Under the pieces are notes generated by a model, which was not told where the DNA came from, did not search any database, and was given only the letters and a program-made list of their open reading frames with translations. DNA of 64,000 nt from a virus. Both the position numbers and the translations under genes were made by a program. The stretch spans positions 3,005 through 67,004 of the IMG/VR virus record IMGVR_UViG_3300021378_000021, one strand, 5' to 3'. Below, one piece after another: positions 1 to 64,000 of this stretch. The stretch's first letter is position 1; each line of letters begins with the position of its first letter.

Positions 1-101
1 TCCAGTTCAGACAATCTCTTACAGGCATCTCTCACAGCATTACCAGGAGAGTCATCGACCTGTGATCGTAGACGAATGAATACTAATGCTTTAAACTTCA
101 T
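1..101 (-). CDS. purS: Phosphoribosylformylglycinamidine synthase PurS subunit (5' part; runs off the window edge)
   Basis: Hand translation from ATG at 101: MKFKALVFIRLRSQVDDSPGNAVRDACKRLSEL..., resembling the PurS N-terminus; lies next to purN. Confidence 0.8.
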   Translation of the reverse strand, partial: MKFKALVFIRLRSQVDDSPGNAVRDACKRLSEL

Positions 102-303
102 GGTCGTTCCACCTCTCATCAAGTGCTTCATTAACAATATCCTTTAATTCTCTACGTTCTTCAGGTGTAAAGATTGTACGATGCTTCACTGGCATTGGAG
201 GAATCTCTCTCCTAGAATTGGTATTACCCTTAGAAGGAATACTCATGCCCTGTGTATCAATTTTATCTTGTCTCATTTGTAATAATTCAATGAACCATTC
301 CAT
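91..303 (-). CDS. Hypothetical protein (70 aa)
   Basis: ORF packed between purN and purS, abutting the purN stop; no recognisable motif. Confidence 0.6.
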   Translation of the reverse strand: MEWFIELLQMRQDKIDTQGMSIPSKGNTNSRREIPPMPVKHRTIFTPEERRELKDIVNEALDERWNDHEV

Positions 304-840
304 TTAATTTATATTCTCAAATAAATTATTGATTACCATAGGAAGTAAACGATGTTCTGCTCTCTGAACTCTATGATGTAAGGTCTCTTCTGTATCTCCT
401 ACACAAATAGGAACAGAAGAAGAATCAATACATCCTCCAGAATCTAACTCTTCAGTCACATAATGAACTGTACATCCAGTGATTTTATCTCCACTATCTA
501 ATGCCTGCTTAACAGCATTAAGACCTTTATACTTTGGAAGTAATGATGGATGAATATTAATTATCTTATTTGGGAAAGCATTAATCAATCCCGGTGTAAC
601 AATCCTCATCCAACCTGCAAGAACTACTAAATCAACTTTGTGTCTATTAAGTTTATCAATGATTTTTTGTTCATCAATACTCTTAATACGGCAGTTTGGG
701 ATACCCAATCGGTCTGCCCTTTCTTGAGCACCACATCCTTTAATATTGTAGATCATAACTACAACTTCATGGTCTGGACAATTCTCAACGATGTTCTCAA
801 AGTTAGTTCCGTTTCCAGAACACATGACTCCAATTCTCAT
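304..840 (-). CDS. purN: Phosphoribosylglycinamide formyltransferase
   Basis: SGNGTNF phosphate loop, LAGWMRI, INIHPSLLPKYKG, GCTVHYV...LDSG motifs. Confidence 0.96.
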   Translation of the reverse strand: MRIGVMCSGNGTNFENIVENCPDHEVVVMIYNIKGCGAQERADRLGIPNCRIKSIDEQKIIDKLNRHKVDLVVLAGWMRIVTPGLINAFPNKIINIHPSLLPKYKGLNAVKQALDSGDKITGCTVHYVTEELDSGGCIDSSSVPICVGDTEETLHHRVQRAEHRLLPMVINNLFENIN

Positions 841-845
841 TTAAG

Positions 846-1139
846 TCACAGGACCAGTTTTTTAGAGTTTGGAGTAATCAACTTACTACCAAACATTTCA
901 TTATACTTCTTACAGACATCCTCTTGGACTTCTGCGACATATACAACATGAGTTTTAGAAATCGTAATCTCTGGGTCTTCTTTACTAATCACGGTTGCCC
1001 ATGGAGCAAATCCAACACCATTATTAGTTGGAAGAACTACAAGACCATTTTGGACTGTAATAGAAGCAGCATTCTCATCTATGAGTTCTGCGATAACTTC
1101 TTCACCAGTCACAATTCGTAGCAGTTTTACATCAATCAT
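846..1139 (-). CDS. Conserved T4-like phage hypothetical protein (possible Sm-like beta fold)
   Basis: N-terminal 'LLRIVTGEEVIAE' and 'FAPW' pattern; in operon with gp44. Confidence 0.7.
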   Translation of the reverse strand: MIDVKLLRIVTGEEVIAELIDENAASITVQNGLVVLPTNNGVGFAPWATVISKEDPEITISKTHVVYVAEVQEDVCKKYNEMFGSKLITPNSKKLVL

Positions 1140-1150
1140 TTTAATTTACC

Positions 1151-2092
1151 TCAACTAAACTCGCATTCTACCATAATCTCAGTCAAACATGCAAGTAAGT
1201 TTATTTCCTGGTCCGCCACAAATGCCATTTGATACTGATACTTAGCAAGGACAAGCACAGCAGCAGGAATACTATTCGGAACCAAGGAATCATAACAAGC
1301 ATCGTAAATACGACGCAACAGGACAGTAGTATCATTGTCCAGGTTATTGACAACCCATTTACGTACTTCGGGAAAATTCTTCTCTTTAAGGTTTTTAACC
1401 AGTTCATTGACGGCAACATCTGAAAAAGTGGCAAGAATACCAGAGTCGATTTTCCCACTTACGGAATATCTTTGGCATTCATTAAGAACACGTCTCCAAT
1501 CAGGAAAGTGCTTATTGATTAATTCTACCAGGACCTTGTTATCATATTCAACACCTTCTGCATCCAAGATTTGTTGGATACGTTTGAAGAATTGTGCGGC
1601 AATGGTCTGACGATCCTTTCCTTTAATTCCAAACTCGACGACGGCACATCGGGAGTGGAGAGGTTCAAGGATTTTGTTTTTGTAGTTACAGGTAAAGATG
1701 AATCTACAATTGCCAGCGAACTCCTCAATAAACGCCCGTAAGAGGAGTTGTACATCATTGGATGTGTTATCTGCCTCATCAATGATGATGACTTTGTGTT
1801 TAGAATCTGACGTAAGTGATACGGTCGAAGCAAAGTTTTTCGCATTATTTCTGACGGTATCAAGGAATCGTCCTTCATCGGATCCGTTGATGACATATAC
1901 ATCTACTCCAAGTTCGTTACATAGTGCTTTTGCCACTGTTGTTTTACCGATGCCTGGAGGACCGGCAAGTAGCATATTAGGAATCTCTCCTTTATCTAGG
2001 AAAGATTGAAAGGTCTTCTTTGTACTCTCAGGGAGAATACATTCTTCAATAGTTTGTGGTCGATACTTCTCAACCCAGATGAAGTTGCTCAT
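1151..2092 (-). CDS. gp44: Sliding-clamp loader large subunit (T4 gp44-like)
   Basis: WVEKYRP, Walker A GPPGIGKT, Walker B IIIDEAD, SRC motif; start set at MSNFIWVEKYRP. Confidence 0.96.
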   Translation of the reverse strand: MSNFIWVEKYRPQTIEECILPESTKKTFQSFLDKGEIPNMLLAGPPGIGKTTVAKALCNELGVDVYVINGSDEGRFLDTVRNNAKNFASTVSLTSDSKHKVIIIDEADNTSNDVQLLLRAFIEEFAGNCRFIFTCNYKNKILEPLHSRCAVVEFGIKGKDRQTIAAQFFKRIQQILDAEGVEYDNKVLVELINKHFPDWRRVLNECQRYSVSGKIDSGILATFSDVAVNELVKNLKEKNFPEVRKWVVNNLDNDTTVLLRRIYDACYDSLVPNSIPAAVLVLAKYQYQMAFVADQEINLLACLTEIMVECEFS

Positions 2093-2100
2093 AATCAAAT

Positions 2101-2406
2101 CTACTTGTCCTTTAGTATACCACAACCTTTCGGTTCTATGTTCAAATCCATACCTTGTCCTTGATTGTCCGTTCTTGGACTTCCCTCATTTTTCTTTTCA
2201 GTTTTTTGAAATGAAACTCTTTTGTATCTGTTAGCAAATATGTCTGGACACCAATAGGTTACAATCCAATTAACGGTAGGATTAAGTTCCATATGTTTCT
2301 CAACACTGTGTTTCATAATACCTATTTGGATGTATCCATCGTGCATAATACATCCACCATCTTCTAATTCGTAAAGGTAAAGTGTTTTTATTTTTTCTTC
2401 TTTCAC
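2101..2406 (-). CDS. Hypothetical protein (101 aa)
   Basis: Co-directional ORF tightly packed between denV-like gene and gp44. Confidence 0.6.
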   Translation of the reverse strand: MKEEKIKTLYLYELEDGGCIMHDGYIQIGIMKHSVEKHMELNPTVNWIVTYWCPDIFANRYKRVSFQKTEKKNEGSPRTDNQGQGMDLNIEPKGCGILKDK

Positions 2407-2407
2407 T

Positions 2408-2926
2408 TTATACCCATTCAGGTTTACGATTTGGTAATTTTAAGTAATTCTTAGATACCCATGGTTTAGAAGCAATGTACATTTTGTACGCTTCAATTGT
2501 ACTTATACTTGTATCAAACTTAAACTCTTCAGGCATTGCACGAACAAATGGAGTAAGTTTTGATCGATGAATAGCATCTAATGGGAAGATTTTATTTGCA
2601 TGTGCAAGAGTATGAAGACATGAATGAATTTTTCCATATCGATTAGAATACTCCTCACATAATGCAAGACCGTGCCGGATCAACCATCGGGCATTTGCAG
2701 CAGTCTCATTTGCCCATACTGTGCAGGGGTGATTGCGGAAAGCACCCTTATCGGTCGCATATGGGGTTCCATCGGTCTTAGGAAGAGTTCCATATCCATG
2801 CCCCCATTTGTCTGAGGCAACGATAGAGAGCATCTGACAGCACTCTAGAGGCATCTTGACGATGTGCTTATCAGGGAGAACCTGAGCAGACTTGACCGGA
2901 CTTTCGTCCGTCACAAAGATATTCAT
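2408..2926 (-). CDS. denV: Pyrimidine-dimer DNA glycosylase / endonuclease V-like protein
   Basis: MNIF...DKHIVKMPLECCQMLS and NHPCTVW motifs typical of this phage family. Confidence 0.75.
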   Translation of the reverse strand: MNIFVTDESPVKSAQVLPDKHIVKMPLECCQMLSIVASDKWGHGYGTLPKTDGTPYATDKGAFRNHPCTVWANETAANARWLIRHGLALCEEYSNRYGKIHSCLHTLAHANKIFPLDAIHRSKLTPFVRAMPEEFKFDTSISTIEAYKMYIASKPWVSKNYLKLPNRKPEWV

Positions 2927-3138
2927 GTTAAGAGTTTGCTAAAACTGATTGCCAGTAGGAACATAAGCATTATAACGACATCCCAAGATTTTGTCCTTAT
3001 AAAGTAAGGAACTGAAATCATATCGGCAACGAAGTGCAGCATAACTCCAAGAGTTATATTGATATGGAGAACAACAAAATATGCAGTAATCACTAGGATA
3101 CTACCAGTTATTCTCATTGGGACATCAACTTTAATCAT
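2923..3138 (-). CDS. Small hydrophobic membrane protein
   Basis: 71 aa with 2-3 hydrophobic stretches; 4-nt overlaps with both neighbours. Confidence 0.7.
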   Translation of the reverse strand: MIKVDVPMRITGSILVITAYFVVLHINITLGVMLHFVADMISVPYFIRTKSWDVVIMLMFLLAISFSKLLT

Positions 3139-3470
3139 TTTAAAGGTCGAGTAAAGATTTCAGATACAATATCTGTTGCACCCATTGCTTCATACATGTA
3201 TGTGGCACCTGATCGTGGATTTGTATGATCTCCACAGGTAAACACATCACATACTGCCATACCATTCTCCGGCCATGTATGAATACTAATGTGAGACTCG
3301 GCAAGAAGTGCTACGGCAGTTACACCATGAGGTTCGAACTTATGTGATGAAATATCTAGTAATGTGCTTTCAGATAATGTTGCAGCATTTGAAAGCACAT
3401 TACGAATATGTGCTTCATCATCTAATAATCCATATGGACACCCCTTAAGGGTAAAGAGAATGTGTCTCAT
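3135..3470 (-). CDS. speD: Pyruvoyl-dependent S-adenosylmethionine decarboxylase family proenzyme
   Basis: HKFEPHGVT, LAE-SHISIHTWPE self-cleavage motif, CDVFTCG. Confidence 0.92.
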   Translation of the reverse strand: MRHILFTLKGCPYGLLDDEAHIRNVLSNAATLSESTLLDISSHKFEPHGVTAVALLAESHISIHTWPENGMAVCDVFTCGDHTNPRSGATYMYEAMGATDIVSEIFTRPLK

Positions 3471-4153
3471 CCGAATGTCGAATCAGGTTCCAGAGCAATA
3501 TAATACTTGAGATTGTGCTGTGTATTCGTGAATTGTGACAAAAGTTTAGAAGATACTACTACCTCATAGGCACCAGGAATAATCTTGATGTTTTCTACCT
3601 TAAAGTTGAACTCAAAATCATCACTGGTCTCACCAACAATAATTGCATACTCATTAGAAGTATCGTTTTTCTTATCACGAACCACCAGTTTGATAACACC
3701 ATTCTCACCAATTGCAGACATATCAGGAAGTTGATATACTGCTGCTGCTTTGATCAATTTTTCAAGTGTTACACTATCCAACTGGAAGCATACATCTTGA
3801 GATGGTAATGTAATTTCTTTCTCTGGAGGAGCAATAATTACATTTGGGTCGGCAAAGAAATACTTCACACGACGTTTACCTTCTTTGATACTCAAGTAAC
3901 TGTCTTGATTAAAGTCAAGGTCAGGATCCTGATGAAGACTCAATCCATTCAAAAACTGGTTGAGATCATAAATCGCAAAGTCCCGTGGGAAATCTTCTTT
4001 GATTTCTGCTTCGGCAAGAATATTCTTTGCCACAGAGATAGTGCGAAGTTTGTTGCCTTGCTTTACAAGAATAGAATTATTGATACCCGCAAAGTTCTTG
4101 AGGATAGCAAGTGCGTTGTCAGACAGTTTCATTGTTTGTTCTTTGAGTTTCAT
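3467..4153 (-). CDS. gp45: DNA polymerase sliding clamp (T4 gp45-like)
   Basis: MKLS...ILKNFAGINNSI, FAIYDLNQFL, C-terminal YYIALE. Confidence 0.95.
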   Translation of the reverse strand: MKLKEQTMKLSDNALAILKNFAGINNSILVKQGNKLRTISVAKNILAEAEIKEDFPRDFAIYDLNQFLNGLSLHQDPDLDFNQDSYLSIKEGKRRVKYFFADPNVIIAPPEKEITLPSQDVCFQLDSVTLEKLIKAAAVYQLPDMSAIGENGVIKLVVRDKKNDTSNEYAIIVGETSDDFEFNFKVENIKIIPGAYEVVVSSKLLSQFTNTQHNLKYYIALEPDSTFG

Positions 4154-4155
4154 TA

Positions 4156-4548
4156 TTATTGAGGGTAGGTTTCACGTTTTGCATTCTTATCATTGAAATG
4201 CATTAGAAGAACAGCATAGTGGAGGATCTTCATTATATCACGACGTGCCGTACCTTTCTTATCATATCGTGATGCATACTTAAGAATATTAGATCTACAG
4301 AATGGTTCACCATCTCCACAAGCTTCAATCAAATCCAGTGTTTGAATTTTATCGTCACCAGCAGAATAATGTTGTCTATAAGTTCCTCTAATATACTCAA
4401 GAAGTTCTTTTACAATCTCTTCTTCATTATATTTGAACGGAGTTACTGAAGTTGGAATAAAATCAATAGGACTTTGTTGCTTATTAAAATTAATGTGGTC
4501 ATCCATTTTTAAAATTTCATCGTATAGCATGGACCAAGAGTTAGTCAT
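4156..4548 (-). CDS. Conserved phage protein (DUF3310-like)
   Basis: HY...FCRSNILKYASRYDKKG...DIMKILHY motif. Confidence 0.7.
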   Translation of the reverse strand: MTNSWSMLYDEILKMDDHINFNKQQSPIDFIPTSVTPFKYNEEEIVKELLEYIRGTYRQHYSAGDDKIQTLDLIEACGDGEPFCRSNILKYASRYDKKGTARRDIMKILHYAVLLMHFNDKNAKRETYPQ

Positions 4549-4553
4549 AACTT

Positions 4554-4582
4554 ATTATATCAAATATTTGCTCCACCGTCAA
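4554..4582 (-). promoter_or_regulatory. Sigma70-type promoter TTGACG-N17-TATAAT overlapping the cobS 3' end
   Basis: -35 at 4577-4582 and -10 at 4554-4559 on the minus strand with a 17-nt spacer. Confidence 0.75.
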
Positions 4583-5663
4583 TCACATAAATTTTATCAC
4601 TTTCTGCAGGCATCACAAAGTCGGCATCCACTTTGTCATAGAGTTCCAAGAATGATTGCTTGGTCTCATCATCAAAACGACTCACACAAACTTGAATTGC
4701 TTTTGCTTTATCTTTGAAGATGCTGAAAGCACGAATGATATGAACCAAACGACGGGTGCTGATGATTTCATCAATACCACCATCATAGAAAGTTTTGCGA
4801 ATGATATCTGCCCAATCTACAAGACGTTTGCAGAAGTCAGTATCTTCGACTCCAAGATCCGAAGAAATACCCTCAAGAATTTTCTGTTCTGTTGCAGGAG
4901 TAGGATATGACTGCTCAAAGGTTACTGGGAAACGCTCAAGGAATGCTTCGTTGAGAACATTAGTGCCGATAAAACGACCATCTTCAGAACCTTTACCTTT
5001 TGTGTTTGCAGTGGCAAATACATTGAAACCTTTTGTTGGTTTTACATACCTACCAATTTTTTTCAGGAACACACCCTTACCTTCAAGGATGGACTGGAGA
5101 CAGAGGATTTTGTTAGAAGCAAGGTCAACTTCATCGAGTAGCAGGATTGCTCCTCTCTGGAGTGCTTCAGTGACAGGTCCGTTATGCCAAACAGTTGCCC
5201 CATCGACAAGACGGAAACCACCAATAAGATCGTCTTCATCAGTCTCAATAGTAATGTTTACACGAATCAGTTCACGTCCAAGTTGAGCACACGCTTGCTC
5301 CACAGATAACGTTTTACCATTACCCGAAAGACCCGTAATGAACGTTGGGTAAAAAAGACGGGACTGAATAATTTTTTTAAGATCACCAAAGTTACCAAAC
5401 TTGACGAAAGTATCATCTTTATCAGGAATCAAATTTTGCTCAATAGTAGGCATAGCAGGAGGTGCCTGATAAGTTTGCTCAAGTTTTTCTTGAATAGACA
5501 GGTTCCACTTACCACGACCAACTTTATAATCAGAAATTTTATTCGTAACTGTCTGATAGTTAGATCCATTCATTGCACACCAAGCACGAATATCAGCACC
5601 AGTTACGGACTCTCCATAAAGTTCCTGTAATGAAGTGACGATGTATTCAGCAGAAAGAGACAT
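4560..5663 (-). CDS. cobS: CobS-like / MoxR-type AAA+ ATPase
   Basis: Walker A GLSGNGKT, DEDDLIGG, Walker B LLLDE, ATANTKG, NEAFLERF, ISTRRL. Confidence 0.9.
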   Translation of the reverse strand: MSLSAEYIVTSLQELYGESVTGADIRAWCAMNGSNYQTVTNKISDYKVGRGKWNLSIQEKLEQTYQAPPAMPTIEQNLIPDKDDTFVKFGNFGDLKKIIQSRLFYPTFITGLSGNGKTLSVEQACAQLGRELIRVNITIETDEDDLIGGFRLVDGATVWHNGPVTEALQRGAILLLDEVDLASNKILCLQSILEGKGVFLKKIGRYVKPTKGFNVFATANTKGKGSEDGRFIGTNVLNEAFLERFPVTFEQSYPTPATEQKILEGISSDLGVEDTDFCKRLVDWADIIRKTFYDGGIDEIISTRRLVHIIRAFSIFKDKAKAIQVCVSRFDDETKQSFLELYDKVDADFVMPAESDKIYVIDGGANI

Positions 5664-5693
5664 GATCTTGTTTTGTTGGTTTCAACTGAAGTT

Positions 5694-5752
5694 ATTATAC
5701 AAGAAAAAAGGGGTCTTGACGACCCCCAGTGGACAGTTTAAGAATTGGTCAG
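5694..5752 (-). promoter_or_regulatory. cobS promoter: palindromic element, GC hairpin/U-tract and TATAAT
   Basis: -10 TATAAT at 5694-5699; hairpin GGGGTC-GTCAA-GACCCC plus T-run at 5704-5727; element GTGGACAGTTTAAGAATTGGTCAG at 5729-5752. Confidence 0.6.
5704..5727 (-). terminator. Rho-independent terminator-like hairpin
   Basis: GGGGTC gtcaa GACCCC TTTTTT on the minus strand just after the stop at 5738. Confidence 0.65.
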
Positions 5753-6067
5753 ATATTCTTTCAACTCTTTAACCATCTTTCTGTGAGAGTGTCTTTTATC
5801 CAACTCAATACCAACAGTTCTACCATACTCTTCAAGTTCATCCTTGCTCATTTCATCGATAGAAACATCACTCTCATATGTAAAAGTTTCGATAGATTCT
5901 TCTTCAGATTCTTCTTCAGGTTCTTCTTCAGATTCTTCCACAACAATGGAATCAGGAGCAATTGCTTCTGCTGGTTCTGAAGGAACCGCAACTGGAGAAG
6001 GTTGTGCAGGTGCTGCTGGAGCTGGTGCCGGAGTTTTTCCTCCCAATAAATCTCCAAATCTAGACAT
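5738..6067 (-). CDS. Pro/Ala- and Glu-rich protein with C-terminal helical (Rho-N/SAP-like) domain
   Basis: Low-complexity N-half; C-terminal MSKDELEEYGRTVGIELDKRHSHRKMVKEL; preceded by late promoter GATAAATA (6092-6099). Confidence 0.75.
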   Translation of the reverse strand: MSRFGDLLGGKTPAPAPAAPAQPSPVAVPSEPAEAIAPDSIVVEESEEEPEEESEEESIETFTYESDVSIDEMSKDELEEYGRTVGIELDKRHSHRKMVKELKEYLTNS

Positions 6068-6097
6068 TCTTAATACCTATTACTATAGAAATATTTA

Positions 6098-8206
6098 TCA
6101 GGCAACAAGTCCCACAAACTCATTTAGAATTTTCTTATTCATTTTTTTATTCTTTAAACTCTTCATAAAAGATTTTTTGATTTGAGTTTTAGAAGCATCT
6201 TCTGACACATCAAATTCAGATTCGCTTGCAAGAGTTGTTGCAGAAAGTGCAATATAAGAATGGTAACCAGAATTTTTGATAGCAAATGATCTCTGTTTTT
6301 TCCACTGGTTTTGAATCTTATTTCTCAATTCATGTTCGTTATAAGTGTAACGACTAATAAAACGGTGAGAATCACGAGACTCAAGAACACGAATACCAAT
6401 AAAATTAGTGTCCGCAAAATTATCTCTCAAATTTTGAATCAAAATATCAGTATAATCATCCCACATAGAATCCAAAGAATAAGTGTTTCCTGTTTTACGA
6501 TCACGAAGATAACAATTATGACCAATTCTTCCAAGTCCAATAAAAGGTTCAAACTCCCATGAACGTTGAATCTCACGATGATAAGTAAGTCCATAACCCT
6601 CACCATCACTCAATACGACACACTGAACTTTTTGGACTTTAGTATTTTTCTTGAACTGTGGAATGATTTGATGAAGTGCAATCATCGTTTCATTCAAGGG
6701 AGTTCCGGACAATCCCATTCCAACAGGAATAGGATATCTTCCACCAAAAGTAATATATTGAGCAAGACGAAACATATTCTTCAATTGTTTTTCCAAAGTT
6801 TTAGAATTAACTTTGTGTGACAAAATGTTCATCAAAGAAAACTGTTCTCCAACCTGCATCAAACCATCTTTTTTCTCATATGGTCTTTTACGACAAAGTT
6901 GTTCTCCATCATCACTTACTAAGGGATACTCATTCGTGAATGCATATACCTCAAATGGAATAGAAACTTTCTTACAGAACCATACAAGATTAAATAACTG
7001 CTTCATAGTATCCATCATTACATGGGTCATCGAACCAGACCAATCAAGAATAAAAATCAATCCATGATCTTTACCATCGGCAAGTGTGGTTACTTTCTTG
7101 AACAGGTCTTCGTTGTATTTGTAGGTGTGGAGTTTAGAGCAGTCCAAAACTCCAGTCCGACTAGTAGTAGCACGAGCATAGCTATTAGCAGATTTTCTAC
7201 ATTCGAATTCTTTGACAAGATAATTTACCTCTTTCTGTGCTGATTTTTTAAATTTCAGAAACTCACTATCAACATAATCAAACAGATAAGGATCGTGAGG
7301 ATTGTCCCAGAGTTCATCACATCTCTCATGAATTTCTCCATTTGGTACAATAATATCATCAAGATTAACTTTAGGAAGTTCTACATAAACATTCTCAATT
7401 CCATCCGTTGATGCAAGTTTTTTGATTGCATCCTGTAATGAATCCATCGTATCTACTTTAGGTTCGGAATTAGTTTCTCCACCTTGAGGAATTTGTTGTT
7501 GATCCTCTGCTGTTCCACCATAAGATTCAGTATCATCAGAAACTTGTTGCTCTTGAGAATCATTATCTCCATCCTCTTGAGTTTGATCCGAATCTTGCTC
7601 ACTATCAGAACTTTGTGATTCCAAAGAATCCATATCAGTCTTGGTTTCGGTATTCATCTGATCCTGACAATACTTATAGAGTGCCTGTGCCGCAATCAGA
7701 ACATCATCAAAATCTTCACAACCTTCGATCATGCGAACGATAGGCATCTCTACATATTCACCAAAAGGAATATCAACAAAGTTTCCAATCTTAAAGTGAA
7801 GATTTACACGGTCGGCAAGATTCATCTTACTTACATCTTCACACTCAACACCAAAGAAGTCCTCATCGGCAAGAACATTATATCCTTTATAGAAGGTCTT
7901 AGAGATGCCAGCATAACGACGCTTCATCATTTTCTCAATACGAACATCCTCCACCACATTCACAAACTGTGGAGGAATCTTATATTCTTTTATCCAATCA
8001 CGATCTGGTGTATAAAGTGCATGTCCCACTTCATGTGCCACCAACATATCATATATCTCATCACCTGCCTTATCCCAGTTCGGCAGTGTCAGCACACGAG
8101 TATGAACATTGAAACATGCAGTCTCAACATTTTTGTTCTCTACCACAAGGTCTTCGGTGGCAAGAAGTTTAGCAAGTTGAGATTTGATTTCGTGCCTGAC
8201 GGTCAT
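6098..8206 (-). CDS. Metallopeptidase-like plus VWA-domain protein (CobT-like partner of the AAA+ ATPase)
   Basis: HEVGH zincin motif, acidic linker, MIDAS DWSGS...SGTP...SDGE; start set at MTVRHEIK downstream of the -10 at 8228. Confidence 0.85.
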   Translation of the reverse strand: MTVRHEIKSQLAKLLATEDLVVENKNVETACFNVHTRVLTLPNWDKAGDEIYDMLVAHEVGHALYTPDRDWIKEYKIPPQFVNVVEDVRIEKMMKRRYAGISKTFYKGYNVLADEDFFGVECEDVSKMNLADRVNLHFKIGNFVDIPFGEYVEMPIVRMIEGCEDFDDVLIAAQALYKYCQDQMNTETKTDMDSLESQSSDSEQDSDQTQEDGDNDSQEQQVSDDTESYGGTAEDQQQIPQGGETNSEPKVDTMDSLQDAIKKLASTDGIENVYVELPKVNLDDIIVPNGEIHERCDELWDNPHDPYLFDYVDSEFLKFKKSAQKEVNYLVKEFECRKSANSYARATTSRTGVLDCSKLHTYKYNEDLFKKVTTLADGKDHGLIFILDWSGSMTHVMMDTMKQLFNLVWFCKKVSIPFEVYAFTNEYPLVSDDGEQLCRKRPYEKKDGLMQVGEQFSLMNILSHKVNSKTLEKQLKNMFRLAQYITFGGRYPIPVGMGLSGTPLNETMIALHQIIPQFKKNTKVQKVQCVVLSDGEGYGLTYHREIQRSWEFEPFIGLGRIGHNCYLRDRKTGNTYSLDSMWDDYTDILIQNLRDNFADTNFIGIRVLESRDSHRFISRYTYNEHELRNKIQNQWKKQRSFAIKNSGYHSYIALSATTLASESEFDVSEDASKTQIKKSFMKSLKNKKMNKKILNEFVGLVA

Positions 8207-8375
8207 TGGTTTGATGCGTATGAATGTAGTATACAAAAGAACCTCCCTTTTTGGGGGAGGTCATGTGGCAGTTCTTGAAGTGTCTCAGTGCTTCCTTTCG
8301 GGAACGCATTGCCTGAGGTTTCAGTTTTCGTTTCTGCTCCTTCTTGGAGTGATGGTATCTATTTGGGACTTGCAT
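8169..8375 (-). CDS. Small basic hypothetical protein
   Basis: ATG 15 nt after the gp46 stop; Lys/Arg-rich; 3' end runs through promoter/hairpin of the next gene. Confidence 0.6.
   Translation of the reverse strand: MQVPNRYHHSKKEQKRKLKPQAMRSRKEALRHFKNCHMTSPKKGGSFVYYIHTHQTNDRQARNQISTC
8228..8286 (-). promoter_or_regulatory. Promoter cassette: palindromic element, hairpin and TATACT
   Basis: -10 TATACT at 8228-8233; hairpin ACCTCCC/GGGAGGT at 8241-8261; element GTGGCAGTTCTTGAAGTGTCTC at 8265-8286. Confidence 0.55.
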
Positions 8376-8389
8376 TGTTCTTTGATGTA

Positions 8390-10102
8390 TCAGGACATCA
8401 TACGTGAAAAACCTTTGACTTTCTCAAACCTTATGACACTTTGGAATTTGTCATGTAAGTCTGACTTATGAGAGATGACAAATATATTAGCATCCTTTAT
8501 CACATAACGAATAATTTTTAGGAACTCTTCGGTTCCAAATCCATCGAGTGAAGAGTCAAATACTTCGTCCATAATCAACAGGTTAGTGTTTACGGAATTT
8601 TTGAGTCTCGCAACTTCTCTCCAAGTGAAGAGTAGAGCCAAATCTACACGCATTTTTTCACCTTCACTAAAAGAACTATAAGAAAAGTTTTCGTGAATAG
8701 GTGACTCAATGGTTTCACCGAACTCCTCATCAAGTTTAAAGTTGATGTAGAAGTCCATCATTTGAAGATAACGATTAACCTGCTGATTGATGAATGGAAG
8801 ATACTTCTTGATGATTTTTGTTTTTACGCCATCGTCCCGAAGAAGGGAATAGGCAAAATCGTAATGAACGATTTCTTGTTTTTTGTCTGAAAGATATTCA
8901 ATTGTCTTTTGGAGATTGTCTTTAAACTGCTCTAATTTCTCATTCTCAGTATTTCTGTTTTGTAAGTTATTGGTAATAGTTTGAATTTCATGTTCAAGAT
9001 CTCTGATTTGTCTCTGGTTGAGGGAAATCCTAGTATTGTTTTGAGAAATGCCATGCGTTAGTTTTGTAATCTCCTTGGATAAGGAATTGAATTGACGCTC
9101 TCGTTCCTGTTCAAACTTGATTGTTTCTTCAAGATCTTCATAACCTTTCTTGAGTTCCTTTGCTTTATTTTGAGCGTCACTAATTCTATTTACACGAAAC
9201 TCTTCTTTGATGTCTTGTGTACAGGTAGGGCAGACCGTATTTTCTATGAAGAACTTATACTCTTTGGTAATGGTCGCAACCTTTTGTGAGATTTTACCTT
9301 TAAGATTGTTTAGTTTTGATAACTTCTCATGAGCACCAGTAACATCACTCATCTGTTCTTGAAGAGTTTCCATTCTATAATTCAAATCTTCATTACTTAA
9401 CATGTATGTGTTTTCTTCATCCAAGAGTTTATCAATTTTTACCTCGTTAGCATCAATATTCGCATGACCACGATTCTCAAGTTCTTCGATAAACTCTTGC
9501 TGCATCTGCATCTTATCTTTGAGATTATCCCTCTTAATATTCAAAGATTTAATTTGTTCTTTCTTTGTTCGAATATTATCTTTAATCAGACTATTCATCG
9601 CAGAGAAGATACGAATATCTAACAAGTCCTCAATCACCTCACGACGATTGGCAGTCGTTAATTGCATGAAAGGCACAAAGGTGCTACTACCAAGTATAAC
9701 AATTTGTGTAAATGACTTATAATTTACCTTAAGAATACTCTCCTCAAGAATGCGTTGATTAGCACGATCATCTGCTTCCTTATGAAGTGGATTACCATTC
9801 ACCTCAATATCAAAGATATTTGGTTTAATTCCACGACGAACCAAATAATCACGACTATTCACAGAGAACTCAATCTCCACTAAACAATCCCTCTCATTTG
9901 TAGCATTCGCAAGTTGTGGTTTATTAATCTTACGAAATGGTTTATTGAATAATACAAATGTAAGTGCATCTAACATCGTAGATTTACCTGCACCATTTGT
10001 TCCAATAATCAAATTAGTATGGTGTTGTTGAAAATCAATCTCTGTAAATTGATTTCCAGATGAAAGAAAGTTCTTATATCTAATCTTTTTGAAGGTTATC
10101 AT
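8390..10102 (-). CDS. gp46: Recombination endonuclease ATPase subunit (Rad50/SbcC-like)
   Basis: Walker A GTNGAGKST, coiled coils with CPTC zinc hook, FSEGE signature, LLIMDEVFDSSLD. Confidence 0.97.
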   Translation of the reverse strand: MITFKKIRYKNFLSSGNQFTEIDFQQHHTNLIIGTNGAGKSTMLDALTFVLFNKPFRKINKPQLANATNERDCLVEIEFSVNSRDYLVRRGIKPNIFDIEVNGNPLHKEADDRANQRILEESILKVNYKSFTQIVILGSSTFVPFMQLTTANRREVIEDLLDIRIFSAMNSLIKDNIRTKKEQIKSLNIKRDNLKDKMQMQQEFIEELENRGHANIDANEVKIDKLLDEENTYMLSNEDLNYRMETLQEQMSDVTGAHEKLSKLNNLKGKISQKVATITKEYKFFIENTVCPTCTQDIKEEFRVNRISDAQNKAKELKKGYEDLEETIKFEQERERQFNSLSKEITKLTHGISQNNTRISLNQRQIRDLEHEIQTITNNLQNRNTENEKLEQFKDNLQKTIEYLSDKKQEIVHYDFAYSLLRDDGVKTKIIKKYLPFINQQVNRYLQMMDFYINFKLDEEFGETIESPIHENFSYSSFSEGEKMRVDLALLFTWREVARLKNSVNTNLLIMDEVFDSSLDGFGTEEFLKIIRYVIKDANIFVISHKSDLHDKFQSVIRFEKVKGFSRMMS

Positions 10103-10355
10103 TCTTAGGAGGGATCACAATGTCATTAGGTGTAATAATCGTATACTTGTATGAATAATGTTTACAAGTTTTTATAGCAAGGTCATCATCAACTTCTACA
10201 ATATCCATATCAGCATCTTCTTCGTCATATAGCATCATAGCATATCTTTCGGCATCATCTTCTTCCTCAAACAAAAATAACACTTTATGCCCATACTTAT
10301 CCTGGACAGCATAAGCACCGTCATCTTTACCATCTTTGAGAGTTAGAAGATACAT
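10080..10355 (-). CDS. Conserved cyanophage hypothetical protein
   Basis: Acidic 91-aa ORF between gp47 and gp46 (LFEEEDDAERY, ITPNDIVIPP). Confidence 0.75.
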   Translation of the reverse strand: MYLLTLKDGKDDGAYAVQDKYGHKVLFLFEEEDDAERYAMMLYDEEDADMDIVEVDDDLAIKTCKHYSYKYTIITPNDIVIPPKNDNLQKD

Positions 10356-10522
10356 TATCTAATATCCATATCAAACCACTGCATTAATTGTTCTTTAGAT
10401 AAATTTGTATCATTCTGTTTGATATATTCATTTATAACAATTTCTTTCCAAAGAAGGTTATTTTTTCTTTTAAGACACCACATCCAATCATCGTCCCATT
10501 GAGTTCCAGTAAGATCGAACAT
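10355..10522 (-). CDS. Hypothetical protein (55 aa)
   Basis: Start reassigned to MFDLTGTQW just after the gp47 stop; TAATG-coupled to the next ORF. Confidence 0.55.
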   Translation of the reverse strand: MFDLTGTQWDDDWMWCLKRKNNLLWKEIVINEYIKQNDTNLSKEQLMQWFDMDIR

Positions 10523-10523
10523 T

Positions 10524-11558
10524 TTATTCCACCTCGCAAGCCTGACTATACAAATCTTGGAAGATACCTTTGATAATGTTTTTATCAAGATCAAATTCAG
10601 ACTCTTCAATATATCGATTTAGAATTGAAAGTGTATTCTCTTCTTCATCAATATCAAATTCTTCAGACTCTTGAATTTCAAAGTTCTCAATTATTTTTAA
10701 ATCATGAACTCCAACAGTATAAAGTTTATCAATAAACTTCTCAAAATCTTTGGGTTTTGTTTTTTTGCGGACAATAACCTTTACAATTTTGTTTTCATAT
10801 TCAGTTACATTGAAGAGTTTGTGATTGGTGTCTTCGTAATAGATGTTATAAAATAATTTATAAGGATTATTAACTGGAGTATGAGTGAGGGTTTCCGTAT
10901 CAAAGATATGAAATCCTCTCGTATCATTTACATCATTCCAATACATCTCATAAGGATTTCCTAAGTAGAAGATTTTTCCGTTGTCGGATCGAGTGTGATA
11001 GTGTCCCGAGAATACCTTTTCGAACTTCTCAAATAATTTGCAGTCCATACCGTCTTCCATGACGTGGCCACGATGAGCTCTGAATCCGTTGAGCTCAAGG
11101 TGCCCCATCGCACATATGCTAGATGTATTTTTAATAGATTTGACAGTATTCTCAAAGTTCTCTGCATTGATCCAAGGTATAAACAGTATTTTTAATTTAT
11201 CTAATGTAATCTCTGATACTTCACTATATGTCTTAATATTATTGTAAGTCTGTAGAAGAAGTTCTGGGGAGTTTACATTATTGGTATTCTTATAATAACA
11301 ATCATGATTACCAATAATCATATGAACATTACAATTTTTGAGTCTGTCAAATACAACTCTCTTTGACCACTCAAGACTTTGATAATCAATTGACTTACGA
11401 CTATCAAAGGCATCACCCATATGAATAACAGTATCAATTCCTTCTGCTTCTAAAGTAGGAAAGAATACATCATCATAGAACTTCTCAAAATGATCATGCA
11501 GGTGCTTAGATCCCTTCCTCGCACCATAATGACTGTCAGTAATAATTGCGACCTTCAT
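10524..11558 (-). CDS. gp47: Recombination endonuclease nuclease subunit (Mre11/SbcD-like)
   Basis: Phosphoesterase motifs DSH, GDAFD, GNHD, GH, SGHYH. Confidence 0.97.
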   Translation of the reverse strand: MKVAIITDSHYGARKGSKHLHDHFEKFYDDVFFPTLEAEGIDTVIHMGDAFDSRKSIDYQSLEWSKRVVFDRLKNCNVHMIIGNHDCYYKNTNNVNSPELLLQTYNNIKTYSEVSEITLDKLKILFIPWINAENFENTVKSIKNTSSICAMGHLELNGFRAHRGHVMEDGMDCKLFEKFEKVFSGHYHTRSDNGKIFYLGNPYEMYWNDVNDTRGFHIFDTETLTHTPVNNPYKLFYNIYYEDTNHKLFNVTEYENKIVKVIVRKKTKPKDFEKFIDKLYTVGVHDLKIIENFEIQESEEFDIDEEENTLSILNRYIEESEFDLDKNIIKGIFQDLYSQACEVE

Positions 11559-12079
11559 CGGTTCTTATATTGAATTGCATCTTTAATTGAATTATACTCT
11601 GAACTATGCCCAGAAAGCAAGCTATCGTCAATAACCATAACTTCATCAAATCCAGTCTTCTCAATAATCTTGGTCTTTATTTCCAATTGCTTCTTCTCCT
11701 TCTGTATGCGTCTCAGGAAGGCATAATGAATAATCTGAGTAAAGTATGCAAAAGGGTTCTTAGACCTTTCTGGGTCGAAATTATGAATATACTGGACGCA
11801 ATTTTCTATCCCATCAGAAATCATATCTTCACGGAACATGTAGTTCACAAAGTTGGGTTTATATGAGAGGTGTGTCGCAATCTTAAGAAAACACTCACCA
11901 AGATAATCTGGAATACGTGGTTTACCTTCCCATTTTTTTCCTCTTTCCTGTTTCGGAAACTCAGTGAGGTCTTTATTGAAAGTCTTCATGTATGATTTTT
12001 CTACCTTAGTTCGATAGACAATCATTGCCTCCAATAACTCTTTATTGTTTACATAATGTTCTGATTTCTTCTTGGGCAT
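11555..12079 (-). CDS. gp55: Late-transcription sigma factor
   Basis: HYVNNKE, IATHLSYKPNFVNY, DMISDGIENC, NPFAYFTQI. Confidence 0.97.
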   Translation of the reverse strand: MPKKKSEHYVNNKELLEAMIVYRTKVEKSYMKTFNKDLTEFPKQERGKKWEGKPRIPDYLGECFLKIATHLSYKPNFVNYMFREDMISDGIENCVQYIHNFDPERSKNPFAYFTQIIHYAFLRRIQKEKKQLEIKTKIIEKTGFDEVMVIDDSLLSGHSSEYNSIKDAIQYKNR

Positions 12080-12112
12080 AATTCATTACTCTTTAAAGTA
12101 TAAGTTGTTCTA

Positions 12113-12142
12113 ATTATACCACACTTCACAAGGGCTTGACAA
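12113..12142 (-). promoter_or_regulatory. Sigma70-type promoter for gp55 (TTGTCA-N18-TATAAT, with extended -10 TG)
   Basis: -10 at 12113-12118, -35 at 12137-12142 on the minus strand. Confidence 0.65.
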
Positions 12143-12164
12143 GATGTTGAATTGTATGTAGACT
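12136..12164 (+). promoter_or_regulatory. Divergent (antisense) sigma70-type promoter TTGACA-N17-TAGACT
   Basis: Consensus -35 at 12136-12141, 17-nt spacer, -10 at 12159-12164; no plus-strand gene downstream. Confidence 0.5.
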
Positions 12165-12191
12165 ACCTTTGTTAGGGTTGAAGAGGAGGAC

Positions 12192-12629
12192 TTAGCTTTC
12201 TTTAGTATCTTCAAGTTTAAAGATATTCTCTAGAGTTTTTCTTGCTTCTTCTACTGTTGATAAGTATCCCATCTTTCTAGACGGAATAATCTTACCTGAA
12301 GGTTTTTCATTAGAGGAAGATTGAGGATTGTAAATATCCATATCATCTTCATCCTCAATATAGTTAGTATATATTTCAATCATTCTTTTATCATGTGTTT
12401 CTGTCATGGTAAGAATTTTATCAGGTCTTACAATAAAGAAATCATCAGATGCTAATTCCATCCATGACTTAACTTTAACATGCATTCCATGTTGAGAACG
12501 TAGAAGTTTCATTGTGATTGGATTCTGCATCACAACCAAAGGATCCCCATCATTCTCATCGATTGAGACCAGTGATAATATTTCTTCCCCAGATACCAAT
12601 TTTATAATTGCGTAAAATTCATCTCCCAT
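12192..12629 (-). CDS. Conserved hypothetical protein between uvsW and gp55 (possible Sm-like fold)
   Basis: IKLVSGEEI N-terminus, C-terminal MGYLSTVEEARKTLE; usual synteny in cyanophages. Confidence 0.8.
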   Translation of the reverse strand: MGDEFYAIIKLVSGEEILSLVSIDENDGDPLVVMQNPITMKLLRSQHGMHVKVKSWMELASDDFFIVRPDKILTMTETHDKRMIEIYTNYIEDEDDMDIYNPQSSSNEKPSGKIIPSRKMGYLSTVEEARKTLENIFKLEDTKES

Positions 12630-14092
12630 TAGTTCTTTAGCGGTATGTTTACAATATCATAATTAAAATTTTCTTCATTATAAACTTTAATTCTTTCGAT
12701 TAGATGATTAAGTGTATAGTTCCTCCTGGATTTGTAGGATATGTCGTCAGCAATGTCATAGAGAGTTGCCTTGGTCTTGTTATTACCTTTCCTAAGCACC
12801 CTTCCAATAGACTGGAGATTCCGAATTCTAGATTTGGATGGAGAAGCAAAAATGACATTGTGGAGATTTTTAATATTAATTCCTGTACTGAATGTTCCGT
12901 ATGATGCAACAATAATCGCATTATTTTCTTTTTCAGTAATCTCCCTTACTTGTTCTCGATCCTTTGTATCTACTCCACCATGGACAAAAAATACTTGTCT
13001 TTCATCAACCGTATTATTATTTATCATGTGATATAGTGGCTCACCATGACCTTCAACTCTTGCAAAAAGAATGAGAGTATTACCTTTAAGATCTAGTGCA
13101 AGATTTCTTATGAACTTATTTCTACGTTCATGATTGATAATATACTGAACTTCTTCTTCAAAGTTTTCAAACTTATGTGCTGGGTGCTTCAGTAGAAGTA
13201 CATTGATATCCAGTTTAGCAACATGACCCTTCGACATTAACTCTTCGGTACGAATGATTTTATACGAAGCACCAAACAATCCCTCAAGAACCCATTTATG
13301 AGTTTGTGTTCCATCAAGTGTTCCGGTAAAACCAAAACGATATTTTGCATCCGCAAGTTTTGACATTATAGATATTAATGACTTTGATTTAAACTGGTGT
13401 GCTTCGTCTCCGATAACTACATTAAATCTAGAAAAGTATTTGCGGGGGAGTTTGTAAATAGACTGCCAGGTAGTAATAATAACTTGAGAATCCGTTTCTC
13501 TTTCCTTCCCCGCATAGATTTTGTGACAATATGAACCTACATCCCAACCATAGTCTGCAAAGTCTTTATACATCTGCTCTACTAGCGAAGTCGTCGGAAC
13601 GACTATCAGAATATTTTGTTTCTTCTCAACGTAATATCTCACAAGAGAATATATCATCAGAGACTTTCCAGAAGCAGTTGGGGATATCAACAACTTTCTA
13701 TTATGTTTTAAAGCGTCGTATACTCCCTCAACTTGGTAATCTCTCGGAGAATACTTGCAAATAGCATTCATATAATCTTTTACACCTTCCTTTGAGATAA
13801 AGTCATTCGTCTCAAAAGGAAGACCATAATACTTATTATCTACAAACTCATAAGTATATCCATGGTCATCACAAAACTTTGTAACCTTATCCAACAATCC
13901 AACGTAAATCTCTCCAGTTTGGGTATTAAATAATCTTATCTTTCCATCCCAGTATTTACTACGATATGAGGACATAAACTTTGCACCAGGAACCTCAAAG
14001 GTAAACTGGTCTGATAATTCATAGTATACATGAGGTTCTGCCTTAACCTGTAAATATACTTCATTCTTTTTTGATATAATCAAATGAGACAT
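12629..14092 (-). CDS. uvsW: UvsW DNA helicase
   Basis: SF2 motifs SPTASGKS, DEAH, TGT, QSIGRVLR. Confidence 0.97.
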   Translation of the reverse strand: MSHLIISKKNEVYLQVKAEPHVYYELSDQFTFEVPGAKFMSSYRSKYWDGKIRLFNTQTGEIYVGLLDKVTKFCDDHGYTYEFVDNKYYGLPFETNDFISKEGVKDYMNAICKYSPRDYQVEGVYDALKHNRKLLISPTASGKSLMIYSLVRYYVEKKQNILIVVPTTSLVEQMYKDFADYGWDVGSYCHKIYAGKERETDSQVIITTWQSIYKLPRKYFSRFNVVIGDEAHQFKSKSLISIMSKLADAKYRFGFTGTLDGTQTHKWVLEGLFGASYKIIRTEELMSKGHVAKLDINVLLLKHPAHKFENFEEEVQYIINHERRNKFIRNLALDLKGNTLILFARVEGHGEPLYHMINNNTVDERQVFFVHGGVDTKDREQVREITEKENNAIIVASYGTFSTGINIKNLHNVIFASPSKSRIRNLQSIGRVLRKGNNKTKATLYDIADDISYKSRRNYTLNHLIERIKVYNEENFNYDIVNIPLKN

Positions 14093-14117
14093 AACTCATA
14101 GGTTCACCTATAAGTAT

Positions 14118-14300
14118 TTAGTTCATGTTGTCAAACTGATGCTCTAAAATAAGTCTATAAAAATTATCTCTCATCGCAATCAGGTTCTCCTGTTCTTCTG
14201 GTTCTCCTCCAGACCATTTTTGTACTGCTTGACTAAGTCCTGTGTGAATTAACCTAATTCCTCTAATATTTAATTCGATAGAGTAATATTCATCGTCCAT
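14118..14300 (-). CDS. Hypothetical protein (60 aa)
   Basis: Coupled to the uvsY stop (TAATG). Confidence 0.65.
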   Translation of the reverse strand: MDDEYYSIELNIRGIRLIHTGLSQAVQKWSGGEPEEQENLIAMRDNFYRLILEHQFDNMN

Positions 14301-14731
14301 TAGTTAAAACCTGCTTGAAATTTGTGCCAGTCGATTGAGTTTTTAATTTGGAAAGTTCTATTCGAAACTGTCTTAATAATTTCCTCCAAGAACTTGAGCA
14401 TCACATCATAATAACGAACTTTGAGGTCAATAGTATTTAACTTCTCATCAGCATCCATATACCTCTGTAGTGCTTCTTTATCTCTAACCTTATAGGGAAA
14501 TGGTTCTTCGGCATAAACCTCTGCTGTTGCCTTTCCTGTGTAGTAGTTGTATCTTTCTAACTTTACACGATTATAAGTTCCTCTTGCCTTCTCTCTCAAA
14601 AGAGTAATGGTATTATATAAGGTATAATATTTTGAATGGAGTTGTGGAATTTTTAATGATTCATCATGTAGGTTATCAGGATCGATTTGAGAATCTTTTT
14701 CCCACATCTCCTGAATTTGATCAAGGTTCAT
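14300..14731 (-). CDS. uvsY: Recombination mediator UvsY
   Basis: DSQIDPDNL...SLKIPQLHSKY...IKNSIDWHKFQAG; synteny gp3-uvsY-uvsW. Confidence 0.93.
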   Translation of the reverse strand: MNLDQIQEMWEKDSQIDPDNLHDESLKIPQLHSKYYTLYNTITLLREKARGTYNRVKLERYNYYTGKATAEVYAEEPFPYKVRDKEALQRYMDADEKLNTIDLKVRYYDVMLKFLEEIIKTVSNRTFQIKNSIDWHKFQAGFN

Positions 14732-15276
14732 AGAGGTGTTCTGTTATCAGCAGATAATACATTATACACAGTATACTTGAAAGTGACCTCTGCTGTAAAG
14801 TAGTTGATGTCCGTATCACTTGCTTCAAATTCTAAAGAGGTCAAATAAACTGGAAATAAATCTCTAAATTTTACAATAGCAACATCTCTAAAGTTGCTAT
14901 TTAAAATATGAAGACTTCCGTCACTAAACTGTTCTTTTAAATCTCTTACTCCATCAGCATTTGTTGTTAAATCTTTAAACTCTTGTGCTGTCTCTGGAAA
15001 ACCTAAACCTGTCATCCAATTATGAATTGCCATATAGTTGACCATATTTTCATCAACTAAAAATCTTAAAGAAAAATCTCCATAAGTAAGTTTTTCTCCA
15101 GGAACATCAATATCCTTAAGATAAGTCGGTTGAACTGCTGTTCCTAGACTTATATTGGGAATACTGGCAGAGTTTGAAAAAAAATCAACCTTTGGTTCTT
15201 TTGCTAATGTGAATTTAAAACCAACAGGTGATAAAAAATTTCTATTTCCTATCTGCTTACCAAATGCCGTCGCCAT
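14728..15276 (-). CDS. gp3: Tail tube terminator / tail completion protein
   Basis: NFLSPVGFKF...PGEKLTYGDFSLRFLVDENMVNY..IHNWM; position downstream of gp23. Confidence 0.88.
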   Translation of the reverse strand: MATAFGKQIGNRNFLSPVGFKFTLAKEPKVDFFSNSASIPNISLGTAVQPTYLKDIDVPGEKLTYGDFSLRFLVDENMVNYMAIHNWMTGLGFPETAQEFKDLTTNADGVRDLKEQFSDGSLHILNSNFRDVAIVKFRDLFPVYLTSLEFEASDTDINYFTAEVTFKYTVYNVLSADNRTPL

Positions 15277-15296
15277 TGTTTTATTTGTATTTAGAT

Positions 15297-15322
15297 AAAA
15301 AAAGAGACCCTTTCGGGTCTCT
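15297..15322 (-). terminator. Rho-independent terminator after gp23
   Basis: AGAGACCC-GAAA-GGGTCTCT followed by a T-run on the minus strand. Confidence 0.9.
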
Positions 15323-15345
15323 GTGAGAAATATGTGAACCGTAGA

Positions 15346-16713
15346 TCACATGAGGTTTTGAACCTTGACTCTTCTGTAGTAACGGTTTGCGTTAGTCTGC
15401 AGTCTACCAGGATTGACAACAGGAGCAGCACCTTCTGCGAAGGGGTTAGCAACAATGCCGTAACGAGTCTTGAATCCGATTTTAGGCTGGAAGGTGTTCT
15501 CTCCAACTGCACGAACCATCTGAAGAGGAACGTAAGGGCAATAGAACAGACCTGCGTCATAAGGTGAAGAACCTTTATAACCAGCAACATAGTATTGTGC
15601 AGCTGCTTGGTTTGCAGAATAAGGATCGATATAGACCTTATACTTACCAGCAAGAACACCTGCGAAGGTGTTACCGGTGTCATCAACGTTCAGGTTTGCA
15701 TTGAGTGCAGGGGTGTAATCAAGTACACCAGCCATGGTCAATGCGGAAGCAACGTCTGCGGAACACAGAATCATGTTGCCCTTTCCTCTACGAGTTCTTT
15801 GTGCGATTGCGTTCGCATCTCTCTCGATTTGGAAAATAAGACCTTTGAACTTCTCAACAGACCAACGTCCATTGGAGTCAACGTCAAGGTCAAAAGTACC
15901 GGCAGTAGCAACGTTTGCTTGAGCACCGGGTTCAGCAACCTTATAGATGGTTCTGATGACTTCTCTGTTGATTTCCGCAAGGATTTCAGTGGAGAGAATG
16001 TTGGCAAGTTCTGCCTCGGCATTCAATCCGTGGATTGCCTTGAGGTCTTGTGCCAGTTCCAAAGAATACTCTGCTTTCAGAGCACGGGACTTAGCAGTAA
16101 CGGTGACTTTCTCAATCGAGAATGCCATCTCGTTGAAATCAACAGCACCACCGTCTCCAAGAGCTTCGGAGTTTGCTGTGGACATACCCTGACCGACGTT
16201 ATATCCGGTTTGGGTTTGAGCAGATGGGCTGAGAAGTCCTGGATTAGATCCACTCTGATTTCCAGTGGTTCCTAAACCAACGTTTGCTTCCTGACCAGCA
16301 ACATAAGAGTTGGTGCCGTCAAAACCGAGTCCGCTGTTAGAGAATCCGGTATTTGCTTCGTCGAAGAGTGCTTCTGCACCACTTTGATTCGTGAAGCGTG
16401 AACGCATTGCGAAGATCAGTCCAGTAGGACCGTTCATCGGTTGAACGCCTGCAAGGTCATATGCGACCAGGTTAGGCATTGCGCGTCTGATCAATGAGAT
16501 CAGAACGGGGTCGAAGTTAGCAACTCCGGAACCGGTTGAGTTTGTAGGTGCTTCTGAAAGAAACTCACGCTCCTCACTAAGCATTTTTTCTTGGTTCTCC
16601 AGAAGAACTGCGGTAACCATTCTCTTATGAGCATCATTGATGCCTCCGAGACCCTCGTGGTTGAGGATAGGTGCCCACTTCTCCTGAAGGTGTTCAGCAT
16701 TGAAACCTTGCAT
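15346..16713 (-). CDS. gp23: Major capsid protein
   Basis: KWAPIL, LENQ, GVQPMNGPTGLIFAMR, KSRALKAEYSLELAQDLKAIHG, FQPKIGFKTRYG. Confidence 0.99.
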   Translation of the reverse strand: MQGFNAEHLQEKWAPILNHEGLGGINDAHKRMVTAVLLENQEKMLSEEREFLSEAPTNSTGSGVANFDPVLISLIRRAMPNLVAYDLAGVQPMNGPTGLIFAMRSRFTNQSGAEALFDEANTGFSNSGLGFDGTNSYVAGQEANVGLGTTGNQSGSNPGLLSPSAQTQTGYNVGQGMSTANSEALGDGGAVDFNEMAFSIEKVTVTAKSRALKAEYSLELAQDLKAIHGLNAEAELANILSTEILAEINREVIRTIYKVAEPGAQANVATAGTFDLDVDSNGRWSVEKFKGLIFQIERDANAIAQRTRRGKGNMILCSADVASALTMAGVLDYTPALNANLNVDDTGNTFAGVLAGKYKVYIDPYSANQAAAQYYVAGYKGSSPYDAGLFYCPYVPLQMVRAVGENTFQPKIGFKTRYGIVANPFAEGAAPVVNPGRLQTNANRYYRRVKVQNLM

Positions 16714-16760
16714 TTGAATTTACCTTGTTAAAAATTTTAGTTTGATTTATAATTAAAAAA

Positions 16761-17885
16761 TCACTTTTGCGAAACTCTAGTCAGAGTATCGAGATAGGAT
16801 TCCATTAGACCAGTAACTGGTTGTGCAATGGACTCTGAACTCTCGGAAATATTCTCTGAGTTGTCTCTTTGAGATCCGACATTTTCTGGGAAATAAGAAT
16901 TTCTCAGGGTTGCCAGTTTCTCACGATAGTTGTCTTCACTATCAAACTCAACATTTTCTGCAAGAGAAGCGAGTTTATCCTTCTGCGAAAGTGCTAGACC
17001 TTCACAGACCTCGGAGAAGATTACATCAGCAACCGACTCAGCTAATCTTTGATTAAGAGCAATATTAGATTTAATTTGCTCGTTGAGTTTATCTTCCATT
17101 TCATCTAATTTCTCTACCATTGCGGTAGTTACATCATATTTCTCTTCAGGGATGTTTACATAATGATCTTCAAAAAGACTTCTCATTCCAGTGAGGAATG
17201 ATTCGGTCATTTCTGCCTTGAGACCTTGCTCGATTGCGAGTTGATTTTCGGAAATCCACTCTTCGGCAACGTACTCAAGATATGCATCAACTCTATCGGT
17301 CAGTTCTTCCTTAATAGCAGAAACTTCTTCTTCAAGAGTTGTTTCGTATTGTGCCTTCAGTTCTTCTTGAACTTCGGCAACTTTTGTTTTGATAGCAGTT
17401 TCGAAAATAGTACGTGCTTTTTCTTGGAAGTCTTCAGAAAGTTCTTCACCTTGAAGTAAGGCATCAACATCTTCTTCGACGTTATATTCTACTTCAAGTA
17501 CTTCCTCTTCAGATACAACTTCTTCTTCAGAAGTTTCTTCTTCGGCAACTACTTCTTCGGCAGATGCAGTGGTCTCTTCTTCTTCGACTACTTCACCTTC
17601 AACTTCCTCTTCTTCCTTCATACCAGTAGGCATGGGTTCAGCAGGTTTTGCGCCCCTGTTCACAATGTCTTTGACAGTTGCGATTTTGGGTTCTGCGAGT
17701 TTAGCAGAGTTGTCGTCTACTTTATAGTTTTCTGGAGTAGGACCACCGAGATCTTCGTAACTGCCAGTTTGACCAGGGGTCGAAACACCGGAAGCATTAC
17801 TTCCAGATTTTGGCATTACCTCAGATGCAGCAGCTCCTTTCGTTACTACGTTTTCCATTTCTTGTAAATTGCTACCAACGGACAT
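16761..17885 (-). CDS. gp22: Prohead core scaffolding protein
   Basis: Highly acidic coiled coil; LSEDFQEKARTIFE, YLEYVAEEW; between gp21 and gp23. Confidence 0.93.
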   Translation of the reverse strand: MSVGSNLQEMENVVTKGAAASEVMPKSGSNASGVSTPGQTGSYEDLGGPTPENYKVDDNSAKLAEPKIATVKDIVNRGAKPAEPMPTGMKEEEEVEGEVVEEEETTASAEEVVAEEETSEEEVVSEEEVLEVEYNVEEDVDALLQGEELSEDFQEKARTIFETAIKTKVAEVQEELKAQYETTLEEEVSAIKEELTDRVDAYLEYVAEEWISENQLAIEQGLKAEMTESFLTGMRSLFEDHYVNIPEEKYDVTTAMVEKLDEMEDKLNEQIKSNIALNQRLAESVADVIFSEVCEGLALSQKDKLASLAENVEFDSEDNYREKLATLRNSYFPENVGSQRDNSENISESSESIAQPVTGLMESYLDTLTRVSQK

Positions 17886-17918
17886 TTGATTTTATTAGAT
17901 TTTTTATACTAATATATT

Positions 17919-17926
17919 TATTTATA
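17919..17926 (-). promoter_or_regulatory. T4-type late promoter TATAAATA (gp22-gp23)
   Basis: Exact TATAAATA 33 nt upstream of the gp22 ATG. Confidence 0.85.
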
Positions 17927-17928
17927 AT

Positions 17929-18579
17929 TTAAAGATTTGATAAGAATTCGTTGAACAAGTTTAACTTATGTTCTTCGAGAACTTTTTGGTCAACGAGAGT
18001 GTTAATTCTCTTCTGAGTTCTTTCTGCGAGTTGCTCACGAAGAATTCCTCCTTCCCAAACCCACTCTTTTCCTTCCATAATTCCTGATACAAAAGCATCA
18101 GGAGCAGAAGGATCGGCAACGATATCAGCAGCAGTCGCTAACATGAAATCTTCACCAACAACTTTTATACCACCACGGTCTTCTTTTAATGATCCAACAC
18201 CACGAGAAGAAACTCCAAGCATCACACCTTCATCTAAAAGTGAAGATGCAATTTTACCCATAGGAGTATTAAGGATTTGTGCCTTACCTCTAAAATTACT
18301 ACCCTCTTGAGTGAGTGAAGTAATCTTATGAGAAACACGGTCAAGATTTACGGTAGGTCCATCAGGGTGACCAAGTTCTCCAAGAGCACGTCCCTTTTGG
18401 ACGAATGCTTCATTATATCTACTTACTTCACGAGAAAGAGTCTCCATAGGATACATTCTTCCATTACGATTTTTGAGATCACCTTGTAGGAAAACTCCTT
18501 CAATATAAAGTTTCTTATTAGAACCTTTACCTTCGGTAATAATCTTTACGTTTGAAATTTCTTCTGTGATAAGTTTCAT
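17929..18579 (-). CDS. gp21: Prohead protease
   Basis: MKLITE, LYIEGVFLQ, NRNGRMY, GELGHP, GVSSRGVGS, DIVADPSAPDA. Confidence 0.97.
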   Translation of the reverse strand: MKLITEEISNVKIITEGKGSNKKLYIEGVFLQGDLKNRNGRMYPMETLSREVSRYNEAFVQKGRALGELGHPDGPTVNLDRVSHKITSLTQEGSNFRGKAQILNTPMGKIASSLLDEGVMLGVSSRGVGSLKEDRGGIKVVGEDFMLATAADIVADPSAPDAFVSGIMEGKEWVWEGGILREQLAERTQKRINTLVDQKVLEEHKLNLFNEFLSNL

Positions 18580-18582
18580 TGT

Positions 18583-18852
18583 TTATCCTGTGAATCCTAC
18601 TTTTAAACCTACAACTAATGCATTTGATGCTGAGATTTGATCCTGAGGACCTTTTTCAAAAAATTCAACATGGTTTTGTGGCAGTGTTACTGATGCAGTA
18701 TCTGCATATCCAGTATTAGTACTTTTTGCAATACTGACAGTTGCGACTCCACTAACACCATTAAAAACTCTAACTACGGTTGCATTATCTAAAGTAGTTG
18801 CCACATTAAGTGCAACCTCATTTCCAACACCAACTAATAAAGTTCTTGTCAT
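18583..18852 (-). CDS. Hypothetical protein in head operon (89 aa)
   Basis: Beta-rich ORF packed between the 55-aa ORF and gp21. Confidence 0.75.
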   Translation of the reverse strand: MTRTLLVGVGNEVALNVATTLDNATVVRVFNGVSGVATVSIAKSTNTGYADTASVTLPQNHVEFFEKGPQDQISASNALVVGLKVGFTG

Positions 18853-19019
18853 TATTCTTGATCCTCGGATTGTTGTTCGTCACCAAACATGGATGCGCCA
18901 ACTGTTGGACGAATAGTATTAATACGTTCTGCTGCTTTTGCATACAAAACGTCTTTAATTCTGTCACTAATATCAGATGCCGACGAATCGGATCCGACTA
19001 AATTTACAATTTCTTCCAT
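18852..19019 (-). CDS. Small prohead core protein candidate (55 aa, gp67-like position)
   Basis: Hand translation MEEIVNLVGSDSSASDISDRIKDVLYAKAAERINTIRPTVGASMFGDEQQSEDQE; late promoter at 19045-19052; absent from the ORF track. Confidence 0.8.
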   Translation of the reverse strand: MEEIVNLVGSDSSASDISDRIKDVLYAKAAERINTIRPTVGASMFGDEQQSEDQE

Positions 19020-19044
19020 GAAAATTTAATATATGTATATTTTC

Positions 19045-19052
19045 TATTTATA
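19045..19052 (-). promoter_or_regulatory. T4-type late promoter TATAAATA
   Basis: Exact motif overlapping the gp20 stop. Confidence 0.8.
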
Positions 19053-20703
19053 TCTCGGCAGCTTTACCGTCTACTTCAGTCATTCCACCATCAATTTCGG
19101 GTTCCATCGGAACATCACCCATCATTCCTTGTTCACCTTCTTGTGGTAATGGTTCTCCAGTTATAGGATCAACAGCACTCGGATCGGGAATAATACCATC
19201 TTTGATTTCCTGTTCAATCTGCTCATCCATTTCAATCATTTCTCCATCAGTCTGACGAAGAACTTTACTACGAACCCATCTCTGCGAATAATATTTGCCG
19301 ATATATGGTTCAATAGATGCAAGAACGCCAAGTCTCTCATTCAACATTTCTGTTTCTTTGAGTTCTGCAAACTGATTATCATACAAGAAATCATATTGAA
19401 TATGATCACTAATTCTATCCCAGTCTTCTACAGAAACAATATTCTTAAGAATGAGTTGAGTCTTCAGCATATCATTGAACATCTGAGCAAATCTTTTTCT
19501 CAGACGACCAACAAACTTGGCAAACTTAAGTTCATCCCTTAAAATTTCAGAAGAACGACCAAGATTAAATCCACCATCGGCAGCAATTCTTGATTCTGGA
19601 ACACCGAGTGCTCTATAAAGTTTCTTTTGGAAATACTCAATATCAGCAAGTTCTCCTAAGTTCTGTCCACCTGGAAGAGTTGTGATTTCAGTTCCTCTAC
19701 CACCTTCTCTTCTAGGAAGCCAAAAGTCTTCCATCATACTCATAAATTTACGATCATCACGAACTTCACCCGTATTTGCATCATATACAAGTTTGTTACG
19801 ATAACGGTTCATAACGTCACGAAGATATTGTTCTGCCTTTACTTTAGGGAGATTGCCAACATCAATATAAAAAATACGACGTTCTGGTGCTCTTGATAAT
19901 CTATAGATGACCAAAGAATCCTCAATCATTCTTAGTTGATTAAGTGCTTTGATTGCTTTGTGAAGATAGGAAAGAACATTTCCTTTATTTCTATCTACAA
20001 GACCTGAAGTACAATATGTAATTGCATCCTTTGCAATTTTAGTTCCTTTATTTCCACCACCACCGGTTAGGTTTCCAGTTGGATATTGTGGTTTTGGAGT
20101 ATAAACAAAATACTCTTCAATCTCTGGGGCAATTCCATTTTTTTGTTCGTCACGACCAGGAATGTTTGGTCCAATAACATTTTTATCTTGTTTCTTTTCT
20201 TGGCGGACAAACCGCATCTTCATTGGGTCGATATACCTCAGTTCCTTAATTCCTTCCTGAGGATTTTTGAGATCGATTACCTTATGATAATAAAGTCTTC
20301 CGTCAACATACCAATTTCTAAAAATTTCGTGTGACTTCTTATCAAAATCTAAAATTTCTTTGATATACTTAAATTCTTGTCTAATTGCTTTCTTTAAATT
20401 GTCCGTAGCATTTAGATTGGATAGTTCAATTTCAATTGGAGAATCATAAAGATCACTCACAATTGCTTCATTTACAACATCTTCGATAGCACCATCCGCT
20501 TCTGGATGTAGTGACATCTCTCTGTATCTTTTTATTAGATCAAATTCTGTTCTATACTGTCCTTCAATATCTACATACGAACCATAAAATCCACTTGAAA
20601 TATAGTTATCAACCCCGTCCTCATTATTCACGGGGACGGGGGAAACTACAGATTTGGATTTCTTTTCTGTATCATCAATAGAAAAACCAAAAAGTTTTGC
20701 CAT
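19048..20703 (-). CDS. gp20: Portal vertex protein
   Basis: WYVDGRLYYHK, YRLSRAPERRIFYIDVGNLP, EDFWLPRREGGRGTEITTLPGG. Confidence 0.99.
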   Translation of the reverse strand: MAKLFGFSIDDTEKKSKSVVSPVPVNNEDGVDNYISSGFYGSYVDIEGQYRTEFDLIKRYREMSLHPEADGAIEDVVNEAIVSDLYDSPIEIELSNLNATDNLKKAIRQEFKYIKEILDFDKKSHEIFRNWYVDGRLYYHKVIDLKNPQEGIKELRYIDPMKMRFVRQEKKQDKNVIGPNIPGRDEQKNGIAPEIEEYFVYTPKPQYPTGNLTGGGGNKGTKIAKDAITYCTSGLVDRNKGNVLSYLHKAIKALNQLRMIEDSLVIYRLSRAPERRIFYIDVGNLPKVKAEQYLRDVMNRYRNKLVYDANTGEVRDDRKFMSMMEDFWLPRREGGRGTEITTLPGGQNLGELADIEYFQKKLYRALGVPESRIAADGGFNLGRSSEILRDELKFAKFVGRLRKRFAQMFNDMLKTQLILKNIVSVEDWDRISDHIQYDFLYDNQFAELKETEMLNERLGVLASIEPYIGKYYSQRWVRSKVLRQTDGEMIEMDEQIEQEIKDGIIPDPSAVDPITGEPLPQEGEQGMMGDVPMEPEIDGGMTEVDGKAAEI

Positions 20704-20736
20704 ATTATAAACTAACTTAGACTACTATTTTATTAT

Positions 20737-21333
20737 TTAGGAGATATCTTCACCACCAGATTGTAGAGTGTTTCCTTTAAATGCTTCCCAATAATGGACT
20801 TGCATTTCTACGGTAAACTCCTGAATAGTGTCAGTTGTCTCATAACTTAGGTCAATTGTAGAAATATTAGTCGGGAAAACATCCTTAAAAGTATACTTTC
20901 TAAGCACTCCACCAGCACGATCAAGTTGATGAACTTTAGCATCTACTTGATAAAGTGCAGGATCTGTTTCACCAGTTCCATTATCAAGTTTATTGATGAA
21001 GTTCATCCACTTCTCAAATGCAGATCTAATATTGAATGAAGTATCATTCATTACAGTAATAGTCCACGTTTCGAATGTTCTATCACCTGCAATTTTCAGG
21101 ATTCTTCCTCTAAAAGGAATATCGATCGGTGCTACTGTTGAAGAAGGTAGTGCTGCTGCTTTTACTAAAAATCTAGCATTGTCAAGAACTTCGTTTTCAT
21201 CTTGAAGATTCACACCTGAAGGGAACGCTAATTCCACTTCAAATAGATTAGGTCTTGCACCACCACCCTTTAATTTACTTTTAAAATCACTAATAGTTCT
21301 TAGTGGTAAAGTATTTACTTGTTGACGAGCCAT
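20737..21333 (-). CDS. gp19: Tail tube protein
   Basis: GGARPNLFEV, PFRGRILKIAGDRTFETWTITV, FPTNISTIDL. Confidence 0.96.
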   Translation of the reverse strand: MARQQVNTLPLRTISDFKSKLKGGGARPNLFEVELAFPSGVNLQDENEVLDNARFLVKAAALPSSTVAPIDIPFRGRILKIAGDRTFETWTITVMNDTSFNIRSAFEKWMNFINKLDNGTGETDPALYQVDAKVHQLDRAGGVLRKYTFKDVFPTNISTIDLSYETTDTIQEFTVEMQVHYWEAFKGNTLQSGGEDIS

Positions 21334-21352
21334 TGTTTCTTAAACCTCTAGA

Positions 21353-23530
21353 TTAAACGTTACCGATTACTTCATCAAATGAAACACCAGTTCTGGTGGC
21401 AACAAACGTAAGACCGATGAAGTTGATTGATCTTGCGGGTTTGATAAAGATTTCTGCTACAAACTCATTATTATCTATAATAGCAGCAGTGTTATTTGTC
21501 TCATCACAAATAACTACAAAGTCGAAGATTCCTCTCTTTGCCTGAACATCACGAAGGAATGGTTCGACAATATTCACAAAGTTAGTTCTTGTGATTTCAT
21601 CATTAAACTCAAAGAGTTGATCTTTTGCAGCAGCAGAGATTGCGTCCTCAAGATAGATGAACAAACGACGAACGTTAATACGATCAAATGCTGACGACTT
21701 ACCAAATCCAGTCTTATCTCCAAAGAGAACAATACCGGCACCAGGTGAGAAGATTACTGGATTGACTCTATTAGAATACAATCTATCTCTCTGTACTTTA
21801 GATGGAGTATATGCAAGTTTAACTGCATTTAGAATTCCACCACGATTTGTTCCTGCTGGTGAGAACCATGGGAAGTTGTTCGCATCATTTCTGGCACAAA
21901 GTCCTGCAATGTCTCCGTTTAGTGGAACATATCTGAAGGTATTTGCAAACCTATCAAACATATACTTGTAACCACTATCAAAGATTCCATAAGTTGATGA
22001 AGTGATAGGAGCATAGAAACTGATTACATTCTCAGTAATCGTCTCATCTGAATTGATAGTTACTGCTCTATCATCAGATGTATCAGTAATTGCTGCAGCT
22101 CTGTATGGAGAGATGAATGCAATTGCATCCTTTCTTGCTTCGGCAACCGCAATACACTTATTCGCAAGTGCTTGTGCTTCTTCCTTAATATATCCTGCAG
22201 ATCCCATAAGAATGAAATCTACATTATACTTTTCAGTATTCTCAAATAATCCGTAACCAGTAGCCAATCCATTTAGACCTGGACTTAATGCACCAGTATT
22301 TTCTATGTTACCTGCTCCATCATAATTCCAACCACCACCTAATGTGTTGTTAGAATTACCAGTTGCTCCAAAAGTAATACCTTCTGCATTTTGATTCCAA
22401 GATACATCAGTTTCAGGATCGAATCCAGTTCCACCACTAACGAATCCAGTGGTCACAATACCTGCTGGTTGTGATCCTGCAAAAATATTTGGAGAACCAT
22501 TTGCAATATACTTTCTCCAGTATGAAGGAGATCCAAGAGAGAATTCTGCATCTTTTGCTTTTGATAGTGATAGATGCTTCTCAAGAATTGTTCCAGAGTT
22601 TCCAGTGATATCTCCATCACCATCAACTACGACAACATGGACTTCATCAAATCTAGAACCTCTTGATGCTGCATATTCAGAAGTTCCTGGACGATCTGCA
22701 AGTTGATTCCACTTAACAGTCGATGAAGAAGTTAAAGTAAGTGATTGTTGATCGAACCAATCTGCCTGTGCAGTAATTGAAGTAGTTGCATATGATACTG
22801 CTTGTCCACTAGTGTGAATTGCTACATTCCCAGTTCCGGAGAATGCATAAACACCTGATGGTTGATAATCAACTTCAGTTACAGTTCCTGCTGCAGAAAC
22901 GTGCTCAAGAACTTTTACATAAGCATCCGAACCGGCAACCTGAGTTACAATACCTTTTAAATATCCATCAAGAACTGAAGTAGTTCCTGCTCCGGGAAGT
23001 ACTGCTGAAATTGTTTGAGTAACTCCCATTCCAACAACAAGTCCTGCAGGTGCTGCAGAAAGTGTAAGAATTTGATCTGCCTTGGCATCAATAATACCAA
23101 CTCTTAAACCATTTGACCAAGAACCGGGATTTCTCGCAGCAACAACTACACCTGCAATTGGATTTTCGTTGTATCCTAGTTCTTCGTAGTGCTCAAGACT
23201 CTTAATCTTGATACTTGTGGTAGCTGCGGAAACAGCAACAAAACCGTTTTGTAGATCAGTGTCATCTGCTCTTACAACACTAAGTGCTCCACCATATGCC
23301 AGATAAGAAGAAGCAACTAACCAGTGCTCATAGTGCTTATCTGTTCCATATGGTTTTCCGAACACATCTAATAAGTCTTTCTCGCTTCCGATTACTGTAG
23401 GAAGATCGACAGGACCTTGTGCAAAAGGTGCAACAATTGCACCGATGCCACTGGAGGTTGGGTCAACCCTACCGACAGTTAAGTCTACTTCTCTTACTAC
23501 AATACCAGGAGATGCTAAATTTAGTGGCAT
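21353..23530 (-). CDS. gp18: Tail sheath protein
   Basis: LASPGIVVREVD, PWFSPAG, FDRINVRRLF, IKPARSINFI; CTAAATA late-promoter variant at 23565-23571. Confidence 0.98.
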   Translation of the reverse strand: MPLNLASPGIVVREVDLTVGRVDPTSSGIGAIVAPFAQGPVDLPTVIGSEKDLLDVFGKPYGTDKHYEHWLVASSYLAYGGALSVVRADDTDLQNGFVAVSAATTSIKIKSLEHYEELGYNENPIAGVVVAARNPGSWSNGLRVGIIDAKADQILTLSAAPAGLVVGMGVTQTISAVLPGAGTTSVLDGYLKGIVTQVAGSDAYVKVLEHVSAAGTVTEVDYQPSGVYAFSGTGNVAIHTSGQAVSYATTSITAQADWFDQQSLTLTSSSTVKWNQLADRPGTSEYAASRGSRFDEVHVVVVDGDGDITGNSGTILEKHLSLSKAKDAEFSLGSPSYWRKYIANGSPNIFAGSQPAGIVTTGFVSGGTGFDPETDVSWNQNAEGITFGATGNSNNTLGGGWNYDGAGNIENTGALSPGLNGLATGYGLFENTEKYNVDFILMGSAGYIKEEAQALANKCIAVAEARKDAIAFISPYRAAAITDTSDDRAVTINSDETITENVISFYAPITSSTYGIFDSGYKYMFDRFANTFRYVPLNGDIAGLCARNDANNFPWFSPAGTNRGGILNAVKLAYTPSKVQRDRLYSNRVNPVIFSPGAGIVLFGDKTGFGKSSAFDRINVRRLFIYLEDAISAAAKDQLFEFNDEITRTNFVNIVEPFLRDVQAKRGIFDFVVICDETNNTAAIIDNNEFVAEIFIKPARSINFIGLTFVATRTGVSFDEVIGNV

Positions 23531-23611
23531 CTTGTTTTTTCCTCGCATCCAATTTACCTAAAAATATTTAGGAAAAGGGGCATTTCTAGTGGGGAAACGA
23601 TGCGTGAATAC

Positions 23612-23833
23612 TTACCAATCAGGATATTCCCATACTAAAGTGCTTTTTCTACCTCTACTTACTCTTTTGACCGTACATTCCTTACATTCATATGAATATG
23701 CTGACGGTAATGTTTTTCTACCTTTTCGAGTCAAATAAAAATCATCTATTAAACTTTTAACTTCTCCACAAACTCTACATTTGCGATCAAAAAATAATAA
23801 ATGTTCCAATTCAATTTCATCATCAATAGACAT
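23612..23833 (-). CDS. Small zinc-finger protein (CxxC...CxxC)
   Basis: CRVC and CKEC; coupled to the TerL-C stop (TAATG). Confidence 0.75.
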   Translation of the reverse strand: MSIDDEIELEHLLFFDRKCRVCGEVKSLIDDFYLTRKGRKTLPSAYSYECKECTVKRVSRGRKSTLVWEYPDW

Positions 23834-24999
23834 TACCTATAATCCCACATATATGAACGATCTCCATATTCATCTGCATACCATCTATCTCCAGAATCAT
23901 CTACAAAAGTTGTTTCACCGTTAATTCCATCCTCAATAAATCCAAATGGAGCCATGTCCTGATCAATTTGATTTTTTTGCTCTTCATATATTCTCTTTCT
24001 TACATCATTCTCTGTCATCTCCTTAAAATATTCTTGTGCTACTAACCAGGAGAATATTACAAGACACATTGCCAAGTCATCATTACATCCTTCTTCTGCT
24101 TCAAAAGAATTTCCTTTTTGTGAAAATGTAGTTAGTTCTGATATGATTTCATAATCAGATGCAAGTAATTTATCATCTTCTATAAGAGTTTTAAGATTTG
24201 AACATCCTAATTTTTTGACTGCTGAAGTTGTACGAACTCCAAGTTGAGTTTTTTTACCAGAAAATCCTGTTCCCACTATCTGTCCATTTCTACCTCTCAT
24301 AGTTGCCATTAAAATATTCTCATATTCCAAATCATATTGAAGAATACTAGCAACTTGATCACCGATATCATTAACCTCTATCAATAGCCAGGATTGATTA
24401 TATCCTTTTGCTACATCAAATATGATATTAGGAAACAACATTGGTTTGATTTCATTGTTCCTATATTTTGCAACTACTTTATATGGAAACTCTGTGATAT
24501 CAAAAACAATAAATGCCGAATAATCATTACCAAGACCACGGGCAACATCAACCGTGATTAGATAATTATGATCCTCAATAGGATTTTCATAAACATCTAA
24601 TCCGGCATTTCTTTGTATCGGGTCTTCATATACTAAAGTTTTGAGTTTTGATGGATTGATAAGAGTATTAACAGAACCCAAGAACTCGCAGTTGTGTGAT
24701 ACTATATTGTTTGAATAGTAAAGATTGTCTTCGCCAACATCAAGTAAATCATAAAGATAAATTCCTTCTTCTACTATTTCATTATATAATACTTTCTTTT
24801 CTTGTAAAATATCATCAACTTTAATTGTTGATGCCTTAATTTTTTCTTTTCCGAAAGAATGATTATCGGAGCATTTTATTTCTGATCCGTCATCAAATAT
24901 TATCCAATGGTAAAAAGGTTTATAAACTTTTTGTATTCCTGAAAAATCTTTAAATCCATCAGGTGTTTTTACTTTAATATTTTTATTAATCTTAAACAT
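23833..24999 (-). CDS. gp17: Large terminase C-terminal fragment (nuclease domain) fused to C-intein
   Basis: First 103 aa are intein-like and end in SHN/C; remainder CEFLGS...ITVDVARG...DDLAM is the TerL RNase H-like nuclease domain. Confidence 0.93.
   Translation of the reverse strand: MFKINKNIKVKTPDGFKDFSGIQKVYKPFYHWIIFDDGSEIKCSDNHSFGKEKIKASTIKVDDILQEKKVLYNEIVEEGIYLYDLLDVGEDNLYYSNNIVSHNCEFLGSVNTLINPSKLKTLVYEDPIQRNAGLDVYENPIEDHNYLITVDVARGLGNDYSAFIVFDITEFPYKVVAKYRNNEIKPMLFPNIIFDVAKGYNQSWLLIEVNDIGDQVASILQYDLEYENILMATMRGRNGQIVGTGFSGKKTQLGVRTTSAVKKLGCSNLKTLIEDDKLLASDYEIISELTTFSQKGNSFEAEEGCNDDLAMCLVIFSWLVAQEYFKEMTENDVRKRIYEEQKNQIDQDMAPFGFIEDGINGETTFVDDSGDRWYADEYGDRSYMWDYR
24691..24999 (-). other. 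C-terminal half of atypically split intein (103 aa)
   Basis: Block B-like CSDNH, block F LYDLLDV, block G VSHN followed by Cys+1 (TGC at 24688-24690). Confidence 0.92.
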
Positions 25000-25561
25000 T
25001 TTTCCAACACTCGTTTAAAATAATCTTCTTCAATCCTTGAGGAGTTAAATTATATTCTTCGGCATATTCTCTACAAAATGCCTGAACATAAGACATTTTT
25101 TTGCCATTTTTCATAGTCATTCCAACATTCTGTAAATATGGTTTTTTATTATATAGTTTTCTTATTGTTCTTATCGTATTATCATTAATTTTTCTGCTAA
25201 AAACTCTGCCTTTTCTAGAGTTACTCATTTTCACTAAAGTTTCTTCAGAAAAGCAATTTTTAATTCCTTTGTTCCAAGGAATATTACCTTTCTTAACTCC
25301 GCCAATTCCTTTCCTTTCATAATCTCCAAAACCTTCCCCACCAGTGGACTTGTTCCATCCATTTGTAAAAGTATTAAATTTTTCTATGTAAAAAATTTCT
25401 TTTTCCTTTGCTTTTTCTGGAACATCTATTTGCTCTTTTATTTCAAAAGTGTGTGGGGGTTTATTTCTTTTATGTTCTCTTTTTCTATCATCTAAATTTT
25501 GGGTTTGTCCTACATATTTGACTTCGTTGTTTGAATCTTTAAGGAAGTATATATGATACAT
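24992..25561 (-). mobile_element. Free-standing GIY-YIG homing endonuclease with NUMOD3-like DNA-binding region
   Basis: HIY...YVGQT, Arg/Glu/Asn catalytic pattern (RKREH, KEIFYI, GWNKSTGG), IPWNKG and SEETLVKMSNSRKG repeats; inserted between the two terL halves. Confidence 0.88.
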
Positions 25562-25569
25562 TTTATTAT

Positions 25570-25577
25570 TATTTATA
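25570..25577 (-). promoter_or_regulatory. T4-type late promoter TATAAATA inside the terL insertion
   Basis: Exact motif 8 nt upstream of the endonuclease ATG. Confidence 0.75.
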
Positions 25578-25588
25578 ATCCAAAAAAC

Positions 25589-26467
25589 TCACAATCGTTC
25601 ATATAAATTTTCCATAGAAGTTTTTTGTACAATTCCATTATCATCCAAAATTTCAATCTCTGTATCACCACCCAAACATTCAAACTCAACCCGAAATTGT
25701 TGTTCAGATGTGTTTGCAATTGTTTGTTCTTTCCAAACTACATCTCTACCAGGAACTTCTGACCAATGAACTTCTGTAGGAATATATTCGTTTTTATTTC
25801 TTTCCGCATCGTGCCACATACGGTAGAAGTGATTCATACCGTGTGGTGTGGATACAATAATTACCTTTGTGCTTTTGCCAGAAGTAATAGTAGGATAAAC
25901 AGATGCAAAGAAGGAGTCAGCGACGTGATTAGGGACGAATGCGAATTCGTCGAGAAATAAGATATTGAACGACATGCCTCGGACAGCACTCGCAGATGTA
26001 GATGATGCCAATATCTTACTGCCATTTTCGAGTTCTATATTTCCTTTATTCCATACCAAAATACCTTGCTGCATCCATTTTGGTAAGTTTTCATATGCAG
26101 TTGATAATCTTGCTAACAATTCTCTGGCAGTAGATGCTTTGTTTGCCAGAATACCAATGTTTACACTGTCATTAAAAAGTGCATAATGTAAAAGATATGA
26201 TACCACAGTAGTAGACTTACCAGTCTGTCGTGGCATCTTACAAATATTGAATCTGTTATTGTGGAAATTGTGAATTAGTTTCTCTTGAAAATGATATGGA
26301 TGAAACTGTGTTAAACCTTCATCAAGAGAAACAATTTTAATATAGTTATTTGCAAAATAAACCGGATCTTGTTTACATTTCAGAAATTCAATAATTTGAT
26401 CTTCTGTAAACTCAATCGCAGTATTTGCTTTTTTTAATAATGGATTACCAAGATATACGTCACTCAT
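25589..26467 (-). CDS. gp17: Large terminase N-terminal fragment (ATPase domain) fused to N-intein
   Basis: YLGNP, HFQ adenine motif, Walker A PRQTGKST, Walker B LFLDEFAF, STPHG coupling motif; ends FRVEFE/CLGGDTEI...LYERL-stop. Confidence 0.95.
   Translation of the reverse strand: MSDVYLGNPLLKKANTAIEFTEDQIIEFLKCKQDPVYFANNYIKIVSLDEGLTQFHPYHFQEKLIHNFHNNRFNICKMPRQTGKSTTVVSYLLHYALFNDSVNIGILANKASTARELLARLSTAYENLPKWMQQGILVWNKGNIELENGSKILASSTSASAVRGMSFNILFLDEFAFVPNHVADSFFASVYPTITSGKSTKVIIVSTPHGMNHFYRMWHDAERNKNEYIPTEVHWSEVPGRDVVWKEQTIANTSEQQFRVEFECLGGDTEIEILDDNGIVQKTSMENLYERL
25592..25678 (-). other. N-terminal half of atypically split intein (29 aa)
   Basis: Block A CLGGDTEIEI followed by a short helix SMENLYERL and a stop. 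Confidence 0.9.
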
Positions 26468-26475
26468 AAAAATAA

Positions 26476-27753
26476 TTACCTTTGTTCGATCCAGTTAAGT
26501 ACTGCAAGTGCTTTCTTGTTAGTATTAGGTGAAGCACATGCTAAAGTGTATATATCACTGATTGTTCCAATACCACTTCTACCAATTTGTAGTTGTGCCT
26601 TTTCATCAATAGGAGTTAGAGCCGCACCACCAGCAATTGTAAATCCACTAAGGATAGTATTCCCACCAGTTATAGCAGTAGCACTTGTATCATATTGCAT
26701 AAAGGAGTTTGGATCTGAACCATCTGTCCAATTTGCACCAGTTAAGGTTGGGTTCTCAATTAATCTCCAATAGACATTAGTATTATCATTCGTTGCTGCT
26801 TGTAGAGATCTAATCAGAGCAACAGCACCTAACTGACTAGCTTTCAATCTGAGACTTATAATTGGATAGAATGTATTTGCTGCTGACATCGTAGTCCCTG
26901 TAATGGGATTAGCAACACTTTCAAGAATACCAAGTTTCTCTGGCTCACCTTCTTGAATTAGAGAATTAGAACCCTGATAGATGTAATGAGTTCCAGCAAC
27001 ACCAGTTACATTTTCAATCTCAACACGAATGGGTAAGAACGGAGTGGAACACCAAACAGTATCCAAAGTATTTGAGTTCTCAAATGTATGAGACGGAATT
27101 GTCTCATTTTTCATTAACCATGCAAACTCAACAATACCAGCACCATACCACTCATAGTTGATGGAAATCATCTGCTGTTTTGTTGGATCAGCAGTTACAC
27201 CAGTATATCCATTACCATCAAACTTTTCACCATTCCAATCGTCTCTGGTTACTCTTCTTTCAGTAACAATACCTGTCGTATTACTACGAATTACATAAGA
27301 ATAAGTGCCACCATCATCCTCAAAGTAAGCACCATTATTTTCATCAAATAATCCAAATCTTCTACGAATACCAACTTGTGGAGTATCAAGACGAATTGCA
27401 AATGTAAGAGTTCCACTTCTACCAGGAATGTATCTCATTACATTCTTGGTCTGACGAACTACACTACTACCAGCAGCAGAACCAACTTCCATTACTACAT
27501 TACTGGATGATGCATTAAAGGTAGCAGTTGCACCGACTCCGACTAATCTTTCATCCCATACATCAGCTTCTTTGCCATACTGAAAAGTATTGAAAAATAC
27601 TGTTTGGTATGGAGCAACTTTAAGTCTATTACTATCGGAAAAATTAGGTCTCCAATCTGTCTGGTTTCCCCAGTGATCTGCAATATTATATACCTCAAAG
27701 AGACTTCTCTCTTGATTTAGAAAGTCTTGAGTAGTCTTATTCCACTGTGCCAT
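26476..27753 (-). CDS. Putative virion structural protein (425 aa, beta-rich)
   Basis: Within the late operon; YIPGRS and YEWYGAG motifs; Gly/Thr-rich. Confidence 0.65.
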   Translation of the reverse strand: MAQWNKTTQDFLNQERSLFEVYNIADHWGNQTDWRPNFSDSNRLKVAPYQTVFFNTFQYGKEADVWDERLVGVGATATFNASSSNVVMEVGSAAGSSVVRQTKNVMRYIPGRSGTLTFAIRLDTPQVGIRRRFGLFDENNGAYFEDDGGTYSYVIRSNTTGIVTERRVTRDDWNGEKFDGNGYTGVTADPTKQQMISINYEWYGAGIVEFAWLMKNETIPSHTFENSNTLDTVWCSTPFLPIRVEIENVTGVAGTHYIYQGSNSLIQEGEPEKLGILESVANPITGTTMSAANTFYPIISLRLKASQLGAVALIRSLQAATNDNTNVYWRLIENPTLTGANWTDGSDPNSFMQYDTSATAITGGNTILSGFTIAGGAALTPIDEKAQLQIGRSGIGTISDIYTLACASPNTNKKALAVLNWIEQR

Positions 27754-28061
27754 TAGTCACTCCACGATAATCTTTCAGGTTGATACCTTTGAGAATTTTT
27801 AATCCTTGAAGTATTTACCTCACCCGGATATACATTATGTACCATTGCTCCGGGATATTCTCCTTGAATTTGTTCGGCAAGTTCTTTATTAGAAAGCATT
27901 TTGCCTTCTACTTCTAAACGATACATCTTACCTTCCCACACTACATCGGCAAAGTAAGACTCTGATGCTTGTTCTGGTTCGGAACCTCCTACATTGAGAG
28001 TTCCATTAAAATCACCATTAATAGTGATGCTTTCTGAAAGAAATTGTTTAAAGTTTTTCAT
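27753..28061 (-). CDS. Hypothetical protein with capsid-targeting-like N-terminus
   Basis: MKNFKQFLSE resembles the T4 internal-protein leader (MKTYQEFIAE). Confidence 0.7.
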   Translation of the reverse strand: MKNFKQFLSESITINGDFNGTLNVGGSEPEQASESYFADVVWEGKMYRLEVEGKMLSNKELAEQIQGEYPGAMVHNVYPGEVNTSRIKNSQRYQPERLSWSD

Positions 28062-28062
28062 A

Positions 28063-29676
28063 TCAGCAATTCCAGGCTCTTAGGGACTTATTGATTCTGC
28101 TATCTGGATCAGAAGCAGTTTTTTTGGATGTTAGTTTCTTTTTCATACCTTTCATTCTTGCACAGAATGATGTTCTTCTCTTATTACCAACTTTTTTACT
28201 AGGTGCTTTTAGATCACTACCAGGATTTTCTGCTTCATAAGACTTTCGACCCTTTTCATTTAGGCCACCTTTCTTATTCTTACCTGATTTTTTAGTCCAG
28301 GCAGCACCTTCTCCAAGTTTACTTCTATTGTCTTTTTCTTTTTCTGCCAATTTTGGATTTGCTTCTTTCCAATCGTTGTTTATGGGACTTAATTTTTTTC
28401 TTTTAAACTTTGGAGGATTATCAGATTTGTTTGCTAATTTTGGGTGATTTTTTCTCCACTGGTCCATTGGACTTAGTTTTTTTTGTGTAGTTTTTGAAAC
28501 TATTTCTGTATTAGAACGGGAAGGAGATGTTGTTGTTTTTTTATCGGGTGCTTTTTGACCACCCTGAGACATCAGAGCAGCAGCAACACCTGCACCAGCA
28601 AGAGCACTTTTCCATCCTTCATCAAGTTCATTTCTCCAATCAGAGAACTCTTCTTTTTTAATTTTTGTTTTGAACTTTCCAAATGGTGTGGGCAGTTCCT
28701 CTCCATAATCTCCAGTCTTCTTCTCTACTTTATCATTAGGATCTACATCACCATCGACATCATAATCTATTCTTTTTACTGCCTTTACTACAAGTTTTTT
28801 TAGATTTCCACCACCAACTTTTGATTCTAAATCAGATTTAGTTGCAGTATGCTTTGCTTCATCTACAAATTCTTCCTTCTTTACACAATTATTTACAACT
28901 TTACCGAACATCTTTTTGGTTCCTTTCTTCTCATATCCCTTCCAACACTTTTGTCCTTCATCAATCTGTTCTTGTCCACCCTTAATAGGTTCTGGTTTAA
29001 TAATATCAGTGAACTCATATTCAGTTGCCTGAAAATCATTTCTCCAATCAGAATACTCTACAGACTCTGACTTATTTCCCCAGTTAGCAGCACCAACCTT
29101 ACGACACTTTACCAGTGCTCCGGATGCATATGCAGAAGGCCAAACACTGTATCTACTCTTGACTTTCTTATAACAGGCATCTTTCTCACCTGCCTTTTCT
29201 ATTACAGTTTCTTCTGTCTTCACGTTGATTGCCTTCCCTTTTCTATCTGGATTTGGATCTTGACGTTGCTTTCTATTAAATGCTGCTCTCTCTTCATCTT
29301 TATCTAGATTTCTTTTCATTTTTGAAGAACCACACTTTGGTTTTGTAGTTTGTCCTGGTTGTTTGGCACAGGGTTTTCCGGCATATTTGCCACCCAATTG
29401 AACCCAACCAGGCTTGCCATCACTAGACCTACTCTTGCCAAACCAGTCACGCAAAGAACTATCACCACTTTTCGATTCACTTACTCCTCCACCATTTCCA
29501 TTACCACCATTTCCATTACCGTTGGTGTTTTCTCCATTTTCACCATTTTCTCCAGAGTCTTCTCCGTTTTCTTTACGGAGATATCCACTAGATGCCACAC
29601 GATATCCCATCGGAATTCGTTTACATTTTTTGTCTGTATAACAATAATAGTATCCTTGCTTACACTTTTTCATCAA
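28063..29676 (-). CDS. Modular Lys/Cys-rich protein, putative internal head protein
   Basis: Several basic Cys-containing modules, a GN-rich tract and a repeated SDWRN linker; late-promoter variant CTAAATA at 29699-29705. Confidence 0.7.
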   Translation of the reverse strand: MMKKCKQGYYYCYTDKKCKRIPMGYRVASSGYLRKENGEDSGENGENGENTNGNGNGGNGNGGGVSESKSGDSSLRDWFGKSRSSDGKPGWVQLGGKYAGKPCAKQPGQTTKPKCGSSKMKRNLDKDEERAAFNRKQRQDPNPDRKGKAINVKTEETVIEKAGEKDACYKKVKSRYSVWPSAYASGALVKCRKVGAANWGNKSESVEYSDWRNDFQATEYEFTDIIKPEPIKGGQEQIDEGQKCWKGYEKKGTKKMFGKVVNNCVKKEEFVDEAKHTATKSDLESKVGGGNLKKLVVKAVKRIDYDVDGDVDPNDKVEKKTGDYGEELPTPFGKFKTKIKKEEFSDWRNELDEGWKSALAGAGVAAALMSQGGQKAPDKKTTTSPSRSNTEIVSKTTQKKLSPMDQWRKNHPKLANKSDNPPKFKRKKLSPINNDWKEANPKLAEKEKDNRSKLGEGAAWTKKSGKNKKGGLNEKGRKSYEAENPGSDLKAPSKKVGNKRRTSFCARMKGMKKKLTSKKTASDPDSRINKSLRAWNC

Positions 29677-29687
29677 TGAAAAGTAGT

Positions 29688-30116
29688 TTATTCTTTATTA
29701 TTTAGAAAACCTTGCTTGAGCATTTTTTGAAGTTCTGATGTCGATCCAACAAACACTGCATTATTAGTAACATTATTTGTAGTTTTCTTAGTTTCGTCTT
29801 CTACATCCTTAAGTTTCTTCTGTAAGTCAATCAACTTATCAGTAGTATCCGCAACACTCTTAATCAACTGTCCTGCGACCTCATATGCCCTTGGACTGCC
29901 TCCTTCCCCTGCTACCTCCATAATGCCGTTGATTGCCTCCTGACCCTTCTCTATGAGGGAGTAGAGGTTCGCACGACTATAGACATAATCCTTCTCTATA
30001 TCATCATCCTTCGATTTTATAATCTCTGGTTTTTTGATTGGTTTTGACTCTACAATATCACTCTCAATATTCAGAGCCTCATCGATTGAATCATAATTAT
30101 TATTCATAACAATCAA
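29688..30116 (-). CDS. gp16: Small terminase subunit
   Basis: DYVYSRANLY...SPRAYEVAGQLIK...FVGSTSEL. Confidence 0.93.
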   Translation of the reverse strand: MIVMNNNYDSIDEALNIESDIVESKPIKKPEIIKSKDDDIEKDYVYSRANLYSLIEKGQEAINGIMEVAGEGGSPRAYEVAGQLIKSVADTTDKLIDLQKKLKDVEDETKKTTNNVTNNAVFVGSTSELQKMLKQGFLNNKE

Positions 30117-30916
30117 ATATCCTCTTGTCTAGTAGGACTATAATCTTTAGAGTCTGGTAAGAAAGTCCATTCTTCGGTAAATCCAAAATCATCACCAGGT
30201 TCTGCAGTAATCGGATCAGGAACAGCAGTATATCTCATTTCACGTTTTGCGGTCTTTGTATTAGTATCGGCATAAACATCTGCCTGAACTTTACGAATGA
30301 GTCCATCAGATGTATCGGCAATAGAACCAAACAGATAAGTTTTAGCAGTAAATCTTAGAGTATAAATTAATGCTCTTCTCGTTTGGAATGATCCTTCATA
30401 ATCATCTTGAAAGTCTATACTATCAAGAACAATTGGAATATCTCTTTTCTCTCCAATAGAACTGACTAAATCAACTGTTAAATTAAATGATGGTTGGAAA
30501 AAAGGAAGTATTTGTTCAATAATTTGAAGAGCGTCATCATTCAACTTACTGAAAATATTAAGTTCAAATCCAATATTATATGGAACCGGCATGTATACTT
30601 TTTTTGTTTTATTATCAGTAGTATCGTTTGCCTTAAATGTTTGAGTCACTCCAGTTTTTCTGGTAGAATCATATTGAATTGTAGTCATCTCAAATGACAT
30701 TCTCGGAAGAGTGATTGCAATAGATTTTGATAATTCACTCTGTTCTTGTATTTTTGCAAGAAATTTTTGCATTGGTCCATAAGAAAGACCAACTTTTGTT
30801 TCATCTAAAATACTACCATCACTTTTTGTATGTCTGATGGAAATATCATTGAACAAAGTTCCAAAACTAATAATAGTTTTTCTTATGATTTCGTGATAAA
30901 AGTAAGTTCCTAACAT
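30113..30916 (-). CDS. gp15: Tail sheath stabilizer / completion protein
   Basis: YFYHEIIRK..FGTLFNDI, LPRMSFE, PVPYN, QIIEQILPFFQP. Confidence 0.95.
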   Translation of the reverse strand: MLGTYFYHEIIRKTIISFGTLFNDISIRHTKSDGSILDETKVGLSYGPMQKFLAKIQEQSELSKSIAITLPRMSFEMTTIQYDSTRKTGVTQTFKANDTTDNKTKKVYMPVPYNIGFELNIFSKLNDDALQIIEQILPFFQPSFNLTVDLVSSIGEKRDIPIVLDSIDFQDDYEGSFQTRRALIYTLRFTAKTYLFGSIADTSDGLIRKVQADVYADTNTKTAKREMRYTAVPDPITAEPGDDFGFTEEWTFLPDSKDYSPTRQEDI

Positions 30917-32325
30917 TAATAATTACCAAATGGATTTGATTCTGAGAAATCTAAAATATCGTCTGCTTCTAATTCTATTTCTTCATTAGTGTCATACGGA
31001 TTATCATAACTATCTGTATCATAATTTAATACAGTATATCTAGCAGATGAACTTGATCCCACAATAACTTCACCATCACTAAATTTACCAGTATTTATTG
31101 ATACTGAAAGACTGGTCAGTAAATTTGTATTTGTAAAGTCTTTAACTACTGCCGTTGTGCCTGAAGATTCTCCTGTTATAACTTCATTAAAGATATAAGT
31201 CCCAACACCAATAGTGGATAATCCTGCTATAGAAACAGTGGGTGCTTGAGTATATCCAATACCCGGATTGAGTATTCTTATATAATCAAGTTTATTATCA
31301 GTAGTAATTCCGGCAATTGCAGTCGCAGTCACTCCTACTCCAGGACTGCCAATGGTAATTATTGGTGCAACAGAATATTGATTGCCAGGATTGCTGATAG
31401 ATATGGAAGAAACACTAAACTGCGTTCCTCCGACAGAACAAGTTGCCGCAGCACCTGTTCCACCTCCACCAGTTATTGTTATTGTTGGTGGAGTAGTATA
31501 TCCAGATCCACCATTTGTCAATTCTAACCTCAAAACAGATTGTATATTTGCTATACTAGTTGTAACTGCAACTGCTGTTGCCGTATTTATTCCACTATTT
31601 GGTCCTGAAAAAGTTACTGTAGGAGCAGAAGAATATCCACTACCATCATTATTTAAAAATATTTCAGTGACAGATCCGGAAGAAATTCCTGCTGTTGCAG
31701 TAGCAGTTACTCCAGATCCAACCAAGGTCATATATGTAATATATCCTTCATCCTCTACAGTAGAATCAATTTCTTCAATTGTAGTATCAATAAGTTCATT
31801 TTCATATTCATAAAGTTCACAACTCAATTCATAAACATAACTAGATCCTAATTGATAAAATGGTTTTTCATGTTCTACTCTCTTAATTTCAAATAATCTT
31901 TCCCCAAGAGGAAAATAAATTAAATCTCCTTCCCTTGGTCTAGAAATTACGTCGGTAAAATCATAATCAGTAATTCTTCCTTCTTTAATGCCAGAACTAA
32001 TGTCTTCCAGAAATGGGGCGATAAATTCTTCATATCTTTCCCTTGAGATAGTTAAACTTATTTCATTTTTTAATCTTAATCCAAATTTAGTCATGATATC
32101 ACTATCAGGAGCATATCCGTCATAATTATTCAGATATGCTTCTATCAGAAAACTATCATCAAATTTCGAGGATTGTATTTCACGAATTATATTATCAGTT
32201 TTAAAAATTTTTCTTGGTAAGTAATAAACTTCTATACCATAAATTTTTAATTGCTCATTGATTATATCCTGAACAAGAAATTGTTCGTTTGTAGATCCTT
32301 GAAGAAAAAACGGATTTAATGCCAT
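30916..32325 (-). CDS. gp14: Neck protein with inserted Gly/Thr-rich repeats
   Basis: NPFF, EVYYLPR, RPREGDLIYFP, EHEKPFYQLG, C-terminal FSESNPFG. Confidence 0.92.
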   Translation of the reverse strand: MALNPFFLQGSTNEQFLVQDIINEQLKIYGIEVYYLPRKIFKTDNIIREIQSSKFDDSFLIEAYLNNYDGYAPDSDIMTKFGLRLKNEISLTISRERYEEFIAPFLEDISSGIKEGRITDYDFTDVISRPREGDLIYFPLGERLFEIKRVEHEKPFYQLGSSYVYELSCELYEYENELIDTTIEEIDSTVEDEGYITYMTLVGSGVTATATAGISSGSVTEIFLNNDGSGYSSAPTVTFSGPNSGINTATAVAVTTSIANIQSVLRLELTNGGSGYTTPPTITITGGGGTGAAATCSVGGTQFSVSSISISNPGNQYSVAPIITIGSPGVGVTATAIAGITTDNKLDYIRILNPGIGYTQAPTVSIAGLSTIGVGTYIFNEVITGESSGTTAVVKDFTNTNLLTSLSVSINTGKFSDGEVIVGSSSSARYTVLNYDTDSYDNPYDTNEEIELEADDILDFSESNPFGNY

Positions 32326-32330
32326 AATAA

Positions 32331-33173
32331 TTATCCAATAAAATCTAGAGGTGGCAGTTCATATTCGGAGGACATTCTCTGTTTAATATCTTCCAAATCT
32401 CTTTGTCCATCTTCTAATATTGCACGACCATTTAATTCAATTCCTCCAGGAAGTTTTACTCCTTGAAATTTAATTAAATTTTGCCCCCACTGCTTCTTTA
32501 TTAATGCGGTAAGATACTTTTTAACAAAACTATCATTATAAACTTGAGAAAAACTTTCAGGATCAAGTGCTCTATAACATTCGAGAACAAGATAAGTATC
32601 TTTAGTTTGTGCTTTCCAATCAATATCTAAATATAATCTATCCTGTCTCTTATTGAATCTTACCTGTTTTTCTGTCGTCAGTAAAAAATCAATATCTTCC
32701 AAATAAGATTTGGTCATTGCATATGTTAATAAATCAACTGAATTGAAATAATAAAGATCATTCAAAAACAATTGATACTTAATACTAAACATTCCTCCAG
32801 AGATTGTGCTAGTATCAAACTTAAATATTTTTTCAACTCCTATAACAGAGTTTGGAACTTGAATGTAGTTTGAAGTCTCATAAAAATTAAATGTTGTTGT
32901 TCCAAAACCAACAACATTTGCAGTTCCAGTTGTTGTCACAATACCTACACCATCTGTTCCCGTTGCCCTTCCCCTATCAATATCATCTTGAGTAATTTTA
33001 TACTTAAGATACATCTTCTCAACACCATCATAGTGTCTCTCATTAAAATATTGGAGAGTGTCGTCAACTAAGTCATCGACTTGCTCATCAGCAACATTTA
33101 TTTCTAAAACCGGTGCCCCAAGTTGTCTAAGGCAATAATCGACAAGTTCTTGTCTAGTAGTGGGTTTTGCCAT
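32331..33173 (-). CDS. gp13: Neck protein
   Basis: LRQLGAPVLEINV, ALIKKQWGQNLIKFQGVKLPGG. Confidence 0.95.
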   Translation of the reverse strand: MAKPTTRQELVDYCLRQLGAPVLEINVADEQVDDLVDDTLQYFNERHYDGVEKMYLKYKITQDDIDRGRATGTDGVGIVTTTGTANVVGFGTTTFNFYETSNYIQVPNSVIGVEKIFKFDTSTISGGMFSIKYQLFLNDLYYFNSVDLLTYAMTKSYLEDIDFLLTTEKQVRFNKRQDRLYLDIDWKAQTKDTYLVLECYRALDPESFSQVYNDSFVKKYLTALIKKQWGQNLIKFQGVKLPGGIELNGRAILEDGQRDLEDIKQRMSSEYELPPLDFIG

Positions 33174-34771
33174 TAATATTCTCCTCCATCAATAAGTCCG
33201 GCATTGAGTGTTCCTGTAACAAAAACATTAGTTGAAAAAGTTGCTACTCCAACAAAAGTTGATAGACCTGCAACTCTTAAATTTTGTGTAGTAGTTAATC
33301 CAGTAACTCCGAGAGTTCCTATCGTTGCAATACCAGTTATATTAGCATTTCTTAAGGTAACTTCGTCTAGAGTTATATCATCACTTACATATAGGTCACC
33401 TCCAACATATAAGTCACTTACAGTTGTAACAATACCAGTAAAAGTGGAAAGACCAGAAACATTTAGTGAATTGAGAGTTCCTACACTCGTAAGTGAAGAA
33501 TTGGTAACTCCAATTCCTAATGTAGTTGATGTTAAAACATCAGTCCCATTTATCTTAAATGATTTACCAGAAGTAAGATCCCAATTCTCACTAGATTTAA
33601 GAGAAGTTGATGAGTTATTCCAAAGAATTGTCTTTAGAATAGCAGCAGAACCAATTCCAATACCTCCACCATCAAGTAGAATATTTGTTCCAACAGTGGT
33701 AGCAATCCCTACTCTATGGTCTGCTAACTCAATTTTTTGAGAACTGATACTGGTTTCCGAACCCAATACAAATAAATCACCTTTAATAGTAACTTTTCCT
33801 GTATTATCACCAACTGCTGCTGGATCAAGAATAAAGTCTTCTGGTCCTGTAATAATTGCAGTATTTCCAGTTCCACTTGAAATCGATACGCCAGTTCCAG
33901 TTGTGATAAATTTAGTGGATCCTGCGTGTTTTAATGTAGTTGACTGTGTTACTTCCAGTGTGTTGATTGTAGCAATACCAGAAACATTTACATCATCTAA
34001 TTCCGTATTGCCATCGATATCAATGTTTCCGTTAAAGTCGGCAGCACCAGCAAAAGTTGATACTCCAGAGGCAAATAAGTTAGTTGTAGTTACTAGACCA
34101 GAAAATTTTCCGTCTCTCCACCTTTGCGTTGTAATTCCAATATCATAAGTATTATCAGTATTTGGAACTAAATTTGATACAAATTCTCCACCAACATCAA
34201 TATCATCACTAGTCGAATCACCAATTCCAATTGTACCACCTCTAAATGTGGCATTTCCGATAAAGTTGGAAGTTCCTGCAACTTCTAGATTGGTGCCGAC
34301 ATAAAGTTGTCCTCCAGTAGTAGTAATACCACCAGCAGAGGCAAGAGTTGTAACTCCTACAGACTCAAATGTTGAATTTACTGTTAATCTATTTAATATA
34401 TCAACAGCAGCATTTATATCTAAATCAGAAGCAAATGTTGAGATACCAGCAATTGATACATTTCCTCCAATATTTACTGCTTTACCAATTCCAATTCCAC
34501 CTTCAATAACCAGAGCACCATTCGTTGGTAATGAAGATTCAGTGGTATTTGCAAATGTTACAATACCAGTAATATTGAGAGATGACGAATCAATCGTATC
34601 CGTCATGAAGAAAGACTCTGTTGCCAGATCCCATACCAAAATCATTCCATCTCTAGATTTTAGAGTGGAATTTACATCAGATAAATCTAGTAATCGTGCT
34701 GGTGCACCAGAAGCATTGGATAAAACACGGATTACATTTTGAGAACCAACCCTGGCGATGATATTGGGCAT
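33173..34771 (-). CDS. Fibre-like virion structural protein (532 aa)
   Basis: Repetitive Gly/Thr/Ser beta-strand motifs (GISTF, GVSTF, GLSTF); C-terminal IDGGEY. Confidence 0.7.
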   Translation of the reverse strand: MPNIIARVGSQNVIRVLSNASGAPARLLDLSDVNSTLKSRDGMILVWDLATESFFMTDTIDSSSLNITGIVTFANTTESSLPTNGALVIEGGIGIGKAVNIGGNVSIAGISTFASDLDINAAVDILNRLTVNSTFESVGVTTLASAGGITTTGGQLYVGTNLEVAGTSNFIGNATFRGGTIGIGDSTSDDIDVGGEFVSNLVPNTDNTYDIGITTQRWRDGKFSGLVTTTNLFASGVSTFAGAADFNGNIDIDGNTELDDVNVSGIATINTLEVTQSTTLKHAGSTKFITTGTGVSISSGTGNTAIITGPEDFILDPAAVGDNTGKVTIKGDLFVLGSETSISSQKIELADHRVGIATTVGTNILLDGGGIGIGSAAILKTILWNNSSTSLKSSENWDLTSGKSFKINGTDVLTSTTLGIGVTNSSLTSVGTLNSLNVSGLSTFTGIVTTVSDLYVGGDLYVSDDITLDEVTLRNANITGIATIGTLGVTGLTTTQNLRVAGLSTFVGVATFSTNVFVTGTLNAGLIDGGEY

Positions 34772-35106
34772 TACCTAGTGACTCCCCCTCTTATTAGTGC
34801 TGCACCTTCCACAACTTTAAATTCTTTTCCAAGATTTGTTAATTTCACATCAAAAACATATCTACCAGGTTTAATATTCACAGTTTGTGATGCATTCAAT
34901 GAAATAGAAATAATTCCTAATTCAGTATTAGTTATTGTCGATGCAAAAGATACAGATGTTATAGAACCATAATGTTTTCTCAGTTTAGCTTCGGTAGAAG
35001 CACTACTCAATATCAATGGAGAATTGGTTCTGGAATCTTCTAGTTGAAATGAAGTATCAAAATCAAATCCTTGTTCGATAACAATATTTGATACATAAAC
35101 AGCCAT
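34771..35106 (-). CDS. Small virion structural protein
   Basis: NIVIEQG..F, PGRYVFDV, VVEG pattern; late promoter at 35135-35142. Confidence 0.75.
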   Translation of the reverse strand: MAVYVSNIVIEQGFDFDTSFQLEDSRTNSPLILSSASTEAKLRKHYGSITSVSFASTITNTELGIISISLNASQTVNIKPGRYVFDVKLTNLGKEFKVVEGAALIRGGVTR

Positions 35107-35134
35107 TATTTTATGATTCTAACATACCTTTAGA

Positions 35135-35142
35135 TATTTATA
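35135..35142 (-). promoter_or_regulatory. T4-type late promoter TATAAATA
   Basis: Exact motif 28 nt upstream of the ATG at 35106. Confidence 0.8.
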
Positions 35143-35159
35143 TGAATTATTGATAGCAA

Positions 35160-35363
35160 CTATTTACTCAAGAAATCTTTAAGTAAATTTTTTATTTCTT
35201 CAATATCTTTTTTCATATTATTTAACTCTTCTTTCTCAGAATTTTTTCGTTTCACTCTATTCATATATCTATCATAAGCAATATCGTCACAATTAACAAT
35301 TGCTCCAGTATCCTCATCTCTGTAAAGATGAGGATGATCTTTAACTCTTATTAAATTCTTCAT
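35160..35363 (-). CDS. Conserved hypothetical protein with C-terminal coiled coil
   Basis: LYRDEDTGAIVN motif; ATGA overlap with upstream gene. Confidence 0.8.
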   Translation of the reverse strand: MKNLIRVKDHPHLYRDEDTGAIVNCDDIAYDRYMNRVKRKNSEKEELNNMKKDIEEIKNLLKDFLSK

Positions 35364-38300
35364 GCTAATGCGATTGTTCGAAGGTCACTAATAATTGGTG
35401 CATTTGCCTGATCAGTTCCTGACATAATAATTTTAATTGAATATCCACTAAATTCTCCCAAATCATTAGCACTAAACTCATATTCTAAGAACTGGTTAGC
35501 AGAACTTGCAGGAACTTTAACATCAGATTTCCCGTTATTTAAAGATGGATCAACAACTCTAAATCCACCGTCAGAAGTTGCCTCAAGATTCTCATATCCA
35601 GGGAACAATTCAAATTCTTGTTCAATTTCTGATGAATCATCTCTAACAAGACTATAAAGAACTCTAATGTCTGAAGATGCAGGTCTATATGCTCCAAGTA
35701 TAACTTTTAAGGAAGATGCTGGTTTGGATAAATTGACAGTATCAGAAACATAGATTGCTGAGTGTGGATCATTTAAAATAGAATTTACTCTAGAATCTGA
35801 AGCAAAATCGGTAACAGGTCTATTTAAATAATTTGATGCAAATTCAATAGTAGAATTTTCAAGATTTATAATTGGAGATAAGTTTTCATCTGTACTGTTT
35901 AGTGTAATTGCTGCAGTAAATGATCTTCTACCAGAAACATTATTGAATACTGGTTGTTGTAATTCATTTACTCTAGAACATACTATTCTGGTCGATTTTA
36001 AATTATTGAATGAATTTAACTCTACAGGTTCTACTTCATTTAGAAGTTGGAAAGAAGTTTCAGTACCATCAATACTAGTTCCAGTTGTTGTTCTAATTAC
36101 GGCACTTACTGAGGTTGAATCTCCAGGTGCCTGAACAAAGAATCTTGGATTTAGTGAATTAAATTGGATATTCTCAGTTGCATAGACATCATTTCCACCA
36201 CCAACAAATTGTCTATTAAATGATAATTGTGGTAAAGTTGCAGTATCTGCAGATCTATTTACTCCATATGTAGCACTTCGATCTACTTCAACATAATATC
36301 CATTAGAGTCGATTCCAGTATCAGAAATATCATAAATTACATTATTAATTCTTCTTAAAGATACTCCATTAAACTCATATTTTTGAACCTTAGAATTAAC
36401 TTCATGTGATTCAGTTTTTCCTTCAATACCTCTAACAAGAGTTCCTAACTCATTTGAAGATGCAGTTTCGTATGATATAACTTCATCTCCAATTTTTACA
36501 TATCCTGGATTGGAATTGCTAACAGGAAGACCTTCAAAAGTTTCAAAGACAGAAGAATCTTCAACAAATATTGTATTTAATTCTGTTGATAATAAACCAG
36601 CAGTAAGAATTGTTGGTGAAATATCAGATTCAACACCACTCAATTGCAATTTATTATTATTGGCATACATTCCATGATTAAAATGACTTACCTCTAAGTA
36701 ATTGCCAGAATTTGTTCCTGTTCCTTCAGTTACACTTAAAATGGTGGTAGATGCCAGAGATACAATAGTTGTATCTGTATCATAATAACTTACTCCAATA
36801 CCAGTTCGGAATGCTTTTGGTGAAGAATCGCCTTCACCTTGAACATTAGTCAGATAAAGTGTATCTCTTCCATTGATTGCATCAATACTAATTAATGCAC
36901 CTCTACCTGTTGTGTTACTAGTGATAGTCACTACATCACCAACTTCATATCCATTTCCATTAGCAGTTTTTGTAAGACCGGTGATTGCACCATTTCCATC
37001 TACACTATCGATAGTAAATTCTAACCCACTACCATTTCCGACAATATTAGTTGTTGGTCTGTTAGATTGAGTTGTATAATTTACACCACCATTAGTAGTT
37101 GTAATACCACTGACCGGTCCACCCGCATACTCAATATATCCATAACTATTTGGGATAGAACCAGCAATTTTTCTACCGGTAGTCAAAATACCAATTGTTG
37201 CTGCATCTGTGGATGTTGTAATTCCAAGATTGATAGTTTTTGGTAGACCAGTAACTGGATTTGCAAGTAAATTATTTACATATCCATTACTTTGATCTAA
37301 AGGTGGATTTCCAAAATGAGCAATACCAGTATTTGCGGTGAATTTTGCTTTGTAAAGTTTAAATTTAAGATCTAATTCTTGTGTAGGAGTCCAAATAGAT
37401 CCATTTTGAGACTTAAACAAACTACCAAGTGCGAATTGCTTACTATAAATGACTGCTTCCGCATCAGGTAAAGATTGTGTATTAACAGTTCTCTCTCCCA
37501 TTTTTGCAATCCAAACTTCATATTCATCTGAAGTAGGTGCAAGTAAAACTACAGCATATTCATTTCCTGGGGCAAGATATTTTGGTTCATCAAATGTAAC
37601 TCTTGTTGCAATTTCTCCAGTTGCTGATGTTGTAATTTGATCTGGATATAATGTTTTAGATTCTCCAACCAGATTTAGAGTTGGAATACCAAGTTCTACT
37701 GTTCTTATTTGAACTTCAAGAGGTTCACTACCTGCTGGTTTGTTGGCAAAAAAGATATCCAATTCGGTAAGAACTACACCCTTATCATCACTACTAAATC
37801 CATTTAAATCTGGAGCATCAATATCTCTACCAACAACAAATGATTGCGCAAGAGGATCAGATCTTCTTGCTCTTACAACTTCACGTCTAGTTGTTGTTAT
37901 AGTTGTAGTGCGTCTTACCGTAGTGTCAATAGTTGTCGTTACTGTGGTTTGTATTTGTCTTGTTAAGAGAGTTCCAACAGCACTATAAGATCCTTGACCG
38001 GTAGAAATTAACTTACTTCCAGGTAATGGTTTGGTATTTGTAGAACTACTAGTCAATAAGTATGTCTTTTTACCAGTAAGAAGTCTTGGATTTGGTGCCG
38101 GATTTGTATGAGGATTCTTGATAAAGAATGAACCAAAAAGATCTCCATAATTATCAGTTATCAATCTTAAATCTTTTACATATGCAATTGCACCACTCGT
38201 TTGTCCAACGATCTTTGCACCTTTGGTAACATACCCAAAAAATCTTCCTTGTGCTTCATCGGATAATGAATTTATATCAATATTTAATGTTTTGGATGAT

Positions 38301-41300
38301 TGACTATATGAAGTTGGTAGGTTTTCAGACCTTATATAAGGATTGATATTGTATGTTCTTGATGGAGAATTAAAAGATCCTTCTTTATGATTTGATGTTG
38401 CAAGTCTAAACCGACCTGTTTCTTGTCCACCTTTATATACTTTTACTGTTTCACCTGACGTAAATGATCCTTGTAAAGTGCCAGATGTCTCTAAAGATGT
38501 GCTATTAGCAATTTCTATGAGTTTCGGTATAAAATCTACATTACTATGATTATCTAAGAACTGATAATGTCTTGTTAAAGGTTTCAGTGATCTTCCGAAG
38601 AAAGAAACATTTCTAGATCTAATATACTGCTCATCACCACTTGAGATTAGAACATCTCTGGATCGTACATCAACTCTAGTTCTAGAAGTTGTTGAAGTCT
38701 GTGTTCTAGAGTTTGTACTACTTCTCCAGTCTGTTCGATCGACTCTGGCCCGATTTACGAACCCTCCACTCAAGTTAGGACCTACTCGTCCCCAAACACG
38801 TTCCCGTGTAACCACTAATCCGTTTATTGCACCGGATAGTGGTATTGATACTGTATTTCTAACAGTGTTAGTAACAACATTAGTAGTTCTTCTTGTTATA
38901 TTCTGTACAGAAGGGGGAATATAAATGGTTCTAATCCAAAAATCATTTTCTGGAGATAATTTTACATTTCCAACATACTCTATAACATGGAATGGATTAA
39001 CATTTTCAACACGAGTAGCAAGTGGTTGCTCCAACCAACCGATAGAATCATATTTTAGAGTAACAACATTTCCAGTTTTTTGAATATTTGGGTCTAATAA
39101 CTCAAAGTTAGTTGTCAAATCCAAATCTTCTTCGGAAATTTCTGAAGAAGGTAAAACTCTTTGTCTTAAAGAATTAGAAAGAAGTCTTGGTCTCAATTGA
39201 CCTTCACTAATATCTGCTGATGTTAGATTTTGATCACTGTTCGTTTGATCAACAAAATTATCTACAAAGAAACCAGACTTAAATCTATTATTACCATCTT
39301 CATCTTCAATACGCAATGCTTCAGTACTCACCTCTAATAAACTTAAAGATGTGACTCTTTCCAAGTTTTCTATTCTATCTTCAAGTTGACCAATATCCCT
39401 CATAGTATATCTTCTATTATCAACCAAATTAATAGAAACATCATCAGGATCATAAAGATATGGTGGAAGTATAATGGTTGCCAATTCCATCAAACTTTGA
39501 TCATTACTTGGAGATGCTTTTGGATCTTTTGCCGAAACACCTTTACTAACGATAAGATTTTCAAATTTATCAAGATATAATTTATCAATTCTTGGGAGAT
39601 AAAAATCAAACCCAATCAGTGAACTTTCTCCAGGTTTTAAGTTATAATCTGTAGTAAATGTTCTTGAACTAAAATCAAATGGTGAAGCAGTTGTTGAAGA
39701 ATAATCAACAACTCTTGGTCTAAAGTCTAATGTATCAGAAGCTCTAACATCATTAGGTCCAATTGTAGGAATATCATTTAAAAATCTATCATCATCATAA
39801 CTTAAAACCGTAAATACATCTCCAGTGTCTGATGCAGGAACTATATAATGATCATAGACAACTAACAATCTCTTAGATGGTTCTGAATCTGTTGTTCTGA
39901 TTAATCTTGAATAATCATAATATTCATTTTTTTGTCCACCATCAAGAACAAAATTGTCTGTTACGTTATTATACTTTCCTAATGTAATAGACTGAACGGT
40001 AGAAATAATATTAGATTCTTTGAATGTTACAGTTTCTCCAGCAGTAAAAGTATTTTGATTTAGATAAACTACACCTAATTTATTGGCACCACCTGATGAT
40101 GGTGAGGAACTATTATTTGTTACGACTCTTCCAACTGCTCCACTCTCAGAACCAATGATATTTTCTCCAATAATAGCATCTGTTCCAACATTGGATATTG
40201 AAGAGAATTCAATTGCATCTAGTGTAGGATCTGCAGTATTCGTTGATTCATATACTACAAGAACTTTTGCTACATCAGGAACATTTAATGAAATTTGATC
40301 ATCTTGAACTCTGAGTCCATAATATGGATTATATGTTAGTCCATCATTGATTGATATGCTAGATGCAGATCCAGATTGTGCTAATTTTGAAAGATTGACT
40401 ACTTCTATTGCACTTCTAGTAAATTTTTTAATTTTACTTTGAATTCCATTCTTCTTCAGTGTTACATTTACAACTATATTTGATTGACCAGAGGTTAATC
40501 CTTCAATTTCGACTCCAGTTCCCCCTCCAGTAAGAGTAAACGCATCAGAAGTTACTGTTCCAATTCCACCCCCAGTATAATGAACGGAATATCTTTCCTG
40601 ATCAAATGACTCATAAAATGCGCTTGTAATGCCGGTTGGTAGTCCAAATACTAAATCACCAGAACCATCAGTTGCTTCTCCAGTTATTTGATTTGTTATT
40701 AATAACTGAGAACCTGAGAGATCAACAGAGGAAATATTAGATTCTGGAAGATTTGCATAAAGAAATCCATTTTCACTATTTTTTATTTCTGCTACTCTAA
40801 GATTTGCCGTATAATTGCCATTAGAAATTGCGGTTCCAGTAAATACTCCACTAACACTAGAAATACTAGCAATAGTCAGTGATGCCAAATCTGAAGAAAT
40901 TGCTGTAACTCTATTATACCTTAAACCACTTCCTTCTACGACACTAATTACATCATTCACTTTGACTCCAGAGAATAATTTTCCTGGACTTGTTACGGTT
41001 GTTCCATTAACATTAACTTCCGAAATTCCATTAGAGAACTTTTTAGAACTTAATACTGCATCTGCATTAAAATCTGGAAATCCTGATACACTAGTTTTCT
41101 TAACAGATTTTAATTGATTAATATTATTTTGAACAAAACTCTTAATTGTTAATGCAGTCTCAACTCCGTTAACAATCAATTTTTCTCCAGTTACAAACGT
41201 TCCCGAAGTTTGACTGAGATTTAACGGTCCAACACCACCAGCGACAACAAAACCACTCGCACCACTACTCTTTCCTTTTATAAAAGAAGATGTTGGAATT

Positions 41301-42712
41301 TGATCTGCGGTTACACCTACATTAAAGGTTATATTTGTATAAGTTTGAATATCATAAAGATATAAATCCCATTGAGTTGCTGCACCAGAATATGCAGCAT
41401 CAGTCAAGTTAAAGGTATATACTCTCGCAGCACCAATTATCGACCCCCCTCCACCAAGTTGATCATATAAATCTAAAGTTTCATTTTCTTTTGGAGCACC
41501 ACTGACATTATTAACTCTAAGTAAATGCCCCATCTCAAATGGGATATTAGCACTACTTATACTTTCAGTATCTCTTGGTTTTTCTACATCTATAGCAGTT
41601 TCTGTATCTAAAGTAACATCATAACCATCAACATATGCTCTTCCAGGACTTACCTGTAGACACATTAAATCATCCGATGGAGTATTTCCTTGTTCTGTAG
41701 TTTCTCCCTCTAAATATAAACCATCATTATCGATTTGATCATTTAACGAATTGAGTGCTTTAACACCAAACTCATCTACGGCATAATGACCAGATTCATC
41801 AAATGTTCTTTCTGCAATATAATCTCTTATTAAATTATAAACAGGTCTATTTTCGATTTTTTTAATTTTTCCTTCATCTACTCTCAATATCTCTACAAAA
41901 TCAGTATCTGTATTATTAGATATTTCTTTTTTTGTAAGTGTTAATGCTATCTTTAATCTGTCTGCTCCTGGTGCTGCAAAATTAGTGAAACCACTTGCAT
42001 TATCATATAAAGACGAATCATCCTTTGCATTTACAATCGTTTCGGATATTTTTAATCCTACTCTATACGAAGGAGTATTGGTATAATAATCTAATATAAG
42101 TGTTTGCTTAGAAACTTCTACAAATGTTCCTCTGATAAAATAAACACCATTATCAATAGATGCTGCTGAACCAACAAATGTTGCATCCTGAGAGATTAAT
42201 GATGCAAATGCGGTTCCTGCGGCAATTGTAGTATTACCATACGTGACATTTTCACTTGCAAATAACTGTTCTCCATCTTGAAATACATCTGTTTCTGCAT
42301 TATCTCCAGACTCTCCATATTTAACATAAATTGTAAGATCACTTACTAGATCACTATCAGATGTAAGGGCAACTTCTTGAATAGATGCTGTTACACCCGA
42401 AAGTTGTCCTGTAATTTTCTTTCCAATAAAATTCTTAATATAAACAGAGACATCTATACCTAAATTAACCGCATTTAATTTTACTGCAGAAAACTGATTA
42501 TCAAAAGTTACAGATCCTGGAAGAACCATAGATCCTTCTTTAAAAATATTGCCACCAAAAGACTCTACTTGGTTCTGTAAGATGGATTGAAGAGTTGTTA
42601 ATTCTCTAGCCTGAACTGGATATCCTGGTTTAAATAAAACTTTATAAAAATTTTTATCCCCATCAAAATCATCATAATATGGGCTTATATTTAAGTCTGT
42701 TTTTTGTGCCAT
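35360..42712 (-). CDS. Large virion structural protein (VrlC/DUF4815-like, 2450 aa)
   Basis: N-terminal PYYDDF...LFKPGYPVQARELTTLQSILQNQ, APGADR, RTFDESG, DPLAQSF; follows gp8. Confidence 0.85.
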   Translation of the reverse strand: MAQKTDLNISPYYDDFDGDKNFYKVLFKPGYPVQARELTTLQSILQNQVESFGGNIFKEGSMVLPGSVTFDNQFSAVKLNAVNLGIDVSVYIKNFIGKKITGQLSGVTASIQEVALTSDSDLVSDLTIYVKYGESGDNAETDVFQDGEQLFASENVTYGNTTIAAGTAFASLISQDATFVGSAASIDNGVYFIRGTFVEVSKQTLILDYYTNTPSYRVGLKISETIVNAKDDSSLYDNASGFTNFAAPGADRLKIALTLTKKEISNNTDTDFVEILRVDEGKIKKIENRPVYNLIRDYIAERTFDESGHYAVDEFGVKALNSLNDQIDNDGLYLEGETTEQGNTPSDDLMCLQVSPGRAYVDGYDVTLDTETAIDVEKPRDTESISSANIPFEMGHLLRVNNVSGAPKENETLDLYDQLGGGGSIIGAARVYTFNLTDAAYSGAATQWDLYLYDIQTYTNITFNVGVTADQIPTSSFIKGKSSGASGFVVAGGVGPLNLSQTSGTFVTGEKLIVNGVETALTIKSFVQNNINQLKSVKKTSVSGFPDFNADAVLSSKKFSNGISEVNVNGTTVTSPGKLFSGVKVNDVISVVEGSGLRYNRVTAISSDLASLTIASISSVSGVFTGTAISNGNYTANLRVAEIKNSENGFLYANLPESNISSVDLSGSQLLITNQITGEATDGSGDLVFGLPTGITSAFYESFDQERYSVHYTGGGIGTVTSDAFTLTGGGTGVEIEGLTSGQSNIVVNVTLKKNGIQSKIKKFTRSAIEVVNLSKLAQSGSASSISINDGLTYNPYYGLRVQDDQISLNVPDVAKVLVVYESTNTADPTLDAIEFSSISNVGTDAIIGENIIGSESGAVGRVVTNNSSSPSSGGANKLGVVYLNQNTFTAGETVTFKESNIISTVQSITLGKYNNVTDNFVLDGGQKNEYYDYSRLIRTTDSEPSKRLLVVYDHYIVPASDTGDVFTVLSYDDDRFLNDIPTIGPNDVRASDTLDFRPRVVDYSSTTASPFDFSSRTFTTDYNLKPGESSLIGFDFYLPRIDKLYLDKFENLIVSKGVSAKDPKASPSNDQSLMELATIILPPYLYDPDDVSINLVDNRRYTMRDIGQLEDRIENLERVTSLSLLEVSTEALRIEDEDGNNRFKSGFFVDNFVDQTNSDQNLTSADISEGQLRPRLLSNSLRQRVLPSSEISEEDLDLTTNFELLDPNIQKTGNVVTLKYDSIGWLEQPLATRVENVNPFHVIEYVGNVKLSPENDFWIRTIYIPPSVQNITRRTTNVVTNTVRNTVSIPLSGAINGLVVTRERVWGRVGPNLSGGFVNRARVDRTDWRSSTNSRTQTSTTSRTRVDVRSRDVLISSGDEQYIRSRNVSFFGRSLKPLTRHYQFLDNHSNVDFIPKLIEIANSTSLETSGTLQGSFTSGETVKVYKGGQETGRFRLATSNHKEGSFNSPSRTYNINPYIRSENLPTSYSQSSKTLNIDINSLSDEAQGRFFGYVTKGAKIVGQTSGAIAYVKDLRLITDNYGDLFGSFFIKNPHTNPAPNPRLLTGKKTYLLTSSSTNTKPLPGSKLISTGQGSYSAVGTLLTRQIQTTVTTTIDTTVRRTTTITTTRREVVRARRSDPLAQSFVVGRDIDAPDLNGFSSDDKGVVLTELDIFFANKPAGSEPLEVQIRTVELGIPTLNLVGESKTLYPDQITTSATGEIATRVTFDEPKYLAPGNEYAVVLLAPTSDEYEVWIAKMGERTVNTQSLPDAEAVIYSKQFALGSLFKSQNGSIWTPTQELDLKFKLYKAKFTANTGIAHFGNPPLDQSNGYVNNLLANPVTGLPKTINLGITTSTDAATIGILTTGRKIAGSIPNSYGYIEYAGGPVSGITTTNGGVNYTTQSNRPTTNIVGNGSGLEFTIDSVDGNGAITGLTKTANGNGYEVGDVVTITSNTTGRGALISIDAINGRDTLYLTNVQGEGDSSPKAFRTGIGVSYYDTDTTIVSLASTTILSVTEGTGTNSGNYLEVSHFNHGMYANNNKLQLSGVESDISPTILTAGLLSTELNTIFVEDSSVFETFEGLPVSNSNPGYVKIGDEVISYETASSNELGTLVRGIEGKTESHEVNSKVQKYEFNGVSLRRINNVIYDISDTGIDSNGYYVEVDRSATYGVNRSADTATLPQLSFNRQFVGGGNDVYATENIQFNSLNPRFFVQAPGDSTSVSAVIRTTTGTSIDGTETSFQLLNEVEPVELNSFNNLKSTRIVCSRVNELQQPVFNNVSGRRSFTAAITLNSTDENLSPIINLENSTIEFASNYLNRPVTDFASDSRVNSILNDPHSAIYVSDTVNLSKPASSLKVILGAYRPASSDIRVLYSLVRDDSSEIEQEFELFPGYENLEATSDGGFRVVDPSLNNGKSDVKVPASSANQFLEYEFSANDLGEFSGYSIKIIMSGTDQANAPIISDLRTIALA

Positions 42713-42718
42713 CTTTTT

Positions 42719-44230
42719 TTAGAATTCCAGAATAATTTTGATGTCTTCTTTTTGTCTAGAGTCTCTCTGAACTTCGGGTCGGTTGTCAATATAAATTATA
42801 TCCCCCGTCTTTTTATTTATCTCTGGATTTGAAAGACCATTTGTAAAAGTAACTCCCAGATTAATCTGCTTATTATTAACAACTACAACACTACCGTTTA
42901 GATCTGCAATACTTGCAGAACCTCCACTAGTATTAAATTCAATGTCATTAGTAGAATTGAATGCTATTATATCTGTTGTACTGTCACTAAGTGTTTGGTC
43001 TATTTTATTTCCAAAACATAATGATCTGTCTTGATAATATTTCAAAACTTTAGTATCTTTATCAAATGATGCTACATATCCTTTTGCCCCGGACACACTT
43101 TGAGTTATTTGTTCACCAATAGTTACGTTTCTAGACTCTGATAGTCCGATACCAGAAAGAGATGAGAATGTATTCCCAGTAAAAGTTACTCCTGCTCCAG
43201 AAAATGTTTCGGGATTTTTTATAATTCCGACCTGAGCAAATTTAGTGTCTATTGGAAAATCTTTAGTTGAATCGTCGAATCTTGCATACATTAATACTTT
43301 ATCTGTTCCCAACTCCTCATAAATGTTATAACCATGACCTTTTGATGGAGGAATTATAGGTATTAATTTTGCAGTATCAGTGGGGGAAGATTTGGGTAAA
43401 TTAAGAATTCCATATGTATATCCTTTTCCGCCATTTATCACCGTGATATCGGTTATTGTACCTGCACTATCTACTACAATAGAAACTGTAGCACCACTTC
43501 CGTCACCTATGATAGATGCTACTGTGCCATTAGTATATCCAGTTCCACCATCTTCGATATATACTGCCTTTATTTGATTATTATTAGTATCAGAGTTTCC
43601 TCCTTCTCTAATAGTTTGAATACTAGAATCCGTTGTAGTCAACCAATCATTAGGAACTGTAATATATTCTGTAGAATCAAATTTAATTACATCTGATGGA
43701 GGAATACTGAATAGATATTTCCATCTATATCCATCAGACCCTGCAACAGATGGTTCTACATCAGTATGTGTTGGTTCTATTGTCGATCCTGTAACCGTAG
43801 GATTAGGTCCAGAAGAACCATTATCTATACAAATATAAACTTTAAATTCACTTGTAATAATATAATAATTTGCATCATATAATCTTACTGTTTTAGATAC
43901 GGGAGATTCATTACCTTGACGATAATCATGACGATACATGTCATAAGGAGTATTTGCAACCCATTCAACCTTTCTTATAACTCTTCTGGCATTTTCTGTA
44001 GTAATCTTTTTACCAAATAAACTAGTATCTCTATAATGAGACAAATATTGAAAATTATCTACAGGATTATTAGTTGTGCTTGTATTCCAATTGTCGGTTC
44101 TTCCAAATCCAACTGATCCCGGAGTTGGATTTGATAAACCTAAGAAAGCATAATAAGAATTATTACTGATAGACTCTACAAAAGAACCAGCATTCAATAT
44201 TCTAAATTGATCTGTTACGAATGCGGACAT
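42719..44230 (-). CDS. gp8: Baseplate wedge subunit
   Basis: YDMYRHDY, FKVYICIDNG, DGYRWKYLF, GDIIYIDNR...QKEDIKIILEF. Confidence 0.92.
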   Translation of the reverse strand: MSAFVTDQFRILNAGSFVESISNNSYYAFLGLSNPTPGSVGFGRTDNWNTSTTNNPVDNFQYLSHYRDTSLFGKKITTENARRVIRKVEWVANTPYDMYRHDYRQGNESPVSKTVRLYDANYYIITSEFKVYICIDNGSSGPNPTVTGSTIEPTHTDVEPSVAGSDGYRWKYLFSIPPSDVIKFDSTEYITVPNDWLTTTDSSIQTIREGGNSDTNNNQIKAVYIEDGGTGYTNGTVASIIGDGSGATVSIVVDSAGTITDITVINGGKGYTYGILNLPKSSPTDTAKLIPIIPPSKGHGYNIYEELGTDKVLMYARFDDSTKDFPIDTKFAQVGIIKNPETFSGAGVTFTGNTFSSLSGIGLSESRNVTIGEQITQSVSGAKGYVASFDKDTKVLKYYQDRSLCFGNKIDQTLSDSTTDIIAFNSTNDIEFNTSGGSASIADLNGSVVVVNNKQINLGVTFTNGLSNPEINKKTGDIIYIDNRPEVQRDSRQKEDIKIILEF

Positions 44231-44247
44231 ATTAATAGTTTTTTATA

Positions 44248-44255
44248 TATTTATA
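44248..44255 (-). promoter_or_regulatory. T4-type late promoter TATAAATA
   Basis: Exact motif 17 nt upstream of the gp8 ATG. Confidence 0.8.
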
Positions 44256-44274
44256 AGACAATTTTAGTTTTCAA

Positions 44275-47200
44275 TTATACTTCTCTTTTAGGTAATGCCC
44301 CAGTTTTTCTAATACCAATACCTCTTCTCTGAATTGTTGGATATGTTGTCAATCCAGATACAGTATTGCCAGTAACACCAATTGATATTGGATTTGTAGA
44401 TCTTGTTCCTCCTTCTAATAATCCCCATGAGTATTTTCCAACGGGATTTAATGTACTTCCAGTAGTTCCAAGACCAACTACATTAGAATTTGAATCTACA
44501 TTACATGTAATAATTCCAATTGTAGTTCCAGCACCCGTATTATTAGACCAAGAAGAAACATAGTAAACATTGTCCAGGAAAGTAGTTCCAATTCCAACAA
44601 CTGCAGAATTTGAATCATCAATTGAGGTGACTCCACTACCAATTTGAGTATCATAGATATAAATTGGATAACCTGTCGATAGTCCAGTAAAGTTATTACT
44701 GTCAATCAATGTAAATTGAAGTGCTAAAGGAACACCAATTCCAGATGCTGTTGTAATACCAGTTACTATTCCAGAGAAACCTTTAATATTACTAAATCCT
44801 GTAATTTTTTCAATAGATCCCAAAGATTCTGTAGAAATACCATTAATAATAACCGCATCTAATGGAGTAGAAGAATCGGTATATCCATTATCAGTTTCAT
44901 AATTAAATAATTCTATATTATCGACAAATATTTCAGTATCGGTTGTAGACACATCTTTGATAATTCTTGCAGTTGGGAAGATTAACGGTTCTAATACATC
45001 TCTTGATTTATAAACATATTGGCCATTAATTTTCTTATCTGTTTTTTGCTTAGTCCAAGATAAAGGTTTGTAATTGATTTCATCAACTCCTAATCCAGTA
45101 TATCGATTAGTTTCAAATTTATCAGAAGTAGTTATGTTGTAAACTGTTCTTTCATCTTGTGTTATTGTATTTGGATAGATATTGTTACTTATTACTTGAA
45201 CAACATCACCAGTTTCTATAGTTGGTATGATATTATCTACTAGTGTAGAATCAGTCCCATCAACACCTTTATAGAAGTATATTTCAATTTCTTCTTCTGG
45301 TAACGGTGCTCTTGTAAATGCAAATGATGTCCCACCTTCAAAGATGTAATTTTCTACTGGTTTTTGTAATACTCCATTAACAAAAATTATAAGAACATTG
45401 TTAATATTTTCTTCAATTGGAGAATTTTCTTGAGGTTCAAAACTCAGAGGTGTTGAATTATAATTAAGTGGGAATCTAGTTCTTGATCCATCTTGTAAGT
45501 TTTGAATAGAATCAATATAATCAAGTTCTCCAAATTCCCAAGCAGCAAAATTATCAGAATAAGTATCAACTACTGTAATTTCAAAATCTGATATTGGAGA
45601 AGATAGAGAACCATCAGTGACTAATCCAACAGGTTTAAATACATCACCTCTTCTGAAATTATATCCTGGTCTTGAAAATTTGACTTCAGTTACTTCGAAT
45701 AAAGTGGATCCTATTCCCGTAGATCCACCAACTTTTAAATCTACTAATAAACCATTTCCCGTATCAGTTGTTGCTCCAATTCCTAACCTAGAAACACCAA
45801 TCACTGGTAGATTTTTATATGATGGATCTGAAACGAATATTTCAGGATTACTATATCCAGTTCCTCCACCAACAACATTAAACGATAAAGTTCCTCCAAC
45901 ACCAATATTTGCCGTAATTGTTGCTGCAGCACCAGAATGTCCACTTTCATATACGGATATTCCGATAGAAACTAAACCATTATATCCAGAACCATGTCCT
46001 GTAGTTCCTAGTCCAACAGATACAATAGAACCTCCAGCACCAACAACAGCAGTCACAGAAGCACCTACAAGTGGTGCAAATCCAAGTCCAGGTGTAGATC
46101 CATATGAAACTATAATTCCACCTCTAGGAACTTCATTTGCATTAGTATCATAGTCAGAAACAAAATATTCAAGAGGAAATTCGTCCGGTCTAGTAATTCC
46201 AGAGAATTCAACAGTAGATATTCCTGCACTAGAGTCTTCTAAGATTTGATAATTAAATCTTGTTGGATTGTTATCAGTTTTGGGTGATTGGTAAATGTTA
46301 TTAATAAAAACTAGACCACTTGAACCTTCTGTTCCAATTCCTGTAGTATTTGCACCACCAACTTTTAGTGTGAATGTTCTTCCAATTCCAGTAAATTCAT
46401 CAGATAAATCATCATAAACTTTGTTATTATCATAATTAGATTTAAAAAATACTCTACCAGTAAATGATGAGGTTTCAGAATCTAAATTATTTTTTGTTTT
46501 TGCGATTTGTGGATTACCTCTTGGTGCTTCTGTGAAATAAATTTCACTATCTTCAATATTAAATGAACCTTTATGAATTCTTACTAAGGTAGAATCTGTA
46601 TGAGTTGATGCAGAAGAACCTACAAATCCTCTCTTGACTTCAACTAAATTTATACTCCCTTCATTTGTAATCGGTCCTACATTGGTTGTTCCCAATCCAA
46701 CATTAGTTACACCCATGTATTCATCATCAACTTTCAATATATCTCTTGGATTTATTGTTGAAATTCCACTTAGTGATACAATACTTGTACTATTGTTTAG
46801 AGAACCACCAACATTTCCACTCAAAGTATGTGTAATCTTAGTAGGTGCTATTGGATATTGAACCAATTCATCAACAGTTAAGATGCACTTACTGTTTTTT
46901 TCTTTCATAGTGAATCTATGAGCATTTCCTTCTCCAAAGGAAGTAAATGTTGTTCCAATTCCTGCAGCAGCTGCTGTAGTTGTTATTGCTACTTTGAAAG
47001 TATTTTCGGTTAATTTGATAGCATAAACTGTAGATGGAAGTTCTCCACCAGGAGTAACAATTGCACTAGTTCCAACACCAACGATTGTAGAGTTTGGAGT
47101 ATAGATTAATTCTTCTCCAGTTACAAAGAAGTGATTTTGAATTGTAAATATTCCAGTAGATGCATCTAATGCAGATGAATTTGGATTAAATTTCTTTGAG

Positions 47201-50200
47201 AAAATTGGAATGCCATTATCAGTTAATGTGAAACTATCTTTATTAATTCTACTAAGATTAATAGCATCATAGAATTTTTCATCAATACTTTCGGTTACAG
47301 CACCATAAGATAAATCTAAAGGTTCATTAACAACATCTACTTCAGAATAAAATAATTTACTGAATACTTCAATATCAATTTGACCTGTTTGATTTGCATC
47401 TGGGAAGAATTTAAGTATTAAATCACTTCCAGATATTTCTCCACCAAATGTTCCAATACCAGAAGCATCATCTAATTCACTATCATCATTAGATACTGAA
47501 AGGAAAGGTAATTGCTGAGTATAAGCATCAGTTCCTTCATTAATTATCATAACCTGATGAAGTGCTTTTGTAGAACCTATACTTACTTGAATTAAAGATT
47601 TTGATGCATTAAATAAAGATCTATCTAAAGTTTGAATTATTGTAGAAGAAGCACCTACTGTAGAATAATATCCAGAATCGTAAATTACGCTTCTTTCTTG
47701 ACCATCAAATTGATCCGAAGATTTAAATCTATATGTACCAATTCCAGTAGATGTTGTTCCAAATCCAACAATATTAGTTCTTATCTTAAGTTGATCAGAA
47801 GAAGTATTTTCGTGTATTAGTGATAAAACTCCACTTCCCAAGTCAGTGCAAGTGAATATACCTATTTGATTTCCTGTTGAAGAACTTAAAACATTGCTAT
47901 CAATATAATATTCTGACATGAAAGTGTTTGTCCCTGCAATAGAAACATACAATCTCACATAATTCATATCATTAGTAACAGTATTAGTTACTTGTGCATT
48001 AACATAAAGAGATTCAAAATTATTAGCATCTAAAGAAATAATTGTTGTAGTTCCAATTCCCACACTAGTATTTTCTATATCTACAGAACCTGTCAAATTG
48101 ACAAAACCTATAGACTGTGTTCCAACTCCCGATATATCTGTATTAAATATTTGCTTAATTACTTTTAGATCATAATTTGTATTCAATGCATCATTAGGAA
48201 CGAATCTTAAGAAAGTTTTTTCAGTTTCGTCTGTAAATAAGTCAAAAATACCATAATTAAATTCTTTTCCAGATATGGACTCATTTTCAACAATGACTGA
48301 TTCTAATTCATTTTTTAAAATAGTAATATCTGTTAACTGAAGTTCAGTGTCATCCTCACTAGACACTCTTAATAAGTAATTAAAATATGTTCTATTATCA
48401 AGTTCGTCTACTAATAAGTATTCAGTAAATTCTGATTCTGAATTTGAGAACTGATTTTGAAGATCATCAACTGTCAATACGTTAAGATTTGTTAATTCTG
48501 TATAATTAGTAAGTTTTTTAGTTTTTAATTTTAAAAATTTTGATTTTGAATCTACAACATCAACATCAATAACATTATCAAAATTATTAATAGTATCTAC
48601 TCTTTTCTCATCAATTACATCATAAATTATAGTAATTCCATCATTAGTAGTTGTTAAACCTGCACTCGTATTTGAAGATATTCCAGTATCTGCAAAATTT
48701 TTCAATCCACTTGTATGAACTAAACTTTCTACCGGAGATTGCTGATCTTTATATGTTATTGAACTTTTTACGGAATATGATAAATTTTGATAATAGTCAT
48801 TATCTGGAGTAACTTGAAAATCTTCACTTAATTTTCCAGTTTCAGTATCCCAACCAATATCTTTTGTGTTAGAGTATCCAACATTAAATGTTCCTTCATT
48901 TAAATTTAAAGACTTAATTGTTGCGACAGTGCCAGATTCATTTCCAGTAACAACTTCACCTATTGACAACTCATATGATCCAGAAACTTTTAAAGAATCT
49001 CCACCACTTCCTGTAACTTCCAAATCTCTTATTATCTTATTTGAAGATAAAGTTTCTCCAATGAAAAATTTGGATGGTTCTTGAACTACCTTAAAAGTAG
49101 GATAATCATTTTTATTAATTATTACTCCACTAAAATCTTGAATTGTTTTTGCAATTCCAGTATTTGTGGTGAATTCGGATACACCAATAGAGACTGTATC
49201 ATTAACTCCCGCAGTGCTATATCCCTTTACCTTAAAGAATTTGTATCCATAATCAGAAGAATTGAATCCATCTCCATCTGAACTATATTTTACAATACCT
49301 TCAATGAATACTTCATCTCCAACAGCAAATGGTGGAGTATTAAAAGTATTTCCAATACCAGGTGTTGATATTGTGCATGTGAAAAAATCCGTATTTGATG
49401 ACCCTACCTTTTCAATTGCAACACCATTATTATTATTTGTTGCAAAAACTTCTACAGTTTCATCAGGTAAACCTTTTGGTTGTATTTTAATATCTAAAGA
49501 AGAAATTGCAGATCCTGTTATTTTTGGTTCAATCAATCCAGAATTTATTACATTTCTTGTTGTGGGATTGACGAGAGTAATAAATGGTGGAGATACATAA
49601 CCTTCACCTCCACTAACTATTGATATCTGACTTAATGCATTTGAATCTTTTGTTACAATGTTGGGAGAAACATTGACCTTAGGTCTTAAAGTTTTATCTG
49701 AAGAATAAGTAAATCTGTTATTGATGACTCTACTTTCTTTTATAGATCCTACATTTATTGATTTTGCATTTGCAATTAAATCTATTCCAGAAACAGAGTT
49801 TGTAGATTTTAAAGAAGGTAATTTTTTATATCCAGTTCCTGAAGATATAATACTTAAAGATTTAACTGGACCAGATGGAGAAGTTGATGTCGTTGAGTAA
49901 TCTAATGTATCACATTCGGTTGAACCATAAGAAAGTTTTTCTGGTTTTTTGTCAAGATTTACATTGAACGTTGTTGCTGCAACACCACTAATAACATATG
50001 AATTGTTATAATCACTATCAATATACTTAATACTTGAATAGTTATTAACATCAGTATCGGATTTAACTAATACTCCATCTTTTTCTAAGGTATAGAATAA
50101 TTCATCAATTTGTGAGTTGTAATCTAATGTAAGAGTTGCTGTAGATGTTACTCCAACAGTTCCTACTCCAGATACACTGAAAGTATTTGTAGAGCCAGTA

Positions 50201-53200
50201 GAAACAAATTCATTATTAAACTCTTTGTCCTGATATAATCTCAGACTATAATTTATCAGTGAAGAATCTGAAAGGTCGAATACTAAATTATTATTTTTGA
50301 CTGGTTGTAATTGTGGATTAATTAAGGATATTGTTTGTGAAGAACCTCCTGTAGAAGCAAAACTTACAACTGTCGGAGGATTTTGTTGAGAATCTATTAA
50401 AGTTTCGCAGAGATTAATTCTATTTCTATTAACTTTATAAACAAAATATTCATTATATCCACTATCTTCATAAAGAACTTTATCACCAGTTACTAACTCA
50501 TGATCTGTAATTGTGATTTCATTAGTTACTGTATTAATTCCTGTTGAATTAAATCCAATTGGATTGACTACGATATTATCAATTTCTGATTTATAAAGAA
50601 CACGAACTGCTGTTGAAGTTCCAATACCCACTGAAAGATTTGGTTGAACATCTAATGTTACCGTATCTCCATTTTGAAGTTCATGAGATGTTGATACTGA
50701 AACAGTCACTACATTCTTATCCACATCTCCCAATATTTGAGTATAATTGGATTCAAATGAATACTTATCACTATCATCTCCATTATCATGGAAGAATAAT
50801 TCTTCACCTGTAATTGCAGTCTTTAATCCAATAAGACTTGGACTTTTCTTAACAACGAAAAGATTACTTGATATACCTACTGGGACAGATGTTCCATCAG
50901 TAGAAACATTTAAGGTTGTTCCACCATTAGTATTAAATCCAACCGGTTGATTTGTTGTGAAAGGATGATTTTCAATGTAAATTCCTTTTGTAGGAATACT
51001 TCTAGTTGCAGTTGAAATACTGCCAAATGTAAATGATGTGCTGTATCCAACACCACTTATAGTTCCAACACCAACAGATTCTCTAGGATTGAAGAAAGCC
51101 TTATCATTTACTTTTGAATCAAATTTATCTACAGATTTGGAAATTGTAAAAGAATCTGGAGAGAAAGTTACTGCAGTTCCAACAGTATGTGATACACCTG
51201 CCAACCCTCTTTCAATTCTGAGAACGTTTTGATTTTTAAATACTTCAAGAACTTTTAAAGTTTCTGTTCCAATATTAATACTACTACCAATAGATACTTG
51301 TTCTGGAATTGGAGAAACATAAATTTCTGTCGTAAATCCTACAGATGCAGATGTTATAGTAGAAAGACATCTTCCATTTGCATAAGAAGGAACTGTGATT
51401 TGATGTGTTCCATTAAGTACCGATAGATTTGTGGAAAATCCAGATATAGTTACATAATCTAGATTTAAAAGATCATGGTTGGGTAATATTGATACTTTTA
51501 CTCTACTTGTAGATTCCCATGTAAAAATAGAATTTAAATATTCAGTTGAATTTGTATTTAATTCTACGAGACTCTTTCCTTTTACGGAAGCAACACTAAC
51601 ATCTAAACCACTTCCTGAAGTATCAGTATCATCAAATGTTAATTTATCTCCAACTTTGTAATTATTACCAGAATTTTCAATATCTATAGATTTTACAGAG
51701 TCTGATGTTACAGACACTACTTCTATTTTTTGATCTAAAATATCACTAGTTTCATTAATAAAATCATAATCAGCCTTTAATTCTGATACTTTGTAAGGAA
51801 AAGTATTTCTCAATAAATTTGAATTATTGAAATCAAATGATTGATCCAAATCTGAATTGGAAATTAATTTTGATTTATACTTATTACCTATAAAATATGG
51901 AAATTGGTCTATTGTAGCATGATATACATAAACACCATTCGGATACTCTACATTTTTTTCATATCTACCATTATATTCATCCAAGTCTCCAACATTATTA
52001 AATTGATAATCCTCAACAAAAAATCCAGCATCAAATCCAGATGGTCTATCTTCAACATTCGATGTATTTGAGATATACCCAGATTCTAATGATTTTAGTC
52101 CTGATGATGTATCTTCAGGGTTTGTATATCCATAGGGTCCATAAATTGGATTGCCATCATAAGCCCATCCAATTATGTTTGACCTGCTTGTGGGATTTTC
52201 TTTAAAAGAATTTCTCAAATTCTCAAAATACTTTGATACTGAATATTGAAGTTTATCTTTACCTTCTAATAAAACTTCTCCAGTAGTGAATCTTGTAATA
52301 TTATCATTTAAAGTTAATTTTCTTATTTGTGGATCAATAAAGGAATTTTTTCCTGATGAAACAACTTGAATTTTTGTATTTGATGCTGAATACCCAATAC
52401 CAGTATTCAGAACCTTAACTTCTGATATTTCCCCATTATTAATTATTGCTCGCAATTCTGCACCAGTTCCAGAACCAGAAACAATCAATTCCGGAACAGA
52501 ATAATATTCACTTCCAACAAAACTTGTAAAAACATTAATTATTTTTCCATCAATGATAGATGGTGTTAATTGAGCAGATTTACCATTCTTTATAGAGATT
52601 ATTGGTTTTTTCTCTAAGTTTAAAATTGTAGATCCATATCCAGTTCCTGATTCGTAAACATAAGCATCAACAATACTTCCTTTTACTACTGGACTTAATA
52701 CTAAATCTTGATACTCTTGAGTAGTAGTGCCAAATCCTACAGAATTATATTTAATAGAAACTGAAATATTAGGATATTTGAAATATTGATATCCACTTCC
52801 CGTACTATCAAATGTTTTATAATCTCGTCTTTCATAATTAGAAACAACTGTTCCCCCAATTCCGGCATCACATAATCTAAATGAATCGTCGTCAACTTTT
52901 AAAACAAAGTATTGATTTGTAGTTGTAATTCCAGATATCTGCCCAGATTCATAATCATATTCAATAATTTCTCCATCATTAAATCCATGATTTTTAAAGG
53001 TAACGGTATTGTTTGTTGTAGATATTCCTGTAGGTTTTACAATTAACTTTCTATTAGTGTATCCTTCTCCTTTATTAATTACTTTTACATAAGAAACTTG
53101 TCTTGAAGACGAAAGAGTTGAGAACTTATGCGTTCCAACAGAACCTGTATAGATTCCTACGACATTGGTGTCCAATTGCTGATCACTTAAAGTGTTATAT

Positions 53201-55863
53201 AATTTTATTGCTTTGTTGTTAGTAACACCGACATAATATACAGAATTAGTGGGAAGATTAATATTATTTCCTGCCGTTCCAATTGCTATTGGATTATTTC
53301 CTAGAGGATTGTAAATTACTTCTTGACCATTGACGAAATTATGATCTGTTAAAAATAAAATTTGATTAGTTGTCTCACTAACTCCACCACCACTAGAAAA
53401 TTCATCTGCATTAAATAAAACTTCTCTAGGTTTTTCAATTATTACAGGTTTGATTACAGCACCACTACCATTTCCTCCTGAAATATTAATAGAAGTTATC
53501 TCTCCAATATTATAATCTTGCGAATCTACATATACTTTTTCAAAACCTCCACTAATAACAGGTTGAATTTTTGCGGTAATACCAGCACCAGTAGAAACTT
53601 CAACTAATGGAGGATTAATTACATCAAAATCTTCTCCCCCAGAAAGAATATCTACATCTTCAATTGGACCATAATAAATTGCATCTTTAGATTTATAGTT
53701 ACTAATTTCAACACCATTAATTAACATTCCAGTAGTTCCTGGAGTTGTTAAGGTTCCGGAACCATTTTCAATATTTTTTTCTAATGGAAACTTTCTTAAA
53801 AGTTTTTGTATTCCTAGATCAGTTTTTCTTTGAGAATCTAAGGTAAAAGTGTGAGTTCCTATACCAGAATTTGGCACTTGAAATGTTACATTATTGTCAG
53901 AATCTAATAAAGAAGGTGTAGTATATAATTTAAATTGATTTGTAGATGTTACTTTTACATAATAATTACCAGTTTGCAATCCAACTAAAGGTTCATTTTG
54001 CGGAAGATAATATATTTTATCTCCTGTTAAAAATGGAATGGAAGGATTGAACTCAATAAAGTTATAGATATTCTTAATTTCAGAAAATTCTGGAATATTA
54101 AAAGTACTAGCAATACTTACTTTTTTAATACTAGTTTCAATATCAAGACGATAATCTACAATATTATTTTTTTCTTCTGATGGTAATGAATTTGATGCAA
54201 CATATGCATAATCATCCTTATCAACATATAAATTAAGGATATCTGATAATACAGAACTACTCCCAAAATTTGAACCGGAAGATTTTGTTTTATTTAATTT
54301 TCTTCTTACATCATATTCTTTACTGTCTTCTAAAGATGGTTTATTTGCCAATGTCAAAGTATTTGCAGTACTATCGATAGTTGTAATACCAATTATACCA
54401 TTAGAGGGTACTACACTCTCACTACCTCTTTCTAATATTTCAACTTCATCTCCAATTTTTAAACTGGATCTATCAATAGTGGATCCTAACTTAGTAGAAC
54501 CATTATCTACAATTTCATATCTCGCACTTGTATTGTATATAAAAGAATTTGCAAAAATTTCTTTCCAATTTGAATTTGTATTTTTAATCTTATCCCCAAG
54601 ATTTTTAACTGTAATTATATCATTTTCATCTACTTTAAAGTCTTCATTTTCTTCTACTAAATCTTGTATTACTCCGAGTAATATTAATTCAACCTTCTTA
54701 GAAGTATCTCCATCTTCATAAGAAAAATAAGTATCATCAGATCTAATATTTGATGATGTAGTTATAGTATCATTAATACCAGTACATCCAAAAAATTGAT
54801 TAATACTTTTTCCAGTATAAGAAATAGTATTAGTTCCTGAAATTAATGTTCCAGATTGCGGAAAACTTACCGTCGAATCTACTGTTAAAATAGAAGATCC
54901 TACAGATACACTTTCAATTAACTTTGTATTTGGAGTAATTTCAAAATTTCCTTCTACTGATGAGGAATTTTTAGTATTTCCAATATAAAATTCAATTCTA
55001 TGAAATGTTTTTCCCTTTCTTGAAAATGGTTCTATTGCCGATATTGAAGCAGTTGTGTTCTCATCAGTAGTCTTTATGAGAGTTTGTCCGACAATTTTTG
55101 AGGGTTCTCCTGATATTATTTCTGCTATTGCAACTTCTCTTCTTACATAATTTGCAGAAGATGGTTTGATTAAATAATCTTCTAAATTTACAATAGAAGG
55201 AGTTTCTCCAAAAATAACTTTGAAAAGTATTTTTATTGCTTCGTCTGTTCCTTTAGAAGCATAAAAATCTTTTGCTCTTCTGATGAAATTTCCAACGTCA
55301 ATTTCATCTACAAATTTAATATCTTCTAATCCTGGAGTAAAAGTATACTTCAGTTTTTTATAAAAATCTTTTAAGAATAGGGAACTTAAATTTTGAACAG
55401 ATGAACTATTAGAGTGTTCTGCTGCTGTTGATGTGGAAAAAACAAGTTCTCCACGATTTAAATCTTGATGATAATCGGTTACTCCACTAAATCCGCGCAC
55501 ACAACCAGTAAAACTATTCGTAGTAATTCCAGTATATGTAATTACTTCATTATCAATTTTAAGAAGTCCATACTGATTTGGAAATCCTTTTGTGCTAGAA
55601 ACACTAATTGTAGTATCGGAGGATGTAACACTAGCACTAGTTATTGTGCTATCAACAATAACTTCTGGTTTTAAGTTATCTAATTTTAAATACTGATCTA
55701 GATTATCACTAATATCAATAGGACCACCTTGATATTCTTGAGAAATATAATATTGTTTTAAAAATTCTACCGCATTCGGACTTTCTTCCAAGATAAACTC
55801 TGGAAGTTGATGGTCAATTAGATCTTGTACTTTGATTCTAGATTCAAAACCAGTTTGTATCAT
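44275..55863 (-). CDS. gp7: Baseplate wedge initiator (gp7-like, 3862 aa)
   Basis: QLPEFI...FLKQYY, FYASKGT, IIGWAYDGNPIYGPYG, DNDYYQNLSYSVKS...HTSGLKNF; between gp6 and gp8. Confidence 0.85.
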   Translation of the reverse strand: MIQTGFESRIKVQDLIDHQLPEFILEESPNAVEFLKQYYISQEYQGGPIDISDNLDQYLKLDNLKPEVIVDSTITSASVTSSDTTISVSSTKGFPNQYGLLKIDNEVITYTGITTNSFTGCVRGFSGVTDYHQDLNRGELVFSTSTAAEHSNSSSVQNLSSLFLKDFYKKLKYTFTPGLEDIKFVDEIDVGNFIRRAKDFYASKGTDEAIKILFKVIFGETPSIVNLEDYLIKPSSANYVRREVAIAEIISGEPSKIVGQTLIKTTDENTTASISAIEPFSRKGKTFHRIEFYIGNTKNSSSVEGNFEITPNTKLIESVSVGSSILTVDSTVSFPQSGTLISGTNTISYTGKSINQFFGCTGINDTITTSSNIRSDDTYFSYEDGDTSKKVELILLGVIQDLVEENEDFKVDENDIITVKNLGDKIKNTNSNWKEIFANSFIYNTSARYEIVDNGSTKLGSTIDRSSLKIGDEVEILERGSESVVPSNGIIGITTIDSTANTLTLANKPSLEDSKEYDVRRKLNKTKSSGSNFGSSSVLSDILNLYVDKDDYAYVASNSLPSEEKNNIVDYRLDIETSIKKVSIASTFNIPEFSEIKNIYNFIEFNPSIPFLTGDKIYYLPQNEPLVGLQTGNYYVKVTSTNQFKLYTTPSLLDSDNNVTFQVPNSGIGTHTFTLDSQRKTDLGIQKLLRKFPLEKNIENGSGTLTTPGTTGMLINGVEISNYKSKDAIYYGPIEDVDILSGGEDFDVINPPLVEVSTGAGITAKIQPVISGGFEKVYVDSQDYNIGEITSINISGGNGSGAVIKPVIIEKPREVLFNADEFSSGGGVSETTNQILFLTDHNFVNGQEVIYNPLGNNPIAIGTAGNNINLPTNSVYYVGVTNNKAIKLYNTLSDQQLDTNVVGIYTGSVGTHKFSTLSSSRQVSYVKVINKGEGYTNRKLIVKPTGISTTNNTVTFKNHGFNDGEIIEYDYESGQISGITTTNQYFVLKVDDDSFRLCDAGIGGTVVSNYERRDYKTFDSTGSGYQYFKYPNISVSIKYNSVGFGTTTQEYQDLVLSPVVKGSIVDAYVYESGTGYGSTILNLEKKPIISIKNGKSAQLTPSIIDGKIINVFTSFVGSEYYSVPELIVSGSGTGAELRAIINNGEISEVKVLNTGIGYSASNTKIQVVSSGKNSFIDPQIRKLTLNDNITRFTTGEVLLEGKDKLQYSVSKYFENLRNSFKENPTSRSNIIGWAYDGNPIYGPYGYTNPEDTSSGLKSLESGYISNTSNVEDRPSGFDAGFFVEDYQFNNVGDLDEYNGRYEKNVEYPNGVYVYHATIDQFPYFIGNKYKSKLISNSDLDQSFDFNNSNLLRNTFPYKVSELKADYDFINETSDILDQKIEVVSVTSDSVKSIDIENSGNNYKVGDKLTFDDTDTSGSGLDVSVASVKGKSLVELNTNSTEYLNSIFTWESTSRVKVSILPNHDLLNLDYVTISGFSTNLSVLNGTHQITVPSYANGRCLSTITSASVGFTTEIYVSPIPEQVSIGSSINIGTETLKVLEVFKNQNVLRIERGLAGVSHTVGTAVTFSPDSFTISKSVDKFDSKVNDKAFFNPRESVGVGTISGVGYSTSFTFGSISTATRSIPTKGIYIENHPFTTNQPVGFNTNGGTTLNVSTDGTSVPVGISSNLFVVKKSPSLIGLKTAITGEELFFHDNGDDSDKYSFESNYTQILGDVDKNVVTVSVSTSHELQNGDTVTLDVQPNLSVGIGTSTAVRVLYKSEIDNIVVNPIGFNSTGINTVTNEITITDHELVTGDKVLYEDSGYNEYFVYKVNRNRINLCETLIDSQQNPPTVVSFASTGGSSQTISLINPQLQPVKNNNLVFDLSDSSLINYSLRLYQDKEFNNEFVSTGSTNTFSVSGVGTVGVTSTATLTLDYNSQIDELFYTLEKDGVLVKSDTDVNNYSSIKYIDSDYNNSYVISGVAATTFNVNLDKKPEKLSYGSTECDTLDYSTTSTSPSGPVKSLSIISSGTGYKKLPSLKSTNSVSGIDLIANAKSINVGSIKESRVINNRFTYSSDKTLRPKVNVSPNIVTKDSNALSQISIVSGGEGYVSPPFITLVNPTTRNVINSGLIEPKITGSAISSLDIKIQPKGLPDETVEVFATNNNNGVAIEKVGSSNTDFFTCTISTPGIGNTFNTPPFAVGDEVFIEGIVKYSSDGDGFNSSDYGYKFFKVKGYSTAGVNDTVSIGVSEFTTNTGIAKTIQDFSGVIINKNDYPTFKVVQEPSKFFIGETLSSNKIIRDLEVTGSGGDSLKVSGSYELSIGEVVTGNESGTVATIKSLNLNEGTFNVGYSNTKDIGWDTETGKLSEDFQVTPDNDYYQNLSYSVKSSITYKDQQSPVESLVHTSGLKNFADTGISSNTSAGLTTTNDGITIIYDVIDEKRVDTINNFDNVIDVDVVDSKSKFLKLKTKKLTNYTELTNLNVLTVDDLQNQFSNSESEFTEYLLVDELDNRTYFNYLLRVSSEDDTELQLTDITILKNELESVIVENESISGKEFNYGIFDLFTDETEKTFLRFVPNDALNTNYDLKVIKQIFNTDISGVGTQSIGFVNLTGSVDIENTSVGIGTTTIISLDANNFESLYVNAQVTNTVTNDMNYVRLYVSIAGTNTFMSEYYIDSNVLSSSTGNQIGIFTCTDLGSGVLSLIHENTSSDQLKIRTNIVGFGTTSTGIGTYRFKSSDQFDGQERSVIYDSGYYSTVGASSTIIQTLDRSLFNASKSLIQVSIGSTKALHQVMIINEGTDAYTQQLPFLSVSNDDSELDDASGIGTFGGEISGSDLILKFFPDANQTGQIDIEVFSKLFYSEVDVVNEPLDLSYGAVTESIDEKFYDAINLSRINKDSFTLTDNGIPIFSKKFNPNSSALDASTGIFTIQNHFFVTGEELIYTPNSTIVGVGTSAIVTPGGELPSTVYAIKLTENTFKVAITTTAAAAGIGTTFTSFGEGNAHRFTMKEKNSKCILTVDELVQYPIAPTKITHTLSGNVGGSLNNSTSIVSLSGISTINPRDILKVDDEYMGVTNVGLGTTNVGPITNEGSINLVEVKRGFVGSSASTHTDSTLVRIHKGSFNIEDSEIYFTEAPRGNPQIAKTKNNLDSETSSFTGRVFFKSNYDNNKVYDDLSDEFTGIGRTFTLKVGGANTTGIGTEGSSGLVFINNIYQSPKTDNNPTRFNYQILEDSSAGISTVEFSGITRPDEFPLEYFVSDYDTNANEVPRGGIIVSYGSTPGLGFAPLVGASVTAVVGAGGSIVSVGLGTTGHGSGYNGLVSIGISVYESGHSGAAATITANIGVGGTLSFNVVGGGTGYSNPEIFVSDPSYKNLPVIGVSRLGIGATTDTGNGLLVDLKVGGSTGIGSTLFEVTEVKFSRPGYNFRRGDVFKPVGLVTDGSLSSPISDFEITVVDTYSDNFAAWEFGELDYIDSIQNLQDGSRTRFPLNYNSTPLSFEPQENSPIEENINNVLIIFVNGVLQKPVENYIFEGGTSFAFTRAPLPEEEIEIYFYKGVDGTDSTLVDNIIPTIETGDVVQVISNNIYPNTITQDERTVYNITTSDKFETNRYTGLGVDEINYKPLSWTKQKTDKKINGQYVYKSRDVLEPLIFPTARIIKDVSTTDTEIFVDNIELFNYETDNGYTDSSTPLDAVIINGISTESLGSIEKITGFSNIKGFSGIVTGITTASGIGVPLALQFTLIDSNNFTGLSTGYPIYIYDTQIGSGVTSIDDSNSAVVGIGTTFLDNVYYVSSWSNNTGAGTTIGIITCNVDSNSNVVGLGTTGSTLNPVGKYSWGLLEGGTRSTNPISIGVTGNTVSGLTTYPTIQRRGIGIRKTGALPKREV

Positions 55864-55864
55864 A

Positions 55865-57766
55865 TTACTTTCTTACTAAATTTCCGTTTGAATAACTTGA
55901 TGTATAGAAGTCGGCAACAAATCTGGTTCCAGATATCTCATCCCCAGAAGCAATTACATCCCTGACAATATTTATTGTACTTTTAGGAATGTTTAATGAG
56001 ATATACAAGTCTCTTAATCCAACAACATCATTAGATTCTGGGAATGCTTGTATTTCGATTAATCCATTACTCAATGAAGTTGATGTGATATTAACAGTTC
56101 CTAAAATTATTTCTCCTTTTACATAATCCACAGTTCCTGCCGATTTTACAACCACTCTAGTTTCATCAGATACTTGCTTTACAATCGATAAAGTACCGGT
56201 CTTTAAATCTGCATTAGGAATATCTGTAAAATAGACCGTATCAGTTTCTCCCGAAATTTTAAATCCGGTAGATTTTATATTAAATCCTTCAGAATTTACA
56301 TGGAATTGATTTCCATAACACAATTCATATTGTGCAAACTTATTAAGTATAGGTTTTAAATCTCTACGAATAATAATTTTTGTAATATTTGATGTAATTG
56401 CAGTATCAGTATTATCAATAACTTGTTGAAGTTTACTATATCTAACTCTACCTCCAAATTTGTTTAAATCTAAAGATTCTGAATATTTTTGAAGAGAATT
56501 TGTAACAGAGGTTTTTAATGTATCTGCACTCGATACTTGAGAATAATTATAGTAAACAGAACTATTAAGTTCGACATAAAGAATCTTAAGATCTGTTATC
56601 TTTTGATTTATTCCAGATACTGTAAATTGCTTTAACTTTGATAAAATTTGTGTCTTATTGAAATCTGAAACAAATGATCCGTTTTTTGGTTTAATACTAA
56701 TTTGAACTGTACCGAACTCTGGAGGATCCATTTCTTCTCCACCAACTACTGATACAGATTCAGTATCTGGATATATTCTTTTTACAATTGCTTCATAGTC
56801 TCTTGATGTAACAGCTCTGTATTGAGACGAATATAATCTTGGTGCATAATATTTGATTGAATCTATTGGTTCAATATCCCCACCATTGATTGACGATTGA
56901 TTAGTTGTAATCGTAACAGTTCCTGGATCAATAACCGTACCAGTCGCAGTTTCTAGTGTTCCGGAGAATGAAAAACTAGAAGCACCATTACCATCTCTTC
57001 CATCTGTAATAATATAGTTGGCAGTAATTATAGTTCCATCAGAACCAACAGCATCACCAAGTTTTTTACCAATAAGACCATCACCAAATCGTAATTCATA
57101 TTTTTCATCTTGAACTTCATTAATGAAGAAAATTCTAGAGTTTTTATCTACATCAAAAATATTTTCTGAAAGGAAATATTCAATACCAAGTCCATCTTGT
57201 TCTGTTTTTTTAATGTATACCTTAAGTGTCGATGTATCAATAAAAGAATTATTCAGAACAAATCTTTGATCCAAAGAACCATCATATTGAAATTGTTTGG
57301 TTAAAAATATTCCTTGATAAACATTGAGGTTATTAAAAGATGCTGTACCGTCCACAACGTTTGCTGTAACGTCTTCTGGGATGGCAAAGGTGTATGTAGT
57401 ATCATTAGTACTCCCTACACACACTATACCTGCCTTCAGGGTCAATGTAGCAGTATCTGTGCTAGTTGTTACATTAAATGATATTTGTGCCGTTGATGCA
57501 ACTCTGGAACGGGGGACGTATCCAATGTTACCTGCCAGAGAAACTACATTCTCTCGAAGAGTTGCCGAATCCAAAAAGGATTCATTCACAACCATATTCG
57601 AATTGAATGCGGTAATATAAGTATTATATGCTAACGTATCAATTAAAACTGAAAAGTTTGATCCCTCAAAGTCAAAGTCCGTGAATGTAGAGTTAGCACG
57701 GAGATAATCTTTGATAGAAGTTTTTATCTGATCAAAATCTAAATTTGTATATTTTGTAAAAGGCAT
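55865..57766 (-). CDS. gp6: Baseplate wedge subunit
   Basis: LDFDQIK, FTDFDFEGS, ESFLDSATLRENVVS, FGDG, RAVTSRDY. Confidence 0.96.
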   Translation of the reverse strand: MPFTKYTNLDFDQIKTSIKDYLRANSTFTDFDFEGSNFSVLIDTLAYNTYITAFNSNMVVNESFLDSATLRENVVSLAGNIGYVPRSRVASTAQISFNVTTSTDTATLTLKAGIVCVGSTNDTTYTFAIPEDVTANVVDGTASFNNLNVYQGIFLTKQFQYDGSLDQRFVLNNSFIDTSTLKVYIKKTEQDGLGIEYFLSENIFDVDKNSRIFFINEVQDEKYELRFGDGLIGKKLGDAVGSDGTIITANYIITDGRDGNGASSFSFSGTLETATGTVIDPGTVTITTNQSSINGGDIEPIDSIKYYAPRLYSSQYRAVTSRDYEAIVKRIYPDTESVSVVGGEEMDPPEFGTVQISIKPKNGSFVSDFNKTQILSKLKQFTVSGINQKITDLKILYVELNSSVYYNYSQVSSADTLKTSVTNSLQKYSESLDLNKFGGRVRYSKLQQVIDNTDTAITSNITKIIIRRDLKPILNKFAQYELCYGNQFHVNSEGFNIKSTGFKISGETDTVYFTDIPNADLKTGTLSIVKQVSDETRVVVKSAGTVDYVKGEIILGTVNITSTSLSNGLIEIQAFPESNDVVGLRDLYISLNIPKSTINIVRDVIASGDEISGTRFVADFYTSSYSNGNLVRK

Positions 57767-57767
57767 T

Positions 57768-58169
57768 TTATCTGGTTGCCTCTAGGAGGAATGAATATTC
57801 TTGTGTCGGAAACTCTTGACCAATAATATCAAATATAACTGTTACATTAAATGTATTTTCGTCTGCTATTGGATCTACCTGAACGATCAAATTTTCGACT
57901 CTATCTTCAAAATTATTAATTGCAATTTCAATTTGATCCTGAATAACTGATGCAGTACCAAAATCAACGAACTCAAATAGACTTCTTCTTACATCAGAAC
58001 CCAACAAAGAGTTAAAAAATCTCTCTGTTGGGATAGTTTCTACTATATTTCTTACGGAACGACGAATTGCGTTCTCATTTTTTAAAACAGGAAGGTCTTT
58101 TGTCACAGGATGGGGCTCAAAAGATAAACTAATGTCCTTAAAAGCCCGTGATATCCTCTGAATTGCCAT
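57768..58169 (-). CDS. gp25: Baseplate wedge subunit
   Basis: FKDISLSF..HPVTKD, NENAIRRSVRNI, ERFFN..LGS. Confidence 0.93.
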   Translation of the reverse strand: MAIQRISRAFKDISLSFEPHPVTKDLPVLKNENAIRRSVRNIVETIPTERFFNSLLGSDVRRSLFEFVDFGTASVIQDQIEIAINNFEDRVENLIVQVDPIADENTFNVTVIFDIIGQEFPTQEYSFLLEATR

Positions 58170-58191
58170 TGTTAAAGAGTTTTCTTAATTA

Positions 58192-58199
58192 TATTTATA
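58192..58199 (-). promoter_or_regulatory. T4-type late promoter TATAAATA (baseplate operon)
   Basis: Exact motif 22 nt upstream of the gp25 ATG. Confidence 0.85.
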
Positions 58200-58201
58200 C
58201 T

Positions 58202-58378
58202 CTATTCTTGAAGATTCTTCTGCCCTTCCTTTAAATCGTCGTGCATAATCTCTTGAATTACTCTTTCTTCTGGATCATTTGTTTTTTTAGGTAATGACCA
58301 GTAATCTGTGGTCAAACTTGTTGTTCCCCACACTTCTTGCATATAATTTTTGTTTCTATCAACTGGTGAATTGCCCAT
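58202..58378 (-). CDS. Hypothetical protein (58 aa)
   Basis: Hand translation MGNSPVDRNKNYMQEVWG...QKNLQE; AGGAG RBS; absent from the ORF track. Confidence 0.7.
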   Translation of the reverse strand: MGNSPVDRNKNYMQEVWGTTSLTTDYWSLPKKTNDPEERVIQEIMHDDLKEGQKNLQE

Positions 58379-58435
58379 TTTACTCCTATTTTGTTAGAAT
58401 AGAACTTTTTGAGGGGTTTCTATCCCTATTTTTAT

Positions 58436-59152
58436 TTATTTTTCACCCACTTTGGAATTGATACATCGAGGATTACATGGATTTGACCCACAATTGTCGC
58501 ATAATTTACGTTCCTGTGCAGTCTTCCAGAAATATTCGTCTTCACGTCCCATTCCAAGTCTTTCAAATCCATTTTCAACTTGATAATATTGAGTCGAAAC
58601 CTTAAAATCAGGCATTTTTGGTTCCACAGGTGTCAAACTATTGTCAAAAATACGTAATCTATTATTTGGATATAGTGCATACTGCCCATTCTCAAGTTCA
58701 ATCAGATTATGAGACTTGTGTTCGGCAGGGTTCTCACTAGTAGCCCAATCAACATAGTCTGGATCATGATGGTAGTTATCAATAGTACAAATATAAGTGC
58801 CTTTTACATTGCCAAAGTCCCGTGTATAACATTCAAAGTCCATTGAATTAATAAATTTCTTATCCACCGAAACAACCCCATAGTCCATACAATTCCAAAA
58901 CTGAAGGTTTGGTAGGTTCATGTCTGGACTTGGTGTCTCAGGGTTTGCTACAAAGGCACTGATAGGCAATTTATCATACATTGCCGCATATTCTGGTAGA
59001 TAGGTCTCAAAATAAAAAGCACGTCCAGGAATCGATTTAACCGATACCCAAACGCCCTTTACAAATTCACCATGTCCACTCTGATGATCCGTTAGATATT
59101 CCTTACGAACCCATACTTCCTGTGATGGAAGATTTGCAATCAAACATGCCAT
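58436..59152 (-). CDS. Conserved hypothetical protein (238 aa)
   Basis: VWVRKEYL, KLPISAF, LQFWNC, HKSHN, YPNNR motifs; C-terminal CxxC-x3-C-x3-C. Confidence 0.8.
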   Translation of the reverse strand: MACLIANLPSQEVWVRKEYLTDHQSGHGEFVKGVWVSVKSIPGRAFYFETYLPEYAAMYDKLPISAFVANPETPSPDMNLPNLQFWNCMDYGVVSVDKKFINSMDFECYTRDFGNVKGTYICTIDNYHHDPDYVDWATSENPAEHKSHNLIELENGQYALYPNNRLRIFDNSLTPVEPKMPDFKVSTQYYQVENGFERLGMGREDEYFWKTAQERKLCDNCGSNPCNPRCINSKVGEK

Positions 59153-59180
59153 ATGGTGACAATAAAACTACACCTATATA

Positions 59181-59333
59181 TCAACCTCGTCCTTGTCCAC
59201 GATACATTTTCTTCTTCCCGTTACGAGAAGTCGCGGCATACTTCGTGTGCTTCCCACTCCCTTGACGAGTTTTCTTCGGCTTTCCTTCTATAAAACCATT
59301 ACCACTTAATCCAACCTTTGAACGTACTGCCAT
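59181..59333 (-). CDS. Small very basic protein (50 aa)
   Basis: Hand translation MAVRSKVGLSGNGFIEGKPKKTRQGSGKHTKYAATSRNGKKKMYRGQGRG; AGGAG RBS. Confidence 0.75.
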   Translation of the reverse strand: MAVRSKVGLSGNGFIEGKPKKTRQGSGKHTKYAATSRNGKKKMYRGQGRG

Positions 59334-59341
59334 AATAACTC

Positions 59342-59503
59342 CTAAATTTTAAAAATCTTTGTTTCTAAATCTTGTGGTCTTGGAAAACCTTTCTGATAAT
59401 ACTCTATCGAAAGGTCTTCTATCTTATCAAAATACTCCTCCTCCGTCAAGTTCTTATACAGTACTTTCCCTTTATGGAGAATTGTATATTCTGTCAGCTC
59501 CAT
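59342..59503 (-). CDS. Hypothetical protein (53 aa)
   Basis: Hand translation MELTEYTILHKGKVLYKNLTEEEYFDK...; TGATG-coupled to the upstream ORF. Confidence 0.7.
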   Translation of the reverse strand: MELTEYTILHKGKVLYKNLTEEEYFDKIEDLSIEYYQKGFPRPQDLETKIFKI

Positions 59504-60261
59504 CAGATCACTCTTGTCTTCTCATGTCCAACACGAATCCGTGGATCACACCAAATCTGAAACCCTGCTTCGATAGCATCGAGACAGAAACTTACATCCT
59601 CTCCACACATATCCTGTACCTCTCCACTCTCAAAGACTTGCATCTTTGGTGCAAACCATGGATACTTTATATCAGAATGCTCAAAGACTCCGTGCTTAAT
59701 CAATACCCATCCGAAACCTGTATAATCAACAGTAAACGGTTTACGACGCTTCGAAATACTTTCCCCAGTCTCATGATTCATAACTCCACCATTATTACGG
59801 AAATCATCCTCCTCCATCCAATGTGCCACTGAAGTGGTCTTACCATCTTCTGTCATATACCATCCACTTGCAATGTCCTGGTCCATTAATACTAATTGCC
59901 AAAACTTCTCTGTGTTAAACACAATATCACTATCAATCCATAACTGCCAATCATACTGTAACTTACCATCCCATGGAATTTGATCCGGTCCTCGCAATAC
60001 ATTCGCACCTAAACATTTACATCTGGCAAAATTTACCATCGATGAATAATCTTGCGAAATCTGGATGCTGGCACCTGCTTGCACTAAATCAAAACAAAGT
60101 TGTACAAAGTTTTTGAGATACGTATAAGAAACTCCTCTACCTGGTAAACAAAAGACAATGGACTTGCCTTTTACCATTTCCTTTGCCTTCGCATAGTCCC
60201 ATTCTTCAGTGCTCTCAGTTGCTTTGGGTGTCTTTGCTTTTACTGTAAATCCTTTAGCCAT
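59503..60261 (-). CDS. GT-A fold glycosyltransferase-like protein
   Basis: WIDSD (DxD), TGFGWVLIK, GEDVSFC, RVGHEK. Confidence 0.75.
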   Translation of the reverse strand: MAKGFTVKAKTPKATESTEEWDYAKAKEMVKGKSIVFCLPGRGVSYTYLKNFVQLCFDLVQAGASIQISQDYSSMVNFARCKCLGANVLRGPDQIPWDGKLQYDWQLWIDSDIVFNTEKFWQLVLMDQDIASGWYMTEDGKTTSVAHWMEEDDFRNNGGVMNHETGESISKRRKPFTVDYTGFGWVLIKHGVFEHSDIKYPWFAPKMQVFESGEVQDMCGEDVSFCLDAIEAGFQIWCDPRIRVGHEKTRVI

Positions 60262-60332
60262 AACTGTAAATGAACTTCGTCACTATCATAACACTCTATC
60301 TATACGTCGTCAAGACCTCGGTTCTGCAAACC

Positions 60333-60509
60333 TCAAGACTCTTCGAGATCCTTAATAATAATACAGTCATTCTCTACCTCGATGTTTACTTCTGTTCCCT
60401 CATACCACCCCTTCTCATCACATATCCATTCCGGTATCGTAATAATATATTCCCCACTTACTGGATCGATCTCTACAGTCGTAAAATTTTCCTGCGGATT
60501 TTTTTGCAT
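60333..60509 (-). CDS. AbrB/MazE-like small DNA-binding protein
   Basis: ITIPEWICDEKGWYEGTEVNIEVENDCIII swapped-hairpin pattern; start set at MQKNPQ. Confidence 0.6.
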   Translation of the reverse strand: MQKNPQENFTTVEIDPVSGEYIITIPEWICDEKGWYEGTEVNIEVENDCIIIKDLEES

Positions 60510-60647
60510 ATCTTTGAACCCTGATGCCATTTTTTATATATGAAAATTTTTTTTTATTACAGTGATATCACGAACGGACTTTGGGTCGTTTATAGCTTAA
60601 AGTAGTAGGGGGTTTTTATATACGGGGCACGGCAACGCATAACATAA

Positions 60648-60666
60648 GGGGGGCAATCACCCCCCA
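60648..60666 (-). terminator. GC hairpin at the end of the early cluster
   Basis: G6-CAATCA-C6 stem just downstream of the stop at 60674. Confidence 0.5.
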
Positions 60667-60673
60667 CTGCTGT

Positions 60674-60880
60674 TTACGAACGAACGGCATAAAGTCTAAG
60701 TTCCTTCTTAATGTCTCTGCCTATGTTTTTCATAGTGCGACAATCACTAGGAGTTCTTGATGTCACTACCCGTGCCTGTTTGTATACATTATGATTCCAA
60801 ATGCAATGCTTACCATTACATCGGGTTAATGAAAAATTAGCGGTTGTCATTTTGATTTCAATTTGTCTTTGTAGTTTCAT
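60674..60880 (-). CDS. HicA-like small basic protein
   Basis: FSLTR..GKH.IW.H...VVTSRTPSD.R..KNI.RDI pattern. Confidence 0.55.
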   Translation of the reverse strand: MKLQRQIEIKMTTANFSLTRCNGKHCIWNHNVYKQARVVTSRTPSDCRTMKNIGRDIKKELRLYAVRS

Positions 60881-60913
60881 AAGGAAAGTAAAGAGAAAAA
60901 AACGAAAGAGGAA

Positions 60914-61105
60914 TCAACCCTCTAGAACCCAGGTTCCCAGTTCCCCGGCATCCAGTCTCTGGTTCATCAGTGCCCACCATGGAGAATCGATGAACTCATC
61001 CAGCAACCCCAGGTGATGAACGAACCGCAACCCCTGTAACCAGGAGACGGTGCCATCCCATTCAGCAGAGGTGAGGAACTCATCCCAGATAAGGTCGGAA
61101 CGCAT
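60914..61105 (-). CDS. Hypothetical early protein (63 aa)
   Basis: Start MRSDLIW downstream of promoter TTGGCA-N16-TAGAAT (61131-61158). Confidence 0.55.
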   Translation of the reverse strand: MRSDLIWDEFLTSAEWDGTVSWLQGLRFVHHLGLLDEFIDSPWWALMNQRLDAGELGTWVLEG

Positions 61106-61197
61106 GAGGTGCTTTGCTTGGTTCCTCCATATTCTACAGCATCGCACCCCCCTGCCAACCCCCTAAACGATAAGGGTTGCTGATGAGGGTGATAAGA

Positions 61198-62109
61198 TTA
61201 TTTGTCTATACTTTGGAACTTATTGTTGTTGAAGTTAGCATAACTGAACTGTTCACGATTGACTAACTTAAATGTACCGAACTCATTGGAGTAAACATAA
61301 CCCTCACCACCGATTGGAGTTTGTCCGATGTATGCCTTTGGACCATTATTGCGGCAGAGATATATTGCATCCTCTTTAATCGACTTAACTAACAACCAGA
61401 AACTGATGAGTTTCTCATTCATAAAGTCAGATGCAATCACGGGACGATTCTCACGAATGCAAGAATTAAGTTCCTGTTTAATCAGTGTTGCTTCCTTATC
61501 TGATACAAACTCAACGTTCTGTGCCATAACCTTAGCAAACTGAATCACATCGTCTAAGTCATGGAATCTCTCTAGTCCATCATCATAACGACCGGAGAAG
61601 ATACGGGCACGGGGTTTCACAAACTTACAATAGAATGTGTCGGTGATAATGAAGTTCATCGGGTGTGCGATTGCATCCCTTAAATCACTCTCTGCTGTGT
61701 AGTAAGTATGAGGGGCAACGATAATCTCCTCTTCTACAATGTTATCGAACTGATAGGTGATTGTGTTCGGTGTATATTCATCATTACCACCGAAACCAAT
61801 AAAATCACCCTGAAAAATGCCGTCGGTTGGGGGTAACCAATCAAAGCAAGTATGCAGAATTCTTGCAACATTGCCCGTGTGGTTAGCATCAATATCCTGA
61901 TGCGATTCGTTGATTTTGATCTTTACTTTGTTAAAGACTGACTTAGTACCCACGAAGAAATTACCCGTCGCAGGATTAGTCCCCCATACGATTGCAGGTG
62001 CTCCGTCCATCTTTACAGATAGATTGCCCTCATTACGTAGACAATCAAGAGCACTTAAATCACCAGTGAGAATTGAATCTTCGGGATGTTCGATGTGCTT
62101 GTTTTGCAT
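61198..62109 (-). CDS. Conserved phage protein (DUF6267-like) with ligase-type nucleotidyltransferase motifs
   Basis: HIEHPED, VKMDGAP (KxDG), FQGDF, GEGYV, FKLVNR. Confidence 0.75.
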   Translation of the reverse strand: MQNKHIEHPEDSILTGDLSALDCLRNEGNLSVKMDGAPAIVWGTNPATGNFFVGTKSVFNKVKIKINESHQDIDANHTGNVARILHTCFDWLPPTDGIFQGDFIGFGGNDEYTPNTITYQFDNIVEEEIIVAPHTYYTAESDLRDAIAHPMNFIITDTFYCKFVKPRARIFSGRYDDGLERFHDLDDVIQFAKVMAQNVEFVSDKEATLIKQELNSCIRENRPVIASDFMNEKLISFWLLVKSIKEDAIYLCRNNGPKAYIGQTPIGGEGYVYSNEFGTFKLVNREQFSYANFNNNKFQSIDK

Positions 62110-62183
62110 TTAGAGAATGATGAGAATGAGAACGATTGAGTAAAATCGGGCATAACATGATGCCCACTCTTTTTTGGTTTTAA

Positions 62184-62528
62184 TCATGCAAGACGCATTC
62201 CGTTGCTGAACTTTACTGTCTGCATTTCGTCAAATGTTTCATTAAAGACACGAACAAACCACGTCCAATTCTGTTGAAATACCTGCTCATTCTTTGTTCC
62301 GCAGGTATATCCAAATTCGTTGAGAAGTGCATTCAGACGGGATTTTGTGGTCTTTGATTGATAACCACCATCATAAAGTTTCAGTGAATCTTCATCAATC
62401 TCAGCAATCAAGTTGCCATGAAGATAAACCTTTGAGATACCATCTTCAAGGGTAACTGATGTGTTCGCAGATGTCCAGTTAGTGTTATCTTTGATTGCTT
62501 GGATCATCTGCTGTTCGATTTTGCGCAT
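62184..62528 (-). CDS. Hypothetical early protein (114 aa)
   Basis: VYLHGNLIA...TTKSRLNALL...VFQQNWTW pattern; own promoter at 62587. Confidence 0.8.
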   Translation of the reverse strand: MRKIEQQMIQAIKDNTNWTSANTSVTLEDGISKVYLHGNLIAEIDEDSLKLYDGGYQSKTTKSRLNALLNEFGYTCGTKNEQVFQQNWTWFVRVFNETFDEMQTVKFSNGMRLA

Positions 62529-62586
62529 GAGAGGCAGGTAGAAGGGTCTGAGAGGTGTGGTGGGGTGCTGTCCCCTCCACTTCTAT

Positions 62587-62643
62587 ACAATACACGATTT
62601 TGGGGTCTGTGCCGTGACCTTGTGACAGTTAGTCAACCGCCAC
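62587..62643 (-). promoter_or_regulatory. Early promoter cassette A (-10 TATTGT plus upstream palindrome)
   Basis: -10 at 62587-62592; element GTGACAGTTAGTCAACCGCCAC at 62622-62643; 38/44 nt identical to cassette B. Confidence 0.7.
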
Positions 62644-62884
62644 CGACGACGTAGGAGACCACACCAGTTTGATGATCAACTCCCTCGATGACCTTATAGT
62701 CACCGTCTGTGATGGCAGAGTCAAACTCATCAACCCAGAGTTCAAACTGCGTAGGAGACCACACCAGTTTGATGCTCAACTCAGCGAAGATCTCCCTACA
62801 AGTATCTAAGGAAGGAGCGGCAATAACTGCCATTCCAGGGGTGTAGTCATAGAGTACTTCGCTGATTATGTAGAGATTGTTCAT
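62633..62884 (-). CDS. Hypothetical early protein (83 aa)
   Basis: AAGGA RBS and upstream promoter; EVLYDYTPGMAVIAA, C-terminal VVSYVVGGG. Confidence 0.75.
   Translation of the reverse strand: MNNLYIISEVLYDYTPGMAVIAAPSLDTCREIFAELSIKLVWSPTQFELWVDEFDSAITDGDYKVIEGVDHQTGVVSYVVGGG
62650..62782. repeat. 33-bp direct repeat (32/33 identical), period 100 bp
   Basis: CGTAGGAGACCACACCAGTTTGATG(A/C)TCAACTC at 62650-62682 and 62750-62782. Confidence 0.9.
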
Positions 62885-62908
62885 TGGGTTCCTTTGTTTA
62901 GCATGTAT

Positions 62909-62965
62909 ACAATACAGGATCTGAGGCAGAAATCAAGCGATAGTGGACAGCATGTAGATTGTCCT
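62909..62965 (-). promoter_or_regulatory. Early promoter cassette C (TTGATT-N16-TATTGT plus upstream palindrome)
   Basis: -10 at 62909-62914, -35 at 62931-62936, element GTGGACAGCATGTAGATTGTCCT at 62943-62965. Confidence 0.65.
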
Positions 62966-62988
62966 GTGGAAAAAAAGTTTTCCACAGG
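62963..62988. repeat. Perfect 11-bp inverted repeat containing two TTTTCCACA boxes
   Basis: CCTGTGGAAAA-AAAG-TTTTCCACAGG. Confidence 0.85.
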
Positions 62989-63012
62989 CAGCTGGCCTGA
63001 GTATCATTTAGT

Positions 63013-63029
63013 GGGGGAATTAATCCCCC
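63013..63029 (-). terminator. GC hairpin after 49-aa ORF
   Basis: GGGGGA-ATTAA-TCCCCC about 10 nt after the stop at 63040; no clear U-tract. Confidence 0.4.
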
Positions 63030-63039
63030 TAAGTGTTAC

Positions 63040-63189
63040 TTATGCAAGAAGATTATCAATCACACGTTCAACATCTGCCGAAATTTCAATGCCTTGAGAT
63101 TCACAATAATCAAGACACATTTGAAAGTCAGGTTGCATCTCCTCTACGAAATCATAGAGGGTTTCAAATACAGTTTGAGAACAAGTCAT
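63040..63189 (-). CDS. Hypothetical early protein (49 aa)
   Basis: Hand translation MTCSQTVFETLYDFVEEMQPDFQMCLDYCESQGIEISADVERVIDNLLA. Confidence 0.65.
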   Translation of the reverse strand: MTCSQTVFETLYDFVEEMQPDFQMCLDYCESQGIEISADVERVIDNLLA

Positions 63190-63207
63190 AATGTTAGTTA
63201 GTGAGTA

Positions 63208-63360
63208 TTATTCAGGACGAAGTTTGACTGTAATAATCTCAAAGTTTGGATGCAATTCTTTGCATCTTGCATATGCTTCGGCAGCAGTTTCTCTCATGTA
63301 AGAAAGCACATCGTGCATTTCTTTTTTGTTGTCGTAACCGTAGCAATTCCAGATAGGCAT
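63208..63360 (-). CDS. Hypothetical early protein (50 aa)
   Basis: Hand translation MPIWNCYGYDNKKEMHDVLSYMRETAAEAYARCKELHPNFEIITVKLRPE. Confidence 0.65.
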   Translation of the reverse strand: MPIWNCYGYDNKKEMHDVLSYMRETAAEAYARCKELHPNFEIITVKLRPE

Positions 63361-63391
63361 GTGATTTAGTGAATGAATGAATAAGTGTTAA

Positions 63392-63550
63392 TCAGTCTCC
63401 CAATTCGATAACAGTATGTCCGAGGTAATCTTCAACCCAGACAGTGGAATTAGACTCACTATACATCGAATAAGCAACGTCGATGGCATGATCCTGAGAA
63501 GCACAATTCTCAGTTTCGTTGAGTGCTGGACAGTGAACAGTGTAAAGCAA
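63392..63550 (-). CDS. Hypothetical early protein (52 aa, probable TTG start)
   Basis: LYTVHCPALNETENC...VWVEDYLGHTVIELGD; start placed downstream of the -10 at 63578. Confidence 0.6.
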   Translation of the reverse strand: MLYTVHCPALNETENCASQDHAIDVAYSMYSESNSTVWVEDYLGHTVIELGD

Positions 63551-63577
63551 AATTGAACTCGTTTCTTTGACCCTTCT

Positions 63578-63636
63578 ACAATACACGGTTTTGAGGTCTG
63601 TGCCGAAACCTTGTGCCACTTTGACCAACTGTCCAC
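63578..63636 (-). promoter_or_regulatory. Early promoter cassette B (-10 TATTGT plus upstream palindrome)
   Basis: -10 at 63578-63583; element GTGCCACTTTGACCAACTGTCCAC at 63613-63636. Confidence 0.7.
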
Positions 63637-63679
63637 TCGCGGCTGACCGGTTTGTGTTACTTAGTGATTTTCTTAAGTG

Positions 63680-63847
63680 TTAAAAAGGATTTGTCCATGC
63701 ATGATGTTTAGCAGAACTAATCTTACCGTCTTTGAGTAATCCATCACATACACGACAAAATACTTCAAACTTTTCTAATCGTGTCATGTTAGGATCAACG
63801 TCCCTTGCAGTTTCACCGACGATTCTTAAAACTTGTCCTTTGAGCAT
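63680..63847 (-). CDS. Hypothetical early protein (55 aa)
   Basis: Hand translation MLKGQVLRIVGETARDVDPNMTRLEKFEVFCRVCDGLLKDGKISSAKHHAWTNPF. Confidence 0.7.
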   Translation of the reverse strand: MLKGQVLRIVGETARDVDPNMTRLEKFEVFCRVCDGLLKDGKISSAKHHAWTNPF

Positions 63848-63880
63848 GATGTTACTTAGTGATGGATGAGTGAGTGTTAC

Positions 63881-64000
63881 TTAGTAGTCTATCTTACCGT
63901 TGAGATATTCTTCTACATCAAACTTCTTATCATCTTCTCCCTCTTCTTTATATTCAATCACATCATAAATCTCACCCGGCATATCATTAATCTCAGAGAA
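63881..64000 (-). CDS. Acidic hypothetical protein (3' part; start outside window)
   Basis: Open frame ...FSEINDMPGEIYDVIEYKEEGEDDKKFDVEEYLNGKIDY-stop. Confidence 0.6.
   Translation of the reverse strand, partial: FSEINDMPGEIYDVIEYKEEGEDDKKFDVEEYLNGKIDY

Follow-up and report, generated by a model that had tools for sequence, protein, structure and literature searches.

Fractured genes, in which two same-strand open reading frames (ORFs) carry the halves of an intein and a free-standing endonuclease gene lies between them, were described in Dassa 2009 (PMC2677866), where they include a single terminase locus, from Lake Gatun, with an unusual split; the inteins AceL-TerL, GOS-TerL and Cat came later. 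In atypically split inteins of the large terminase (TerL), the N-fragment measures some 25–37 aa and the C-fragment some 104–122 aa (PMC2677866, PMC11766414), with the engineered consensus Cat (PDB 6DSL) divided into 30 + 104 aa and GOS-TerL, which has Ser1, into 37 + 115 aa; both Cat and AceL-TerL splice in vitro (PMC11766414). The endonuclease side of such loci has a studied counterpart in I-TevI, the GIY-YIG homing endonuclease encoded in the td intron of T4, which also acts as a repressor at its own late promoter (PMC2988022).

The DNA analyzed here, a stretch of 64,000 nt that we call the window, belongs to a 67-kb contig from an uncultured marine T4-like cyanophage related to Synechococcus phage S-SKS1. 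On the minus strand of that contig lies a fractured terL gene comprising three ORFs, TerL-N + IntN (25,589–26,467), a GIY-YIG gene (24,992–25,561) and IntC + TerL-C (23,833–24,999), where IntN and IntC denote the N- and C-intein. We read it, with a probability of about 0.9, as a large-terminase gene whose protein halves are joined by intein-mediated trans-splicing and whose inserted cassette is mobile. All coordinates, ORFs and boundaries given in a preliminary description of this DNA are present in the sequence, and the parts of the locus are, in minus-strand order:

25,679–26,467, minus strand: TerL N-extein, ATPase domain, 263 aa (Pfam Terminase_6N, E 1.1e-21)
25,592–25,678, minus strand: IntN, 29 aa, starting at Cys1, with its TGA stop at 25,589–25,591 (CatN, 6DSL_A, E 4.5e-11)
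25,578–25,596, minus strand: pseudo-homing site, 19 nt that repeat the uninterrupted terL junction from −3 to +16 (17/19 matches)
25,570–25,577, minus strand: late-promoter-type box TATAAATA, 8 nt ahead of the endonuclease start codon (almost unchanged across an alignment of 41 sequences)
24,992–25,561, minus strand: free-standing GIY-YIG homing endonuclease gene, 189 aa (Pfam GIY-YIG, E 4.1e-7)
24,691–24,999, minus strand: IntC, 103 aa, with its own ATG and a His-Asn end (CatC, 6DSL_B, E 7e-55)
23,833–24,690, minus strand: TerL C-extein, nuclease domain, 285 aa plus stop, first residue Cys+1 (Pfam Terminase_6C, E 1.9e-12)

The closest described relative of the intein is Cat, with which it shares the short N-half and long C-half, Cys1, Cys+1, a TerL host and the extein residues EFE before position 1. 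The close resemblance that the preliminary description pointed to is borne out at ~88% identity for IntC and ~72% for IntN, as counted from printed alignments, with the window holding a natural allele and Cat being an engineered consensus. We count the 29 + 103 aa division as fitting the atypical TerL class, homology being established with Cat. GOS-TerL, judged from its description, differs in having Ser1 rather than Cys1 and longer halves, and is therefore a more distant relative.

At the level of gene layout, the window matches the fractured genes of Dassa 2009 (PMC2677866) in having two same-strand ORFs with intein halves around a free-standing endonuclease gene, in the TATAAATA box in the 5′ region of that gene, in an endonuclease 3′ end that overlaps the C-intein start (by 6–69 bp there and 8 nt here), and in having relatives that, like some of the genes in that report, are endonuclease-less derivatives; the terminase C-intein described there is 122 aa long versus 103 aa here. 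The arrangement has thus been on record since 2009 and is frequent among ocean viruses, with 131 relatives in IMG/VR, and its novelty had been overstated. The same holds for its suggested use as a protein-ligation tool, for which Cat already exists; built from the same intein family, Cat leaves little for the window intein to add. What the window does add is genomic context on a 67-kb contig, although the "full" context claimed for it is tempered by an estimated contig completeness of only ~32%. It would be a clean natural case of an essential phage motor assembled via protein trans-splicing.

Among cultured phages, homologous C-inteins at 37–41% identity are found in T4-like coliphages and Campylobacter phages (for example vB_vPM_PD112 and CP30A; 77 phage records). 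Those of PD112 and CP30A also reside in TerL and are also split close to the N-terminus, but they are inserted at a different site, in the Walker B region (...IDE|CAF...); the intervening ORF of PD112, unlike that of the window, is not a GIY-YIG gene, and in CP30A the C-half comes after gp13, the neck-protein gene, which means that the N-half has to be encoded elsewhere in that genome. None of 50,697 phage records holds this intein at an identity of at least 60%, which leaves no natural system to work with. The insert DNA gave no match to the same records in "distant" mode, and the insert protein found relatives at 37–41% identity only.

Anatomy of the split intein and the uninterrupted allele

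Both host fragments are recognizable terminase halves, in agreement with the earlier assignment of a terminase in two ORFs, and PHROGs annotation concurs with Pfam. The first ORF (292 aa) ends ...FRVEFE|CLGGDTEIEILDDNGIVQKTSMENLYERL-TGA, and its N-extein aligns with the T4 gp17 structures 3EZK and 2O0H (E 1e-57) as far as the final residues preceding the intein and is 89% identical in amino acids to S-SKS1 TerL. The last ORF (388 aa) contains the junction ...VSHN|CEFLGS, and its C-extein is colinear with the C-terminal half of S-SKS1 TerL. In S-SKS1, a phage of Synechococcus WH7803, terL is uninterrupted, encodes 548 aa and contains ...FRVEFECEFLGS..., and its junction FRVEFE-CEFLGS is the one predicted for the spliced window protein. 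Alignment of the two genes gives a single insertion of exactly 988 nt in the window, precisely at the junction codon boundary, where the ATPase domain gives way to the nuclease domain; the proposed 548-aa product and its junction are thereby upheld. The agreement of ORFs, domains, Cat matches and the S-SKS1 empty site goes far beyond chance.

This empty site also sets the IntN boundary, with the Cys1 codon at 25,676–25,678 on the minus strand. Between the two intein halves come a stop codon, the endonuclease gene and a second start codon; this ATG overlaps the endonuclease ORF by 8 nt (24,992–24,999), an overlap present in 67/67 loci. IntC additionally matches the gp41-1 intein (6QAZ, E 7e-5), and the matches of IntN and IntC to both chains of 6DSL, which confirm the atypical 29-aa plus 103-aa division proposed for the locus, support a predicted HINT fold for the joined halves, as the preliminary description had expected.

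Of the 131 IMG/VR relatives, 80 were kept for examination. Both intein halves are visible in 71 of these loci and all 71 are split, 67 with an endonuclease gene, which gives the full fractured-gene layout, and 4 without. All 71 loci showing the N-terminal junction read ...EFE|C[LV][GSD]G and place a stop codon after IntN; the C-terminal end (V/I)SHN|CEF is found in 80/80 loci, and IntC has no internal stops. The motif CSDNHSF, residues 43–49 of IntC, aligns with the same motif of CatC and is kept as CS[DEN]NHSF in 79/79 full-length IntC sequences; this conserved internal His motif we take to be "block B / N3" in intein naming. By this sequence test the marks of a class 1 intein are present, namely Cys1, the internal His motif, and His-Asn followed by Cys+1. 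Constraint of the coding type is seen in the majority fraction by codon position, which for IntN is 0.73 at third positions versus 0.84 at first and second positions, and for the endonuclease gene 0.77 versus 0.91.

Trans-splicing to a 548-aa TerL is thus very probable on the strength of these sequence features. Both polypeptides would be made late in infection, and the short N-intein would dock on the C-intein to complete the HINT fold. Class 1 splicing would then proceed by an acyl shift at Cys1, transfer to Cys+1 and cyclization of the terminal Asn, releasing a seamless 548-aa TerL.

Alternative readings of the fractured gene

Each terL ORF carries a complete domain, and Aeh1 NrdA provides a precedent for an endonuclease-fractured phage enzyme that works without splicing (PMC2677866), so one may imagine that the TerL halves are held together noncovalently by the intein halves, or act as separate subunits, with no peptide bond formed between them. 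We regard this as improbable. Cys1, the His of CS[DEN]NHSF, the terminal His-Asn and Cys+1 are invariant in 71–80 loci while the IntN peptides diverge down to ~65%, and this invariance argues against mere docking, which does not need these residues; moreover, the near-identical halves of Cat splice rapidly in vitro (PMC11766414).

RNA-level removal of the insert, for instance as a group I intron with a GIY-YIG gene as in T4 td, the intein features being incidental, would accord with the observation that T4 group I introns typically carry GIY-YIG genes (PMC2988022). In RNA-library data, which are assembled contigs that possibly include DNA, the exact 988-nt-skipped form occurs in two runs of one study (X15 at depth 38 and X16 at depth 49). 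This form is what RNA removal would give, yet S-SKS1 has it in its genomic DNA and at least 120 IMG/VR stretches carry it, and the same RNA libraries also hold insert-containing contigs, the insert being joined to extein sequence in contigs from three studies. An Rfam scan of 23,000–27,000 at E up to 10 returned no family match, and thus no intron family that would supply a group I ribozyme core, but two chance-level hits only; the endonuclease 5′ region gave no conserved RNA structure, and the sequences on either side of the endonuclease gene code for the two parts of an intein of solved structure. Removal at the RNA level is therefore close to refuted. We arrive at the same verdict for a broken, nonfunctional terL, be it through gene decay in a defective phage or through an error of assembly. 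That the contig is a fragment, ~32% complete, speaks for such an origin, but the same architecture recurs with intact frames in 71/71 IMG/VR loci with both halves, the codon-position conservation is typical of coding constraint, and an index search places at least half of the stretch's sampled words in runs from 7 additional studies, not counting the possible source studies. Six other runs (X19–X24) contain little or nothing of the stretch and weigh on neither side. Across the 67-kb contig there is one Terminase_6N match only, and given the low completeness a second terL elsewhere in the genome is possible.

Cassette mobility and the GIY-YIG endonuclease

The 988-nt insert comprises IntN with its stop codon, the free-standing GIY-YIG gene with its late-promoter box, and IntC with its own start. 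In 11 locus pairs (~6 groupings) it is 98.7–99.9% identical, versus 76–95% for the 400-nt terL flanks, which shows that the cassette moves as one unit, horizontally, between diverged terL backgrounds. The window itself differs from two related loci (L006 and L007) by 6 mismatches in the 988-nt insert, at 88.5–88.8% identity in the C-extein. Beyond the insert, the first mismatches appear 16–28 nt into the N-extein and 3–21 nt into the C-extein (11 pairs); since the last N-extein codons are conserved anyway, this asymmetry in co-conversion gives no clear clue to the side of cleavage. With the empty-site allele present in at least 120 IMG/VR stretches, both terL alleles circulate. Near-identical cassettes in diverged terL genes and coexisting alleles lend indirect support to homing, in which the endonuclease, with a presumed activity and target on element-free terL, would cut intein-less alleles during coinfection, after which repair would copy the whole cassette. 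The window and its related contigs thus document an intein–endonuclease cassette that is actively exchanged among diverged cyanophage terminase genes at sea.

The presence of a GIY-YIG gene between the intein halves, as annotated from the start, is corroborated by Pfam PF01541 (30.6 bits versus a cutoff of 22.6) and by PHROG 314, "homing endonuclease" (E 4.7e-17), and homologous endonuclease ORFs are intact in 42 of 43 distinct sequences. A structural model of the protein contains a GIY-YIG domain (residues 1–67), a disordered linker (73–103) and a helical domain (127–181, confident). Its best Foldseek match is the I-TevI catalytic domain (1LN0) at a probability of 1.0 with a weak E of 0.012; the top matches are I-TevI and UvrC GIY-YIG domains, at a probability of 1.0 and all with E of at least 0.012, none reaching E ≤0.001, and the whole-chain search returned no solved DNA-binding domain. 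The modeled protein may share the two-domain layout of I-TevI with its flexible linker. The two genes differ in setting: I-TevI is intron-encoded and mobilizes an RNA-spliced element, whereas the window gene stands free, flanked by the two parts of an element that is spliced as protein.

We also considered readthrough of the TGA, which would fuse IntN to the endonuclease, and rejected it because the frame relation between the two ORFs, distributed 51/9/7 across 67 loci, is not conserved. In the window the IntN and endonuclease ORFs are in frame, one TGA plus 9 codons apart.

Promoter box and pseudo-homing site

What could teach something new in this locus is the pseudo-homing site, which is conserved and lies at the promoter of the endonuclease gene. 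It overlaps the last IntN codons and the stop, directly abuts the TATAAATA box, and falls among the best-conserved 18-nt windows of the locus, whose most conserved DNA is noncoding. Scored against a profile of 81 intein-less alleles, the site reaches 22.8 bits, the best of 127,962 window positions, followed by the occupied junction at 14.4 bits and all remaining positions at 8 bits or less. When compared consensus against consensus, the pseudo-site and the empty site agree at 18/19 positions.

A likeness between the homing site and the sequence at the endonuclease's own late promoter is known from I-TevI, where it amounts to 15/20 (PMC2988022), against 17/19 here. In the window the pseudo-site abuts the promoter box, with no demonstrable overlap, and its operator role is putative. 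By analogy with I-TevI, the endonuclease may have a dual function, homing at the terL junction and binding the uncut copy at its own promoter so as to throttle its own expression, a proposal that we put forward tentatively and at somewhat less than even odds. As the TATAAATA promoter also precedes the C-intein/TerL-C ORF, binding there might throttle that half of the motor too. Alternatively, or in addition, the pseudo-site may be a trace left when the endonuclease gene first invaded the intein at a sequence resembling a target, along the lines of collaborative homing. Should the dual-function proposal be true, the pseudo-site would reveal the endonuclease recognition sequence without any experiment, and operator-type self-regulation would extend from intron-encoded endonucleases to those of fractured, protein-spliced genes; a genuine operator would suggest self-limiting expression as a general solution for homing endonucleases inside essential late genes.

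Hairpins are found in 15/16 endonuclease leaders of Dassa 2009 (PMC2677866), frequent there rather than strictly defining, and the host types named for them in the text of that report do not include terminase. At the endonuclease leader of the window no regulatory hairpin is detectable (single-sequence fold z-score 0.27), and RNAalifold on 41 sequences of the 5′ region gave 0 predicted pairs. We found no mention of a homing-site-like sequence beside the promoter in the main text of the same report.

Compared with each locus's own C-extein, the pseudo-site gives 11–15/18 matches over a background maximum of 10–13, a weak signal; it stands out clearly only against the profile of 81 empty sites. 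The TATAAATA boxes of the window, six in number, are all intergenic and on the coding strand, and five of the six sit 8–33 nt before an ORF ATG.

Architecture of the split terL locus

The terL locus of the window comprises three consecutive ORFs on the minus strand, in the order terL-N, endonuclease and terL-C (a raised dot marks an intein–extein boundary):

25589–26467, minus strand: TerL-N with N-intein, 292 aa, C-terminal ...FRVEFE·CLGGDTEIEILDDNGIVQKTSMENLYERL followed by TGA; Pfam Terminase_6N, E 1.1e-21
24992–25561, minus strand: GIY-YIG endonuclease, 189 aa; Pfam GIY-YIG, E 4.1e-7, over the curated cut-off
23833–24999, minus strand: C-intein with TerL-C, 388 aa, N-terminal MFKINKNIKV..., internal ...NNIVSHN·CEFLGS...; Pfam Terminase_6C, E 1.9e-12

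All coordinates of the preliminary description proved correct, with the PHROGs labels (in order, terminase large subunit, homing endonuclease and terminase large subunit) being concordant with Pfam. The G+C content goes from ~0.38–0.41 in the flanks to 0.25–0.31 over the insert, and the 67,004-nt IMG/VR record containing the window, with an estimated completeness of ~32%, holds one Terminase_6N match only. The C-intein (the 103 residues ahead of Cys+1) matches PDB 6DSL chain B, the "Consensus engineered intein CatC", with E 7e-55 and an identity of ~88% by our own count from the printed alignment, with gp41-1 intein structures giving a weaker match (E 7e-5). The first ORF ends in the 29-residue N-intein, for which chain A (CatN) of the same entry is the match (E 4.5e-11). 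This bears out, for both halves, the resemblance to Cat proposed earlier, and the CatN chain as crystallized starts with the extein residues EFE, the same as those in the window. The ATPase part of TerL aligns to T4 gp17 structures as far as the residues immediately ahead of the intein, which places the insertion where the two Pfam domains meet. The nearest isolate in the phage collection, Synechococcus phage S-SKS1 (90.6% identity over the covered parts of the query), has an uninterrupted TerL of 548 aa reading ...FRVEFECEFLGS..., and nucleotide alignment reveals a single clean 988-nt insertion in the window, precisely at the junction codon boundary. Thus, a phage in culture actually carries, as its terL allele, the 548-aa product predicted by in silico splicing.

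Dassa et al. defined "fractured genes" from ocean metagenomes in 2009 and describe GIY-YIG genes between the halves, C-intein starts overlapped by the endonuclease end, endonuclease-less derivatives, and a single terminase locus, with an intein that "is fractured at an unusual point" (PMC2677866). AceL-TerL (25 + 104 aa, Cys1/Cys+1), GOS-TerL (37 + 115 aa, Ser1) and Cat-TerL (30 + 104 aa) have likewise been described, each with tabulated in vitro splicing rates (PMC11766414). With these systems already published, the window locus belongs to a known family and is not a new kind; judged from its sequence, it is a natural member of the family that gave rise to Cat, which makes the ligation-tool value suggested in the preliminary description marginal. 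The kind of arrangement is known and abundant, and what is added here to the part of the literature covered is confined to the evidence for mobility and a hypothetical operator-like site.

Coliphages and Campylobacter phages in culture carry homologous TerL inteins that are atypically split too (37–41% identity, 77 records), with the insertion site in the two examined, CP30A and PD112, being a Walker B site (...IDE·CAF...) other than that of the window. In Campylobacter phage CP30A (2495–3823) the C-intein/TerL-C gene follows the neck-protein gene gp13, so that the N-half is necessarily encoded at another genome location, and in Escherichia phage vB_vPM_PD112 (115–2706) the halves are separated by an ORF of 200 aa that is rich in cysteine and not of the GIY-YIG type; the records annotate the split pieces plainly as "terminase large subunit".

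Next to terL in the window, a 73-aa ORF (23612–23833, minus strand), its ATG overlapping the terL stop, matches PHROG 4723 "endonuclease VII" (E 6.4e-34) with CxxC...CxxC spacing, so that terL is possibly flanked by a second, small nuclease gene; the S-SKS1 counterpart is unannotated, with just one 50-aa GTG-start ORF. The 425-aa ORF directly upstream of terL (26476–27753, minus strand) is without a Pfam family and occupies a hypervariable position, the ORF being only 54–66% identical in the related IMG/VR loci L006–L009 and 91% in L002, with the adjoining terL N-extein at 82–97%, and S-SKS1 having a 250-aa hypothetical gene there.

Conservation and exchange of the cassette

Scanning IMG/VR with the C-intein confirmed 131 relatives, and 80 of them were retained (83–100% identity). 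Both intein halves are visible in 71 of these, with a same-family GIY-YIG gene in between in 67 (592–599 nt from N-intein end to C-intein start) and with four being without endonuclease gene (gaps of 9, 9, 11 and 47 nt). The stop codon after the N-intein and the N junction ...EFE·C are kept in 71/71 loci, the C-intein end (V/I)SHN·CEF in 80/80, with zero internal C-intein stops, CS[DEN]NHSF in 79/79 full-length C-inteins, and the 8-nt overlap of endonuclease stop and C-intein ATG in 67/67. These conserved splice residues, together with the Cat matches and the S-SKS1 allele, support the initial interpretation of a fractured TerL with an atypically split intein and predicted trans-splicing. The endonuclease ORF is intact in 42 of 43 distinct sequences, the exception, L028, being possibly a decaying copy or a sequencing error; its in-frame stop at codon 96 (L028 2439–3005) hits the PWNKG motif, invariant elsewhere. 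The endonuclease-less alleles L057, L078 and L080 retain the split and have a Shine-Dalgarno-like TGAGG(G/T) 5–6 nt ahead of the C-intein ATG, absent from endonuclease-bearing alleles.

The 988-nt insert of the window differs from those of L006, L007, L004 and L010 at 6 positions only, with the C-extein being 88.5–88.8% and the N-extein 82–92% identical to those of L006 and L007. Pairwise comparison of 55 loci with 400-nt flanks on either side yielded 11 pairs (about six groupings) in which the insert is 98.7–99.9% and a flank 76–95% identical, the first mismatches lying 3–28 nt from the intein boundaries. L078 (without endonuclease gene) and L077 (with) have flanks that are 100% and 99.7% identical, so that their sole difference is the ~590-nt endonuclease cassette, and L022 is a visible deletion derivative. 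Therefore, N-intein, endonuclease gene and C-intein pass as a whole unit from one terL gene to another, diverged one, with gain or loss of the endonuclease gene occurring over a short time scale. The exchange is compatible with homing into intein-less alleles.

The insert could instead be removed from the RNA by splicing, and the exact 988-nt-skipped form does occur in contigs of two metatranscriptome runs of one study, but this form is also known as genomic DNA in S-SKS1 and in at least 120 IMG/VR stretches, and no intron was detected by an Rfam scan of window 23000–27000 (E up to 10), which gave two chance-level matches only. Because of its presence as DNA, the insert-free form in RNA libraries reads as coexisting alleles and not as RNA splicing. 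Among the assembled contigs of four metatranscriptome runs (three studies), the insert joined to extein is found in several (X15 record 5, 24640–25736; X17 records 17 and 19; X18 record 29), these being contigs of RNA libraries that possibly include DNA and from which transcript ends are not visible. In runs X15 and X16 (window 23600–26500) the contig depth of the insert-bearing allele is ~16–18 and the joint depth of the insert-free allele 38–49 in the same RNA libraries. Donor and recipient phages thus occur together in one sample, a precondition for homing.

A homing-site-like sequence ahead of the endonuclease gene

Aligning 50 distinct loci, with pairwise identities as low as 66%, over an 860-nt region showed that the most conserved 18-nt windows are non-coding and lie immediately 3' of the N-intein stop. 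Their majority fraction is 0.98, as compared to 0.84–0.93 for first and second and 0.67–0.77 for third coding positions. No RNA hairpin was found to account for this stretch, whereas the endonuclease leaders described by Dassa et al. have hairpins along with TATAAATA boxes (PMC2677866). Two elements are found here:

25570–25577, minus strand: TATAAATA box, 8 nt ahead of the endonuclease ATG
25578–25596, minus strand: pseudo-homing site, 19 nt, directly abutting the box; copy of the uninterrupted terL junction, -3 to +16

TATAAATA matches the late-promoter element cited in the same 2009 paper (PMC2677866). The window has six such boxes, every one in the ~7% intergenic fraction and in coding-strand orientation, with five positioned 8–33 nt ahead of an ORF start. 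The window also has giant coding-strand ORFs of 3,862 aa (44275–55863, minus strand) and 2,450 aa (35360–42712, minus strand), and a box is found in the short intergenic stretch that follows the former, 17 nt ahead of the next ORF (42719–44230).

The consensus of 81 intein-less alleles agrees with that of 39 pseudo-sites at 18 of 19 positions. Scored against the empty-site profile, which mirrors extein coding sequence since the set was gathered by a pattern fixing part of the 19 positions, the window pseudo-site (17/19, 22.8 bits) is the top of 127,962 positions on both strands, followed by the occupied junction at 14.4 bits and all remaining positions at 8 bits or less. Locus-by-locus comparison of the pseudo-site taken alone is weakly significant.

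The endonuclease model (mean pLDDT 74) comprises a GIY-YIG domain (1–67), a disordered linker (73–103), a short helix (106–113) and a confident helical domain (127–181), its top fold match being the I-TevI catalytic domain 1LN0 (probability 1.0, but a weak E of 0.012). The I-TevI operator has 15/20 nt in common with the homing site and overlaps I-TevI's own late promoter, and there I-TevI binds and represses transcription with no cutting (PMC2988022). On the grounds of this precedent we hypothesize an operator-like role for the pseudo-site, and tentatively propose, at somewhat less than even odds (about 0.4), that the cyanophage endonuclease would regulate itself as I-TevI does, via this candidate operator at its own promoter. 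Alternatively, or together with self-regulation, the pseudo-site could be the footprint of the original entry of the endonuclease gene at a target-like sequence. The collaborative-homing idea (PMC2988022) is the model for this footprint reading. In the part of the literature covered, which takes in the main text of Dassa et al., we found no published description of such a homing-site-like sequence in a fractured gene. In eight loci (L044, L053, L055, L059, L069, L070, L071 and L076) the pseudo-site starts with a tandem duplication of 6 nt (TGTGAA + TGTGAG), by which the N-intein stop is displaced and the gap between the halves becomes 599 nt.
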